From IMG/VR virus record IMGVR_UViG_3300025647_000002, positions 1-57,671 of that record: a DNA stretch of 57,671 nt, one strand, 5' to 3'. The notes beneath the pieces are model-generated. The model searched no databases and had not been told where the DNA came from. It saw nothing but the letters and a program-made list of their open reading frames with translations. Shown one piece after another: positions 1-57,671 of the stretch (positions are counted from its first letter, which is position 1; each line of letters starts with the position of its first letter). Both the position numbers and the translations under genes were made by a program. This stretch comes from a virus (Duplodnaviria; Caudoviricetes).

Positions 1-56
1 CTACCAAAGCAGATTGACAGGAAGGTGCGGCGGGAGATCGCCGCCCTCACCCGATC
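1..56. repeat. Terminal direct repeat, left copy (circular assembly overlap)
   Basis: Positions 1-56 (CTACCAAAGC...CCCGATC) are identical to 57616-57671. Confidence 0.95.
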
Positions 57-192
57 GTGGGAGATAGTCAAAAAGCGCGACCACTACTTCTTAAAGGTTG
101 AGGGTAGCCCACTGATCTGCGTGGCGGACAACTCATCCAAGGCAAACGACTGGCAAGTAAACAAGACACTCGAAAGGTTGAAGAAACTATGA
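1..192 (+). CDS. 3' part of a 67-aa hypothetical protein spanning the circular junction (starts at 57604)
   Basis: ATG at 57604 reads through the overlap as MMTDLPKQIDRKVRREIAALTRSWEIVKKRDHYFLKVEGSPLICVADNSSKANDWQVNKTLERLKKL. Its TGA at 190-192 overlaps the ATG of the next gene (ATGA). Confidence 0.7.
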   Translation, partial: LPKQIDRKVRREIAALTRSWEIVKKRDHYFLKVEGSPLICVADNSSKANDWQVNKTLERLKKL

Positions 193-653
193 ACCCATTA
201 GACACTGGACGACTGCAGAACTGGGCAGTCGGTATGGCGGACCACGTGGCCAAGCTGAGTAAGGACCCAAGCACCAAGGTAGGTGCGGTGGTATTCGACG
301 AGAAGCGGCGGCTTGTATCCGCTGGATACAACGGGTTCGCCCGTGGTGTACGTGACACGCAGCAACGCCTTACTAAACGGGACACTAAGCTGAAGCTCAC
401 CCTCCATGCCGAGAAGAATGCCATACTCTTTGCTACCAAGGCGTTGGATGGGTGTACGATCGTGGTGACTCACCCCTGCTGCGCCCAGTGTGCAGCCCAT
501 ATCATCCAAGCAGGTATCAAGTATGTGGTGTGGCCCCGCCCCACACAAGAGTTTGCGATGAGGTGGAAGGACGACCTTTTACTGGCATACGAACAGTTCA
601 ACGAGGCAGGTGTAACTGTCACCGAGATCGACAGGGGGACACCACATGAGTGA
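189..653 (+). CDS. dCMP deaminase (cytidine/deoxycytidylate deaminase family)
   Basis: SKDPSTKVGAV, GYNG, HAEKNA and PCxxC zinc motifs. Confidence 0.92.
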   Translation: MNPLDTGRLQNWAVGMADHVAKLSKDPSTKVGAVVFDEKRRLVSAGYNGFARGVRDTQQRLTKRDTKLKLTLHAEKNAILFATKALDGCTIVVTHPCCAQCAAHIIQAGIKYVVWPRPTQEFAMRWKDDLLLAYEQFNEAGVTVTEIDRGTPHE

Positions 654-906
654 CATAAGCGCACGGTTGCGTTCCCTAAACAACCATTCTGGAACCACCA
701 CCCGGGCAGCCGCCGACCACATCGACGCCCTTGAAGCCAGCAACAAGGCGCTGGTGGAGGCGTTGGAACGCATTGCCTACGCCTCTGATGTTTATGGGGT
801 TGAGGCAAACGCAGAGGATCAAGGCGCTGACAGACTGGCATATGCACACAGGTCCATATGCAACCTTGCCCGCGCCGCCATCGCCGCAGTAAAGGAAACG
901 GCATGA
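646..906 (+). CDS. Hypothetical protein
   Basis: 86-aa ORF coupled to both neighbours, with a GGGGAC SD-like sequence upstream. Confidence 0.65.
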   Translation: MSDISARLRSLNNHSGTTTRAAADHIDALEASNKALVEALERIAYASDVYGVEANAEDQGADRLAYAHRSICNLARAAIAAVKETA

Positions 907-1076
907 CCATCCAGAGAGGCATGTGGGCCACGCACAACGGTGTCATCCCGATCCAAGACATGATCGATGAACACCTGCTGAACGCATACAAGACGTGCGT
1001 TCGGCACAGGAATTACGACAAGTCGGAGGAACTTATGAAAGAAATTGAACACCGCAACATTGACGGGAGAATATGA
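903..1076 (+). CDS. Hypothetical protein
   Basis: ATG at 903 after AAGGA, ATGA overlap; MTIQRGMWATHNG...DMIDEHLLNA. Confidence 0.65.
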   Translation: MTIQRGMWATHNGVIPIQDMIDEHLLNAYKTCVRHRNYDKSEELMKEIEHRNIDGRI

Positions 1077-1426
1077 TGGCGGGAGATACCCTCGCAATAG
1101 TAGCAGAATTACTCGCTAAGAATTACCAGCGTGCACAGATTTCAGAGGAGACGGGCCTTTCTCCAACCGCGATTGCAAGACTTGTCCGTAAGGGGCGTGA
1201 ACTTGGCGTAATACCACCGCGACAGCCGGCAAGCACTCGGTCAAAAATAAAAACAATACTCAAAGCGTACGATGTGCAGCTGGGGAGTATCCAAAATATG
1301 ATTGAAGCCCTTCCCGAAGAGATACGTTTCTGGCTTTTGAATAGTATGCCAGAAGACGTAACCCTCGCAGAATTTACCGCGTCAATCATCGTTGACGCAT
1401 ATCACGATGAAAAAGGAGCACAGTGA
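1073..1426 (+). CDS. HTH DNA-binding protein
   Basis: N-terminal HTH-like segment QRAQISEETGLSPTAIARLV. Confidence 0.6.
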   Translation: MMAGDTLAIVAELLAKNYQRAQISEETGLSPTAIARLVRKGRELGVIPPRQPASTRSKIKTILKAYDVQLGSIQNMIEALPEEIRFWLLNSMPEDVTLAEFTASIIVDAYHDEKGAQ

Positions 1427-1944
1427 TGCACGTAATGGTAGACCTTGAGACTATGGGCACCCGACCCAACGCACCGATCATCGCCATCGGCGCGGTTATG
1501 TTTAATAGCAACGCTATACTCGACGAGTTCTATATAAACGTCGATCTTGAGAGCGCAGTGAACGACAGCCAAGCCGTGGTCGATCCCAAGACTGTACTGT
1601 GGTGGCTGGAGCAGAGCGGTGAAGCGCGCTCGGCCCTGCGCACTGACAAGAAGAAGATATGCACTGCCCTCTACGACTTCCGTGAATGGATCAAGCCGGT
1701 GGACCCTGACGGTGTGTGGGGTAATGGTGCCAGCTTCGACAACACCATCCTGTCCGAGACCTACCGGCGGATGAACCTGACCCCACCGTGGTACTTCTGG
1801 CAGGACCGCTGCTACCGGACGATGAAGGGGATGTACCCGCAGATCACGATGGAGCGCAGCGGTGTGCATCACAACGCTTTGGACGACGCCAAGTCACAGG
1901 CACTGCACCTCATCAAGATTTGGCGTGAAGGGATGAATCGCTGA
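1423..1944 (+). CDS. 3'-5' exonuclease (DEDDh, DUF5051/exodeoxyribonuclease VIII-like)
   Basis: VMVDLETMG, WGNGASFD, DRCYRT and HNALDDA motifs. Confidence 0.88.
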   Translation: MMHVMVDLETMGTRPNAPIIAIGAVMFNSNAILDEFYINVDLESAVNDSQAVVDPKTVLWWLEQSGEARSALRTDKKKICTALYDFREWIKPVDPDGVWGNGASFDNTILSETYRRMNLTPPWYFWQDRCYRTMKGMYPQITMERSGVHHNALDDAKSQALHLIKIWREGMNR

Positions 1945-3800
1945 TGGACATCGTGACCATAGACTTTGAGACCTACTACGCCAGTGACTACAGCCTGTCT
2001 AAGATGACGACCGAAGCCTACATCCGTGACCCTCGCTTCGAGGTGGTCGGCGTGGCGGTCAAAATCAACGACCAAGAGGTGGACTGGTACTCCGGCAAGG
2101 ACACCGCAGGGTTCCTCAACGCCATTGACTACAGCGATAAGGCTATACTCTGCCACAACACAGCCTTCGACGGGGCGATCCTGTCGTGGCACTTCGGTAT
2201 CAGACCCAAGTTCTGGTTCGACACGCTCAGCATGGCGCGTCCACTACACTCGATGACAGTAGGCGGCAGCCTCAAGGCATTGGCCACGTACTACCAGCTG
2301 GGGCAGAAGGGTGACGAGATACTGCGCACCCTTGGTATGCGGCGTAAGGACTTCACGCCCGAACAGATGGCAGCGTACGCTGACTACTGTATTCAGGACG
2401 TGAACCTTACATACCAGCTGTTCAAGAAACTGGCACGGCAGTTCCCAAAGGAGGAACTGCTGGTCATCGACCAGACGCTGCGCATGTACACGGAACCGCA
2501 GATCGAACTCGACCCCGTTGTATTGGAGAGCCACCTCGCCGCAATCCACGAGCGCAAGCGCAAATTGATGGAGAAGCTGGGCGGGGAGGAAAAGGCCAAG
2601 AAGTTCCTCATGTCCAATAATAAGTTCGCTGACCTGTTGCGGGCGCTGGGTGCAGAGCCGCCGATGAAAACCAGCCCGACCACAGGCAAGCAGGCGTATG
2701 CCTTCGCCAAGAACGACATTGCGTTCAAGGCCCTGCTCGACCACCCGAAGGCGACAGTGCGTACGGTGGTCGAGGCGCGACTGGGTACCAAGTCCACCCT
2801 TGAGGAGACACGCACCAAGAGGTTCTTGGAAGTAGCGGAGCGCGGCCGGTTGCCCATCATGCTCAACTACTACGGGGCGCACACCGGCCGCTTTTCGGGG
2901 GGTGACAAGCTGAATCTACAGAACCTGCCGAGGGGCGGCGCTCTACGCAAGGCGTTGGCTGCACCGGATGGGCACTGCGTTGTGGCGTGTGACTCCAGCC
3001 AGATCGAGGCGAGGCTGGTGGCATACCTCGCTGGTCAGGACGACCTTGTCCAATCGTTCCGTGATGGGCGGGACGTGTACTCCGAGTTCGCCACTGATGT
3101 CTATGGTAGGCCGGTGTCCAAGTCCGATAAGGTCGAGCGCCACGTTGGTAAGACCTGCATCCTCGGACTGGGTTATGGTATGGGGGCACCGAAGTTCCAG
3201 CACTCGATGGCGACCGGGTTCATCAAGGTGGATATGGAAGTCGACGAGGCGCAGAAGATCGTGACGCTGTACCGGAACAAATACCACCGCATCCAGTCAT
3301 TCTGGAATAGGTGCAACCACGCTCTCCAAGGGATGGCCGCTGGCGAGACAGGTAATATGTGCGACCTCATTACATATGACAGCGAGGGTATCATACTCCC
3401 GAACGGTTTGAGGCTGCGCTACCCTGCCATGCGCCGTGGCCCTGACGGCTTCGAGTACATCAACGACGCGCGTACCTACCGTAAGTATCGGGACGCTGCG
3501 ATCATGGGCGCGGATCGCCCAGACCTGTCGTGGACCAAGCTGTATGGTGGTAAGGTGGTGGAGAATATCACCCAAGCTGTCGCACGTATCGTTGTGTCCG
3601 AGCAGATGGTCCGCATCGGACGGCGCTACCCTGTCGCTTTGCAGGTACACGACGAGATTGTTTGTGTGGTGCCAGAGGATCAGGCCGACGCCTGCAAAGA
3701 CTTTATGGTGGGCGTCATGTCCACGCCGCCCAAGTGGGCACCCGACCTGCCTGTTGCCTGCGAAGCAGACATCGGCATCAATTATGGAGACGCCAAATGA
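1944..3800 (+). CDS. polA: DNA polymerase family A with N-terminal proofreading domain
   Basis: Exonuclease motifs DFETYY and HNTAFD; TGRFSG; motif A DSSQIEAR; motif B RHVGKTCILGLGYG; motif C QVHDE. Confidence 0.95.
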   Translation: MDIVTIDFETYYASDYSLSKMTTEAYIRDPRFEVVGVAVKINDQEVDWYSGKDTAGFLNAIDYSDKAILCHNTAFDGAILSWHFGIRPKFWFDTLSMARPLHSMTVGGSLKALATYYQLGQKGDEILRTLGMRRKDFTPEQMAAYADYCIQDVNLTYQLFKKLARQFPKEELLVIDQTLRMYTEPQIELDPVVLESHLAAIHERKRKLMEKLGGEEKAKKFLMSNNKFADLLRALGAEPPMKTSPTTGKQAYAFAKNDIAFKALLDHPKATVRTVVEARLGTKSTLEETRTKRFLEVAERGRLPIMLNYYGAHTGRFSGGDKLNLQNLPRGGALRKALAAPDGHCVVACDSSQIEARLVAYLAGQDDLVQSFRDGRDVYSEFATDVYGRPVSKSDKVERHVGKTCILGLGYGMGAPKFQHSMATGFIKVDMEVDEAQKIVTLYRNKYHRIQSFWNRCNHALQGMAAGETGNMCDLITYDSEGIILPNGLRLRYPAMRRGPDGFEYINDARTYRKYRDAAIMGADRPDLSWTKLYGGKVVENITQAVARIVVSEQMVRIGRRYPVALQVHDEIVCVVPEDQADACKDFMVGVMSTPPKWAPDLPVACEADIGINYGDAK

Positions 3801-4459
3801 CTAGACTCAGCCACTCTTTCTCAGCCATCAAGATGTATGAGAACTGCCCGAAGAACTACTTCCACCAGCGCATCGAGAAGTCCGTCAAGGACAGCGGCAA
3901 TGCCGTCACTGCCTACGGTGAGCGTATCCACAAGGCGTTGGAGCTACGCCTCGCCCCTGAGAAGGACGAGTTGAGCCGTGAAGCCGAGAGGTACGAGGCT
4001 ATCTGTACCAGCATCGAGAAGGTCGCGGCGGGCGGGGTACTCACCGTTGAGGAGGAGATGACCCTGAACCAGAAGCTGGAACCGACTGGCTGGTGGGACA
4101 ACGACGCATGGCTACGCTCCAAGATCGACGTACTGGTTCGCAAGGGACCGGACGCTGTCATGTTCGACTGGAAGACAGGCAAGCGCCGCCCTGACTTCGA
4201 CCAGCTGGAGATGTTCGCAGCGCAGGTGTTTGCACACTATCCCGAAGTGGAGCGCGTCAAGACCACGTTCGTCTGGCTCAAAGAGATGAAGATGGACCAC
4301 GAGACGTACACAAGGGACCACATGCCAGCTATCTGGCAGCGTATCCTCGGTAAGATTACGCGGATCGAAGGCTCACTGGAGCACGAGAACTGGCCAGCTA
4401 AGCCGAGCGGTTTGTGTGGGTGGTGCCCATGCAAAAACTTCTGCGAGTTCGCAAAATAA
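3797..4459 (+). CDS. PD-(D/E)XK Cas4/RecB-like exonuclease
   Basis: Start MTRLSHSFS at 3797; N-terminal CP, GERIH, KIDV, DWKTG, QL and C-terminal CxWCPCxxxC (putative Fe-S ligands). Confidence 0.85.
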   Translation: MTRLSHSFSAIKMYENCPKNYFHQRIEKSVKDSGNAVTAYGERIHKALELRLAPEKDELSREAERYEAICTSIEKVAAGGVLTVEEEMTLNQKLEPTGWWDNDAWLRSKIDVLVRKGPDAVMFDWKTGKRRPDFDQLEMFAAQVFAHYPEVERVKTTFVWLKEMKMDHETYTRDHMPAIWQRILGKITRIEGSLEHENWPAKPSGLCGWCPCKNFCEFAK

Positions 4460-4501
4460 TAACTTTACATAGTTGACATAGCTAACACAGGGGGTGTATC
4501 C

Positions 4502-4924
4502 ATGGCTACAACACCAGAGGGTAAGATCAAACGCTGGCTGGACAAGATGCTGAAAGAGGAAGGCGTTTGGTTCTACAGTCCACAGGCTGGCCCGTTCGGG
4601 GTGGCAGGTATACCAGACAGGATGTGCTGCGCAGCAGGTCACCTGATCGGCGTAGAGACGAAGGCGGACAAGACGAAGAAACCTACGGCACTACAGATGA
4701 AGTGCATGAGGGACATAGAAGCGGCGGGGGGCAAATGCTTTGTCGCCTACGACAAAGAAACAATCGAGACGGTGAGGGAGTATATCCGTGCTTGTAATTC
4801 CGAAGGCCAAAGCGCTGGCGTTGAAGCTGAAGAACCCGGAGCGGGTGATGGCGACGATACCGACCGCCAAGGCGATCTCTTTTCGTGGGCAGCCGCTCGT
4901 GGCAGTGCCCCACAAGATAGCTGA
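4502..4924 (+). CDS. VRR-NUC domain nuclease (Holliday-junction resolvase-like)
   Basis: TPEGKIK, GIPD, ETKA and PTALQ motifs. The C-terminal tail overlaps the helicase gene. Confidence 0.85.
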   Translation: MATTPEGKIKRWLDKMLKEEGVWFYSPQAGPFGVAGIPDRMCCAAGHLIGVETKADKTKKPTALQMKCMRDIEAAGGKCFVAYDKETIETVREYIRACNSEGQSAGVEAEEPGAGDGDDTDRQGDLFSWAAARGSAPQDS

Positions 4925-6341
4925 AGTCCAGCAGCTGCGGTCTCTCGGGATCGCAGCGCCCTCCCCGATCCTGCATTATTACCAGTGGCCCGGCCAGTTC
5001 ACACCATACGACCACCAGCGTATGACCTCTGCGTTCCTTACCATGCACAGCAAGTGCTTGGTGCTTAATGAGATCGGTACCGGCAAGACGCAGAGTTCCC
5101 TGTGGGCTGCGGACTACCTGATAAAGATAGGTGCCGTGAAGAAGGTGTTGATCCTGTCGCCTCTATCTACACTAGAGCGGGTGTGGGGTGACGCTATCTT
5201 CAAGCAGTTCTTCCATCTCAAGCATGTCGTGCTCCACGGTACGGCAGCGCGACGGAAGAAGCTGCTCAATACAGAGGCTGACTTCTACATCATCAACCAT
5301 GATGGGTTCAACATCATCGCTGAGGATGCCATCGGTAAGTTCGATCTGGTCATCGTGGATGAGGCAGCTGTGCTGCGGAACCCATCGACCAGCCGGTACA
5401 AGCACTTCAAGAAGTGGATGGGCCTCAACCCTGACACCCGCCTGTGGCTCATGACTGGGACGCCGACACCGAACGACCCCACCGATGCGTGGACCCTGTC
5501 GCAGCTGGTCGATAGCCCTTACACACCGCGCACCTACACTGCGTTCCGTGAGCAGGTTATGATGAAGATTGGTCAGTGGAAGTTCGTGCCGCGCCCAGAG
5601 AGCGTGGACATTGTGAAAAACATTCTGCAGCCAGCTGTCCGCTATACACGGGATGAGTGCTTCGACCTACCGGATACCGTGGTCCAGACACGTCGTGTGG
5701 AACTGACACCGGTACAGAAGCAGCACTACCAGACCATGCTAAAGAAGCTAGTCATCGAGATGGATGGTGGGGCAGGGAACATCAGTGCTGTCAACGAGGC
5801 AGTCAAGGTGCAGAAGCTGGTCCAGATTGCCTGTGGTGTGGCGTACACCGACGACGGGCAGGACTTTGAGATTGATTGTTCACCACGGGTGAACGCAGTG
5901 AAGGAGGTAATTGAAGAAGCAGGTGAGAAGGTAATCGTCTTCGTCCCCTTGACAGGGACGCTGAACATGTTGGAGCGGGAACTATCCAAGCGGTGGAGTA
6001 CAGCAGTCGTCAACGGTGCTGTGTCATCCAGCAAAAGGAACCAGATTTTCCATGACTTCCAAGAGCACAAGGACCCACGTATCCTGATCGCTCACCCTGC
6101 CACGATGGCACATGGCCTGACCCTGACCTCGGCTTCGACCGTGGTATGGTATGGACCCATAACCAGCAACGAGCAGTATGTTCAGGCAAACGGACGTGTA
6201 GAGCGTATCGGGAAGCGGCATGTCAGTAACGTGGTACATATCGAGGCGACTGACCTTGAGTACAAAATGTACCACCGGCTGGAGAACAAGCAAAAACTAC
6301 AGGGCCTGCTCCTCGACATGATCCAACAAAATATGGAGTAA
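4788..6341 (+). CDS. SNF2-family (SF2) helicase
   Basis: EIGTGKT, VDEA, MTGTP, HGLTLT and QANGRVERIG motifs; GTG start after GAGGGAG. Confidence 0.92.
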   Translation: MLVIPKAKALALKLKNPERVMATIPTAKAISFRGQPLVAVPHKIAEVQQLRSLGIAAPSPILHYYQWPGQFTPYDHQRMTSAFLTMHSKCLVLNEIGTGKTQSSLWAADYLIKIGAVKKVLILSPLSTLERVWGDAIFKQFFHLKHVVLHGTAARRKKLLNTEADFYIINHDGFNIIAEDAIGKFDLVIVDEAAVLRNPSTSRYKHFKKWMGLNPDTRLWLMTGTPTPNDPTDAWTLSQLVDSPYTPRTYTAFREQVMMKIGQWKFVPRPESVDIVKNILQPAVRYTRDECFDLPDTVVQTRRVELTPVQKQHYQTMLKKLVIEMDGGAGNISAVNEAVKVQKLVQIACGVAYTDDGQDFEIDCSPRVNAVKEVIEEAGEKVIVFVPLTGTLNMLERELSKRWSTAVVNGAVSSSKRNQIFHDFQEHKDPRILIAHPATMAHGLTLTSASTVVWYGPITSNEQYVQANGRVERIGKRHVSNVVHIEATDLEYKMYHRLENKQKLQGLLLDMIQQNME

Positions 6342-6344
6342 CTT

Positions 6345-6740
6345 ATGACCCTTACAGTAGACAAGGTCATCCAGACCTACATGAAATTGCGCTCCAAGAA
6401 GGAGGCAATCGAGGCTGAGGCCAAAGAGAAAGTCGCTGACGTCAAGGCCAACATGGCCAAGATCGAAGCATGGTTGAAGGAGAAGGCAGACGCCGATGGT
6501 GTTACGTCGTTCAAGACAGACCACGGTACTGCCTTCCTTACGACCACAGACTTTGCTAATGTCGCGGACTGGGATGCCGTACTCGACTTCATCCGCAAGG
6601 AGGAAGCGTTCGACATGCTGGAGAAGCGCATCAGCAAGACTGCCGTTCGCGGCTACATCGACACGAACAAAGAAGTTCCGCCGGGTGTCACGTATGGCAC
6701 CAAGCTGGACATCAACATTCGCAAACCGGCAGCGAGGTAG
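6345..6740 (+). CDS. Conserved phage replication-module protein (coiled-coil N-terminus)
   Basis: GGAG SD; FKTDHGT...DWDAVLDFI...LEKRISK...VPPGV pattern typical of such phage proteins. Confidence 0.7.
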   Translation: MTLTVDKVIQTYMKLRSKKEAIEAEAKEKVADVKANMAKIEAWLKEKADADGVTSFKTDHGTAFLTTTDFANVADWDAVLDFIRKEEAFDMLEKRISKTAVRGYIDTNKEVPPGVTYGTKLDINIRKPAAR

Positions 6741-6742
6741 GT

Positions 6743-7039
6743 ATGAACTGGTTCAAGAGAGTGATCCTCAACTGGTCGTTGGACAACCAGAAGGCAGAGG
6801 TGGCGGGCCTATCACCTGTTAACCCACTGCTGCTTATGCTCGGTCAAAGCAGTGACCACCACTACATCACCGTCCCTGTGGAGAATGGGTTCGCATTGAT
6901 TACGCGCACCGTCGAGGACCCCCACTTGCCGTACAACCCGATTGGGCAACGTGCAACAGTGACTTTCTGTCCATCGGCTGAGAACCTCAGCCAAACCATC
7001 ATCGCCAAAATGGCACAACATAAACTCGCCGCTCGTTAA
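6743..7039 (+). CDS. Hypothetical protein
   Basis: 98-aa ORF with GAGG SD, tightly packed between neighbours. Confidence 0.65.
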   Translation: MNWFKRVILNWSLDNQKAEVAGLSPVNPLLLMLGQSSDHHYITVPVENGFALITRTVEDPHLPYNPIGQRATVTFCPSAENLSQTIIAKMAQHKLAAR

Positions 7040-7049
7040 GGAGGACCCT

Positions 7050-7289
7050 ATGAGCATGACCAAAGGAGAATACCGTGTCGGTATCGACTTCAACCCCAGC
7101 AGCGACGACATGGTTGGGCAGATCAAGCGCAAAGCTGCTGACCTGATCGACCTGATCGAGACGATCGCCAATGACGGTGAGACGGATCAGTATGTAGAGG
7201 TCTCGCGCCTCAAAGCATTGGCACAGTATGATATCGAAGACGGCGCAATGTGGGCCGTCAAAGCCGCAACCAAACCCCAACCCGAGTAA
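7050..7289 (+). CDS. Acb2/Tad1-like helical-hairpin protein (candidate cyclic-nucleotide sponge)
   Basis: AAGGAGG SD; two helices MVGQIKRKAADLIDLIE and SRLKALAQYDIEDGAMWAVKAATKP. Confidence 0.55.
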   Translation: MSMTKGEYRVGIDFNPSSDDMVGQIKRKAADLIDLIETIANDGETDQYVEVSRLKALAQYDIEDGAMWAVKAATKPQPE

Positions 7290-7300
7290 GGAGAAAACTC

Positions 7301-8284
7301 GTGAGCAACATCGTACCTACAAACATCCAAGTCCCCGCGCACCTCGCAGGTAAAGTCGGCCAGCCATCGGCGCTGTCGCAGAGCATCTCTGCTGGCATCT
7401 CTGCTGGTCAGTCGTTCCCGCGTATCTCGCTGAAGGGCAGCCGCTTCCGTATCGTTGAAGATGGTACCGAAACTGTACTGGATACCACGGCCCTCGACAT
7501 TGTGATCGTCGGCGCAAACCCCAAGCTGTCCAAGACATTCTACGCCAAGGCGTGGGACAAGGACGCAGAGCCAGCGGCACCTGACTGCTATTCTCTGGAT
7601 GGTACCAAGCCGCACCCTGAGAGCGAAGCCCCGCAGAACGACCTGTGTGCATCGTGCCCACACAATGCTTGGGGTTCCAAGATCGGCCCACAGGGCCAGC
7701 AGTTGAAGGCGTGTACCGACCAGAAGCGCCTCGCTATCGTATCAGCTGACGATCCGGAAGGTCCAGTTTATCTGTTGCAGGTTACACCTGCTGCACTGAA
7801 GGGCTTGAACGCTTACCACAAAGAGCTCTCCATGCGTGGTATCCCAGCCGAGGTGGTCAAGACCAAGATCAGCTTTGACACTGATGCGTCCTTCCCCAAA
7901 CTGAAGTTTGGCTTCGGTGGTTTCCTCGACGAGGATACGTACGGTGCGGTCGAGCCCCTGTTCGGTGCCGATAACGTGATGGATATTACCGGTGAGCAGC
8001 AGCCAGAGGTAGCGGCGGCACCATCCACCCCTCGTATGGCAGCCGTAACGGCCAAGCCTGCGCCTGCGCCTGCGCCAGAGCCAGCGCCAGCGCCAGCGCC
8101 AGAGCCAGAGCCCGTGGTTGAGGAGAAACCAAAGCGTGGTTTCGGTGCAGCCAAGGCAGCGGATAAGCCCAAGGCAGCTACCAAACCAAAAGCGGAACCC
8201 AAGGCAGCGGCCGAGGTGGATGCTGATGTCGCCAGCTTGGCAGACGATATTGCCGCACTGGTGGGGATGGCCGATGACGACTAA
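7301..8284 (+). CDS. Putative ssDNA-binding/annealing protein with Pro/Ala/Lys-rich linker and acidic tail
   Basis: GTG at 7301 after AAGGAG; PDCYSLDG...CASCPHNAWGS...KAC motif; PA/PE repeats; acidic C-terminus ADDD. Confidence 0.65.
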   Translation: MSNIVPTNIQVPAHLAGKVGQPSALSQSISAGISAGQSFPRISLKGSRFRIVEDGTETVLDTTALDIVIVGANPKLSKTFYAKAWDKDAEPAAPDCYSLDGTKPHPESEAPQNDLCASCPHNAWGSKIGPQGQQLKACTDQKRLAIVSADDPEGPVYLLQVTPAALKGLNAYHKELSMRGIPAEVVKTKISFDTDASFPKLKFGFGGFLDEDTYGAVEPLFGADNVMDITGEQQPEVAAAPSTPRMAAVTAKPAPAPAPEPAPAPAPEPEPVVEEKPKRGFGAAKAADKPKAATKPKAEPKAAAEVDADVASLADDIAALVGMADDD

Positions 8285-8558
8285 TCCGCTCGACTTTGAA
8301 AAGGTAGAGCTGGTCCGTGAACGCATGGCCCTTACAGTCAAGGACATGTGCGCTTTGCTGGGCGTGTCACGGATCAGCTACTACAAGTGGGTCGGAGGCG
8401 GACGCATCCGTGAACACAATGAGAACAAGGTAAAGGCTGTCCTGCGGCAGCTTCTACCCCTTCTGAAAGATGGTTCTTGGCCCCCCGCAGGGGCCAAGAG
8501 TTGGCCAAGTGACCAGCGTATGAACGCGTTACTTGAGATTTTAGGTCCGACCGAGTAG
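8274..8558 (+). CDS. XRE/Cro-like HTH transcriptional regulator
   Basis: Start MTTNPL at 8274; LTVKDMCALLGVSRISYYKW. Confidence 0.75.
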   Translation: MTTNPLDFEKVELVRERMALTVKDMCALLGVSRISYYKWVGGGRIREHNENKVKAVLRQLLPLLKDGSWPPAGAKSWPSDQRMNALLEILGPTE

Positions 8559-8617
8559 CGTAATAAAACAGGGGAGGGTGTCAGACCCTCCCCGCAACCA
8601 CAGTAAGGCGTGATACA

Positions 8618-11485
8618 ATGGATACGTTGGAATTTTTCCAGCGCGTCCTACCAACGGAGGGGATGTACTGCAGGTTCACACTGACCGGTAAGCGTAACCG
8701 GTTCTACGGCAGCATTGCCGAGATGGTGACTGAAGTACAAAACATAGACCAACGTGGGCAGGATGCGTATTTCGCTATCTCCAGTTTCGTGGACGATAGC
8801 AGCCGCAAGAACACAAACGTACAGTTTACCAAGGTCATATCAGTCGATGTAGACTGCGGACCAGACAAGCCATTCCCCACATGGAAGGAAGGGCTCAAGG
8901 CGTTCGGTGGTTTTGTAGCAGAGATGAAGCTACCCAAACCACTCATAATCCGGTCGGGCAATGGCCTGCATATCTACTGGATCATGGAGCGCGATCTTAC
9001 GCGCGAGGAGTGGACACCACTGGCCCGGGCTATGAAGGATGCGGCCGAGGGGCAAGGGTTTGAGATTGACCCTACCAAGACGGCCGAGCCATCGGCGGTC
9101 CTACGACCTGTCGGAACCCACAACTTCAAAGACCCGACCAACCCAAAGCGCGTTCAGCTGTTGCTCGACGGTGGCGATACCACGGTTGAAGTAATGAAGA
9201 AGGCATTGGCCTATTACTATAACGCGGCCAACGCACCTATAAAGCGGAAGAACAATGGGCTGCTGGATAGTCTCGCAGCGCGCACTGAGATGCCTCCTGC
9301 CGTCGGCCACCTCGTGGCTGAGAAGTGCCAGCAGGTAGAGTGGGCGGTCACCAACCAAGACAAAGTGTCGGAGCCGTTCTGGTACGCACTGATAGGACTG
9401 GCTGCCTTCTGCGAGAACCCAGAGGAGACAGCCAAGCGTTGGAGCGAGGACCACCCAAGCTACTCCGAGAGCTCTACACTGAGGAAGATGCAGCAGTGGC
9501 GGGAACAGGCGACTGGACCCTCGACCTGTAGCAAGTTCGAGAACGAGCGTCCTGCGGGGTGTAAGGGCTGCCCGTTTGCAGGTAAGATCGGCAGCCCAGC
9601 ACGACTGGGTGTGCGGTACGCAGAGATCGACACCAGTGATGAGGCACCTGAAGAAGTAATCACAGAGCTTCCGATACCTAAGCCGTTCAAACGGACAGCC
9701 AACGGGATCATGGCTACTATCGACGACACTGATATCGAGGTGGCACCCTTCGACATCTACCCACTCAGCTACGGTTATGACGAGCACCTTGGTTATGAGG
9801 TCGCCCAGTTCATGTGGGACAGGCCTCATGTGGGGTGGAAGGTTCTGACCATGCGGCAAGCCTACCTCGCTGACGGTACCTACCGTGAGTTCGTGGGCTG
9901 CGTGGCAGACCAAGGCATCGTACTACAAACGAAGAGACAGACGGAGTATTTCCAGATCATGCTACGCTCATACATGAATGAGTTGCGTAAGGTGCGGACC
10001 GTCACAAACCTGTACTCCACAATGGGTTGGAAGGAAGACAACAAAGTCTTCGTCCTTGGTGATGATCTGTACCGGCGCGACGGCAGTGGTTCCGTGACAC
10101 ACGAAACGATACGGCTGGCCTCCCACGTCAACCGCGCCGGTAGTGATATGTTCACGACCAAGGGTAACTTCGCCACGTGGAAGGCTGGCAGTGAGATACT
10201 GCGGCGGGGCAAGCTCTACGCCCACCAGTATTCCATCGGGCTGGCATTTGCGTCTATCCTCATGCAGTTCTCCGGCCTCAAGGGTGTGACTGTATCGCTC
10301 TATGGTGAGTCCGGTAGCGGCAAGACGCAGGCACAGTTCATACAGCAGTCTGTCTGGGGCGACCCAGAGAAGATACACTTCCAGTCGCAGTTCACGGCCA
10401 ACTCTTTGTTCGACAAGTTCGGTCTCCATGGCAACATGCCAATCACGATCGACGAAGCGACACAGATGTCAGACAAAGATATGGGCGACTACCTGTACTG
10501 GACCAGCCAAGGACGGGACAAGGCCCGCCTGACACGCAGCGCAGAGGCCCGGGCACCCAGAGAGTGGGCGCTTATCTCCACGCTGTCTACGAACAAACCG
10601 ATTGGCGGTAAGCTGTTGTCGGCGGGGCATGAGAACGAAGCGCAGATGGCGCGTCTGATCGAACTCAAGGTAGCCAAGTCACCAATATACCGTGACGGTA
10701 CGGACGCTGGTCGCCAACTACATAAACTGTTCACAGAGAACTATGGGTGGGCAGGCCGTGCGTTTATAGAACGCCTTATGAAGATGGACGAGCACAGCAT
10801 CCGCGTACTGATGGCCGCCGCTATCGACCAGTTCAACGACAAGTATGGGTACAAGTTCTCCGGCGTCGAGCGTTTCTGGGAGGTGGGCTTTGTGCTGCCA
10901 GAACTGTGCCTCAACCTTGCCCATGGCTGGGATATCACTGCGTTCGACGGGCGCGAAGCAACTGTCTGGGCGACGTCTAACATATCCGAGATGCGGGATG
11001 CAGCTGCGGACAACCAGCGTGATATGTTTGACCTGATCGCAGAGTACATGAACGAGCATCTGTCTGAGACGGTGCAGGTGTTCCACAACGGTGACGCGTC
11101 CCCACTGGTGGATTACTCCCGCCTACCACGGAACAGTGTGCATGTACGCATCGACGCCTACCGCAAGGGCGGCAGCACGGATATCAAGAAAGCAACGATG
11201 TTGCTGGACCGCACACACTTCCGCAAGTGGTACGCATCCAAAGGGCAGAACCCACGGGAAGTATTGGGCGCGCTAGAACTCGAAGGTGCGAACGCTACAC
11301 CGTCGTCGCAGAAGGCATCGCTTGGCAAGAACACCACGCTGTCGATCCCGCAGACCTATGTTATCGGGGTTGACTTAACACACTCACGCATGGCGGGTGT
11401 GTTGGATGATGTGGTGACTGCCAGCATAGAGGCTGAAGCCCGCAGCCAAGACGACACCGTGGTGTCGTTCAAGCCTAAGACCTAG
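8618..11485 (+). CDS. DNA primase (RepB/AEP-like) fused to a DUF927/superfamily 3-like helicase domain
   Basis: VDVDCG, RSGNGLHIYW and VLRPVGTHNFK primase motifs; Cys cluster CxxxxxxxxxxCxxCP; MGW; Walker A GESGSGKT; IDE; GRDKARL. Confidence 0.88.
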   Translation: MDTLEFFQRVLPTEGMYCRFTLTGKRNRFYGSIAEMVTEVQNIDQRGQDAYFAISSFVDDSSRKNTNVQFTKVISVDVDCGPDKPFPTWKEGLKAFGGFVAEMKLPKPLIIRSGNGLHIYWIMERDLTREEWTPLARAMKDAAEGQGFEIDPTKTAEPSAVLRPVGTHNFKDPTNPKRVQLLLDGGDTTVEVMKKALAYYYNAANAPIKRKNNGLLDSLAARTEMPPAVGHLVAEKCQQVEWAVTNQDKVSEPFWYALIGLAAFCENPEETAKRWSEDHPSYSESSTLRKMQQWREQATGPSTCSKFENERPAGCKGCPFAGKIGSPARLGVRYAEIDTSDEAPEEVITELPIPKPFKRTANGIMATIDDTDIEVAPFDIYPLSYGYDEHLGYEVAQFMWDRPHVGWKVLTMRQAYLADGTYREFVGCVADQGIVLQTKRQTEYFQIMLRSYMNELRKVRTVTNLYSTMGWKEDNKVFVLGDDLYRRDGSGSVTHETIRLASHVNRAGSDMFTTKGNFATWKAGSEILRRGKLYAHQYSIGLAFASILMQFSGLKGVTVSLYGESGSGKTQAQFIQQSVWGDPEKIHFQSQFTANSLFDKFGLHGNMPITIDEATQMSDKDMGDYLYWTSQGRDKARLTRSAEARAPREWALISTLSTNKPIGGKLLSAGHENEAQMARLIELKVAKSPIYRDGTDAGRQLHKLFTENYGWAGRAFIERLMKMDEHSIRVLMAAAIDQFNDKYGYKFSGVERFWEVGFVLPELCLNLAHGWDITAFDGREATVWATSNISEMRDAAADNQRDMFDLIAEYMNEHLSETVQVFHNGDASPLVDYSRLPRNSVHVRIDAYRKGGSTDIKKATMLLDRTHFRKWYASKGQNPREVLGALELEGANATPSSQKASLGKNTTLSIPQTYVIGVDLTHSRMAGVLDDVVTASIEAEARSQDDTVVSFKPKT

Positions 11486-14400
11486 TCGTTATACATACCG
11501 GTGTACGCCTCGATGTAGGGGCGTACACTCAGCGAAGTCGAGTTGATAAACCGTTCGCTTGCGAGTTGCTTTTGTGCCTTCAACGCCCGTTTCACCTTAG
11601 CCCGCATGTCGCCCATCTCCAGACCAGTACCGGCAGCATAGCGGTTCCACTCCGCGACACGGTCGTACAGGTACGCCACCTGCTCACGATCACCGCGGGC
11701 TTCGGCCTTCACAATCGCATCACGATACGCCGTGGTGTAGCTGCGCTGGTACTGCTCGCGGCGCATACCGACACGGACGACGTCGTATTCGGATGAAGCA
11801 CCCAGAGGGTACAACCCGAGTGCCCGCATGATGGCGACTCCGCTGTTGTAATCCTCGCTCACTACGTATCCGCGGCGATCCACGATGGCACCACTCCGCT
11901 CGTATGCGTACACGTCACCCAAGGCGCGCAGCATACTGATCGGAGACTCGCGGACTGTCTTTTCAATATCACCGGGCATACCGCCGGGCGCGAAGTCCAG
12001 TAGGTTCCCGATAGTCTTCATGCTGTTCGCAGCGAAGGAAGCCATTGGACCACCGACCTCTGTGATGACACGCGATGTCTCTGCACCCGGGAGGAACATT
12101 TCTGTACCGGGCACGATGTTGCCGAGGCCAGTACGCGAACCGACGTCGCTCCCAAGCATGTTGTTGAACGCACCGCTCATAAGTGCCGAGCCGAAGCCGG
12201 GCATGAACTCGTTGCCCTTGTCCACCATGTACTGCCTGATACTTGGTACTGGGATACCGAACTTGAACGCCAGTGTGTCGACAATATCCTCAATGTCTTC
12301 CGAGAACGGTACACCACGGAGGCCGGACAGCAGCAGGAGGCTGCCGAGCATGATGATCCGCCCGTTGTTATTGAGGTTTGCGATGAGTGTGGCACTGTTG
12401 ACGACGAACTGTTTGAACATGAACGCGAACTGCTGGATACCGCCGCGGAAGAACGCTGGCCGGTTGCCTGTCGTGTAGTCACCCAAGGTACTGTTTACCA
12501 GTGTCTCTGCAAAGGCAGCAGCATCCTTCGCTGCATCCACGTTGTTGGCACCAGCTGCTGTGCGGCGGCGGAACTCAAGGCGGAACGCGGCGAGTGCTGC
12601 TGCACGGCGCGAGTGTTGCTCCGTGGAGTTGAAGGGGGCCATGAAATACTGGACAAACGTCTGCTGCGCACCCGTTGTGACGCGGCCACGGGCTGACCCT
12701 GATAGGGAGTTGAACTGGGCCGCATCCAAGAACCCGCCCTCGATACCTTCGACAAGGAAGTCGGCCTCCGCACGTGTCATACCGCGCTTGGCGAGGTCGG
12801 CATCTGACATTTCCTCTTTGCTCCAGAACGCAGCTGTGTCCGCACCGGAGTTTGGCTTGAGGCTGAACCCAACCGAGAACGCAGCGTTCTTGATCTCGAC
12901 AAAAGCATCCCACCCGAAGCCGCCGCCGAATCCGTTCTTGGCATTGTAGGTAGCCAGTGCTGCAGGCACGTTGGTACCAAGGCCGACAAGGTTCAATGCA
13001 CCCGAGGCTACAGACCCCCCCAAGAACGACATGGCTGTCAACGTGCGTATAGCACCGACGGTTTTGCCGGATGCCATGTCTGTCTCCAGAACCTGCTTCT
13101 GCTGGTCCAAGAATGTCACGAGCTTGCGGAACTCGTTGTAGTGCTGGTTGCCCCGCTTTGGTGCTTCGTTGGTGACGAACCAGCTGTGGTACTGGTCAAA
13201 CTTGCGGCGGGCTTCCACCTTGGCTTCCTCGTTCATCGTCGTGTCAGTCAACGATGCCTCGTACTCAGCCTTCAGCGTGTTGTATTTCTCTTGACTACCC
13301 TTCCACAGCGCATCCGATTCCGGGTTGCTGCGGTCCAGTATGTTCGCCAGCTCCACGCTGGTTTTATTCCGCGCGATGGTAGATGCACGGGACTCGATGT
13401 GCTGCGAGATAGCCTGCGACAGATCGTTCTTCGCACCCGGTGCGAACGAAGCCTTCAGCTGGCGCAGTACGGAGAAGTCGTTCTGCGATGTGAGTGCGAG
13501 GATGATCTGCTCTGCCCGCGTCGGGTCGAGGTTGATACTGAAACGGCGCAGGAACCGCATCGCCTCGTTCATGTTGATCTCTGGGTCTGTCGACGCTGTC
13601 TGGATCACCGCTTCCGACTTGGATATGAGCCGCAGTTTCTTGAGCACGTTACCACCAAGGCCGTTGTTGGCCTTTGGGTCGAACACCTCGACCTCATGCG
13701 TACCCTCACCAAACAGTTCGGTCATGCTCGCCGCTGCCGTATCCGCCTCGCTCTGGGTCTCGAACTGCATGTACACAGTCTGGTCCCGATACCGGTCGGT
13801 CATAGCAAACTCAGTACCGTTCTCATCCACGGCCGCGATGCGTGCGTGCCAGCTACCCTCACGGGTGAACGGGACGTAGTTTGTCTCGATGTCACGGACG
13901 GCCTTGATCTCTGCGTCCCGCGTACTGATGAGTTCGTTGGCGAGGCTGCGCACTTCCTGCTGCACCACGAAACTCTCGGGTCCACGCTTCTCGTTGCCCT
14001 TTGGCTTCAACGGTGTGTACCGCGTACGGAAGTCGGTGATAGCTGCCTCAAGGTCAGCCCGCTCGTTTGTGTCAAAGAACGCTTTACCTCCAGCGCCTTC
14101 AGTCGCCGGGTCAAACAGCGCGTCGATGCGATCCGTACCTGTCCCTAGTAGCGCCTTGTTGACAGCAACCATGAGCGCTTCGGCACGGCGCATGTCGATG
14201 GAGCCACGCAGGCGGATACCATTCTCGTCAAACTCTGCATCACCGGTGGCCACATCCACGAACTTGTTGGTCAGCTTCTGCACCAGCTTGCGGTCACCAT
14301 CAGTCATCGGCGCATTCATCGCCCGCTGGATGCGTTTGTAGGTGGTGTCCTGCTCCTCGTTGTACCGGGTCAGTGTACTCTCCAGCAGGGCCACGGAAGT

Positions 14401-17400
14401 CTCAGCCATCGCATCCAGTTCGCCGTTGAAGCCGGCCCACTCTGCATCTGTGAAGTCGTGGGTGAATGTCTCGGTGTACATCCCGGTGTAGGAGTTGTCT
14501 TTGATCCGCTTGTCGTAAGACTTGGCGATCAGCTTGCCAGCCTCGGGGGTAGGGGCGGCTGCCACGGCAACGTCCCGCTCCGCTACCAGCTGTGCCCGCA
14601 TCTCTACAGTCAACGGCTTGGTCTGCGGCAGTTTGATCTCGATACCATCCCTGAACTGCTGCCGCGTCGGGCGGTTCTGCTTCAGCTTGGCGACGACATC
14701 CTTTTGCAGCTGGAACTCGCCGGAGGCCGCGATGTACTTAAATATCTTTGGCGGGTTTGGCTTCGCCTTGTACCCGACAGAACGCAGGATACGGGCAGCC
14801 TTCAGCGCCTTACCCACATCGCTTTTCTGCGCCTCGGTGAGACCATCCGAGAACTTTATCCCGAAGATTTCCACCGCTGGACGCAGTGTCTTTTTGCGGA
14901 GTACCTGCATCTGGTTGATATGTGTACGCGAGATATTGTACCGCCGGTTGATCGCACCCCAGACAAGACTACCACCCTCACTACGGATTGACCGCCACAG
15001 CGTGGGGGTAAACACCTGAGACTTGAGTGTGTCGTAGGCGTTCCCGAAGTCCACCTTGACCTTACGCTTTGCAAAGTCGTTGAGTATAGCCAGAGCGCCT
15101 TCGAGCTTCTTGGGTGTTGGACCGCCCGCGAGTTCGATCGTACGCCCCAGACCCAGCACGCTACCATCTGCGATGGAGGCGGCCGAGGCGAAACGCCCCG
15201 TACCGGTGGGCTCAATGCCCTGCTCAAGTGCCTGTGTCCTGCGACCCATCAGCTCTGCATCGAAGAACGTGGAGCGCTGACCGGTCACGACGTACCGGCG
15301 CGCTTGGCTGAGAAGGTAACGTGCCTGCTCGTCACCGAACCGTACGCCGATCTTGTTCAGCGCGTTCTTGACCTTGTTCCACCAGAGGGAAAGGATGTTG
15401 TTCTCAATGCGTGCAGCATAGTCAGACAGGTATTCTTCCGTCGCCTCGGCGCGGCTCATACCACGGGCTTCGACTGCCGAGTCGATGAGGGTGCGGGCCT
15501 CTGGTGTGCTGTTCTTGTAGACAGAGTTCATCACGCTGTCGAACTCAGCGTTACCCACGATCGCACGCATACCGAAGTGGCCCATTGTTTCGTGGGCAAG
15601 GACTGCGTTCAGGTGCCCGGTGTTCGCGATCCGGTTGGAGAAGACGATGACGGTGTCGCCGTCGAAGAAGTAGGCAGCTGCGTTGACTGTGTCGAAGTCA
15701 CCTTGCGGCCGCGCCGCGGTAGCGCGTGCGTAGAGCTTTGGGTTCTTGGTCCGCAGGTCCGCTTGGTCCTTGAACACGTGGGACTTTGGCTTAACGGCGA
15801 TGTTACGGAAGAACGACTTCACAGTAAGCTGCAACTTACCAACCGCCATGGGCTTCACGGGGTTCTTGTTCTCATCTGCGAGGCCGTTGAGCGTGTTGTA
15901 ATCTGCCAGCGATGTGCGGCCGGCTTGGACCTTGGTACCAAGGTCACGCCGCTCAATCCTACCTTTGACCACGTTGGGGAAACCTTTGGGTGTGACGTAA
16001 TCAAGGGCATCGCGGGGCTGGCCCTCCTTTGTCCCGTCCTTGATTATTTGCGTCAGCTGGACGAACGTGTCTTGTTCTGTGCGATTTGGCCGTTCGTTTC
16101 TTGTGTTTATCTCGGCTACCATACGCAGCAGTTCTACGGCTGCCACATCGGCCTTTGCTTCGGGGGTATTAGGGGCCCGCTGGCCGGACTGCGCACGCCA
16201 GCGGGCCTGCGCCATATCACTGATCTTAGAGAGTTGTTGGCTGGTCAGGTTTAGCTCTAAGGCGTTCTGAGCTGCCACCTTGGCCTCTGCCTTATCGCTT
16301 GCCTCGGCTATCTCTTCTGTACTGGGCTTCGCCTTGAGTTCTACGTCTGGAGCATTCGCAATGTTGTACAGCTCGATACCAGCGTTGATCTCGTCCGACG
16401 ACAAGGTCTTACGCTTCTTCGCACCGAGGATGTCTTGTTCAAGGTCAGCGACAAGCTCCATTTCGGGTGATAGCTCACCTACGGCGCGCTCTGCCTTCAG
16501 CGCTTCCATACTGACCTTCTTCGGTTTCTTCGGTTTCTCAGGCGCAAGTGTTTCCGGCGTCTGGTCTACTTCGGTTTCCGTTTCGGCTTCACCTTCTCCG
16601 GCAGTTTCTTGCCCTTTGGTGTCTTGGCCTGAAACTCCTTTGCCAGCTTTGGTTCCTTGGCGTAGAGCGCCCGCCTTTGGGCTTGGCTCTTGAACGGCAT
16701 CCTTCTTCCCTCTCTTGAGTTTATCCCCTTTGGGTGCAGTAGGTGGCGTGGGTGGTGTAGTATCCGGGGACAACGCCGCAAGTGCCTGCTCCTTGGTATC
16801 ACCAAGATACGTCGTCAGTTCACCAGCATCCATAACATCAAGGTTATGCCAGCCAGTGATATCCCCGGAACCTACTGTCCGGGCGATGCGTACGATCTCA
16901 CCATCGGGGGTAGCAACCTCATAGACTGTCAGCCCATCGGCGTCCTTCGTACCACGGGCGGATACGGACTGCGCTTTACCGGTCTTCGTGGCCTTTCTTA
17001 TTGCCTCACCGCGAGCCGCCGCTTTAGCTTGCGCAGCGAGGTCCACCTTGGCAGGCGCAGCTTTGGGCGTAGGCTCAGGTGCGCCGCGCCGCGCCGCCAG
17101 ATAGGCTTCGCCCTCCTCAAGTACACGGTCGCGCTGGACGTTAAGGCGTTGTCCGAGGGCCTGCAGATTTGCTGCCTGTCCCTGCAGCTGCTGGCGTTCT
17201 GCCTCAGCTGCGCGTGCGGCTTCGACCTGTTGGCGCATGGTATCTACGTCTGTCTTCGCTGGCGGCTCAGCCCCGCGTGTCGCCGGTGTGTCTACCAGCG
17301 GATCGGCTTTCCCCTTCGCGCTCTTCCTAAGACGCTGGAGCAGCTCGACATCTGCTTTCTCTGCGCGGACAGCGTTTATCCACTCCAGCTGTGACTTCTT

Positions 17401-19446
17401 ACTCAGCTTGGCGAATGTCGGCACGCCCTCTGGGTTTCTAACCAGCGCGCTCTCGTTACCCCATACAGCTAAGGCACCGAGGTAGTCGTTCGGTGTGACG
17501 TCTTCTGCACGCAGCGGTGCCCGCTGTGCTTCGCGCGCTGCCCGTACTTGTGCGGCCTGTTCTTGTTGTGCAGCCTGTCCTTGTTGGGCGGCCTGCTGTG
17601 CGGCCTGCTGTGCGGCCTGTGCCTGCTGCGCTTGGGCACGTGCCTGCTGCTGTTGCTGCAGACGATTCATCTGTTCAGCCATGGCAGTGGGCTGCGCACT
17701 GAGTTCCATCCGCTGCTGACCAGCGGCTTCCAGTTCAGCCTGTGATACAGGAGGTGCTGTGACCTCCGGGCGAGGGGCACCCGCCAGCTGTTGGCCTGTG
17801 AGCCGTGCCTGCGTGGCCACGTCAACACCCATCTCCGCGGGTGTGAACGCCTCGGCCTGTCCGGGCTCTGCGCGTTGCTGAGGCTGAAGTGTAAGCGGAG
17901 GCGGTGCCGGCGACCGAAGGTCCATAGAGAGTTGCGTCTCTGTTGGTGCCACGGGGGCAGGCTGCGGGCCTGCATATTCTCTATTAGGTGCTCGCTGTAC
18001 GGTGGGTATAAACAACCCCGGCTGCTCCTGACCGAAGTCAAAACCCAGCTGTGTGTCGCCGGAAGCCGCGGGTGCCACGGGTGCAGGCTGCTGTCCCATA
18101 TTCGGGTCGGTGCCCAGATCAGCCCCGGGGAACATCTCCGCCTGTGCGTTCGGCTCCAGCGATGCGCCGCTGAGCATGTTAGTCGGGTCACCGGAGTCGA
18201 CGTCACGGTTCGGTGTGGGCGGTTTGGCCTTTCCTTCAAAAGGTATGGAGGCAGCACGGAAGCCACCACCAAGCAAGAAGCCAGCGCCTGCGGCAACAAG
18301 CCCTTCTTCACCATACTTGTCGATGATAAGCGGCGCGAGCGCAGCCCAGTCAGCCTCGTTGAACTCGGCGCGGAGCTCTGGGTCAAACATAACGCGGTCA
18401 GTCAGGGTGGCGGTTGCCTCCGCAGCACCTTCCAAAGCACCAGCGCCTACAACGCGCCCGAGATTACCACGGAATGTGCGGCGAGCAGCGTCATCAACGG
18501 CGGTACCAAATGCGCGGCTGAAACCACCGGCAATGATCGCCTCTGGTACGGTCTGGATAACTGTCTTGAACAGCGCGGACCGCCAAATATCCTGCTGTAC
18601 CTCTGGTGAGCGTACGTCGGGCCCGCCTTGCTCGGCTGCCTGCTCCGCTGCCTGCCACGAGGACTGGAGTTCCATCGGGAAAATAGAAGTGGCGACACCG
18701 CCTAGTTGACCGGCGCGCGCAGCAGCCCCGCCTGCGGCAGCGGCCCGGAGGCCACCGGCCAAAAGAGCACCGCCACCGACGCCACTAGCGACCGACAAGC
18801 CGATCGTTGGGATACTGCGTGTGGCAGCTGTAAGGATTTTGCCGCCGATCCCTTGCTGCTTAGCGATCAATGCGTCACGTGCTTGGTCAGCAGCAGTTGG
18901 GCCGAGGAACTCGCCCGCACTCACAAGTGCCTGTCCCGCGCCTTCGGCCCCAAGCATCTGCAGACCACGGCCTGTACCGCCGACGACACCCTGACCCACA
19001 TCGCGAAAGCCCATTCCGACATTGCCAAAGAAGCCACGCCCTTCACCGATAGAGCTGAGGTACTGCTGGTACTGTGTAGGTGCAATACGCCGCCAGTCAG
19101 CGGCGTTCGCCGGCATGGGGTTAGGTGCTTCGAGGTTACCCGCGCTTTGTAGCGCGACATCATAATCCTCACGGCCAAACTCGACACCACCGACAGAAAA
19201 GCGGTCCATGCCCGGGCTATAGTAGATATCTCCGCCGGGACGCATAGACGATTCTGGTGGAGGTTGGATACGCGGTGCTTCCGGGGCCCCAAGTCCTGTA
19301 ATACGATCCAGCGCCTGTTGGCGCTGGACTTCTACATCCGCAAGGCCGGACCGCACGCCGCCGACGCCCATCTCCGGCAAGTTGCTATATAGATCAGAAC
19401 GTGGCGTTTGTAGTCCAGCGCCGTACCGAAGATTTTGGTCTGCCAT
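11482..19446 (-). CDS. Giant internal virion/ejection (large polyvalent-type) protein
   Basis: 2654 aa, last gene of the late arm; zincin-like LAHETMGHFG; PLxRFG-like YVPFTREG; C-terminal FMFKQF region typical of phage polyvalent proteins. Confidence 0.75.
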   Translation of the reverse strand: MADQNLRYGAGLQTPRSDLYSNLPEMGVGGVRSGLADVEVQRQQALDRITGLGAPEAPRIQPPPESSMRPGGDIYYSPGMDRFSVGGVEFGREDYDVALQSAGNLEAPNPMPANAADWRRIAPTQYQQYLSSIGEGRGFFGNVGMGFRDVGQGVVGGTGRGLQMLGAEGAGQALVSAGEFLGPTAADQARDALIAKQQGIGGKILTAATRSIPTIGLSVASGVGGGALLAGGLRAAAAGGAAARAGQLGGVATSIFPMELQSSWQAAEQAAEQGGPDVRSPEVQQDIWRSALFKTVIQTVPEAIIAGGFSRAFGTAVDDAARRTFRGNLGRVVGAGALEGAAEATATLTDRVMFDPELRAEFNEADWAALAPLIIDKYGEEGLVAAGAGFLLGGGFRAASIPFEGKAKPPTPNRDVDSGDPTNMLSGASLEPNAQAEMFPGADLGTDPNMGQQPAPVAPAASGDTQLGFDFGQEQPGLFIPTVQRAPNREYAGPQPAPVAPTETQLSMDLRSPAPPPLTLQPQQRAEPGQAEAFTPAEMGVDVATQARLTGQQLAGAPRPEVTAPPVSQAELEAAGQQRMELSAQPTAMAEQMNRLQQQQQARAQAQQAQAAQQAAQQAAQQGQAAQQEQAAQVRAAREAQRAPLRAEDVTPNDYLGALAVWGNESALVRNPEGVPTFAKLSKKSQLEWINAVRAEKADVELLQRLRKSAKGKADPLVDTPATRGAEPPAKTDVDTMRQQVEAARAAEAERQQLQGQAANLQALGQRLNVQRDRVLEEGEAYLAARRGAPEPTPKAAPAKVDLAAQAKAAARGEAIRKATKTGKAQSVSARGTKDADGLTVYEVATPDGEIVRIARTVGSGDITGWHNLDVMDAGELTTYLGDTKEQALAALSPDTTPPTPPTAPKGDKLKRGKKDAVQEPSPKAGALRQGTKAGKGVSGQDTKGQETAGEGEAETETEVDQTPETLAPEKPKKPKKVSMEALKAERAVGELSPEMELVADLEQDILGAKKRKTLSSDEINAGIELYNIANAPDVELKAKPSTEEIAEASDKAEAKVAAQNALELNLTSQQLSKISDMAQARWRAQSGQRAPNTPEAKADVAAVELLRMVAEINTRNERPNRTEQDTFVQLTQIIKDGTKEGQPRDALDYVTPKGFPNVVKGRIERRDLGTKVQAGRTSLADYNTLNGLADENKNPVKPMAVGKLQLTVKSFFRNIAVKPKSHVFKDQADLRTKNPKLYARATAARPQGDFDTVNAAAYFFDGDTVIVFSNRIANTGHLNAVLAHETMGHFGMRAIVGNAEFDSVMNSVYKNSTPEARTLIDSAVEARGMSRAEATEEYLSDYAARIENNILSLWWNKVKNALNKIGVRFGDEQARYLLSQARRYVVTGQRSTFFDAELMGRRTQALEQGIEPTGTGRFASAASIADGSVLGLGRTIELAGGPTPKKLEGALAILNDFAKRKVKVDFGNAYDTLKSQVFTPTLWRSIRSEGGSLVWGAINRRYNISRTHINQMQVLRKKTLRPAVEIFGIKFSDGLTEAQKSDVGKALKAARILRSVGYKAKPNPPKIFKYIAASGEFQLQKDVVAKLKQNRPTRQQFRDGIEIKLPQTKPLTVEMRAQLVAERDVAVAAAPTPEAGKLIAKSYDKRIKDNSYTGMYTETFTHDFTDAEWAGFNGELDAMAETSVALLESTLTRYNEEQDTTYKRIQRAMNAPMTDGDRKLVQKLTNKFVDVATGDAEFDENGIRLRGSIDMRRAEALMVAVNKALLGTGTDRIDALFDPATEGAGGKAFFDTNERADLEAAITDFRTRYTPLKPKGNEKRGPESFVVQQEVRSLANELISTRDAEIKAVRDIETNYVPFTREGSWHARIAAVDENGTEFAMTDRYRDQTVYMQFETQSEADTAAASMTELFGEGTHEVEVFDPKANNGLGGNVLKKLRLISKSEAVIQTASTDPEINMNEAMRFLRRFSINLDPTRAEQIILALTSQNDFSVLRQLKASFAPGAKNDLSQAISQHIESRASTIARNKTSVELANILDRSNPESDALWKGSQEKYNTLKAEYEASLTDTTMNEEAKVEARRKFDQYHSWFVTNEAPKRGNQHYNEFRKLVTFLDQQKQVLETDMASGKTVGAIRTLTAMSFLGGSVASGALNLVGLGTNVPAALATYNAKNGFGGGFGWDAFVEIKNAAFSVGFSLKPNSGADTAAFWSKEEMSDADLAKRGMTRAEADFLVEGIEGGFLDAAQFNSLSGSARGRVTTGAQQTFVQYFMAPFNSTEQHSRRAAALAAFRLEFRRRTAAGANNVDAAKDAAAFAETLVNSTLGDYTTGNRPAFFRGGIQQFAFMFKQFVVNSATLIANLNNNGRIIMLGSLLLLSGLRGVPFSEDIEDIVDTLAFKFGIPVPSIRQYMVDKGNEFMPGFGSALMSGAFNNMLGSDVGSRTGLGNIVPGTEMFLPGAETSRVITEVGGPMASFAANSMKTIGNLLDFAPGGMPGDIEKTVRESPISMLRALGDVYAYERSGAIVDRRGYVVSEDYNSGVAIMRALGLYPLGASSEYDVVRVGMRREQYQRSYTTAYRDAIVKAEARGDREQVAYLYDRVAEWNRYAAGTGLEMGDMRAKVKRALKAQKQLASERFINSTSLSVRPYIEAYTGMYND
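16566..16700 (-). CDS. Overprinted 44-aa basic protein in the +1 frame of the giant gene
   Basis: MPFKSQAQRRALYAKEPKLAKEFQAKTPKGKKLPEKVKPKRKPK, preceded by purine-rich GAGAGGGAAGAAGG. Confidence 0.6.
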   Translation of the reverse strand: MPFKSQAQRRALYAKEPKLAKEFQAKTPKGKKLPEKVKPKRKPK

Positions 19447-19457
19447 TTGTCACCTCG

Positions 19458-21425
19458 TTAGCGGACCAGTGTCTGGTCAACCGGAGTCGCAATCAACTCC
19501 ACAGTTTCGTCACCCGTCGCTGGGTCTTTCGTAACGCTTTCAACATACACGAACTGCATCGGGGTGCCATTGATAACAGACTGAAACACCACCTGCCCAC
19601 TGGCTGTCTCTCCGACACGCGTGATCTGACCGTTATTTTCGTACCGGTCGATATCTGCTTGGTTGTTGGCTACGGCGATTTCACGCTCACCGCGGAGCAT
19701 CTCAGTGGTCTGCAATGTCCATAGTTCAGCGGCGCGATCACGTGCTGTCTGTGCGGTCAACTGTTGTTGCTCAATAAACCCACGGTCATATGTCGACTGC
19801 AGATTTGTAGCCATGTCGTCCCAAGTAAGGCGAGCTTCGCTTTGCCCATCAAGGAAGATTTCCACAGTGCCATCCGTATACGGCCGGACTTCCACCTGCT
19901 GGCCGGGGTAACGCTGCTGGAGTATCTGCTGCGCAGGCCCGAAGTTCTCCTGTTGGATACCGACGATAGCCTGCATACCGTCAAGGTACCGCTGTTCAAC
20001 GTCCAGCTCGTCAAGTTGCCCGAGCACGCCTGTAAGGCCCTGCAGATTGTTAGTCTGCTGGTAGTAGTTGGCCAAAAGGTCCAGCCGCTGCCGCTGCCGC
20101 GCAACAACTTCTGCATCCGCAAATATACGTTCTGGTGCCGCAACATATGCCTTGCTACCGTTACCCTGTGTCTCCCCAAACGTAAGTTGCACAGGCGTAC
20201 CGAAGTCGAGTTGAAGTCCACCATACGGTGTCTCTACCGCGGGCGCGGCTTCTTCTGCAGTTGTTGGCTGCTCGGCTGCCGCCGCTGCCGCGTTTGGGGG
20301 TTCAATACCGGTCTCCGCGCTGAGCGACTGACGCAACACGAAACCGACTGGGTCTGTTGCAGCCTGCGCAATCAGGTCTGGGTTATCGCGCAGGAGGCGT
20401 TCGTTCTCCGGGGCGTTGAACCACTGCGTGGCATTGCGCACGGCACTGCGCCGTGCAGATTCTTCTGGACTATCAGTGAAATAGCCGACTGCGCGTCCCA
20501 TAGGACTACCCATGGGGCCGAACTCACCTGTGGCCAACCCAACTTGGAGGCTGCTGATAGCACCTGCGATGTCGTTCTCGCGTAGGAGCCCCTGTACGTC
20601 CTGTGTAAATTGCGACGCTTGTGGGTCTACTTGGCGCGCACGGAACCCCGTATCTCCGGTCTGCGGTGCGGAACCCACGCCAGCTTGCTCGGTAAGCATT
20701 GAACGCAGCGCATCGTATTCACCCGTCGCTGGTAGCTCAGTACCGGAGCTAGCGTTGACGATGCGCCCGTCGGGGTAAATGTCGAACGGGATACCGCTAT
20801 ACTCCGCGCGTGTGGGTTGCCCTTGCGGGGTAGCAGCCTGTGCGGCCGGGGCCGGGATACCTGCAGCCTGTGGTGCCGGAGCCTGTACTGGCGATGCAGC
20901 AAAAGACAAACCTGCAGCACGCATCAGCCCGGGGTCTACCTGTCCAGCGCCATACCCCCCAGAGTATGTCCCGAGCACATCAGTGCCGAGGTCACCGGCA
21001 ACACTACTGACACCCCCGCCACCGCCTACTGTGCCCGGTGTTGGTACGGTGACAGTCCGCGAAGGCGGTGCAGCTGGTACCACGCTTGTGGGCGCAGCCG
21101 CAGGCGCACTTGCACCCGGAGTCCGAAGCCCAGCTATTAACTCCGATGTGGCTTGCCGTTGCTGACCTGCCCGCGCTGCGGCTTGCGCTGCCCGCGCTTG
21201 TTGCTGCCGCATTGCTTCTTGGCGCATCTCCAGCTCTGTCTGCGCACGTTTGTCGGCGTTCTGGGCAAGACGTGTTGTCTCCCCCCGAGCTGCCATAACG
21301 CTGCGCGCGTCCTGACGACCGAGGTTGGCCTGTAGACCAGCTTGGAACTGCTCGGCTACACCGCTGCGAGGAGGTGCGATACCGCTGACGGTGTAGCTAC
21401 CTTGGTTGAAGACGCTGGTCGCCAT
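19458..21425 (-). CDS. Putative internal virion/DNA ejection protein
   Basis: 655 aa, Ala/Gln/Gly-rich, directly upstream of the giant protein in podovirus-like synteny. Confidence 0.6.
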   Translation of the reverse strand: MATSVFNQGSYTVSGIAPPRSGVAEQFQAGLQANLGRQDARSVMAARGETTRLAQNADKRAQTELEMRQEAMRQQQARAAQAAARAGQQRQATSELIAGLRTPGASAPAAAPTSVVPAAPPSRTVTVPTPGTVGGGGGVSSVAGDLGTDVLGTYSGGYGAGQVDPGLMRAAGLSFAASPVQAPAPQAAGIPAPAAQAATPQGQPTRAEYSGIPFDIYPDGRIVNASSGTELPATGEYDALRSMLTEQAGVGSAPQTGDTGFRARQVDPQASQFTQDVQGLLRENDIAGAISSLQVGLATGEFGPMGSPMGRAVGYFTDSPEESARRSAVRNATQWFNAPENERLLRDNPDLIAQAATDPVGFVLRQSLSAETGIEPPNAAAAAAEQPTTAEEAAPAVETPYGGLQLDFGTPVQLTFGETQGNGSKAYVAAPERIFADAEVVARQRQRLDLLANYYQQTNNLQGLTGVLGQLDELDVEQRYLDGMQAIVGIQQENFGPAQQILQQRYPGQQVEVRPYTDGTVEIFLDGQSEARLTWDDMATNLQSTYDRGFIEQQQLTAQTARDRAAELWTLQTTEMLRGEREIAVANNQADIDRYENNGQITRVGETASGQVVFQSVINGTPMQFVYVESVTKDPATGDETVELIATPVDQTLVR

Positions 21426-21436
21426 GGTCGTATCCT

Positions 21437-22501
21437 TTACGCGATGTTGCCGTACATGCTCGAGTTGGTCGATTTATTCGAGTCGTTGTTTGAGGGTACG
21501 CCACCAAGTAAGTCGCCGGATGCGCGGGCTAGGTCCCGTGTATAGTCGTAGCGGCGGTCCTCTAGGCTTTGCCAGATCGGCATAGACAGTCCAGCGGCAC
21601 CCTGCGGTGCCTGCGATGGTAGCATACCGTACGCAGCTTGCGCAGTCTGGGTTTGCGCCTGTGTACCACGGGCTTCCTCTGCCGCAGCTGCGGTCGCACC
21701 TGTCTGCGAACTACGGATACCGGCTTGACGCCGTGCGTAAGCTGCCTCGTCGCTCCCCATGCCACGGGTGTTTTCAGCCAACTGCCGCTCAGTGGCGATC
21801 TTGGTCTGTGCAAACGCCTGCTCTGGGTTTGGTGCCTGTTGCCGCGCCATCTGCATCATCTCGTTTGCCTGCATAACCTTCTGGTCGAACAGCTCACGGT
21901 TTGTCTCAGCCAGCCCCTTGAGTTCTTCGAGGTTTGCCAGTTCTGCTGGGGTCAGTTCTTGTGGTGTCGCACCGTAAACAGTCATAGCCAGCTGAGCCAT
22001 ACCCGCTGGGTTGTTTAGGATACCGGTACCAATCTTGGACAAGAACCCGCCCACGCCGCCAGCGGCACCCGCTGTACCTGCCGCTGCACCTGTGGCCTGC
22101 GCCGCCGTCGTCGTAGCCCCGGGTAGGAGACTTGCTCCGCCCCCTTGACCCACCGTGAGACCTGCGCCGGTCGTTTGGCCGGTCGCAAGTGAGCCCGTAG
22201 AGGCTTGGCCCGGGAGTGTCTGGGCTCCACCGAACATATTATTGAACCCGCCACCGCCAGCGAACCCGCCGATACCGCCGAAGATAGCACCTCGAAGCGG
22301 GTCACCTCCGGTCGCAGCCGAAGAAAGTCCCCCTAGAGCTGCACCTGTGAGGGCTGATCCACCCGCGGTACCGAGAAACGTTCCGAAACCGGTACCAGCC
22401 AAGGCCGCACTTGCCCCCAGCGCGCCCGCAATCATTGGTGCTGCAAACGGGATAGCAATTGCAGCGACGATCCCGAGAACTTTTTTGATGCCTTTTGACA
22501 T
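21437..22501 (-). CDS. Putative DNA pilot/ejection protein
   Basis: Gly/Ala-rich hydrophobic N-terminus, coiled-coil C-terminus, GGAGG SD. Confidence 0.6.
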   Translation of the reverse strand: MSKGIKKVLGIVAAIAIPFAAPMIAGALGASAALAGTGFGTFLGTAGGSALTGAALGGLSSAATGGDPLRGAIFGGIGGFAGGGGFNNMFGGAQTLPGQASTGSLATGQTTGAGLTVGQGGGASLLPGATTTAAQATGAAAGTAGAAGGVGGFLSKIGTGILNNPAGMAQLAMTVYGATPQELTPAELANLEELKGLAETNRELFDQKVMQANEMMQMARQQAPNPEQAFAQTKIATERQLAENTRGMGSDEAAYARRQAGIRSSQTGATAAAAEEARGTQAQTQTAQAAYGMLPSQAPQGAAGLSMPIWQSLEDRRYDYTRDLARASGDLLGGVPSNNDSNKSTNSSMYGNIA

Positions 22502-22510
22502 AGTCGCCTC

Positions 22511-22948
22511 CTACAAAGCCATTCTGACTAGATGGCAAGCGCGGTCAAATCCGAACTTGCTGGTGTATATTTTTGCTAAGCGATCATTTGCATAAGCATC
22601 GAGAAACTCGCAACCGTTTACCTTTAACCAATCGAGGATCAGGTTCCAGTATGCGTTTTTGAATTGCATGAGGCGCTCGCCACCCATAGCGATGACGTCT
22701 GCGCCTTTGTGCCCGTTGGTATCATTGAACTGAATGGCTATGACAACTTTTACTTTACCATTATCGCGGCCCAGAAACAACACGCACATACCAGCCTGAG
22801 CCAGCTGCCGAATATCATCGGGGGTAATGTCCATGGAGCCGATGTCGTTGCTCTTACATGACGCATCGAGGATGGGTTCGATATCTGCCCACCCCTCATC
22901 CACCTGCTCCGGTGTTGCCATCTCAATGGTGAGTTTAGTCGTCATCAT
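22511..22948 (-). CDS. GNAT-fold-like protein preceding the ejection genes
   Basis: 145 aa with a VIAMGG...WLKVNGC...GF pattern at a position commonly held by acetyltransferase-like genes. Confidence 0.5.
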   Translation of the reverse strand: MMTTKLTIEMATPEQVDEGWADIEPILDASCKSNDIGSMDITPDDIRQLAQAGMCVLFLGRDNGKVKVVIAIQFNDTNGHKGADVIAMGGERLMQFKNAYWNLILDWLKVNGCEFLDAYANDRLAKIYTSKFGFDRACHLVRMAL

Positions 22949-23735
22949 CTGCCTTCTCAGCGTACTGCTCCAACATCCGATCGAAGAACTCGCGACCCTT
23001 CATATCGACCACCCGCTTGGGGATGACATATTCCCCGGTGTGGGCTTCGATCATGATAGGCTCACTGTTCTCGCCGCGTACGCGACCGCCGTCCTTGAGG
23101 GACTGTACGGGGGCTCCGGGCATCTGGGCCCCGGCCATAGCTGGGTTACCGCCAGCCATCATATCCTGCCCGCCTGCGTCCGCTTGCGCCGCGCGTGCTG
23201 CGATGAGGATCGCTACGATCAAACCTTGGTCGTATTGTGGCGACAAGTCCTGCTCGGTGGCGATGCCCTGCTGGATGGCGAACTGGCGAATCTGCGGGTA
23301 GAGTGCAGGGTTACGCATCACTGTCGTTGCCAACTGCACCATTATGTTCAGTTCTTGCTGTGTCAGCTCACCGGACATCATGGCTTCGCTGATAGCCTGC
23401 TTGATCTGCACAAGGACCTGCGGGTTCCGCGAAACCATGTCTTGAATCTGCATCTCCAACATGTCCGGGGACATAGGTTGTTGTGGATCAGCCTGCATCT
23501 GGAGTCCTGCGGGACGTAAGGGCTGGCCGTCGGGGCCAATCGCACCACCCATCTGGTAGGAAGGAGGCTGACCAAAACCGGCGGCCGGTGTCATACCCGA
23601 CAACGATGGCATTGCACCCGCAAGGCCACGGCCAGAAGCCATAACCGGCGGCGATGGTACTGTGGACATGAGCCCTTGTAGGACAGGTGGTACCGCGCTG
23701 CGCGGTTTCGTGTTGGCGGTAGGAGTGCGTGCCAT
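22935..23735 (-). CDS. Hypothetical structural-module protein
   Basis: Met/Gln-rich; YQMGG and LKDGG motifs; C-terminal AHTGEYVIPKRVV...G.EFFDRM motif. Confidence 0.65.
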   Translation of the reverse strand: MARTPTANTKPRSAVPPVLQGLMSTVPSPPVMASGRGLAGAMPSLSGMTPAAGFGQPPSYQMGGAIGPDGQPLRPAGLQMQADPQQPMSPDMLEMQIQDMVSRNPQVLVQIKQAISEAMMSGELTQQELNIMVQLATTVMRNPALYPQIRQFAIQQGIATEQDLSPQYDQGLIVAILIAARAAQADAGGQDMMAGGNPAMAGAQMPGAPVQSLKDGGRVRGENSEPIMIEAHTGEYVIPKRVVDMKGREFFDRMLEQYAEKADDDD

Positions 23736-23737
23736 GG

Positions 23738-24094
23738 TTATCCCCTCAGTTGCGTGATGAGCACTTCCACGGTCGCCCGTAGGTTAGCTACGTCGTTTGC
23801 AAGCGTTTGTATATCAGTAAGCGCTTGGTTGTAATCCTCAAGTATCGGGACATTCGCCCCGCCGAGTGTGACACCGCTGCCCTGTGCTTTTATACGGGCC
23901 AGCTGCTGTTCTGGTGGTACGGCCACGTTAAGACGGGACCGGTTTATCGCCACGCTGGCGAAATCAGGTTCACCGCGCGTGCCGGTCAACAGTTCGACAT
24001 TCTCTTTGAGCGCATTCAAAAGCTGCGACTGCCACTCCTCGACCCCAACAAGTGGGACCGTTGGTATTGCTGTATACCTAGTGCGTAATGCCAT
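23738..24094 (-). CDS. Hypothetical virion protein
   Basis: LKENVELLTGTRG, C-terminal coiled coil; coupled to the upstream tail gene. Confidence 0.65.
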   Translation of the reverse strand: MALRTRYTAIPTVPLVGVEEWQSQLLNALKENVELLTGTRGEPDFASVAINRSRLNVAVPPEQQLARIKAQGSGVTLGGANVPILEDYNQALTDIQTLANDVANLRATVEVLITQLRG

Positions 24095-26487
24095 CAGACG
24101 TCCCTCAAACCAGTGGGTGTCTCAGCTATACGTATAGCCCTAAGCCGTACAGAACCTTCGACGCCCACCTCGAATGTATCGGAACGGTAGCCGTGTGGCA
24201 AACGAAACACTTTGCGACTGTCAAGAAGTTGTGTCGCGACAAGCTCGCCGTCCACCCAAAACTTAAATACGATACCCCCGTCGGCATCCCACTTCAGGTC
24301 CGCAAGGTCCCAGCTCTCGGTTACATCATTCCATGCCGGTGAAACCGGCGCATAGTCTGCATCCACTTGTCCGGCCCCGATGTTGATCGGGTTCGGTGTC
24401 ATGATAACTTTGGACTTCCACTCGAAAGGCTGCGCTGGTTGGTCCAGATCGTCCCATAGGTACACATCACCGGTGGTTCCTGTTGCGTAGTACAGGTTGT
24501 TCGTAAGCGAATCGTACCAAGTGGCTTCAGGTTGCAGCGCCGTTGATAGATCGACGAAGAACCCGCCAACTTTATCATCCCGCTCGAAACTGATCCCGCC
24601 ACTAGAGTGCCATGCGAGGTACGTGTCTTTGTAGGCTGTACCTATGAGCGTGGATGGGTCGAGGTCTGCGTTCCATGTGTCACTGTTGTACAGCAAGCGT
24701 GTGGCCAGCTGGGGTCCAGTCGTGGTGGAGTACATAGCGAGCCCATCATGAGTTGTGTACATGACACCGAACCCCATGTTGGCGATGCTGCGTTTGTTTA
24801 GGCAGGGGTACTGGGCATCCACCCGCGTCAGCGCAAGTACAGCAGGGTCATTACCCTGTGCGAGATACGGATAGCTGTCGGTGGCGATAAGCAGGTACCC
24901 CGAGAACACTGTTAGCCCTACAATGTTGTAGGGGATTTCTTTCTTATATGTCCTTGGCCACGCGTGGTATTGGCCCGGCTCCGAGAAGTATATCTCGTTG
25001 CCCACGAAACCGACGAGGATATTGTTGTTGTACAGTGTGAGCCCCTTCAACCCAACGGGCGGGGGGACGTAGTCGTCTGTGACCAACGCGTTGAGGAGGC
25101 TTGCGACATTGAAGTCGTCGATAAAATCATAGGAGCCGTCACCCCAATACCGTGGTGTGCTCGTGCCGGGGTTCTCAGATATGTCGTGGTAGAGTGTGCC
25201 GCCAGTACCGCCGGAGCCAGTACCACCGGTGTATGTGAAGGTGAAATCATCCGTCACATCCGTGACCTCGCCGCCGGTCACGCCGGTGCTGATCTTGAAG
25301 TAGTTGCCGACTGACAGGTTATGAGGCTCCGCAGTCGTTACGGTGGTGCCAACCACGCTTACGACATCCACAGGGAACCACAACGTGGCGAGCCGCAGGT
25401 ATTCTGTGTCGGCCACAGTGGAGAGCGTACGGTACAGCCGGATACCACGGATAAAGTTATTGCCTGCAGGCCGCTCAATCGGCAGGTTCCCTACGGTGAC
25501 GACCTGCCCCTCTTTGATGTACAGTTCATCCGACGGCAGTGACCCGATGGATTCTTCTTCCCATGGTGTGAACCACGTGTAGAGATAGGTCCGCGCCTGC
25601 GTACTACCCGAAAGGTCTACACGACCCACGTCGCTTGTCGATGTACCGACCTGAAAACCCGGGCTGTTGTATGTGAACGTGTTGCTGCCAGTGACTGTCA
25701 CCTCGACCGATAACGCATTTAAGCTCGTGAGGTCCAGACGGACATTACCCGTAGTATCACCGGACTCCGGTGTCGTGATAGTAAACGTGTTGGTGGTAAT
25801 GGCCGTTATCGTGTAGATGTTGTCTTGATCGTCCGCCTCGCCAGATGTGAAGCGGAGCAGGACCCGCGCACCGACCGCGATGTTGTGGTCAGCGATCGTG
25901 ACTGTAACGGTCGTGTTTGTACGGGAGTATGTACCCGCAATATCGACGAATCCGCTGATCGAGACGAACGCTCCGCTCTTGAGTGTATGAGGCTCACTCG
26001 TCGTCATTGTGACGAGACCGCCGACATCACGCGCGTATGAGGCTGTCGTCTTGGTGGTGAACGTATCTGCCACAGCAGTCGGTGTCAGGTCTGGCAGTGG
26101 TAGCCCTAAGTCATACGACGTGCTTGGGTACGGTGGTACCCCCTTTATAGCCATAGCGTAGGTAGAGACCTTCGGTGCGCCGTCACCGGTGTAATAGAAC
26201 CGTTGCTCGTCGGCGTTGTCTGATCCGGCAGGCGTGGCGATATCCACATCCGTGTCCCAGACCATCCACTCAGGATCGCCGGTCGCAGGGTTGCGCAGAG
26301 CATACAGCGTCTGCGGCGCTACGCCGGTCAATCCATGGTTACCCACGACGGTAGGCCGGGGGTAAGGAATCAAGTCACCGGAATACAGTTTCACATTCGT
26401 CGCAACCTGCGCCGCTGTATCGGGTAGGAGCTCCGGCGCAATGCGTGGAGCCTTCCCTAGAAACTTCTGGAACTTGATCGCTGGCAT
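24094..26487 (-). CDS. Tail tubular/stabilisation (nozzle) protein
   Basis: 797 aa; FLGKAPRIAPELLP N-terminus, RTYLYTW..PWEEES, IRLYRT, YFSEP..HAWP, beta-propeller-like C-terminus. Confidence 0.75.
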   Translation of the reverse strand: MPAIKFQKFLGKAPRIAPELLPDTAAQVATNVKLYSGDLIPYPRPTVVGNHGLTGVAPQTLYALRNPATGDPEWMVWDTDVDIATPAGSDNADEQRFYYTGDGAPKVSTYAMAIKGVPPYPSTSYDLGLPLPDLTPTAVADTFTTKTTASYARDVGGLVTMTTSEPHTLKSGAFVSISGFVDIAGTYSRTNTTVTVTIADHNIAVGARVLLRFTSGEADDQDNIYTITAITTNTFTITTPESGDTTGNVRLDLTSLNALSVEVTVTGSNTFTYNSPGFQVGTSTSDVGRVDLSGSTQARTYLYTWFTPWEEESIGSLPSDELYIKEGQVVTVGNLPIERPAGNNFIRGIRLYRTLSTVADTEYLRLATLWFPVDVVSVVGTTVTTAEPHNLSVGNYFKISTGVTGGEVTDVTDDFTFTYTGGTGSGGTGGTLYHDISENPGTSTPRYWGDGSYDFIDDFNVASLLNALVTDDYVPPPVGLKGLTLYNNNILVGFVGNEIYFSEPGQYHAWPRTYKKEIPYNIVGLTVFSGYLLIATDSYPYLAQGNDPAVLALTRVDAQYPCLNKRSIANMGFGVMYTTHDGLAMYSTTTGPQLATRLLYNSDTWNADLDPSTLIGTAYKDTYLAWHSSGGISFERDDKVGGFFVDLSTALQPEATWYDSLTNNLYYATGTTGDVYLWDDLDQPAQPFEWKSKVIMTPNPINIGAGQVDADYAPVSPAWNDVTESWDLADLKWDADGGIVFKFWVDGELVATQLLDSRKVFRLPHGYRSDTFEVGVEGSVRLRAIRIAETPTGLRDV

Positions 26488-26619
26488 TTACTTCTTACCC
26501 ATCTTCTTCATGCACTTCCCGGCCGACTTACACTTCGCCGGGGTAGGGCAGTTGGTACAAGGTTTGAACACCATACCGCCTTTTTTGTAGGTCATTGGCT
26601 TTTTCTTAGTCATTGACAT
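26488..26619 (-). CDS. Small basic Cys-rich protein
   Basis: MSMTKKKPMTYKKGGMVFKPCTNCPTPAKCKSAGKCMKKMGKK after GAGGGA. Confidence 0.55.
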   Translation of the reverse strand: MSMTKKKPMTYKKGGMVFKPCTNCPTPAKCKSAGKCMKKMGKK

Positions 26620-26807
26620 AGTCTGTCCCTCACTTCGTTGTGTGTCGTCACATCGACCAGCAGCTGCCGGTCGTTCTCGATTAACCAATCGACGCTACTC
26701 TGACTGCCGAGCGGTATGGTGCGTGTCCAGTCGCACTCAGGGCTTCTTAGACACCCACTTAGAAGCGCGATCAGCGAGACCGTTATTATCAAGCGCACCG
26801 ACCTCAT
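26610..26807 (-). CDS. o-spanin (Rz1-like lipoprotein)
   Basis: GAGGAGG SD; signal peptide with lipobox LSGC; overlaps the 3' end of the i-spanin candidate in another frame. Confidence 0.75.
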   Translation of the reverse strand: MRSVRLIITVSLIALLSGCLRSPECDWTRTIPLGSQSSVDWLIENDRQLLVDVTTHNEVRDRLCQ

Positions 26808-26955
26808 CCCGCACCTCCTCTGCTGTTTCCATATCTTTCAACCGCTGTTCAAAACGCTTGGCCTTGTCACCGTTGGAGTGGGAGCGGTACCCGAAGAAGT
26901 ACATCACCAGTCCGCTCAGCAGGCCGACCACGAGCGGCAGGATTGCATCAGTCAT
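26737..26955 (-). CDS. i-spanin (Rz-like)
   Basis: N-terminal transmembrane helix then a charged helix; directly after the endolysin. Confidence 0.65.
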   Translation of the reverse strand: MTDAILPLVVGLLSGLVMYFFGYRSHSNGDKAKRFEQRLKDMETAEEVRDEVGALDNNGLADRASKWVSKKP

Positions 26956-27584
26956 TTGCGGCTCCGTCTATACAAGAGGTATCCGATCAGCGTCGCGGCG
27001 ACAATCAGTGCAACAACCTGTGCGGCCGGGGCCAAGGTCCCCAGCAGGGAACTGGCGGCAGGAATGTGTTCTGCCGCGACGGCAATACCACCGGCAACAC
27101 CGACTCCTGCCGCGGCCTGTGCCTCTTTGTCCTCGGTTAGTGTTTCTGGCTGGCGTGGCGGCTCGATAGGCCACTCGGTTTTGCTATCTGGCCAAGGCTT
27201 TCCCCAACTGCGTGCGGGCCCTGTGTCGATGTGCATGAAGCCTGATTTGGGGTAGTACCCAAAGCCAGTGAACCCGACAGCCCGCGCTGCCTGCTCGAAC
27301 TTGTGCGGATCGTGGTTGTCCATCCGCACGTCGAAGGCGATCGCCTCCATGTGCTTGGATGCCTTAGCGCCCCCAACCGCGCGGTTGTGCTCCGGCGAGC
27401 GGTACGCTGATGTGATAATGAGGGGCTTACCCAGCATGTCGCGGAGAGCTTGCAGCTTGTCCATCGCATTTCCGTCGACGACCAGCTTACCGGTACCTTT
27501 ACAGGCCATCTCGCGCGGGCTGAATGACAGCCAAGTCCAGACCGATTCTGGAACTGCCTTGTAATTTGTAAATGAGCGTTTCAT
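26952..27584 (-). CDS. Endolysin, peptidase M15A family, with hydrophobic C-terminal segments
   Basis: ITSAYRSPEHNRAVGGAKASKHM..AFD and FMHIDTG zinc-peptidase motifs. Confidence 0.88.
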   Translation of the reverse strand: MKRSFTNYKAVPESVWTWLSFSPREMACKGTGKLVVDGNAMDKLQALRDMLGKPLIITSAYRSPEHNRAVGGAKASKHMEAIAFDVRMDNHDPHKFEQAARAVGFTGFGYYPKSGFMHIDTGPARSWGKPWPDSKTEWPIEPPRQPETLTEDKEAQAAAGVGVAGGIAVAAEHIPAASSLLGTLAPAAQVVALIVAATLIGYLLYRRSRK

Positions 27585-27585
27585 A

Positions 27586-27810
27586 TCACTTCCTCATGTG
27601 CCGCTCGATATTATCGAGCTTCTCTAGTACAGTCTTGAAGCTGTCCTTCACTTCTTTGTACTCGCGATCGTGCGCCTCTTTGTTCGCAGCTTGCGTAGCT
27701 TTTAGCACCGCAATATCTGTTATGTTGGTCTGCGTCTTGCTGTGTAGTACCCATACAAAAGCTGCCACAGGTGCAACAATCCACTGCATGATGGTGTTAA
27801 TAACGTCCAT
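27586..27810 (-). CDS. Putative holin/membrane protein
   Basis: One N-terminal transmembrane helix (WIVAPVAAFVWVL) plus coiled coil, immediately upstream of the endolysin. Confidence 0.5.
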   Translation of the reverse strand: MDVINTIMQWIVAPVAAFVWVLHSKTQTNITDIAVLKATQAANKEAHDREYKEVKDSFKTVLEKLDNIERHMRK

Positions 27811-28312
27811 CTGTACGCTCCTTTATCTCGTCCATGATAGCCAAAAGGCACCCGAACGTCTCCCGCGCTGACGGCGTAAAGTGGACTTGGGTCCTAGCCT
27901 GCGCAATCCAGTCTTTGGCTTTTGCGCTTTCTATATATGAAATGTGTCCGCACGGCAGGCCGCGCTTCACCAAAATGGGGGCCATCACGCGGCCGCCCGA
28001 CCGGTGCGCGCCGTGCAGTACGTAGGCCGCGCCAGTCACGTCATGCCCCACAAGGCTGGCCGCAAAGGTCAGGGCCGCCGCACTGGGACGGGCCGCGGGC
28101 AGGACAGAGAGGTCCGCATTGAGCAGTCCGTCACGCGCCATGTGCGCCGGTAGCGATTGGTCCACCACGCTGTGCAGGCAGCGAAAAGCCCATAACCAGT
28201 CCGCCCATTCCTGCGGGGTGACGTTACCCTTGGACATGCGCCCGCCGACCGGGTGTTCCTCGCAGGCGTGGTGCATGTCCTTGGTCGCGTCGTATAGCGT
28301 CGTCATACCCAT
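27797..28312 (-). CDS. Heme oxygenase-like protein
   Basis: LYDATKDMHHACE resembles the proximal-His helix; GAAYVLHGAHRSGG resembles the distal helix of HemO/HO-1. Confidence 0.65.
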   Translation of the reverse strand: MGMTTLYDATKDMHHACEEHPVGGRMSKGNVTPQEWADWLWAFRCLHSVVDQSLPAHMARDGLLNADLSVLPAARPSAAALTFAASLVGHDVTGAAYVLHGAHRSGGRVMAPILVKRGLPCGHISYIESAKAKDWIAQARTQVHFTPSARETFGCLLAIMDEIKERTDGRY

Positions 28313-28372
28313 GGTTTCCTTTTAGGCGAGTTTGTAGGTCATAAAGTGTTCCTTACATTTTACATCGTATAT

Positions 28373-29668
28373 TTAAACACGAGCTTTTACCCGAAAGCTC
28401 CACTGCGAATAGTTAACAGGGAATATCTCAGCAGAGTTGTCTTTTCTCAGAAGTATAAGAGCATCCCCAACAATAAGCTTTACGGTGTTTGCGTTTACGA
28501 TATTAAAAATAAGACCTCTCTGAGAGTCATTAGGGGTGGCAGGAAGTTGCAACACATCCCCTACAGAGTAACTATTATTATCCACTATACACTGAACTTC
28601 TAAAAGAAGTAGGGGGGACGTTGTGTTTAACGAGTGGGTAAAGTCTGTCTGGCTATCTGTCGACAAAGAAACTAAAGAACTACTATAAGTCCATCCTTGA
28701 GCGAAGTTAACAGCAGCCTTAACCTTAGCAGGAGATACAAGGCTTTCTGTAGTAGAAGTCCCCGCCTGCCAGACCGCAGTGTCCAACGTGGTGTTGCTGC
28801 CCTGCGGGCCGGTCGGCCCTGTAGGACCAGCTTCATCGCCAGCTGGGCCGATGGCCCCCGTGGGTCCCGTAGCACCTAAGCCGTCAACACCAGCGGGGCC
28901 GGTCGGGCCTGTCGGGCCGGTCGGGCCGAGTGTTCCAGCTGGGCCGGTAGGTCCACTCGCGGGGCCAGTCGGGCCCGCTGCACCCGTGGGTCCTACGACG
29001 GAGTTGCCTTGCGGGCCAGTCGGGCCTGTACTGCCATCGGTGCCGGAAGGCCCCGTCGGACCTGTAGGTCCGCTGGCAGGGCCAGTAGGACCTGTGATCG
29101 AGGGACCCTGCGGGCCGGTCGGCCCTGTAGGACCAGCTTCATCGCCAGCTGGGCCGATGGCCCCAGTCGGACCTGTGGGTCCTACAGCGGTGCTATCCGC
29201 ACCCTGCGGGCCGGTCGGCCCCTGCGGGCCTACAATCTGCCCGACGTTGTCCCACAGCGCTCCGTCCCATACGTACAGATCACCGTCGGCGGTCACGATG
29301 TAGGCATCGTTGATCGTATTGCCTAATGCAGGGAGGTCGCCGACCGTAGCAACCGTGCCTATGAAGTTGATGGACACACCCTGCGGGCCAGTCGGGCCTG
29401 TCGGGCCAACGACTGTAGAGTCCGCACCTGCGGCCCCAGTCGGGCCGGTGGGACCAAACACACCGGACGGACCTGTCGGGCCTGTCGGGCCGCTACTATA
29501 GGGCAGGTCTAGGTACGCATCTGCACCGTTACCGATCTTGTATTTGCCGGTGTCTGTTTCCAGCACGAGTTCCCGGTCCGCGAGGATCGGGTTGAACTCG
29601 GTCCAGCGGGCCAAGGTGTCGCCACGTAATGCAAAGCCGATTGTCGAGGATGGTGTGGGTCCGGGCAT
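28373..29668 (-). CDS. Collagen-like (GPT repeat) tail fibre
   Basis: N-terminal [30 protein letters not shown] anchor, long GPTGPT tracts, AT-rich C-terminal head. Confidence 0.8.
28800..29164. repeat. Identical 59-bp direct repeat inside the collagen gene (28800-28858 and 29106-29164)
   Basis: CCCTGCGGGCCGGTCGGCCCTGTAGGACCAGCTTCATCGCCAGCTGGGCCGATGGCCCC occurs twice. Confidence 0.85.
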
Positions 29669-29669
29669 A

Positions 29670-30734
29670 TCAGGCCGCCTTGTCTGCGGAGTAGAACTCC
29701 AAGTTACGTTTCAACCGCTCATCACCGGGCTCGAGCCCTACTGCGAGCTTACCGTGTTCTACGGCTTCCCCTGACTTACCGAGGTGGTGGGCCGCCAGCG
29801 CAAGAAGATCATGCGGCTTTGCCCCCCAGACACTCGGGTCCATCGTGTAGACCAAGGCTTTGTCCTTAATCGTCAAAGCCTGTTTAGCACAGTCGTAGCT
29901 TAATTGCCACTGGTCTGTCTTACGCGCGAGGTCAGCCAGCTCTACCCAAGGCTCACGGGTGTTCGGGGCTTCCTCGGTGGCTTTCTGGAGCCAGACCTGT
30001 GCCTGCTCACGGTCGCCCAGCGCCTCGTAGGACTGCGCCATCACGCGCATCGCGTAGCACCGCTCGTTCGCCCAGTCGGCGTTCGGGTTGTCCAGATATT
30101 TATTCAGCGCCACGATGGCGTCGATCCAGCGGCGGCTGAACGTCAGCTCGCGGGCGTAATAGAACGCATTGCGCGGGCAGTGTGGGTCTTCCTTGACTGA
30201 CAGCTCCAGCAGGTCGAGGTATTGCCCCCGGCTCTTGGTAGGATCAGGGTGGTGCGTCACCAAGAGCATGTCCGTCTGGGCATAGAACTCATTGGTCCGC
30301 GCATCCGGGCGCGGGTACTCGTGGCACGGGTGGTGCCAGTGATAGCCGTGGCGCGCGTGGATTTTCTCGTAGTAGAACAGGATGCCTGCGCCCCAGTCGA
30401 ACTTGTAGCGCAGCCGGGTCGTCTTGCCCAGTTCCCAAACACGCTCGATCTCCTCGCGCCAGCCGGGTTCCAGCCGTTCGTCGAGGTCGAGGCTGATACA
30501 CACGTCGATGTCGCGGGGGATGAGGGCAAGCGCCGCGTCCCGGGCCTTATCGAACCGCCAAGGGGTGATGCAGATTTCCGGTACAGTCGCACCGCAAGCA
30601 CGGGCCAACTCGACTGTCTCATCGGTGCTGCCTGTATCCGCGATGAGGATCAGGTCCGCATCCTCGGCAGACTCACAGAACTGCTCGACAAACGAAGCCT
30701 CGTTCTTACTGATGGCGTATACGCAAATCTTCAT
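29670..30734 (-). CDS. GT2 glycosyltransferase with TPR repeats
   Basis: [31 protein letters not shown] (DxD) and C-terminal TPR helices. Confidence 0.9.
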
Positions 30735-30737
30735 GTG

Positions 30738-31187
30738 TTACTCTCCCAGTTTGGTTGGCCAAGTGATGCTCCACGGAAAGCCAGCTTGGTCTGTGACATC
30801 GCGCAGCGACTGACGGTATGCGGCCCACTCTGGCGTCATCGTGTTGTCGCTCAAGGCCATCCAGTCAGTCTGTTGCAGGAGATAGTCCCGCTGCGAGCGA
30901 ACAGATTGCGCCTCGTTGTCGGTGCGCTGCGCGATCTCTTCGGGCGTTGCGTCCGTCACGTCCCAGACCTGCGTCCACTCTCCGTCGGTCAGGACAGCCG
31001 TGCCCTCGGTGGCATTCTTCGTGTAATCCACCTCCGGACGCGGTGTCAGCGTCAGCGGGAATACATCCCAGCTTGCCAGAAGCTCGTCGCTGGGACGCTT
31101 CGGGAAGGACGTGTTCGGGTTGTCATGACGCAGTTGCCCGATTGAGTAATTCTCAGGCTGGCCGTTTGTGATCTTCAGGTGTGGCAT
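30738..31187 (-). CDS. Tail fibre assembly chaperone
   Basis: Start MPHLKIT after GGAGG; VRSQRDYLLQQTDW...WAAYRQSLRDVTDQAGFPWSITWP motif. Confidence 0.85.
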   Translation of the reverse strand: MPHLKITNGQPENYSIGQLRHDNPNTSFPKRPSDELLASWDVFPLTLTPRPEVDYTKNATEGTAVLTDGEWTQVWDVTDATPEEIAQRTDNEAQSVRSQRDYLLQQTDWMALSDNTMTPEWAAYRQSLRDVTDQAGFPWSITWPTKLGE

Positions 31188-31198
31188 ATAAGCCTCCG

Positions 31199-32017
31199 TT
31201 ATGCAGTGGAGTATTGGTACAGTTTGTTCGTGGCGTCTCCAATAGCGTACATTTTTGTGCCATCGGGTTTGAAACTGACGCCTTTTATAAATGTGTCTTG
31301 GCCCGCCACGCTGAACCTCTGCACATATGTTGCACTCGAAACGTCCCAAGGACTGCCGAGAGCGTACTCACCGATAGAGTCACTCCCGTCGCTGACCACA
31401 TACATGGCCGTTCCGTCCGGCTTGAAAAATATCCCGTCCGCAGTTGGTGAGTTTGCACCAACGCTAACATTCTGGAAAAATACAGCCGTAGAGACATTCC
31501 ACGGAGTACTTAAATTGTACTCATGCACTCGGTCATTCAGCCAGCCACACATGTACATTTTTGTACCATCAGGCTTGAAGAAAAGACCTGTTGGAACTGG
31601 TTCTTGACTTCCGACATATATGCTTGTTTGAACGCCCCAGAAAGGCATGTTCCACGCATCGGAAGTCGAGTTGTACTGCCAAACACGGTCGGAACCTCCG
31701 CCCGTGACATACATCACCAAACCATCAGGTTTGAAGAATACCGCAGCAGGATTGTTTTCTTGGGCTGCGGTCGAAAAAGAACCAGATGCGAGAGCGGTTG
31801 ATAAGTCCCACGGCGTACTCAAAACGTACCTGTAAATCCGGTCTGTGTTGTTCCCTGCGATAAACATCATCGTGCCGTCGGGCCTAAAAAACAGCCCGTT
31901 TGGTGTGGTGTCTTGCGTACTAAGGCTGAAACTGACCCCATCATAAACGGCGTCTGTCAGGTTCCAGCCTCCGCCACCACCCGTCCCACCTGCGCCCGCT
32001 GCCTTTGCCCACAACAT
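31199..32017 (-). CDS. Beta-propeller repeat protein (putative receptor-binding tip)
   Basis: Five repeats containing FF(K/R)PDGTxM(Y/F)-type motifs, mostly followed by LSTPWDxST; TAATG coupling to the upstream gene. Confidence 0.75.
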   Translation of the reverse strand: MLWAKAAGAGGTGGGGGWNLTDAVYDGVSFSLSTQDTTPNGLFFRPDGTMMFIAGNNTDRIYRYVLSTPWDLSTALASGSFSTAAQENNPAAVFFKPDGLVMYVTGGGSDRVWQYNSTSDAWNMPFWGVQTSIYVGSQEPVPTGLFFKPDGTKMYMCGWLNDRVHEYNLSTPWNVSTAVFFQNVSVGANSPTADGIFFKPDGTAMYVVSDGSDSIGEYALGSPWDVSSATYVQRFSVAGQDTFIKGVSFKPDGTKMYAIGDATNKLYQYSTA

Positions 32018-32376
32018 TACGAGCCGTCCCCTACGAGAGCACCATAGAGCGTCGAGCCGACTTTCCAAAGTGCGACGACTGTGTCTGCATCAGTGGCTAG
32101 ATCAGGTGCTGCGGCTGCGTTGTTGATCCACGTCATCGTTGGCCACGTGACCGCGAACCCTGTACCGTCGTCGATCATGAGCGTGATGCCCTGACCTGCG
32201 GAGAACCCGTCGGTGTATGTGGTGGCTCCCGTCAGGGTGTGCGTCTGCACAGAGCCGTTGTCCGGCTCGAGCGCAACACTCGTCCCAGTGATCGCGTACA
32301 CATCCTCGGTGATCGTGCCGCTGGTCACGACAGGGCTGGTGCGTCCGAAGTTGGCTAGGTCGCGTGCGTTGGTCAT
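32017..32376 (-). CDS. Small fibre adaptor, paralogous to the C-terminus of 34078-35553
   Basis: Shares NGxVQTHTLxGATTYTD...[19 protein letters not shown]...[17 protein letters not shown]. Confidence 0.75.
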   Translation of the reverse strand: MTNARDLANFGRTSPVVTSGTITEDVYAITGTSVALEPDNGSVQTHTLTGATTYTDGFSAGQGITLMIDDGTGFAVTWPTMTWINNAAAAPDLATDADTVVALWKVGSTLYGALVGDGS

Positions 32377-32379
32377 GGG

Positions 32380-33174
32380 TTACTCCAGTTTTGATAGCGA
32401 CATAAATTCAGGCTTGGCGATGCTCTCGACACCGAACATCCGCTGTGTAACTTCTGTCGCACAGTGCTCGTATTTTATAGCCATCTGGTCAAGAAAATCT
32501 TCAAGGTCCGCCGCTGTGGGTCGGGCACCGTTGATGATGCGCTCGTCGGTCGCTGCAATGTAGCCGGCAACTTCGCGCAGGGCGATCTGGATATGGACCC
32601 CGAACTGCTGGAGGTATTCAATCGACGCCTCTTTGCCGCGACCCAACTCTACCAAGTTGCGGTAGAGAAGTTCAAATCCGCGCCGGACGTGAAACTTGTT
32701 CTCGTGGCGCTCGAAGTCTTCCTCGGTCCAGTCCTCCATGCCGTGCGTGGCGACAAGGTTGTCGTAGGCGGCGATCAGGATCGCGATGTCTTTGACCGCG
32801 CCGGAGATGTGGTTCTCCATCTGCTGCAACTGGAACGCCTTCTGCCGCTGCTTGGCCTCATGCAGTGCCTCGGAACAGTCCGGATCAGGCTCTTTCTCGG
32901 TAAGCTCGACGTAGCTGACTTGCGCTTCGGACAGCGCAGCTTGGCGCTTGGCGATCTCCGCGAGAACCTGACGCACCTGCCGGTGTGGCGCTTGGCCCGT
33001 GAGCATCGTGAGGCTCATCAGGCTGGTGGTCGTCTGGCTGTTGCTGCGCCCGAAGGACTGCGTCTTGGCTACCATTTCAGGAAGCCGCGCAGACGCCAGC
33101 TCAACCGCCTTGGCGGGGGCAAGTGACGCGAAGTTGCTCTGTGTGGTTGTGATTTCGTTGCTCATGTTATCCAC
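32380..33174 (-). CDS. Hypothetical helical protein in the tail-fibre module
   Basis: 264-aa ORF coupled to neighbours; no catalytic motif recognised. Confidence 0.7.
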   Translation of the reverse strand: MDNMSNEITTTQSNFASLAPAKAVELASARLPEMVAKTQSFGRSNSQTTTSLMSLTMLTGQAPHRQVRQVLAEIAKRQAALSEAQVSYVELTEKEPDPDCSEALHEAKQRQKAFQLQQMENHISGAVKDIAILIAAYDNLVATHGMEDWTEEDFERHENKFHVRRGFELLYRNLVELGRGKEASIEYLQQFGVHIQIALREVAGYIAATDERIINGARPTAADLEDFLDQMAIKYEHCATEVTQRMFGVESIAKPEFMSLSKLE

Positions 33175-34078
33175 CTGACGTTGCTGCGAGGGCGGAGCGG
33201 GCGACCGTCAAATCACCGAAGTCAACGGCGTTGCCCGGCGTGGCGATTGTGATGTATTCGATGATGTTGGCATTACCCCCACCCATCACGCCTCTGGTGC
33301 CGTCCGACGTTGCTGCAGCACTAACGCGGGGCAACGGTGAATCTCCAAAATCTGTGGCGTTGCCTGTCGTTGCGATATTTATATAGTCAAGGGTGTTGTT
33401 AAACCCGCCATTATCGGGCACGCCGGGGCTAAAGACCCCGCGAGTTCCGTCAGACATTGCCGAAAGCTGCGACCTTGCGACAGTTAGGCTGCCAAAAAGC
33501 GTCGCGTTTGATGTGGTGGCGATGGTTATATAGTTTATGGTGTTCTGGGCCGACCCAAACGAAGTGGTGGTTTGACCGCCACCAAACACACCTCTGAAGC
33601 CATCACTGGTGGCCGCAAGATAGGATATTGTCCGAGGCAAGTCACCGAAGTCGATGGCATTGCCTGTGGTGGTGATAGTGATATAGTCGATGTTGTTGAA
33701 AGTAACGCTAATAAGTCCTCCACCAAACACACCTCTTGATCCGTCGCTTGTGGCGGCAAGCAGACGTCTGGCTTGACTCAAATCGCCAAAGCCGACAGCA
33801 TTGCTTGGAGTTGCGATGTCGATGTAGTCGAGAGTGCTCACGACGATTGCCGTGATACCCCCGCCAAATACACCACGCGCGCCATCTGACACAGCCGCAA
33901 GCCCAGACCGAGCTTGCGTCAAATCGCCAAAGTCAATGGCATTTCCCGTCGTAGCAATGGTTATATAGTCGATGGCGTTGGTTGTCGGGTTTCCCCCGCC
34001 AAACACACCTCTCGGCCCGAAGAATGCAGGTGCTCCACCAAGCGTCCCGCCTGCACCGATAAGACCGCGCTTTAGCAT
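33167..34078 (-). CDS. Kelch-like repeat protein (putative receptor-binding tip)
   Basis: Six repeats of RGVFGGG...IDYITIATTGNAxDFGDLxxxRxxLAAxSDG; start MLKRG via TAATG. Confidence 0.75.
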   Translation of the reverse strand: MLKRGLIGAGGTLGGAPAFFGPRGVFGGGNPTTNAIDYITIATTGNAIDFGDLTQARSGLAAVSDGARGVFGGGITAIVVSTLDYIDIATPSNAVGFGDLSQARRLLAATSDGSRGVFGGGLISVTFNNIDYITITTTGNAIDFGDLPRTISYLAATSDGFRGVFGGGQTTTSFGSAQNTINYITIATTSNATLFGSLTVARSQLSAMSDGTRGVFSPGVPDNGGFNNTLDYINIATTGNATDFGDSPLPRVSAAATSDGTRGVMGGGNANIIEYITIATPGNAVDFGDLTVARSALAATSGG

Positions 34079-35553
34079 TACGAACCATCCCCGACGAGTG
34101 CGCCGTAGAGTGTCGTGCTTACCTTCCACAACTGGACAGTCGTGTATCCAGTGGTCGCCAAGTCGGGCGCGGCACCTGCGTTGTTGATCCACGTCATCGT
34201 CGGCCACGTGATCGCCTGCCCTGCTCCGTCGTCGACCATCAGCGTGATGGCCTCGCCGCCCGAGAGGGCGTCGGTGTATGTGGTGGCTCCAGACAGCGTG
34301 TGGGTCTGCACTGTTCCGTTGGATGGATCAAGCGAGGGGGTTGTGCCAGTAAGTGCGAACACCTGCTCGACGATAGCGGCCCCGAAGGTGGCGTCTCCCG
34401 ACATGGTGGTAGTCGACGAGAACGTCACTCCACCACTGAACGTGCCGCCGGACGCGGGGACAACATCTGCGAGCTCCGCTGTCGTCCACGCAAGGACTTC
34501 CACGAGGTCGCCCAACGTAGCGCCCGTTGCCAAAACAATAGATGTCCCGTTGGTGGCCGTGTAATCTGCGGTCCCGAGCTTAGCCCCGTTTAGGAACACA
34601 TCGGCGTAACCTACGGTATAGGCCACAGTAAACGTGGTTTGCGCAGCAGTCGCGGTGAATGTTGCTTTGTTGTAGGCGATGCTTTCACCAATGGGGCCTG
34701 TCGCTCCGGTCGGGCCAGTCGGACCTACTACGGTGGAATCCGCGCCTGTAGGGCCAGTGGGACCAATAGCACCCAGCGTACCATCTGCGCCGGTCGGGCC
34801 CGTTGGGCCGACAACTGTAGAATCCGCGCCTGCCGGACCGGTAGGGCCAGTGGGGCCAGCGACGGTAGAGTCCGCGCCTGTAGGGCCAGTAGGGCCAGCG
34901 ACTGTGGAGGCGTCACCCGGAGCACCTGTAGGGCCAGTGGGGCCAGCGACTGTAGAGTCAGCACCTGTAGGGCCAGTAGGGCCAGCGACTGTGGAGGCGT
35001 CACCCGGAGCACCTGTAGGGCCTGTAGGGCCAGCGACTGTAGAGGCATCGCCTTGTGGTCCTGTAGGGCCAGTGGGGCCAGCGACTGTAGAGGCATCGCC
35101 TTGTGGTCCTGTAGGGCCCGCGACTGTAGAGGCGTCACCCGGAGCACCTGTAGGGCCAGTAGGGCCTGTGAGACCGACCGGACCAGTGGGGCCCGTAGGA
35201 CCAGTGGGGCCGACGATCTCACCGACGCTAGACCAAGACTCATTCCAGACATAGAGCTCGCCATCGGCCTGTACGATGTAGGCATCGTTTGCTGTGTTAC
35301 CCGTTGCAGGGAGGTCGCCAACCGTAGGGACCGACCCGAGCACATTAAGCGACACGCCCTGTGAGCCCGTAGGACCAACGATGCCCCCATAAGCGAGGTC
35401 GAGGTAGTTGGATACCCCGTCACCAACTTTGAACTGGTTTGTGTCCGTCTCAAGGACAAACTCCCGGTCCGCAAGGACTGGGTTGAAAGCTGTCCAGCGC
35501 GCCAAGGTATCGCCGCGAAATGCCAGCTGGAATACGGATGCGCTAATGGTCAT
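34078..35553 (-). CDS. Collagen-like (GPT repeat) tail fibre
   Basis: Same N-terminal anchor as 28373-29668; D(A)[11 protein letters not shown] tandem repeats; VFLNGAKL domain; C-terminal adaptor module. Confidence 0.8.
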
Positions 35554-35804
35554 GTCTGAGCACTCCCAAGGTCAATCTTCGCACCGCCGGTATAATCGGT
35601 CTCGGCGTTACCGGCATCGATCAGCGTAGACAGCACTGGCGCTAGGCCCACCCAGCTGTCCCCGGTCGAATAGTGCATGAGGTCGTCTTCCCCGGCGACG
35701 ATAGCACCCTTGTAGGCGGTTGCGTCAAGCGCGACTGGCGTAGCGTAGCGCAGAGACTGCCCAACGGTTCGGTCCCTGCCGGATGCAAATTTTACACTGC
35801 TCAT
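35550..35804 (-). CDS. Hypothetical virion protein
   Basis: Start MSSVKF at 35804 (ATGA overlap); IDAGNA...IDLGSA C-terminus. Confidence 0.6.
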
Positions 35805-36214
35805 GTTATCACCGTGTATTCTTCGCGCTGGTTCAGCACATAGGATAGGCACGCCGTCGCGCCCTGAAAGTTCTCGCACTTGAGTTGCATCCGCTCGCCG
35901 CTGGGGAGGTTCTGCTTCCCTAGCTCGATCAGCGCAAAGTCATTCGGCGGTATGTCCATCTGGTTGAGGATAAGCCACTCCACCCCGCCGCTGTCTACGA
36001 CACGGATCGAAAGCTGTATTGTGTGGGACCCGTTGTTCGCGACAACCAGCGACGTGAGGAGAGCCACCGCCGTCATAACGCGTTGTGGGTTCGGCCCGCT
36101 TTCCGGGATCACATAGCTCGGTACATCAAGTACGGTGGTCCAGAACGAGGGGACATTTATCCGTGATGCCTCGAAGAGATTAAGCGGCGGACGGGGGGTT
36201 GTAATCGTCGGCAT
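35801..36214 (-). CDS. Hypothetical beta-rich virion protein
   Basis: 137 aa, GGAGG SD, in the tail module. Confidence 0.65.
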   Translation of the reverse strand: MPTITTPRPPLNLFEASRINVPSFWTTVLDVPSYVIPESGPNPQRVMTAVALLTSLVVANNGSHTIQLSIRVVDSGGVEWLILNQMDIPPNDFALIELGKQNLPSGERMQLKCENFQGATACLSYVLNQREEYTVIT

Positions 36215-36215
36215 G

Positions 36216-38684
36216 TCAGCCTCCTAATACTTGTATGAGTGGGAGAGCGATGTTCTGCACACCGCGCGAGAACGCCTGTCCCTCGACCGTACCGCGCTCA
36301 AAGTCTACGCGCAGATCGTCACCGAGGTAAGTGTCGCCGAGCTCTGTCGAGAAAGTCGCATAGATGCGGCCTCCTTCCAACTTGAGGTTGGCCTGCGACG
36401 GGTCCACCGCTTCGCCCGTACCGCGCTGGGAGAAGGGCAGGGAGTTGTAGTTCACGCCAGAACCGACGTAGCTGAACTGCTGGCCGGTGGCCTCGACCAC
36501 AGACGGGAACGGTATCGTCGGGGGCGTCTCCACGTTGGTGGTGATGAGCTCGATCAGCGACACAAGCATGTCTTCTGCGGGGGACGTAAGCGCACACCGC
36601 GCGAGGATGCGCGCCTGAATGATCTCCCAGCTGCGCACGAATATGGGGAGGAGCGCCGCAGAGAAATGATACTCTGCGTTCCAGTTGAACAGCCCCTTGA
36701 CGAAGTATTGCGCGCCCCGGTCCTGCCCTGACCGGAAGTCATCGGACAGCTGCTTGAGGAGCGTAGCCGCATCCCGGCGTGTCAGCGCCTCCTGCTCCAA
36801 GCTGAACTCCTGTACCTCTACGAACTCGTCAGCGAGCTGGATGTACATCTCCTCGATGATGGTATCCGACTGCTCGATGATTGCATCTGCAGTCGCCACG
36901 TAGACAGCTCGGGGCTGGTCAGTGGGGTTCTCGATAAGGACCGTGTTGCGAAACCCTGTAGCAACCAGAGCATAGTCGCCAAACGTGTTGTTGGAGTTCG
37001 CGACTGTCACCTGTCCACCATCATGGCACCACAACCCGTAGCGGGTCCAGTTCGTGAACACCGACACCAGCTGTACGAAGGCGTTGCGCCGCATGAGGTA
37101 GGCGTAGCCGTTGGGGTTGATGGACGTAAAGGAGTCCACCACCACAGACCTGAGCGGTGAAGACGGCGCAAGGACTGACCCGTCCGCGTTTATGTTCCCA
37201 GCTCCGCGAGGCATCAGCGGGTTGCCAGCTGCGCGGTCGATGGGCAGTGTCAGTTGGTCCTGCGTAAACTCATGCAGCATCGAGCAGTCGGCGATATACG
37301 GCGAACGCGTTATGAAGGCCCCGGGCTTGAACGCAAACACAAACCCCTTCTGGGGTGGGTAGTCGTGCTCCGGCTGTACCGCGACACCGGCCACGTTGCG
37401 GTACAACACCCCGCCCACGGTGAAGTAGTCCCACACATCCACGGCCGCCAGCCCGAGACCCTCGGTCGCGTACGCGGGCGGGTCCTCGTGCTGCAAGCCG
37501 GTGAACGTGAACCCGCGAACTTTGATGCCGCTGTCCATCAGGAACATGTTGTTCTGCGAAAGGCCCGCGGGCAGGCGCAGCTTGGTCGCCCGCAGATCGT
37601 ACCCGTAGAGCACTACGTTCGGCGGGAGTCCTGTGTCCGGCTGTACGGTATAATCGCCCGGGTGTACGACCACCGCGCAGGGCAGAGCGAGCTCCGCAGC
37701 CTTGGTTAGCGCCGCCCCGATAGTTGCTAGGGACGAACCAAGGCTGGTCCCTGTGTTCGCATCGCTGCCGTTCATCGTCACGTAAAATGTGCGGGCTACT
37801 GTGTACGAGTCTGCAACACCGGCCCCCGCAGGGATAGTGCCTGCAGGCCATTGGAAATCTGGTGGCACAACCACTTCATCTGCGGACACAACCAAAGGCG
37901 TGGGCAGCTCAGTGTGTGCGAGAGCGAGCGTCACAAGGTCTGTCTGGTGCCCCGCGCCGTAGGTCCTGAACCACGGGATGCCGTACCGCGCAGAGCTCGG
38001 GATGTACACGTCGTAGGTCTCGCCGCCGCCAAACCCGACAGAGTAAGAGAACTCCCGGAACAGCGAACTCACCAAGAGCGTGTTGTCCGAGTGGATAACG
38101 GTCTCACCGATTTTGTTGTCGAACCCGTTGTACCAGTCGATACCGGCGGTGATGCCGTCGTTCGCCGGGTCGCCGCTGTCGGTGAACCTCTGGTAGCCCA
38201 CGCGCAGCGTGTACGACTGGGTCAGCTCGAGCGGGACAGAATACTTTGCGGAGGCACTCCCTAGCCCGGTAAAGCGGTACACCTTGCCGTTAAGTCCGAC
38301 ATCCGTGGCCCCGCCGGAGAGAGTGAAATAGCTGGGTGCATCGCCCGGACGGTACTGCCGGGAGAGGCTCTCCGCGCTCGCATCCTCGCGACCCTCGATG
38401 TACGCAGCAGTGACCCGTAGTTCGACAAGACTACCAGCGGCAAAGTCGCGGGCTACGGTACCTTCAGCACCACGAGTGACGGTCAGTGTGTCGCCGCTGC
38501 GCGCGGTGACAGTGACAATCTCGTACCCGCCGTCTGTAGACACCAGTGTTGTGTTGAATGTCTCACCCGTACTGAGCGCCGGGAATACAGCGCCGGTACC
38601 CGTGGTCAAAACGACTGTAGTATCCGTTGGGTCCAAGGCCGCATCCAGATACCCGCGAGCGTTGTTTGTGATCTTGAGTACCAT
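36216..38684 (-). CDS. Tail spike/fibre with pectin-lyase-like beta-helix region
   Basis: N-terminal TLTVTRGAEGT head; FYVTMNGSDANTG...TIGAAL..VHPGDY; RSPYI and QLVSVFT motifs. Confidence 0.7.
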   Translation of the reverse strand: MVLKITNNARGYLDAALDPTDTTVVLTTGTGAVFPALSTGETFNTTLVSTDGGYEIVTVTARSGDTLTVTRGAEGTVARDFAAGSLVELRVTAAYIEGREDASAESLSRQYRPGDAPSYFTLSGGATDVGLNGKVYRFTGLGSASAKYSVPLELTQSYTLRVGYQRFTDSGDPANDGITAGIDWYNGFDNKIGETVIHSDNTLLVSSLFREFSYSVGFGGGETYDVYIPSSARYGIPWFRTYGAGHQTDLVTLALAHTELPTPLVVSADEVVVPPDFQWPAGTIPAGAGVADSYTVARTFYVTMNGSDANTGTSLGSSLATIGAALTKAAELALPCAVVVHPGDYTVQPDTGLPPNVVLYGYDLRATKLRLPAGLSQNNMFLMDSGIKVRGFTFTGLQHEDPPAYATEGLGLAAVDVWDYFTVGGVLYRNVAGVAVQPEHDYPPQKGFVFAFKPGAFITRSPYIADCSMLHEFTQDQLTLPIDRAAGNPLMPRGAGNINADGSVLAPSSPLRSVVVDSFTSINPNGYAYLMRRNAFVQLVSVFTNWTRYGLWCHDGGQVTVANSNNTFGDYALVATGFRNTVLIENPTDQPRAVYVATADAIIEQSDTIIEEMYIQLADEFVEVQEFSLEQEALTRRDAATLLKQLSDDFRSGQDRGAQYFVKGLFNWNAEYHFSAALLPIFVRSWEIIQARILARCALTSPAEDMLVSLIELITTNVETPPTIPFPSVVEATGQQFSYVGSGVNYNSLPFSQRGTGEAVDPSQANLKLEGGRIYATFSTELGDTYLGDDLRVDFERGTVEGQAFSRGVQNIALPLIQVLGG

Positions 38685-38692
38685 TACCTACC

Positions 38693-39463
38693 TCATGCGA
38701 ACTTCGGGGCAGTGGCACGCATAGTACCACGCACATTTCCTAGATTGGCGCGCGCCCGGCGTTCCGATATTTCACGGAGCGTCTGCTTGGCGTGATACGC
38801 TGCCAACTCACGGTCGGACCAACCCACATTGGGCAGTACCAGCAGGTGCTGGAGTGCGCTGTGTAGGATGGCTTCTTCTAAATCGTTGAACACTACCTCG
38901 TCCATGCCCTCCGCGGTACGCGACGGCTTTAATGCACAGAGCAAACGCAGCGCGTACACCTTGGTGTCGTCTGGCAGGGGGAGGACAATGAACTTGTCGG
39001 GGGTGAGCTGTGTCACAGACCGCGGTTCAGACGCTTCGTCCATAGCGGCATCGGGCATCACAAACGCTGGGTTCTCATTGAACACTGACTCGTTGAACGC
39101 CGATGTGTTGACCGCCCCGGAACCAGTCTCAGCCCACAGTTCCTCTGGCGTCAACCCGCTGTAGAGGTCAGCCCACTGCGGGTACTGGTACAACGCCTGC
39201 TCCAGCGTAAGCCGGTCAAGCGGGCTACCGTTTAGTTGCGCGGCGAACATGACATGGACGTCAGTTTCAGCGGGCTTAACGTAGTTGTATTCATGGACAC
39301 CGGGGGTGAGGTTAAATACTGGGGGTGTGTAACGCCAGCTAAGTGTTCGCTCGCACACGCGAATAGCCGCATCGCGGATGTACTGAATCATTGTGTACTG
39401 GGGACACCCCGGCACACTCGGATTCAGTCTAGGGACCATAGATGCGAACGTACGTGTCGCCAT
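38693..39463 (-). CDS. Head-tail adaptor/tail tubular protein
   Basis: VPGCP...IRDAAIRVCERT and LKPSRTA; position after the capsid genes. Confidence 0.65.
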   Translation of the reverse strand: MATRTFASMVPRLNPSVPGCPQYTMIQYIRDAAIRVCERTLSWRYTPPVFNLTPGVHEYNYVKPAETDVHVMFAAQLNGSPLDRLTLEQALYQYPQWADLYSGLTPEELWAETGSGAVNTSAFNESVFNENPAFVMPDAAMDEASEPRSVTQLTPDKFIVLPLPDDTKVYALRLLCALKPSRTAEGMDEVVFNDLEEAILHSALQHLLVLPNVGWSDRELAAYHAKQTLREISERRARANLGNVRGTMRATAPKFA

Positions 39464-40107
39464 TAACTAATTCTCCGCGGGTCAAGCCCTGAGTTCTTAT
39501 CGTCTGTGATCTCGCGCGATTGCAGCGAAACACCCAGACCTTGCGTAAAGGAGTCGAGGAATAGCTTGGCCCGGCCAGAGTTCACGTGCTCATCGTCAAC
39601 CGACTCAGCGAGGTACACCGTACCGTCCACGACTGTTGGGAAATAGGCATCAATCGGAGCAGTGATTGGATCATTAAGCGCATAATCCGTCGGCACCTTG
39701 GCGTATTCTGCAAGTAGTATAACGCCACTTGAAGGCTGAGGATAGAGGAAATAAAGGTTGGGGTTGCGCACGTGCCGCATGAAGTTCACTGGAAAGCCCG
39801 CGGGTTGACTGCGCCAGCCGGGAAACGTCTGGTCAAATGTGTCCCGGTCTACCTCTGTAACCGTGTCACCGCCCTTTATACCAAAGATTTCCACCAGTCG
39901 TATGGAGTCCGCTGGCATGGTCTGCAGCGTCGTATTCGGTGTAGTGGTGATCTCCCCGACCTGAAGAAACAGATCGGGGCGGAACATTGCCATGCGCTTG
40001 AGCGTCTGGTTTACAAAGCCCAGCATGTCACCGTCCGAATACCGCTGCGTTTCACGGACGTCGCTTATCAGCTTGCGGGCTTCAGTGATGACATCTGCGG
40101 GGGTCAT
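39463..40107 (-). CDS. Head-tail adaptor protein
   Basis: RYSDGDMLGFVNQ...RPDLF...YLYPQP pattern; coupled to the next gene. Confidence 0.65.
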   Translation of the reverse strand: MTPADVITEARKLISDVRETQRYSDGDMLGFVNQTLKRMAMFRPDLFLQVGEITTTPNTTLQTMPADSIRLVEIFGIKGGDTVTEVDRDTFDQTFPGWRSQPAGFPVNFMRHVRNPNLYFLYPQPSSGVILLAEYAKVPTDYALNDPITAPIDAYFPTVVDGTVYLAESVDDEHVNSGRAKLFLDSFTQGLGVSLQSREITDDKNSGLDPRRIS

Positions 40108-40370
40108 TCAGGCAAATCCCTTGACGCGTCGGCTTCGATCTCCGGTGCAACATATACTGGTTCTTCGGCGGTGTCATCCGTAGTCAACTCGAGCCCGGCT
40201 TTGCGCTTGCCCTGTGCCCTCTTGGCCTTGGCCACAATCTTCTCGTCGACGAACCGCTCAGGGAAGGCTTCTTCCTCGGTCACTTCCACGCACAACGCGT
40301 TCTTCGCGAGGATGGGGTTCCAGCCGTAGATGAAGCCATCTTTGGTGTTGCGCAGGTATCTCTGTGTCAT
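40104..40370 (-). CDS. Hypothetical protein
   Basis: 88-aa ORF with AAGGA SD and ATGA overlap. Confidence 0.65.
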   Translation of the reverse strand: MTQRYLRNTKDGFIYGWNPILAKNALCVEVTEEEAFPERFVDEKIVAKAKRAQGKRKAGLELTTDDTAEEPVYVAPEIEADASRDLPE

Positions 40371-40418
40371 TTCGCTTTCCTTTTCGTGTTTATGCTGTCG
40401 GTAAGATTTGGGTATGGC

Positions 40419-40679
40419 TTACCATTTCACCTTATCTGCCCAGTATGCCGCGGACATCTTACCCTTGGCGATGTTCTTCGCGTGACGCGCCTTGAAGGCT
40501 TCATTACGCTTCGAGCCGTCCGGCGAACCTTTGACGCCCTGCTGCCCGAACCGGATCGTCTTCACCTCGTCGCCGCTCTTAGCGACAACAACGTGGGATT
40601 TGGTAGGGTGGCTCGGCGTGCGCTTGGGTTTGTTGAACCCGGTAACCCCGGCTCGCTCCAGACGTGGGTCTTTTGCCAT
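40419..40679 (-). CDS. Small basic conserved phage protein
   Basis: GFNKPKRTPSHPTKSHVV...IRFGQQG...FKARH...SAAYWADKVKW. Confidence 0.75.
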   Translation of the reverse strand: MAKDPRLERAGVTGFNKPKRTPSHPTKSHVVVAKSGDEVKTIRFGQQGVKGSPDGSKRNEAFKARHAKNIAKGKMSAAYWADKVKW

Positions 40680-41527
40680 TACGTGATAACCCCCTTGATG
40701 ATTACAAAGCCCAGCACCACAGCCTCTGAGTAGTCCACTCCAGTGGAGTGGTTGTGCAGATGGATCGCACAGGACCCGGCGGCCACGGCATCGACAGTCG
40801 CGGTGTACGTGCTGGGTGTCGCCCCGGAAACTATGTTAAGGATCACAACATCGGTCGCTGCTATGAAGCTGTTGGTCAATGTGAATGTCGCACCAGAGTT
40901 CCGCGACAACTCCGTGGTGGCCATCGTGATCCGGCCGCTGGGCTTATTGAGGGTGACGCCCGTAGTTTTGTCTGTCAGCTGTGTGACAGTACCGCCTGCG
41001 CCAGCAGTGAACCCAATATCTTCGGTGACTTTAATAGACTGTGATGTGATCGACGTGATGCCCGTGAACGCCCCTGTGAAGTTCACGTCCTGTATGGACC
41101 CGCCTGTGATGGTGACATTGTCAGAGTCCTGCGCCGCCAGCGTACCGACGTCACCGGGCTGCACAGCACTGTCGGCCAGTACGCCCTGCGCGGCCGTGGC
41201 GAAGTCACCTGTGTCGTCCAGTGCCGCTGTGCCGAGCTCCAGTGCGGTCCGGGCTTGCGCTGCGTCAGTAAATGTTACTTTCGGGATAACGACTGCTCCA
41301 GCGCCGTCGGGCGCGAGCGTCAAATCCCCGTCTGTGTTTGTCGTATTGATGGTGTTGCCGTACATACGTACGTTATCGACCGATACAGAGCCGGTTCCTA
41401 CTTTAAGTGCCGTTGCAACGCCGTTCGCGCTGTAGACGGTTTTCTCAGTAGCCGCAGGCCCGCCATCAACGTGCAGAAGCTGCTCGTAGGTGTCTTTGAT
41501 AACTTTGCCAGTAAGGTTGGTAGCCAT
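40679..41527 (-). CDS. Virion structural/fibre-like protein
   Basis: Thr/Gly-rich; ARTALELGTAA, QDSDNVTITGG and GGTVTQLTDKTTGVTLN motifs. Confidence 0.65.
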   Translation of the reverse strand: MATNLTGKVIKDTYEQLLHVDGGPAATEKTVYSANGVATALKVGTGSVSVDNVRMYGNTINTTNTDGDLTLAPDGAGAVVIPKVTFTDAAQARTALELGTAALDDTGDFATAAQGVLADSAVQPGDVGTLAAQDSDNVTITGGSIQDVNFTGAFTGITSITSQSIKVTEDIGFTAGAGGTVTQLTDKTTGVTLNKPSGRITMATTELSRNSGATFTLTNSFIAATDVVILNIVSGATPSTYTATVDAVAAGSCAIHLHNHSTGVDYSEAVVLGFVIIKGVIT

Positions 41528-41555
41528 GTGCGGACCCTATCCGTGTTGGTGAGGA

Positions 41556-41573
41556 GGGGCCCCGAAGGGCCCC
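41556..41573. terminator. GC-rich hairpin after the capsid/decoration genes
   Basis: GGGGCCC-CGAA-GGGCCCC (TTCG loop on the - strand). There is no U-tract on the - strand, so it may be a stabiliser or attenuator. Confidence 0.5.
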
Positions 41574-41579
41574 GCCGTT

Positions 41580-42053
41580 TTAGGTTACGTTTGCGATCGT
41601 ACCCAGATCAGCACCCATGTTGACCACGGCCAACGACACCTTGATGCGTGCAGCATCAATGGCATTGGTGTTAATGGTCAGCAGGACGCCTGTGTCCGCC
41701 GCAGCGTACAAAGCGCCGGTCGTCAGACCAGCAGTTGTACCTACAGCGGCGTTCAGGCTGACGTCGTTGCCCCAAAGAGCAGGGGTACCCGTGACACCGA
41801 GGTCAATAGTACCGGCTGCGCCTTCAGCACGAACAACAGTCACAGCTGCGGACAGTACGTACGCGCCTGCGGGGAGCGTACCGATGACCAGCGTGTCGGT
41901 AGCTGCCAGAGCAGCTGCACTAGCAGCGGCACGGGCGGCAGCGATCTTGGCGAAGTCGAGGTCGATCTCGACGACGCTCACGCGGTCAGTGTAGTTGGCT
42001 GGGAAGCCAGCGGAGTTCTTTGCGAACCCCAGAGAGTCAGTATAAGCGACCAT
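41580..42053 (-). CDS. Capsid decoration/cement protein
   Basis: 157 aa, Ala-rich, LPAGAYVL motif, directly after the major capsid gene; AAGGAGG SD. Confidence 0.65.
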   Translation of the reverse strand: MVAYTDSLGFAKNSAGFPANYTDRVSVVEIDLDFAKIAAARAAASAAALAATDTLVIGTLPAGAYVLSAAVTVVRAEGAAGTIDLGVTGTPALWGNDVSLNAAVGTTAGLTTGALYAAADTGVLLTINTNAIDAARIKVSLAVVNMGADLGTIANVT

Positions 42054-42065
42054 TGTCAGTCCTCC

Positions 42066-42992
42066 TTATGCGAACGAGATGACGGACTGGGCGATAGCTT
42101 CAGGCTTGGTGACCTGATAACCATACACTTGCAGACCGCGAACGATGTTGCCGAAGGTGGACTGCGCACGCAGGGTTTCCATCTCTGTCATCTGTGATGC
42201 AAAGGTGAAGCCCGCTTTATGGCCAGCGATAACGCTGAACTTGCCCGCATCGACGTACAGGTTGTGTGACATGTAGATCGTGAAACGATCGACCATGCCA
42301 AGACGCCCGTTACGGATGATGGAGGTGCTGTCGCCGGAAAGCGAAGCGTCCTTCAGGTCACCCTTCTTGATGAGGCCAGCCGCTTTGGCGGGAATCACAA
42401 TATAACGATCGCTCTCAGGAACGTTCGCTTCATCCAGAACCGTACCCATATCGACGATCAGGTCGAGGATGTTTACAGTCGAGTCAGCGCCGTCCTTGGA
42501 CACAGACAGCGGGGACGCTGTGGTGCCGAGGTTGAACGACTCAGTCTTCGCGCCAGCAGTTGCGCCTTTGTTCAGACCAGAGATACCGGGCAGAATATCG
42601 GTCAGCACGCGCTGGTCGATTTTGATCTTCATCTGCTCGGAAGCGTCCTTCGACCACATATCCATCAGACCAACGTCGGACTGGATGCGATCGACATCGT
42701 CTTCAACGCAGGAGAAGTATTCGCCCTTGTCGATCACGAGTTGTAGCTTCGGCTTGTCGGGGTTCTCCACGACAAGGTTCTGACCTTTGACGTAATCACG
42801 GATCGTGATGTTCGGCTGGGTACGGATGTTGACCGTGTCACCCATGCTGCGAATTTCGCCTTCATAGTCAGTATTCGAGATTGCTGCGAGCACTGTGGCG
42901 TCGTAGAAATTCTCGATCAGTTTGCCAGACCAAATCTCTGGGATGAAGTTCCCAGAATAGTTCGGACGGCCCGGTGCGACAGGATAAGTCAT
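42066..42992 (-). CDS. Major capsid protein (HK97 fold)
   Basis: FIPEIWSGKL, YEGEI..GDTVNI, LVIDK.EYF, G.VDRFTIYMS and VRGLQVYG motifs; AAGGAG SD. Confidence 0.9.
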   Translation of the reverse strand: MTYPVAPGRPNYSGNFIPEIWSGKLIENFYDATVLAAISNTDYEGEIRSMGDTVNIRTQPNITIRDYVKGQNLVVENPDKPKLQLVIDKGEYFSCVEDDVDRIQSDVGLMDMWSKDASEQMKIKIDQRVLTDILPGISGLNKGATAGAKTESFNLGTTASPLSVSKDGADSTVNILDLIVDMGTVLDEANVPESDRYIVIPAKAAGLIKKGDLKDASLSGDSTSIIRNGRLGMVDRFTIYMSHNLYVDAGKFSVIAGHKAGFTFASQMTEMETLRAQSTFGNIVRGLQVYGYQVTKPEAIAQSVISFA

Positions 42993-43008
42993 ACCCTAAC
43001 TCCTTGCA

Positions 43009-44025
43009 TTATGCGGTTACAATGCGACCTTCCCGCTGTGCAGCGAAAATGTCACGTTCGATACGGTCACGCTCGGCCTCTTTCCCCTTGTACTTACCCT
43101 TCTGAACATCGACAAAGAACGTCTTGATGTCAGCTGACGAGTAAGTGCGCGGTTCGCTCTGAGTGGATGAACTACCAGTACGGCCTTTGCCGGGTGCTAC
43201 TTGGCGCTCAAGTTCAGAAGCAGACGTCGCCTGCCGTGTGGTACGAGCTTCCGGTACCCCAGACATTCCCTTCCAAGACGAGAAAAAATTCGCAACACGA
43301 CGAGCATCAAGACTACGCTGGGCGTCGTCCAAATACGTTTGGCGCGGAATACCTGTAAGCGGGTCGGTTTCAAGGAGCCACGATTGGAACCCTTGGTCGC
43401 CGTTAACGTCCTGCCAGTCAGGTACTACTGCCTGTAGGTCCGCCCAGAAACGCTGTTCGTTTGATACTGCTTGGTTCTGCGATAGCTGGTGGACCTGTGG
43501 GACCACGGTGCCTTGCATCTGCCGTACCAAGTTCTTGAGGTCGTCGATTTCGGCATCCTTCGTGTATGCCTCCTCGCGGAATACTCTCCGCATCACCTCA
43601 ATAGACTCGCCGTAATCCTCCACGTCTTGCTCAGTGATGAGCTTCTCAGCGGGGGTCTGCTGTTTAGCAGGAGTGGCGTTCATAGAAGTAATCAACTGCT
43701 CAAGCTGTTGAACACGTTTACCAAGCTCACGCTTTTCAGTGTGGAGCCGGGGGACCTCAGCATTGTACATCCCTTGTAGGGAACGCCAACGCTGCTCGTA
43801 TGTTTCGTCTTCGTCTTTTGTGCCCTCAGCTTGCTCTTTCGCCTTGGGCGCGGGTGCTTGTCCTCCACGGTTGTCGGCTTGATCTTCTGTACGATTATCC
43901 TCAACGGCCTGTTGTACAACCTCGGCAGTGTCGTCACCGCCCTGCTCTACTACATTCTCATTGAGTTCATTGTACAGTTTGTCAACTGCCTCAGCCTGTT
44001 TGCGAACTTGCGCTGGTAGTGCCAT
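43009..44025 (-). CDS. Capsid scaffolding protein
   Basis: Acidic/coiled-coil; WRSLQGMYNAEVPRL, VPDW...FQSWL and C-terminal AQREGRI; between portal and capsid genes. Confidence 0.75.
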   Translation of the reverse strand: MALPAQVRKQAEAVDKLYNELNENVVEQGGDDTAEVVQQAVEDNRTEDQADNRGGQAPAPKAKEQAEGTKDEDETYEQRWRSLQGMYNAEVPRLHTEKRELGKRVQQLEQLITSMNATPAKQQTPAEKLITEQDVEDYGESIEVMRRVFREEAYTKDAEIDDLKNLVRQMQGTVVPQVHQLSQNQAVSNEQRFWADLQAVVPDWQDVNGDQGFQSWLLETDPLTGIPRQTYLDDAQRSLDARRVANFFSSWKGMSGVPEARTTRQATSASELERQVAPGKGRTGSSSTQSEPRTYSSADIKTFFVDVQKGKYKGKEAERDRIERDIFAAQREGRIVTA

Positions 44026-44060
44026 AGTGAACGCTCCTCATCGGTGTGCGTGATCCGCAG

Positions 44061-44285
44061 CTATCCTTGTCTGGATTGTGCCGCCATATCAGGGGACTTT
44101 ACGAATAACTCATGAAGCTCTTTCAAAACCTGACACCGCCCCTGTGCAAGTGCCACGTTCTGTCCAACACTGGGTAGCTGCTCAAGCTCATGGCGGTACC
44201 ACTCCGCGACCCATTTAGGGAAGTCGGGGAACTGGCGGGCCGCCATGGCCACGGCTCTGACTACATCGGGGTCAGGGCGCTTCAT
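44061..44285 (-). CDS. Hypothetical head-module protein
   Basis: 74 aa with AQGRCQVL motif; ATGA overlap with the portal stop. Confidence 0.65.
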   Translation of the reverse strand: MKRPDPDVVRAVAMAARQFPDFPKWVAEWYRHELEQLPSVGQNVALAQGRCQVLKELHELFVKSPDMAAQSRQG

Positions 44286-46348
44286 CCTGATCCTCCAGTG
44301 CTGCGATTCATTACGGTGTTGGCCTGCTGACCACCGGCGGGCATACCGCCCGGTAGTGTTTCAGTCGGGGCCCCACCGGGTGCCTGCGGAGCAGTGGCCT
44401 CAGCAGCAGCAAGCGAAGCCTGCGTCTTCTGCTGGTGAGCCATCTTCTCACGCGACGGTACAATTTCATCGACCGGCATCTGCAAGCCCTTAGCGACTTC
44501 ACGCAGCAGAGCTGCCCGGCCGCCGGAACCGATGATCTCAATGTCTATCGGGTTGGCTGTGGCGTTTAGGAACTCCACGCGCCGTACGTTGACAGTCTCT
44601 TTGACAGCGAGGTTGATCGCGCCGCGCGGTACAATCTCTACGTCACCCTTGATGGATTCGTCTGGGTCGTACCGCATGTTGTACAGGAACTGCCGCTTGA
44701 CGATACGGTGGATCACGTCGGAGTCGATGTGCATCACGACCTGCCGGATACCCTTACCCGCAGACCCCATCAACATGGATAGGCCCGAGGCTGTGCGCCC
44801 AGCGCCCTGCACGTTGGTGTCGCCGTAGATATAGGCCGGGATACCGCTGTGGTCATCCGCCAAACGCGAGAACCGGTCATACACACCCATCAACTCGTTG
44901 GCACGAGAGTCAGGCTGCGAGAACCGAACAGCAGGTGCGCTCGAACCCAACGGGTCATTGGTCACCTGCCAAATTTTCCATGGTTGCATCTGTGTGATGT
45001 CTTCGTTGGGCGGGATACGCTCAAGGTTGACTTCCACCTGCGGACCGGACGCGATAGCCATGTTGTTGACGAGCGAACGAGCCGCTGCGTTGCATACGTT
45101 CTGCACATCTTCGATGATCTCGGGGATTGCTTTACCCCAAAATGCGCCCGGCTGCTTGATAAACGACGTTTTTGCATAGGGTTTTTCACCTAATGGGTCG
45201 TAATTCAGCACCACTTTGATGGCATAACTACCCACAATCCACGCATTCGCGTCGTATTCGCGGGCCTCATCAGGCACTTCTTCTTCGCTCAAACCCCACT
45301 CACGGAGCATTTTTCCGGAGATTTTACCCCAAAATTCAAGCGCATCGTACATTTCAGTGGGTGAATTGTACGCATAAAAGAGGCGTTCTTGCTCCTCTTT
45401 CTGCAGCTCTACGTCCTCATTGATCCAAGACTGGCCGTTGCCGACCTCAAGGACCTTGCGTATGGCCTCATCGTCGTAACCCGGCACACCAATAAGGTCA
45501 GCCAGCTCCATGCGACTCATGTGATGATGTTCAAACAGGTATCCGTCGTTGATGTGGCGGACACCCGGCTCCGGATATATGCGGAACGGGTCAACCCGCT
45601 CGAACTCTGGGCCCAAACGCTCTGTCGCTTCGACTATAGTCGAGCCGTCTGGTGCTTTGCTGTACCCGAGCACGCGCTGACGCCGGACGACAGGTCCTTT
45701 CAGGAACGCCGCGGGGAATGTGACGATATCCGTGACGAACTCGTTGAAGGCGTCGCCCCAGCCGCCCTGCTCGAACTGGTCTTCGATCTTGTGCTTCATG
45801 CGATCGGCGCGGTTTTGTGATTCCTGCAGTAGACGGAACCTGAAATCTTGGGACACCATCTCGCGCAGCTCGGCCATCTCCGCTTCCGTGGGGGCCTGCC
45901 CCCGCGTCTGCAGCAGCTCGATGACTTTGGCCGAGAACTCTTTCTGGATTTCCATCTCGGTGTCCGGCGGCAAGTCAGGGATCGTCGTCGGGTTCAAATC
46001 CCACGGGGGCATACCTTGGTCGAGCATGATGTCCCGCAGCCAGCTCTCGGCGGCCCGGCACTTCACCTCAGTGAGCATCATGTATACTTCAGACCCGCCC
46101 TGCGAGTTTATCGCCTTCAGCTTATCCGCTTCGTACTGGCCATTACGCTGCCGCATGGCTCTCAACATTATGTGCTCAATAGGTTTTTTGGCGATGCGTG
46201 CTGCGTCCCAACACTGACGTAGATACGCCGTCATACCCAATATAAACGGATCGTTCTGCCGTGCCTGTAGCTCACGATCAACCCGCTCTTGCTCATTACG
46301 ATCAAGAGTGGCGTTATCAACTACGCGTAACAGTGTCAGTCCGGCCAT
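44282..46348 (-). CDS. Portal protein
   Basis: Start MAGLTLL after AAGAGG; VDPFRIYP, FWGKAIPE, NNMAIASGPQ and RTASGLSML motifs; follows the large terminase. Confidence 0.88.
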   Translation of the reverse strand: MAGLTLLRVVDNATLDRNEQERVDRELQARQNDPFILGMTAYLRQCWDAARIAKKPIEHIMLRAMRQRNGQYEADKLKAINSQGGSEVYMMLTEVKCRAAESWLRDIMLDQGMPPWDLNPTTIPDLPPDTEMEIQKEFSAKVIELLQTRGQAPTEAEMAELREMVSQDFRFRLLQESQNRADRMKHKIEDQFEQGGWGDAFNEFVTDIVTFPAAFLKGPVVRRQRVLGYSKAPDGSTIVEATERLGPEFERVDPFRIYPEPGVRHINDGYLFEHHHMSRMELADLIGVPGYDDEAIRKVLEVGNGQSWINEDVELQKEEQERLFYAYNSPTEMYDALEFWGKISGKMLREWGLSEEEVPDEAREYDANAWIVGSYAIKVVLNYDPLGEKPYAKTSFIKQPGAFWGKAIPEIIEDVQNVCNAAARSLVNNMAIASGPQVEVNLERIPPNEDITQMQPWKIWQVTNDPLGSSAPAVRFSQPDSRANELMGVYDRFSRLADDHSGIPAYIYGDTNVQGAGRTASGLSMLMGSAGKGIRQVVMHIDSDVIHRIVKRQFLYNMRYDPDESIKGDVEIVPRGAINLAVKETVNVRRVEFLNATANPIDIEIIGSGGRAALLREVAKGLQMPVDEIVPSREKMAHQQKTQASLAAAEATAPQAPGGAPTETLPGGMPAGGQQANTVMNRSTGGSG

Positions 46349-46366
46349 ATGGTACCTCTTGTGCGT

Positions 46367-46395
46367 AATATACACATCATCATGTTGTACGGCAA
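46367..46395 (-). promoter_or_regulatory. Sigma70-like promoter for the portal/head operon
   Basis: TTGCCG-17 nt-TATATT on the - strand, just downstream of the terminase terminator. Confidence 0.5.
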
Positions 46396-46402
46396 GCCTA
46401 AG

Positions 46403-46435
46403 AAAAAACCCCCACCAGTGGAGTTCCGGTGGGGG
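46403..46435 (-). terminator. Intrinsic terminator after the large terminase
   Basis: CCCCCACC/GGTGGGGG stem followed by T6 on the - strand. Confidence 0.65.
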
Positions 46436-46498
46436 CTAGGTAAGGCGTGAGGTAAAGTCCTATCGGGAGGAGTAGGGGCTTTATAGAACATGATGGTA

Positions 46499-47881
46499 CT
46501 AGGTCCAGCCTATAGATGCAACAGGTTTGATATCCCGGCGCTGAGGTATGGTACTTGCATCACTGACCTGCCCGATATGGAGCATCAGGTACTGCAGCGC
46601 TTCGGCCACGTGGCTGTGTTTGTTCTTGTCGATCCCGCCGTGTTTGTCGAACCGATACCCGCCCATCATGGCGGCTTTGAGCCGGGAGCACCGTGGGTCG
46701 AGCAGGAACGCTGGGTCGCCGTCGACCTGCCGCATTAGGTAGTCGTCCACTGCGTTGAGACGCGCGCTGACCTTGTTGGTCTTGGCCGGGATGACCCGCA
46801 GCCCCTCGGCCTTGATGATGTCGACCGCGGTCCGCTCGTCTGTCTGCGCCCGCTGTGTACCCGCCGGGTCAACCACGATCAGGACAGGCGCACCGGAGAA
46901 CCGTTCGGTAAGTAGGGGTTTTAGCATCGTGCGGACGAACCGTTGAATCCCCATATCGAAGCTCACAAGCTCGTCGAGGATAAGGGCTCGCCCGCGGGGG
47001 TCTTGTTGCCCTATGGCGGCGGCCGGCGTCAACCCCAAATCCATCCCTACGAGGATCGGCCGTACCCCATTGACGATTGGCTTCAGCGTTTGCCCGGCCA
47101 TGTGGTAGTCCGGCCGGAAGTATTGGTATACCGGCTTGCCGTTACTGCTCAGCCCGTACTCACCGTCGATGAAGACGCGCACATACTCTTCGCTCCGGCC
47201 TTGGGTGTCGTAGTACCCATCCGGCAGGTTCTCGATGTTCTCTGCGTAGGGGCTGAGTCCCGACGGCTGCTTGAACACGTCCCATCCGTTATCGTTGGGT
47301 GACACGCCGTCCTTGGGGTCGAGCCCCTCCATCTGGTAGTACCACCACGTATCCATGGTCGGCGGGTTGGTGTCCCCCCACATCCCGTGCCATGTCGGCC
47401 CACCGTCCTTGGACGAGGGGAAACGACCAATACGTTTGGACATCGCATCCACGATCTCAGGGTGGATATCCCGACACTCGTTGAACCACGCGAACGTAAG
47501 TTCCAGTGAGTTCAGGTTGGCCACGTCGTCCGCATCGTCCAACGCGCGGAACATAATCTCGCACTCGATGTCGCCCACCTCGAAGAAGTAGGTCTTTGTC
47601 GTGCGCATGTACCGCCCACACTGCCCCGGCGGGAACCAGTCAAGGAACGTCTTGATGACCGTATCCTGCAGCTGCCGCGCCGTCTCACGGACGATGGCCG
47701 CCCGGGTGCGCCGCTTACCTGTGGCGTCAGGCTCCTGCATCGCCGCCCGGCGGATGATCTCGAAACTGGAGGTCACCGACTTACCCGACCCGACGGGGCC
47801 CATGAGCACGCGCATCTTGGCGTCCGACTCCATGAACCGCTCGCCCGTGGCCGGCGGCGTATAGTTGATATCAACTGCCAT
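46499..47881 (-). CDS. terL: Terminase large subunit
   Basis: Walker A GPVGSGKS, Walker B-like AWFNE, DTNPP, nuclease motifs GMDLGLTPA, VDPAG and SHVAEALQY. Confidence 0.92.
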   Translation of the reverse strand: MAVDINYTPPATGERFMESDAKMRVLMGPVGSGKSVTSSFEIIRRAAMQEPDATGKRRTRAAIVRETARQLQDTVIKTFLDWFPPGQCGRYMRTTKTYFFEVGDIECEIMFRALDDADDVANLNSLELTFAWFNECRDIHPEIVDAMSKRIGRFPSSKDGGPTWHGMWGDTNPPTMDTWWYYQMEGLDPKDGVSPNDNGWDVFKQPSGLSPYAENIENLPDGYYDTQGRSEEYVRVFIDGEYGLSSNGKPVYQYFRPDYHMAGQTLKPIVNGVRPILVGMDLGLTPAAAIGQQDPRGRALILDELVSFDMGIQRFVRTMLKPLLTERFSGAPVLIVVDPAGTQRAQTDERTAVDIIKAEGLRVIPAKTNKVSARLNAVDDYLMRQVDGDPAFLLDPRCSRLKAAMMGGYRFDKHGGIDKNKHSHVAEALQYLMLHIGQVSDASTIPQRRDIKPVASIGWT

Positions 47882-48071
47882 GTTCTACCCTCGTACTTAT
47901 CAGCTGCAGGACTATCTCCCGCGGCCGCCGTTTCGCTTTGGCAGGAACCACTTTGGTTTTGTATGAGTAACCCGCTGCCACGACTTGTTTGCGAAACGCT
48001 TCGTATTCTTGAGCTGATTCAAAACGCGCCGCCGGTAATCCCTCATAGCTACTGTCGAACCTATTCAGCAT
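47871..48071 (-). CDS. Hypothetical protein
   Basis: About 66 aa, overlapping both the small-terminase stop and the large-terminase start. Confidence 0.55.
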   Translation of the reverse strand: MLNRFDSSYEGLPAARFESAQEYEAFRKQVVAAGYSYKTKVVPAKAKRRPREIVLQLISTRVEHGS

Positions 48072-48534
48072 CGAGTTCAATGGCTTCGCCCTCCACGTCC
48101 GCGGTTAGCGTCATAGGCATGGCGTTACCCCCGAAGTTTATGTTGATCTTCACACCACCGGTACCACCGGCGTTGGAATCTTCCGTCTTGGTCTCCAACC
48201 CCGCCCACTTCACTGTGCTCTTGATGAGGTCAGCTTTCACCGCGGCGGACACATCCGGACTGTGGATCAGCCCCCACGATGTTGTGAGCAACTCCTCAGC
48301 CTGTGCCCGGGCCTTGAGCTTGAACGTGACACCCTTCTCGCGGATGTCCTCGCGGTATGCCTCCACCTTCTTGAGAAATACCGGGTCCTTGTTGAACACC
48401 AGCAGTTCTGTGGAGGTGATGCTGTGCCGCTGTTTGATCTCATCAACAGTTTCACCACTGCCCTCAAGGGCAAGGGCCATGTCAAACGCCAAGCGATCGG
48501 ACCATTTTGTGTGCTGAAGAGGGTATGTATCCAT
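48061..48534 (-). CDS. terS: Putative terminase small subunit
   Basis: Helical 157-aa protein with GVKININFG C-terminal strand; first gene of the packaging operon. Confidence 0.65.
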   Translation of the reverse strand: MDTYPLQHTKWSDRLAFDMALALEGSGETVDEIKQRHSITSTELLVFNKDPVFLKKVEAYREDIREKGVTFKLKARAQAEELLTTSWGLIHSPDVSAAVKADLIKSTVKWAGLETKTEDSNAGGTGGVKININFGGNAMPMTLTADVEGEAIELDAE

Positions 48535-48540
48535 GCCGCA

Positions 48541-48569
48541 AAGATAGCGCGCCGTTGGGTGCCTGACAA
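48541..48569 (-). promoter_or_regulatory. Sigma70-like promoter of the terminase operon
   Basis: TTGTCA-17 nt-TATCTT, ending 6 nt before the ATG at 48534. Confidence 0.55.
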
Positions 48570-48800
48570 GAGGGTATACAAAGTTTACACGGTGCTATTT
48601 CGGGGGGCTGGATTTTCCGGCAAAGTATACACGTTCCTTTTTTGGGGTCCTGCTTTGCGAGGTTTACTACAATAGAGGGGGGCGTAGATTTTCCATGTCC
48701 ATGTACCCCCCCTCCCCGCTGCCATGGTACGAATCGCGCCGCGCGCCTATCCCGTGGTGGTATACATGGCAAGCGCTGAAGGCCCTATAAATAAGGCTAT

Positions 48801-48829
48801 TTGACATGGTCGCGTTAACTTGCCATAAA
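48801..48829 (+). promoter_or_regulatory. Sigma70-like early promoter
   Basis: TTGACA-17 nt-CATAAA with an AT-rich upstream segment. Confidence 0.6.
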
Positions 48830-48865
48830 GAATCCATCGAACGGCACCCGAGACGCCGGACGGTA

Positions 48866-48892
48866 GGGCCTCCGAGCCCACGCTCTTTGACA
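48866..48892 (+). promoter_or_regulatory. boxB/boxA-like antitermination element
   Basis: GGGC-CTCCGA-GCCC hairpin followed by CGCTCTTTGACA. Confidence 0.5.
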
Positions 48893-48971
48893 TTGTTAAT
48901 CCGCACCTAGGGATATGATCCCGATGATGGGGTCATATCCTTTCAACCTAACGTCTTTGAAAGGACATAAT

Positions 48972-49259
48972 ATGACTAAGCGTAACGCATCCGAACTGAA
49001 CTGGATTCAGGTTGACGAATCGTCCATGGATAAGGCCCTCGCCAAGCGATTGGACGGGCTTCGTGAATTGGATAAGCAATATAAGGACGCCAAGGCGGCC
49101 TTCGAGCTTCAATTCGTTACCGCCGTCCGCAAGGCTGGATCGCTCGATGAAGGCTATACTTTGGCCTTCGGGTACCGCTTCGGTAAGTTGTCGGTCGCCA
49201 AGACTGAGGACAAGCCACGAACACCCAAGGCATCCGCCAAGCCAATGTTCAAGTTCTAA
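48972..49259 (+). CDS. Hypothetical early protein
   Basis: Start MTKRNASEL after AAGGA; FGYRFGKLSVA. Confidence 0.7.
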   Translation: MTKRNASELNWIQVDESSMDKALAKRLDGLRELDKQYKDAKAAFELQFVTAVRKAGSLDEGYTLAFGYRFGKLSVAKTEDKPRTPKASAKPMFKF

Positions 49260-49314
49260 GCAACGCAACGGCCAGCCCGCAAGGGCTGGCCACCTTTCAA
49301 CCTAGGATAACGAT

Positions 49315-49566
49315 ATGACTATGCAAGAACTGGCACGCCAAGAAAACTTGGCAATGAAACGCCACTGGGCTATGCCCTATGGTGAATCTGGCGCTCGCGC
49401 CGACGCCGAGATCGCAGCACGAATACCAGAGAACTGGTACGGCCCGGAGAAGAAACCCGGCCCTTTGTTTGGCAAGTCCGGCGGCGTCCGATGTGACGCC
49501 ACGGCGAAGGCTATGCGGAACTGTCACTGTTCCGTATGCGCACCGATCATACGTCACTGGAAATAA
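49315..49566 (+). CDS. Hypothetical early protein with CxCxxC motif
   Basis: AGGA SD; C-terminal CHCSVC. Confidence 0.6.
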   Translation: MTMQELARQENLAMKRHWAMPYGESGARADAEIAARIPENWYGPEKKPGPLFGKSGGVRCDATAKAMRNCHCSVCAPIIRHWK

Positions 49567-49618
49567 CCAACAGGCAGGGCGCTTGCGCGCCCTGCCCCCA
49601 ACCCCAAAGGATAATAAT

Positions 49619-49804
49619 ATGAAACGCTCAGAGATATACGACACACTCAACAAGCGCGACCTTGCTGCAATCAAGTTGGGTCAGGCAGAAGCCAAGCGCT
49701 ATCTGCGAACCAAGGAAAAACCACCGACACGCGGCAACATCCGCGCTGGCCTTGCCTTCGCCGCCCTGACGATCATCACGCTGGTGATCGTCCTCTCCCT
49801 CTAA
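49619..49804 (+). CDS. Small early membrane protein
   Basis: Start MKRSEIY after AAGGA; C-terminal transmembrane helix. Confidence 0.6.
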   Translation: MKRSEIYDTLNKRDLAAIKLGQAEAKRYLRTKEKPPTRGNIRAGLAFAALTIITLVIVLSL

Positions 49805-49810
49805 CCACCG

Positions 49811-49844
49811 ACCCGTCCAGTGAAAGCTGGGCGGGTTTTCTTTT
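49811..49844 (+). terminator. Intrinsic terminator
   Basis: ACCCGTCCAG-TGAAAG-CTGGGCGGGT followed by TTTCTTTT. Confidence 0.85.
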
Positions 49845-49929
49845 GTCCGCATGTCAGTGCTTGATGGCTGTTAGGTTCTGAAGATTAGGTTCTCGTCGTT
49901 CCTCCTCGCATACGTCGGGGGGAGTAGGA

Positions 49930-50480
49930 GTATACACGCGGCATAATTGAATAAGTCGAGGGGATTAGGTGTATACTTACCCTGTAAACCGTAACTATAC
50001 AGTGTGTAAAGTGTATACTTTAGAAAATACCTTGTAACCTGTTGAAAACAAACAACTATCTAACTTTACATATCGTTATATAGCGGGTTTTAGGTCTAAG
50101 TTAACATGTAAACCGGGTAAGTTAACGCGTTAAGTATACCAGCAAGTGCCTGTAAAATAAGGGAAAAGTACCAAGGGGTAGTGTAAACCAAGGGTATATA
50201 TATATGTATACTATCTAAATATCTATCTATCTATGTTTTTACCCTTTTCCTATGTCGATTTCCTGTTGGTGAGTAACTCACTACACGTCGAAAAACATAG
50301 CCGCTCTAACGCGAAAACATAGATAGTTAGATAGTTGCAGCAATATCAATGACTTAGCCTGATGTAAACTTAGATAGTTCTAATGATATCAATGACTTAC
50401 GATAGATAGATAAATAGATAGTTGTGGTGTATACTTGGCTCACACTTACGAAAAAACTCAATGGAATCAAGGGCTTAGCC
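49930..50480. other. AT-rich repeat-laden non-coding region (candidate replication origin or genome-end region)
   Basis: No credible ORF; CTATCT/AGATAG repeats, IHF-like boxes, 12 GTWWAC sites and a (TA)n tract. Confidence 0.6.
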
Positions 50481-50486
50481 CGAAAC

Positions 50487-50515
50487 TTGACACGGCCCGA
50501 GCCCCATGCTAGGTT
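50487..50515 (+). promoter_or_regulatory. Sigma70-like promoter for the second early operon
   Basis: TTGACA-17 nt-TAGGTT with TG one base upstream of the -10. Confidence 0.5.
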
Positions 50516-50588
50516 GGCTTCGCCGATCGGGTCTGGCAAGCCTGATTGGTAATAATATATAACTTAACACATACCAAAGGGGGGACCT

Positions 50589-50927
50589 ATGTCCACCAAG
50601 CAAATGTTCTCGTTCAATAACTTGACACAAGACACACCAACTGAGGTGGTAGACACACCAAAGTGGACACACCTTGCTGATTACTACAACCCAAATGAGT
50701 TCCGTATACTGTCTATCCGACCTCGACGGCGGACCTACCTACGTCAGTCCGATGCTGGTTACGACTGGTGTGCTGGCCACGGTTTCATCGTAACTTCACA
50801 GTCCAGCCCCTACTGCGGACAAGTTGTGGCTATCGACGAGACACGTCACCTCAAGGACATCGGCTACACTCATGTCCACATTCACTACAACCTCGACACC
50901 CCACCACTCAAGCTGGAGCTACGCTAA
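50589..50927 (+). CDS. Hypothetical protein
   Basis: 112 aa after AAGGGGGG; TAATG coupling. Confidence 0.6.
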   Translation: MSTKQMFSFNNLTQDTPTEVVDTPKWTHLADYYNPNEFRILSIRPRRRTYLRQSDAGYDWCAGHGFIVTSQSSPYCGQVVAIDETRHLKDIGYTHVHIHYNLDTPPLKLELR

Positions 50928-51265
50928 TGATTTCTTCCACTACTGAACAGCAAATCCGTAATGAGTGGCAGCGTAAGGCTGACCACATCAACCAAGGTTT
51001 CACTATCGAGATCGACGAGTACAGTCTCGAACAGACAGCTAACGTGTTGGCTGTTATCAACCCCGGTCGTTCTAGTGCCGACCACATACGAGACATGGTC
51101 AGGGCTAACATGTGGGACGGTACTACGTCCCTCGGTACTGCTGGTTGGGAAGCCGCTGGTTTCTTCCCTGACCATAATCCCAACACCATGGTCGTGAGAC
51201 TGTCTGTCTCTGCCTACTCAGTCGCCAAGTATCTCGAAGCACAAGCCAACAAGGAGAGCAACTAA
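50927..51265 (+). CDS. Hypothetical protein
   Basis: Start MISSTT at 50927 after GGAG; coupled on both sides. Confidence 0.65.
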   Translation: MISSTTEQQIRNEWQRKADHINQGFTIEIDEYSLEQTANVLAVINPGRSSADHIRDMVRANMWDGTTSLGTAGWEAAGFFPDHNPNTMVVRLSVSAYSVAKYLEAQANKESN

Positions 51266-52074
51266 TGTTCGGAGCTAACATTGAACTTCCCAACCGTATC
51301 CTCAGCTACAAGTCGGCCCTCGACAAGTACAACGCTATCAAACCGATCCGTGGTCGTTCTACGGATGTTCGTCCTCTGGCGAGGCGATCTAACGACAACC
51401 TGACTATACGTCAGGACCCTACCACTGGTGACGTTACCATAAAACTCTACCAGACCGACATCATCACTTACGACGCCGACGGTGATGGGTACAACAACCA
51501 CATCGAGATCAACCCTTACGCTTCTGTCATGACCAACAGGGTGATGTGGTCGATCCTTGGGCCTCATGTAAACACCCACTGGACAGACCGATACCAAGCC
51601 CCAAACCATATCACTGAAGTGGGTGGTCGGTACTATAACACCCCAGAGTTCGTCACTGTGGCTCCCAAAGAGACAGGTTGGGAGATCATTGCTGGTGATA
51701 GACCCATCGAGGTGTCCTACCTGAACCGTAAAGTGGGACGCCAAGCCCTACGTGATGCCAACTACTATACGTTCAAGCTGTGGTTGGAGACACGGATCAG
51801 ACTGGGACTGTGTGAGTTTGGCCACCGCTGGGGTTCCAACCCCTATGACTGGTCACCACGGGAAGCTATGGGCTACCTGACAGCAGGTGAGAAGGACTGG
51901 TCCGAGATCAGCAAGCGTATGTCTAACAGTGTCCCTATAGAGGCCGAGCTGCGTAGCCTACGGGAAGCCGTATACAAGTCCGAGCTGTGCTACGACACCG
52001 AGACTGTGTCGTACTTCGACGGCTACAACGCCTTCTCCAACGCTATGAACCAGATCAAACGGGTGGGTCGCTGA
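51265..52074 (+). CDS. Hypothetical protein
   Basis: 269 aa; KPIRGRS.DVRPL.RR and LYQTDII motifs; AAGGAG SD. Confidence 0.7.
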   Translation: MFGANIELPNRILSYKSALDKYNAIKPIRGRSTDVRPLARRSNDNLTIRQDPTTGDVTIKLYQTDIITYDADGDGYNNHIEINPYASVMTNRVMWSILGPHVNTHWTDRYQAPNHITEVGGRYYNTPEFVTVAPKETGWEIIAGDRPIEVSYLNRKVGRQALRDANYYTFKLWLETRIRLGLCEFGHRWGSNPYDWSPREAMGYLTAGEKDWSEISKRMSNSVPIEAELRSLREAVYKSELCYDTETVSYFDGYNAFSNAMNQIKRVGR

Positions 52075-52217
52075 TGTTCGGGCCTTATAGAGAATACGCC
52101 ATATACAAGACCTACACCGACGGTCGACGCCCTGTCTGTATCAAGAAGTATGTGACACTGGAGTATGCCCACTCGTGGTGTTCGACCCGTGAGGGATACA
52201 CTTGGGGTCGCTACTGA
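52074..52217 (+). CDS. Small hypothetical protein
   Basis: 47 aa from a TGATG overlap; ends immediately before the ribozyme. Confidence 0.5.
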   Translation: MFGPYREYAIYKTYTDGRRPVCIKKYVTLEYAHSWCSTREGYTWGRY

Positions 52218-52219
52218 AC

Positions 52220-52288
52220 GTCGAAACAGGCTGCCCAGTGCGGCCTGTCTGTCATGGGTGGCTCCCATGACACTGATGAGACAAGCCA
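52220..52288 (+). ncRNA. Type II hammerhead ribozyme with pseudoknot
   Basis: GAAA 52223-52226; stem III; GUC cleavage triplet 52247-52249; 9-bp stem I; CUGAUGA 52273-52279; stem II GUC/GAC; loop I UGGCU complementary to AGCCA at 52284-52288. Confidence 0.88.
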
Positions 52289-52310
52289 ACAACACAAGGA
52301 AATTGCTACT

Positions 52311-53300
52311 ATGAGAGCATCACTTCTGAACACCACACTCCAAGCCCTTATCAACGTCGGTCGATCCGTCGCTATTGAGGGTGCTCCCGGCGGTGGTAAG
52401 ACGACCATTGTCCACGAGGTGGCCGAGGCTATGGGACTGCCCGTTGTGGAACGGCACATGCCGACCATGCTGGTCGAGGACTTCGGTATCCCCTACCCAA
52501 CTGACGCTGGGTTCGAGTACAAGCTGCCCGACTGGTTCCCACTCAAGGGCAAGGCCGGCACCGAGAACGGTGGTGTCCTACTGTTCGACGACCGGAACCA
52601 AGCCAATGCCGATCTACAGAAGGTGCTGGCCAACATCCAGCAAGCCAGAACGCTACATGGCAAGCCGTTGGCCGATGGGTGGACCGTCGTGTCAACTGGT
52701 AACAGACAGTCCGACCGTGCTGGTGCCAACCGTGTCCTGTCCCACCTTCGTAACCGTGAGACAGTGCTTGAGTTCGAGACGCACCTCGACGACAGCACAC
52801 AGTGGATGATCGACAACGGCGTACGTTCAGAGGTCATTGCCTTTACACGGTTCCGCCCCAACCTGCTCCACGACTTCGACCCACAGCGTGACGTCAACCC
52901 GACACCACGGTCATGGGTCGAGGGTGTATCCGCGATACTTGGCAAGGTGCCAGCCGAGGCAGAGTACGAATGCTTCAAGGGTGCCATTGGCGAGGGTGCT
53001 GCGGCAGAGTTCTTGGGGTTCATACGTATCTACCGCAAGCTGCCCAACCCCGATGCTATCCTGATGAACCCAACCACGGCAGACGTACCGACTGATCCTG
53101 CTACGCTCTACGCCCTGTCCGGTGCCATCGCCGAGCGGGCTACAGAGGGTAACATGGAGCGGGTTGTGACCTACACCAGCCGTATGCCAGCCGAGTTCTC
53201 TGTGCTCAGCATCTCACATGCTCTCCGCAAGACACCCGAGTTGGCCAACACAGCGGCCTTCACAAGCTGGGCAGTGAAGCACCAAGATGTACTGTTCTAG
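52311..53300 (+). CDS. MoxR/CbbQ-like AAA+ ATPase
   Basis: Start MRASLL after AAGGA; Walker A GAPGGGKT; LLFDD; TGNRQSDRAG; LRNR; PTPRSW. Confidence 0.88.
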   Translation: MRASLLNTTLQALINVGRSVAIEGAPGGGKTTIVHEVAEAMGLPVVERHMPTMLVEDFGIPYPTDAGFEYKLPDWFPLKGKAGTENGGVLLFDDRNQANADLQKVLANIQQARTLHGKPLADGWTVVSTGNRQSDRAGANRVLSHLRNRETVLEFETHLDDSTQWMIDNGVRSEVIAFTRFRPNLLHDFDPQRDVNPTPRSWVEGVSAILGKVPAEAEYECFKGAIGEGAAAEFLGFIRIYRKLPNPDAILMNPTTADVPTDPATLYALSGAIAERATEGNMERVVTYTSRMPAEFSVLSISHALRKTPELANTAAFTSWAVKHQDVLF

Positions 53301-53378
53301 GTCTTGTTATTACGACAGGACCTCTACCCACTGGCATTAGGTCAGTGGGTACACCAACACTCAATAAGGATTTACGAG

Positions 53379-54242
53379 ATGAAACTATCTGACCGCGCAC
53401 TGCTAGTGCAGCTGAACATATCCACATGGTCTGCCAACAAGCTGGACAAGGAGATCAGCACCGAGACTACCCGTAACAAGGGTGCTATCTCCGGCTCCGT
53501 CCGATCCCACAAGAGCCTGCTGCCGATGTGTGACCTACTGGATGATATCAAGAAGAAAGCCGGCCTGATCCGCCAGCAGTTCTACGACAACACCCTGCCA
53601 TGGGGTGTCAAGGGTATCCAAATCCTGCCGACTGCCAACTACCTCGCCTTCATGACCGAGTTCCGCAAGGAGAAGTCTGACTACGAGGCGCTGGTCCGGC
53701 AGTTTGTACCGGCTTACCCCCAACTGGTGCAGGATGCACAGCGGTTCCTTGGTACAGCGTACAAGGTCGACGACTACCCTGACGTAAGTGAGATCGGTAG
53801 CAAGTTCAAGATGGACCTTGGTGTCATGCCAGTGCCCAACAACGACTTCCGTGTGGACATTGCTGATGCCGAACTGGAGCGTATCCAAGAGGAGGTCGAG
53901 GCCCGTGTAAAGCAGGCCTCAACTGGTGCTATGCAAGAGGTATGGCAGCGGCTCTACGACAAGGTGGTCCACATGGCAGACCGTATGGCCAAGCTGGACG
54001 ACCCCAAAGCACGGTTCCACGAGAGCACATTGGATAACATCACCGACCTGTGTGACCTGCTGCCACGGCTCAACGTCATGGACGATCCGAACCTTGAGGC
54101 TATGCGCCAAGAGGTCGAGGGCAAGCTGTCCGGACTGAGCAAGGACAGCGTGGTACAGAGCCCCACGTTCCGGCAGACTAAGATCGACGAGGCAAACGAC
54201 ATCGCTGCCAAGATGGCAGCGTTCATGGGAGGACTGAAGTGA
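53379..54242 (+). CDS. Conserved phage protein (DUF3150-like) of the AAA/vWA module
   Basis: Start MKLSDRALLV after AAGGA; TLPW...ILP, DDYP and LNVMDDP motifs. Confidence 0.7.
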   Translation: MKLSDRALLVQLNISTWSANKLDKEISTETTRNKGAISGSVRSHKSLLPMCDLLDDIKKKAGLIRQQFYDNTLPWGVKGIQILPTANYLAFMTEFRKEKSDYEALVRQFVPAYPQLVQDAQRFLGTAYKVDDYPDVSEIGSKFKMDLGVMPVPNNDFRVDIADAELERIQEEVEARVKQASTGAMQEVWQRLYDKVVHMADRMAKLDDPKARFHESTLDNITDLCDLLPRLNVMDDPNLEAMRQEVEGKLSGLSKDSVVQSPTFRQTKIDEANDIAAKMAAFMGGLK

Positions 54243-54463
54243 CACGACGTGTCGGAGAGATATTCATATTACCCTTGGCATATAGCACTGGGTACTACGA
54301 AGCAAAGAACGGAGAGACACCCCTTTGTTGGGGTGTCTACCGTAAGGGTGACGGGTTTACGGAGAGCGTGAACGAACACACCCTGAGCAAACCAACCACG
54401 TCCAAATACAACACAGAAGTAGAGGCCATTGCGGCTGCTGCAAGAGCAAGACTGAAAGGATAG
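54239..54463 (+). CDS. Hypothetical protein
   Basis: GTG start overlapping the upstream stop; GGAGG SD. Confidence 0.5.
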   Translation: MTRRVGEIFILPLAYSTGYYEAKNGETPLCWGVYRKGDGFTESVNEHTLSKPTTSKYNTEVEAIAAAARARLKG

Positions 54464-54466
54464 ACT

Positions 54467-55576
54467 ATGGACCTTATGAAACGACTGAGCAAAGCCAAGA
54501 CCAGCCTGATCTTGGAACACCCCTTCATTGGCAGCGTGGCACTCAACATGCCCATGTCACTGAGCGACGAGGTGCCCACCGCTGCGACCAACGGCAAGCG
54601 GGTGCTGTACAATCCCGACTTCATCGAGCCGCTCACTGACGAGGAACTCAAGTTCCTTGTGGCCCACGAGTGCCTACACCCCATGCTAGAGCACAACTAT
54701 CGACGGGGTGCTCGTGACCCCAAGAAGTGGAACAAGGCAGCGGACTACGTCATCAACCAGCTGCTTGTCGACGAGGGTATCGGCAAGTTCATCGAGGGTG
54801 GCTGCCTTGACCAGACCATCTACAACAACGGCGGCGGCACCAGCGATGGTATCTACAACCTGCTGCCTGATGGCGAGGGTGACGGTGACAGTGACGCCCC
54901 CGGTGGACCCGGTAACGACCTTGAGGATGGCGAAGGTGGCCAAGCAGAGCAGGCGCAAGAGGCTGCCGAGTGGAAGATCAAGGTGGCCCAAGCTGCACAG
55001 GCTGCCAAGATGATGGGCAAACTGAGCGCCAACATGGCACGGCTTGTCGACGAGGTACTCAAGCCCAAGGTGGACTGGCGTGACAGACTGCGCCAGTTCG
55101 TGCAGAAGGCCAAGAACGACCAGCGTACCTTCGCAAGACCCAACCGCCGGTTCCTGTCACAAGGGCTCTACATGCCGACCATCACCGGCGAGGTGCTGGG
55201 TGAGATGGTATTCGCCGTGGATATGTCTGGGTCTATCCAACAGGACGAGTGCAACCAGTATTCGGCCGAGTGTCGTATCGTCCACGAGGATGGCAAGCCC
55301 TACAAGCTGCACCTTATCTACTTCAGCCACGAGGTATGTGCCCACGACACGCTGTCACGGGACGACGAGTTCGAGTTCAACCCCCGTGGCGGTGGCGGTA
55401 CTGCCTTCAGCCCTGTGTTCAAGCACATCGAGGAGCAGGGCATCGAGCCTGCTGGTATCGTGTTCCTCACTGACCTGTACTGCAACGACTTCGGTGACGC
55501 ACCTGACTGCCCTGTGCTTTGGGTGTCAACGGGTGCAGACCAAGCACCCTTCGGTGAAGTGGTGGTGATGGAATGA
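54467..55576 (+). CDS. Metallopeptidase-like (HExxH) plus vWA domain protein (DUF2201 type)
   Basis: TAATNG, AHECLHPMLEH, WNKAADYVIN, MIDAS motif DMSGS, GGGGTAF and FLTDLY. Confidence 0.88.
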   Translation: MDLMKRLSKAKTSLILEHPFIGSVALNMPMSLSDEVPTAATNGKRVLYNPDFIEPLTDEELKFLVAHECLHPMLEHNYRRGARDPKKWNKAADYVINQLLVDEGIGKFIEGGCLDQTIYNNGGGTSDGIYNLLPDGEGDGDSDAPGGPGNDLEDGEGGQAEQAQEAAEWKIKVAQAAQAAKMMGKLSANMARLVDEVLKPKVDWRDRLRQFVQKAKNDQRTFARPNRRFLSQGLYMPTITGEVLGEMVFAVDMSGSIQQDECNQYSAECRIVHEDGKPYKLHLIYFSHEVCAHDTLSRDDEFEFNPRGGGGTAFSPVFKHIEEQGIEPAGIVFLTDLYCNDFGDAPDCPVLWVSTGADQAPFGEVVVME

Positions 55577-55869
55577 CAGACCTACTCATCATGACGGCGG
55601 CCCTCGTGGCCGCCATTATATGGACCATATACTTACAACGTGTTGTGAGCAGGCTCACAAAGAGATCGGTCAGCATAAACAGGCGGCTTAACTCCGCCCG
55701 TCTGACACTCGCCGAAGTAAGGGATGAGGTAGACTACTACCTTGAGGAGAACCAAACACTCAAGGACATATTAACGGACGTAGCAAAGGGAGAAGTACAT
55801 GTCTGGATCGGAGAAGATGGCCTCGTCAGAGCGGTGCGAAAGCCTGCTGGAGAGACACCGATACATTAA
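55573..55869 (+). CDS. Hypothetical membrane-anchored coiled-coil protein
   Basis: N-terminal transmembrane helix; ATGA overlap. Confidence 0.6.
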   Translation: MTDLLIMTAALVAAIIWTIYLQRVVSRLTKRSVSINRRLNSARLTLAEVRDEVDYYLEENQTLKDILTDVAKGEVHVWIGEDGLVRAVRKPAGETPIH

Positions 55870-56401
55870 CGTCGAGCACAACGACTGGTACCAGTCTGTC
55901 TATGAGAGCTTCAAGGAGGATATGCGAGAGGTCGGCATCGACGTGCGGCGTATGTACTTCAGCGGGTTCTGGTCGCAGGGTGATGGTGCCTGTTTCAAGG
56001 GCAGGTTTGATAACCTCAAGACCTACCTCGACCACCACCACAAGGACCAGTACCCCATGATCCGCAAGCTGTTGGAGCATGGTGGGTACGTCCACATCGA
56101 CTGCACCCAAAGCGGTAACTACTACCACGAGCAGTCCACCCACTTCAGCGTAGAGCACGACACGTTCTACCGATTGGTCGAGTGTCCGACCGAGTTCCAT
56201 GAGAAGATCGTGGACGCATGGGACAAGCAGCTTGAGGACGAGGTCGAGGCGTTCGAGAACGACGTGACCGAGCAGTGGAGGACCTACATGCAAGACCTCT
56301 ACAGCAAGCTGGAGGATGCACACGACTACCTCGTCAGTGACGAGGCGGTGTGGGAAGCCATCGAGGCCAACGAACTAGACTACGAAATGGAGGATGCGTA
56401 A
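55799..56401 (+). CDS. Conserved hypothetical acidic protein (start may be 55817)
   Basis: YFSGFWSQGDGACF motif and acidic C-terminus. Confidence 0.7.
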   Translation: MSGSEKMASSERCESLLERHRYINVEHNDWYQSVYESFKEDMREVGIDVRRMYFSGFWSQGDGACFKGRFDNLKTYLDHHHKDQYPMIRKLLEHGGYVHIDCTQSGNYYHEQSTHFSVEHDTFYRLVECPTEFHEKIVDAWDKQLEDEVEAFENDVTEQWRTYMQDLYSKLEDAHDYLVSDEAVWEAIEANELDYEMEDA

Positions 56402-57174
56402 TGCTATCAAGCTACGAGGCAGCACAGCTGTACATGAAGAAGGCACGGAACAAAGCCAAGGGACGCCCTATGAAAAGCTCCAGCTGGCGGTTGTTCCAAG
56501 ACGGTGACGAGTACGTTGTCACCGTACACGGCGATCAGCTAGGACGGTTCCTTCCTGACAACACGTTTATGTTTACCACCGACGGGCAGCGGGCTTACCG
56601 CACTGCCAATACCCTGAGCGGTACAATGGCCGCGAACATACCGTTCTACTGGAAGCGTGTTGGTAGTAGGAAGTACAGGGTCGAGCACAGAAACGGGATG
56701 GTGTCCCCTGCGTATGTACATTTTGCGGGCAAGAACAATTCACCGCTGATCTACGACGGGCTCAAGTTCGATCTCTTTACAGGCAAGTGCCTCAACTACA
56801 AGCCGGACCCCGTCAGACAGGTAGACCCCGAGAAGCGCAAGGTATGGCTGGCTGCCAGCCGCGCGTGGAAGGCCAAGCTAAAGGTCGCCGCAAGACTTGG
56901 CGTATTTGACAGCTTGATCGTAGCAGAGCGGAAAAACCGTACTCCATGGATCGACAAACCTAAGTGGGGGTATGACGAATGGCTTGACATACTATACAAA
57001 GCTATCAAAGATAACGATTGCAGCACGGACCTGCTGAAGATGTTCGTGGCCAGTGAGGTATCATGGGCGTGTTCAGAAACGTCGATGGAAATTTACAATA
57101 GTGTGGAGAAACTACTGACTACGTATAGCGTGGAGTTGCGCCAACGGTTTGGCGTATTTTTGGAGGGGAAATGA
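56401..57174 (+). CDS. Hypothetical protein
   Basis: Start MLSSYE at 56401 after GGAGG; TAATG coupling. Confidence 0.7.
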   Translation: MLSSYEAAQLYMKKARNKAKGRPMKSSSWRLFQDGDEYVVTVHGDQLGRFLPDNTFMFTTDGQRAYRTANTLSGTMAANIPFYWKRVGSRKYRVEHRNGMVSPAYVHFAGKNNSPLIYDGLKFDLFTGKCLNYKPDPVRQVDPEKRKVWLAASRAWKAKLKVAARLGVFDSLIVAERKNRTPWIDKPKWGYDEWLDILYKAIKDNDCSTDLLKMFVASEVSWACSETSMEIYNSVEKLLTTYSVELRQRFGVFLEGK

Positions 57175-57632
57175 TGGACAACACAGACCAGCGGGTATGG
57201 AAGTACCTGCTTGAGAATAGACAGGCTACCACCGCCGATTTGGTGCTGGAGTGTGATATAACTATTGCCCGAGCCCAAGCATACCTAGATCGTATAGGGT
57301 CACCCGACTGGCGTGAACCTGTTGAGGGTAAGAAGTTTGACACCGGCAAGGTACGGTACGATCTGGTCCCCCCAGAGATCGAGGAGGCTATAGCAAAGGT
57401 ACTGACCTTCGGTGCCAGTAAGTACGGCGACCGCAACTGGGAGCTGGGCATGGACTGGGGCCGCGTGTACGCTGCCATGCGCCGCCACCTGAGCGCCTTC
57501 TGGTCCGGTGAGAAGTATGACCCCGAGACTGGTATGCCCCACACGTGGCACGCCGCGTGCTGTATCGCTTTCTTGGTGACGTACGAGGATAGGGAGATCG
57601 GGGATGATGACCGACCTACCAAAGCAGATTGA
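57171..57632 (+). CDS. dATP/dGTP diphosphohydrolase-like (DUF5664) with N-terminal HTH-like segment
   Basis: GKKFDTGKVRYDLVP, VLTFGASKYGDRNW, AMRRH and DPETGMPHTWHAAC motifs. Confidence 0.85.
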   Translation: MMDNTDQRVWKYLLENRQATTADLVLECDITIARAQAYLDRIGSPDWREPVEGKKFDTGKVRYDLVPPEIEEAIAKVLTFGASKYGDRNWELGMDWGRVYAAMRRHLSAFWSGEKYDPETGMPHTWHAACCIAFLVTYEDREIGDDDRPTKAD

Positions 57633-57671
57633 CAGGAAGGTGCGGCGGGAGATCGCCGCCCTCACCCGATC
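57616..57671. repeat. Terminal direct repeat, right copy
   Basis: Identical to positions 1-56. Confidence 0.95.

What the first reader, a model, noticed from the sequence alone, without database searches (positions are those of the whole stretch)
52220..52288. Self-cleaving type II hammerhead ribozyme in the leader of the AAA-ATPase/vWA operon
Seen: a complete catalytic core in type II order. GUC(52220-22), GAAA, stem III (52226-34 with 52240-48), cleavage-site C52249 in GUC, perfect 9-bp stem I (52250-58 with 52264-72), CUGAUGA (52273-79), then GAC closing a 3-bp stem II. Loop I UGGCU can pair with AGCCA (52284-88). It fills the gap between a stop at 52217 and the SD of the ATPase (ATG 52311). 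Established: pseudoknotted type II hammerheads occur in bacterial and phage intergenic regions, with largely unknown function. Inference: cleavage frees the downstream operon mRNA with a 5'-OH, hairpin-capped end about 60 nt before the start codon, giving protein-independent control of this module.
Basis: partly seen in the sequence, partly recalled or inferred. Interest (0 to 1): 0.82.

Follow-up and report, generated by a model that had tools for sequence, protein, structure and literature searches.

The report
Type II hammerhead ribozyme between phage genes
The flagged 70 bases are a genuine, evolutionarily conserved self-cutting hammerhead RNA of an already described type, sitting between two genes of an uncultured aquatic phage, where it most likely cuts a long message just ahead of an ATPase gene.

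Summary
Window 52219-52290 (+) matches Rfam Hammerhead_II (RF02276) at 41.0 bits, above the gathering score of 37 (E 5.6e-5). It is the only copy in this complete 57.7-kb phage genome.

I fetched 80 related viral loci. My own covariance model found 33 copies in the window plus 20 of those loci, all on the ATPase strand. They give 24 distinct sequences, all with an intact catalytic core. 97.6% of pair cells form standard pairs, against 26-42% when partners are slid. 13 of 20 pairs change on both sides, including two in the loop I/3'-tail pseudoknot.

The interpretation needs two corrections:
- **Not a primary leader.** The element is an intercistronic insert, packed between the stop codon of a 48-codon ORF (2 nt away) and the ATPase Shine-Dalgarno.
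- **Not tied to the AAA/vWA module.** 10 of 19 close relatives have it right before the ATPase, but 0 of 61 more distant loci with the same module do. Relatives carry 0-3 copies, often flanking an unknown 269-aa gene.

Perreault et al. 2011 already described pseudoknotted type II hammerheads flanking prophage genes, and this scan has reported similar cases on other DNA. This is a new member of a known kind. Cleavage is untested.

The parts
52219..52290 (+). Whole type II hammerhead ribozyme as matched by Rfam RF02276 (model positions 1-66 of 66)
   Evidence: 41.0 bits, gathering score 37, E 5.6e-5; per-genome E 1.4e-8; own model R1 scores 77.6 bits at 52217-52293.
52220..52222 (+). 5' strand of the open stem II (GUC); pairs with 52280-52282
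   Evidence: Sequence. helix 1: 100% of cells paired in 24 distinct copies; the middle pair is U-A x17, A-U x3, C-G x3, U-G x1.
52223..52225 (+). Core G12 A13 A14
   Evidence: GAA is invariant in all 24 distinct copies.
52226..52248 (+). Stem III hairpin (9 bp with one U-G wobble, loop CCAGU); its outer pair is A15.1-U16.1
   Evidence: stem III is 6-12 bp with quite different sequences among copies, and always starts A...U.
52249..52249 (+). C17, the predicted cleavage site (cut between 52249 and 52250)
   Evidence: Position in the hammerhead consensus. H17 is C in 23 and A in 1 of 24 copies, never G. Cleavage itself was not tested.
52250..52272 (+). Stem I hairpin (9 perfect bp, loop UGGCU 52259-63)
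   Evidence: helix 3: all 9 pairs change on both sides among copies; 98.1% of cells paired.
52273..52279 (+). Core CUGAUGA (C3-A9)
   Evidence: It reads CUGAUGA or CUGACGA in all 24 copies; only position N7 varies.
52280..52282 (+). 3' strand of stem II (GAC)
52284..52288 (+). 3' tail AGCCA, which forms a 5-bp pseudoknot with loop I (52259-63)
   Evidence: helix 4: 93.9% of cells paired; two pairs change on both sides (C-G to U-A in 3 copies, U-A to C-G in 2). This matches the tertiary contact described in Perreault 2011 (passages read).
52071..52217 (+). Upstream 48-codon ORF; its stop codon ends 2 nt before stem II
   Evidence: No family hit, and tblastn found no homologue in the 80 loci, so it may not be a real gene.
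52297..52302 (+). Shine-Dalgarno-like AAGGAA of the ATPase gene, 8 nt after the pseudoknot tail
   Evidence: It is only weakly paired in the folds.
52311..53300 (+). AAA+ (AAA_5, MoxR-like) ATPase gene, the first gene after the cut
   Evidence: PF07728; phrog_1297, E 9.6e-68; about 31% identity to phage N4 gp24. Homologues align from residue 1, which supports the ATG at 52311.

Best explanation
This is a functional type II hammerhead ribozyme, transcribed as part of a long rightward early/replication-module message of an uncultured double-stranded DNA phage.

Its active fold consists of stems I and III capped by loops, a 3-bp open stem II, and a 5-bp pseudoknot between loop I and the 3' tail. 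In that fold it cuts itself between C52249 and U52250.

- The upstream RNA (small genes 50589-52217) then ends 32 nt after its last stop codon, in the stem III hairpin, with a 2',3'-cyclic phosphate.
- The downstream RNA (ATPase, DUF3150-like, metallopeptidase-vWA and onward) begins with a 5'-OH at the foot of the stem I hairpin, 61 nt before the ATG, with the ribosome-binding site left free.

The likely effect is to uncouple the stability and translation of the two halves of the polycistronic message. This resembles what engineered ribozyme insulators do.

Shown here: motif, structure, conservation, covariation and placement. Inferred: cleavage, end chemistry and the effect on expression.
For: - **Family match.** Rfam RF02276 scores over its gathering score. 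It is the only such match in the genome.
- **Homologous copies.** 33 copies were found in the window plus 20 of 80 related loci, all on the coding strand. All 24 distinct sequences keep every core nucleotide while stems I, II and III differ.
- **Covariation.** 97.6% of pair cells are standard pairs, against 26-42% for slid partners. 13 of 20 pairs change on both sides. 0 of 500 shuffles reach the observed covariation score.
- **Placement.** I examined 24 copies from 16 sources, after dropping five loci with identical copies. In 23 of 24 the upstream ORF's stop codon ends -2 to +4 nt from stem II. In all 24 the next ORF starts 4-20 nt after the model's 3' end, with a GGAG/AAGGA-type site right after the tail. 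This tight stop-ribozyme-SD packaging fits an mRNA processing site.
- **Folding.** Stems I and III persist when 211 nt of context are folded, and the SD is not strongly sequestered.
- **Literature.** Perreault 2011 (PMC3088659, passages read) showed that pseudoknotted type II hammerheads cleave fast in vitro, and proposed that clustered phage copies process long transcripts into single-gene or operon-length mRNAs. The 2019 review PMC6765202 (passages read) repeats this as the leading but unproven idea. The title of PMC6206723 says the ribozyme insulator RiboJ increases expression of insulated genes; I saw only the search listing and the start of its abstract.
Against: - No cleavage assay and no RNA data exist for this element. 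Function rests on homology and covariation only.
- The Rfam score is only 4 bits over the cut-off. Of the 27 copies my model found in L002-L021, 12 did not reach the Rfam gathering score, although their cores are intact.
- My model and the alignment used for pair counting were fitted to the proposed structure, which inflates pairing percentages somewhat.
- Presence is patchy. Three of 19 close loci show none in the fetched DNA, though two of those have under 900 nt upstream and one of them shows a sub-threshold hit elsewhere in its genome. 57 of 61 distant loci show none. The ATPase module therefore works without it, and the benefit may be small.
- The promoter and terminator scan covers only sigma-70-type signals. 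An unrecognised phage promoter just upstream cannot be excluded.
Confidence: 0.6

Rival explanations
1. Translation-gated rather than constitutive cutting. The upstream stop codon lies 0-4 nt from stem II, so a terminating ribosome would cover and unfold stem II, the GAA core and part of stem III. The ribozyme could then cut only on messages whose upstream ORF is not being translated, or before the first ribosome arrives. This would make the cut a read-out of upstream translation.
For:: the gap between stop codon and stem II is -2 to +4 nt in 23 of 24 distinct copies. In three of them the stop codon overlaps the first stem II nucleotide(s). This spacing is conserved across three different intergenic slots. 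Perreault 2011 raises regulated cleavage for phage hammerheads as a possibility (passage).
Against: Tight packing is also what genome economy alone would give in a phage. Hammerheads with this pseudoknot cleave at more than 1 per minute in vitro (Perreault 2011) and could act co-transcriptionally before ribosomes matter. I have no data on kinetics here.
Confidence: 0.15
2. A nearly neutral or selfish insert: a ribozyme cassette that spreads among intergenic gaps by recombination and is tolerated, with no useful effect on the ATPase module.
For: Copy number varies from 0 to 3 among genomes that are otherwise collinear. The slot used differs among close relatives. Stems look mosaic between copies: L016 1419-1490 has the stem III of the slot-A copies and the stem I of the slot-B copies. 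57 of 61 distant loci lack it.
Against: All 33 copies are on the transcribed strand, and all lie in one roughly 2.7-kb stretch upstream of the ATPase, even in five whole genomes searched. All cores are intact with abundant compensatory change, which means selection keeps the copies catalytically competent. The placement relative to stop codon and SD is precise.
Confidence: 0.12
3. Excision and end-joining. In relatives, where two hammerheads flank the 269-aa gene, the released RNA carries a 5'-OH and a 2',3'-cyclic phosphate. It could be ligated into a circle by the ribozyme's reverse reaction or by a host RtcB-type ligase. The single copy in this window would then be a remnant of such a pair.
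For:: the 269-aa gene has a hammerhead directly before it and another after it in six distinct locus groups (L002, L004/9/10, L005/6, L008, L016, L019). Perreault 2011 mentions spliced or circular products as a possibility.
Against: The same paper reports that no such product was detected. This window has one copy and no remnant of a second; the next best hit scores 11.8 bits. Type II topology leaves both ribozyme halves on different products.
Confidence: 0.05
4. A chance resemblance with no catalytic ability.
For: The Rfam score is only 4 bits above the gathering score, and no experiment has been done.
Against: E is 5.6e-5 for the window. 24 distinct homologues have an invariant core and covarying stems. 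The 14 control genomes give no hit.
Confidence: 0.03

Closest known systems
Type II hammerhead ribozymes of bacteria and prophages (Rfam RF02276; Perreault et al. 2011, PMC3088659)
   Same: It has the same core and the same circular permutation: loops on stems I and III, and a short open stem II of 3 bp here. The paper notes stem II is commonly as short as 2 bp. It has the same tertiary contact, a pseudoknot of at least 4 bp between loop I and the nucleotides just 3' of stem II. The loop (UGG) and tail (AGCC) letters match those of the Rfam consensus. It also lies in a phage intergenic position.
   Different: Nothing structural differs. Stem III is longer than in the Rfam consensus (9 bp against 6), which costs score. 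The host phage lineage is an uncultured aquatic phage of about 57 kb with direct terminal repeats, PolA, an SNF2 helicase and an SU10-like portal. I have not seen this lineage named in the passages I read. I could not see the paper's supplementary alignments, so I cannot say whether metagenomic relatives of this copy are already in them.
Clustered hammerheads flanking single genes or short gene blocks in prophages (Perreault et al. 2011, Figure 3 legend and text)
   Same: Relatives of this phage carry 2-3 copies that bracket single genes. The gene identities are not constant, as the paper says.
   Different: This window itself has a single copy. In this clade the copies occupy three recurring slots in one gene string (before the 165-aa gene, before the 269-aa gene, and before the ATPase) and nowhere else in the genome.
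HHphage of haloviruses HF1/HF2 (Perreault et al. 2011 discussion)
   Same: [quoted passage not shown] There, a mapped 5' end lies within 3 nt of the cleavage site.
   Different: HHphage is a core variant with insertions from a high-salt archaeal virus. This one has a canonical core, a bacterial-type SD, and a different topology and pseudoknot.
Engineered ribozyme insulator RiboJ (PMC6206723; only title and start of abstract seen)
   Same: This is a working analogy, not homology: a self-cleaving hammerhead placed just before a ribosome-binding site, leaving a 5'-OH and a hairpin-bearing 5' end and changing expression of the downstream gene.
   Different: RiboJ is synthetic, derived from a plant satellite RNA hammerhead (recalled, not from a call), and sits in a true 5' leader. 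The element here is natural and intercistronic.

Membership tests
Hammerhead ribozyme, type II (Rfam RF02276) | Conserved catalytic core: C3 U4 G5 A6 N7 G8 A9, G12 A13 A14, the A15.1-U16.1 pair, and H17 (not G) at the cleavage site | tested here: met
   CUGAUGA 52273-79, GAA 52223-25, A52226-U52248, C52249. The core is the same in all 24 distinct homologues.
Hammerhead ribozyme, type II (Rfam RF02276) | Three helices around the core, supported by covariation | tested here: met
   97.6% of cells paired and 13 of 20 pairs change on both sides; slid controls give 26-42% paired. Only the three outer pairs of stem III could be counted, because the alignment does not register its inner pairs. One search shows each copy's stem III is self-complementary (6-12 bp).
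Hammerhead ribozyme, type II (Rfam RF02276) | Type II permutation: stems I and III closed by loops, with the 5' and 3' ends in stem II | tested here: met
   hairpins at 52226-48 and 52250-72; stem II is formed by 52220-22 with 52280-82.
Hammerhead ribozyme, type II (Rfam RF02276) | Tertiary contact: a pseudoknot of at least 4 bp between loop I and the 3' tail | tested here: met
   UGGCU 52259-63 pairs with AGCCA 52284-88 (5 bp). helix 4: 93.9% paired, with compensatory C-G to U-A in 3 copies.
Hammerhead ribozyme, type II (Rfam RF02276) | Covariance-model score at or above the curated gathering score | tested here: met
   41.0 bits against 37.
Hammerhead ribozyme, type II (Rfam RF02276) | Site-specific self-cleavage giving a 2',3'-cyclic phosphate and a 5'-OH | not testable with these tools
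   This needs an in vitro or in vivo assay. No RNA run holds this DNA.
Clustered gene-flanking hammerheads of phages (Perreault 2011) | Two or more hammerheads close together that bracket a gene or short gene block | tested here: not met
   The window has one copy only. The feature is met in relatives: 9 of 80 loci have 2-3 copies, for example L016 with three around the 165-aa and 269-aa gene homologues.

The most novel reading that the evidence does not exclude
The conserved packing of upstream stop codon, ribozyme and downstream ribosome-binding site may make this family a translation-sensing processing switch. The stop codon lies -2 to +4 nt from stem II in 23 of 24 copies, and the SD follows directly after the pseudoknot tail. 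A ribosome finishing the upstream gene would melt stem II and the core, so the message is cut only when upstream translation lapses or before it begins. The phage would then toggle between a coupled polycistronic message and independent, end-protected single-gene messages. No such coupling between a terminating ribosome and a natural hammerhead was mentioned in the passages I read. I did not run a dedicated literature search for it.
Probability: 0.12. Interest if true: 0.6.

Novelty: new member of a known kind. Interest (0 to 1): 0.25.

Why it matters
What bacterial and phage hammerheads are for is still open (review PMC6765202). This case does not answer that question. It does offer a clean comparative set for testing the mRNA-processing idea. 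The set consists of collinear phage genomes with 0, 1, 2 or 3 copies in three fixed intergenic slots. All copies have intact cores, strong covariation and a fixed geometry relative to the stop codon and the ribosome-binding site. For annotation, it also shows that the ATG at 52254 inside stem I is not the ATPase start, and that the 93-nt gap is an RNA gene.

Tried and rejected
- **DNA search of cultured phages.** blastn of 51200-55600 against the 'phages' collection found nothing, so no cultured close relative was available. The protein search gives only about 31% identity to N4-like ATPases.
- **Other RNA families.** I looked for other ribozyme classes or RNA families in the window at E<=1 and in 40 related loci at gathering score. 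Only Hammerhead_II appeared. L042-L081 were not scanned with Rfam, only with my own model.
- **Degenerate remnants of further copies.** Searching the window with filters off found none; the next best hit scores 11.8 bits.
- **First regex scan.** The scan for the core was too loose, with many spurious hits, and I replaced it with covariance models.
- **RNA evidence.** No RNA holder was listed among the 24 runs returned, so I did not use read laying. No statement on expression is made.
- **The 269-aa gene that relatives flank with ribozymes.** It has no Pfam or PHROG family. In the protein atlas it only resembles viral hypothetical proteins, with one weak lead of PF23790 on 11% of one cluster. 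Its function remains unknown.
- **tRNA genes.** None were found.
- **MFE 'stem' across the core.** The minimum-energy fold pairs CGUCG with UGAUG across the core. I rejected this as an artefact of energy models that do not know the hammerhead core.
- **Supplements.** They may already contain metagenomic relatives of this copy.

Full report
**The observation**

I read 52100-52400.
- stem II: GUC 52220-22 with GAC 52280-82
- GAA 52223-25
- a 9-bp stem III (52226-34 with 52240-48), whose outer pair is the conserved A15.1-U16.1
- C52249 as the cleavage-site nucleotide
- a perfect 9-bp stem I (52250-58 with 52264-72) with loop UGGCU
- CUGAUGA 52273-79
- a tail AGCCA 52284-88 complementary to loop I

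The upstream ORF stops at 52215-17. The ATPase ATG is at 52311, behind AAGGAA at 52297-302.

- Rfam Hammerhead_II (RF02276) matches 52219-52290 on the + strand over the whole model at 41.0 bits (gathering score 37, E 5.6e-5). It is the only family over its cut-off in the 57,671-base window.
- At E<=1 the only other line is a 25.7-bit match to an unrelated sRNA family, far below that family's cut-off.
- The window is a complete virus record with direct terminal repeats. The per-genome E-value is 1.4e-8, and 14 control genomes give no hit.
- The region folds better than 199 of 200 shuffles (z = -2.95).

**Relatives**

The ATPase protein found 158 confirmed stretches in IMG/VR, and the best 80 were kept as loci L002-L081 (68-93% identity).

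- Rfam at gathering score found 15 Hammerhead_II matches in L002-L021 and one in L022-L041. No other ribozyme class appeared.
- I built a covariance model from 11 of these sequences and searched the window plus all 80 loci (640,314 bases, both strands).
- This gave 33 matches at E<=1. All are on the + strand, which is the ATPase strand. 32 have E<=7e-6, and one is weak (L044, 22.5 bits).
- Of the 27 matches in L002-L021, 12 had not reached the Rfam gathering score. They tend to have long stem III hairpins.
- The 33 matches are 24 distinct sequences. All 24 have CUGAYGA, GAA, the A...U frame of stem III and a non-G cleavage nucleotide (C in 23, A in 1). Stems I, II and III differ freely.

**Covariation**

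I counted pairs on the model-fitted alignment with the pseudoknot written in.

| Measure | Result |
|---|---|
| Cells forming standard pairs | 97.6% of 460 (26-42% when 3' partners are slid by 1-3 columns) |
| Pairs changing on both sides | 13 of 20 |
| Stem I pairs changing on both sides | 9 of 9 |
| Stem II middle pair | U-A, A-U, C-G or U-G |
| Pseudoknot pairs changing on both sides | 2 of 5 (C-G to U-A in three copies) |
| Shuffles reaching the observed covariation score | 0 of 500 |

Two caveats apply. The alignment was fitted to this structure. Only the three outer pairs of stem III are in register in it. For the inner pairs I rely on the per-sequence parse.

**Placement**

The + strand block runs from about 48.9 kb through the end of the record and on to about 11.5 kb. 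It holds PolA, an SNF2 helicase and a DUF927 protein. The - strand holds the terminase, an SU10-like portal and a 2654-aa protein.

A strong terminator-like hairpin lies at 49810-49837 (+), followed by about 740 nt without long ORFs and a promoter-like site at 50407-50435. The scan found no promoter-like or + strand terminator-like site between there and the ATPase. That scan covers sigma-70-type signals only.

The ribozyme therefore lies about 1.8 kb into a co-directional gene string, after ORFs 50589-50927, 50768-51265, 51265-52074 and 52071-52217. It is intercistronic, not the leader of a primary transcript.

**Linkage test**

By tblastn mapping of the window's genes onto the loci, the copies occupy three recurring slots:
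- before the homologue of the 165-aa gene: L005/6, L016
- directly before the 269-aa gene: L002, L004/9/10, L005/6, L008, L011, L016, L017, L019
- after the 269-aa gene and before the ATPase: the window, L004/9/10, L007, L008, L014, L015, L016, L019, L045

In L005/6 and L002/3 the last copy lies 207 and 836 nt before the ATPase, with extra ORFs between.

| Group of loci | With at least one copy | With a copy directly before the ATPase |
|---|---|---|
| Close (ATPase at least 81% identical), 19 loci | 16 | 10 |
| More distant, 61 loci (51 with at least 1000 nt upstream) | 4, each 1.4-2.7 kb upstream | 0 |

The distant loci keep the ATPase/DUF3150-like/vWA order.

13 of 14 loci with a homologue of the 269-aa gene have a copy. 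So do 6 of 53 loci that lack that homologue but have at least 1500 nt upstream. This contrast is confounded with relatedness.

In five whole relatives' genomes the Rfam family hits 1, 3, 1 (32.7 bits, below the cut-off), 1 and 0 times. Every hit is in the stretch upstream of the ATPase.

The window itself has one copy and no remnant of another; the next best hit with filters off scores 11.8 bits.

**Fine geometry**

I examined the 24 distinct copies from 16 sources. The duplicate loci L003, L006, L009, L010 and L017 were dropped.
- The stop codon of the upstream ORF ends -2 to +4 nt from the first stem II nucleotide in 23 of 24 copies. In L007 the gap is 10 nt.
- The next ORF's start codon lies 4-20 nt after the model's 3' end.
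- A GGAG/AAGGA-type site sits directly behind the pseudoknot tail.
- In the window, the folds of the post-cleavage leader and of a 211-nt pre-cleavage stretch keep stems I and III and leave the SD weakly paired.

**Mechanism**

- Shown: a conserved, covarying, canonical type II hammerhead that exactly fills intercistronic gaps on the transcribed strand.
- Inferred from the known chemistry of the class: self-cleavage after C52249. This gives an upstream RNA that ends in the stem III hairpin with a cyclic phosphate, and a downstream RNA that starts with a 5'-OH at the stem I hairpin, 61 nt before the ATPase ATG.
- Inferred further: this uncouples the stability and translation of the small upstream genes from the ATPase/vWA/replication genes.

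The idea is the one proposed for clustered phage hammerheads by Perreault et al. 2011 (passages read). The 2019 review still lists it as unproven.

The rivals I considered are translation-gated cutting, a tolerated selfish insert, excision and circularisation in two-copy relatives, and chance. Each is weighed in its own section of this report.

**Comparison with what is known**

Perreault et al. 2011 describe each of these features:
- the type II architecture
- the loop I/3'-tail pseudoknot of four or more pairs, and its necessity for fast cleavage
- stem II as short as two pairs
- multiple copies flanking individual genes in prophages, with inconstant gene identities

This element meets all sequence-level membership criteria. 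Only catalysis is untested. Earlier follow-ups in this scan report similar single copies and arrays in other phages, so the scan has found this kind before on other DNA.

What is specific here is modest: a previously unannotated copy in an uncultured aquatic phage lineage, and a three-slot pattern confined to one gene string.

**Verdict**

- Observation: confirmed.
- Interpretation: partly supported. It is a real ribozyme and the cleavage product is as described. It is not a primary leader and is not specifically linked to the AAA/vWA module.
- Novelty: new member of a known kind.
- Interest: 0.25.

Noticed in passing
L002-L019 and L045 (e.g. L016:1014-2401, L005:2181-3794, L004:3012-3990): Close relatives carry 2-3 hammerheads. 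In six distinct locus groups the homologue of the window's 269-aa gene (51265-52074; no Pfam or PHROG family) has a ribozyme directly before it and another after it. In this clade the ribozymes track this gene string more closely than they track the ATPase.
   Followed up: partly
L016:1419-1490 compared with L016:1014-1085, L005:2581-2659 and L019:3678-3749: The stems look mosaic between copies. One copy combines the stem III of the slot-A copies with the stem I of the slot-B copies, which suggests recombination or conversion among ribozyme copies.
   Followed up: no
window 49810-50589: A 12-bp terminator-like hairpin with a T run (49810-49837, + strand) is followed by about 740 nt without long ORFs and a promoter-like site at 50407-50435. 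This is probably the start of the transcription unit that contains the ribozyme, or an origin or control region.
   Followed up: no
window 54467-55576: The DUF2201_N plus DUF2201 (metallopeptidase plus vWA-like) protein matches phrog_1314 at E 3.7e-101. That family is labelled 'HNH endonuclease', which disagrees with the Pfam domains and looks like a mislabel in the library.
   Followed up: no
window 52311-53300: The ATPase is about 31% identical to gp24 of phage N4 and its relatives over 91% of its length. The listed ORF start at ATG 52254 lies inside ribozyme stem I and is not supported by homologues, which align from the ATG at 52311.
   Followed up: partly
window 11482-19446 (- strand): The 2654-aa ORF has no Pfam family at E<=0.001. 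Given the N4-like ATPase, a giant virion protein is a natural thought, but I found no evidence for it.
   Followed up: no
window 52071-52217: The 48-codon ORF between the 269-aa gene and the ribozyme overlaps the previous stop in an ATGA arrangement. It has no homologue in any of the 80 loci by tblastn. Relatives have other small ORFs or none at this place.
   Followed up: partly
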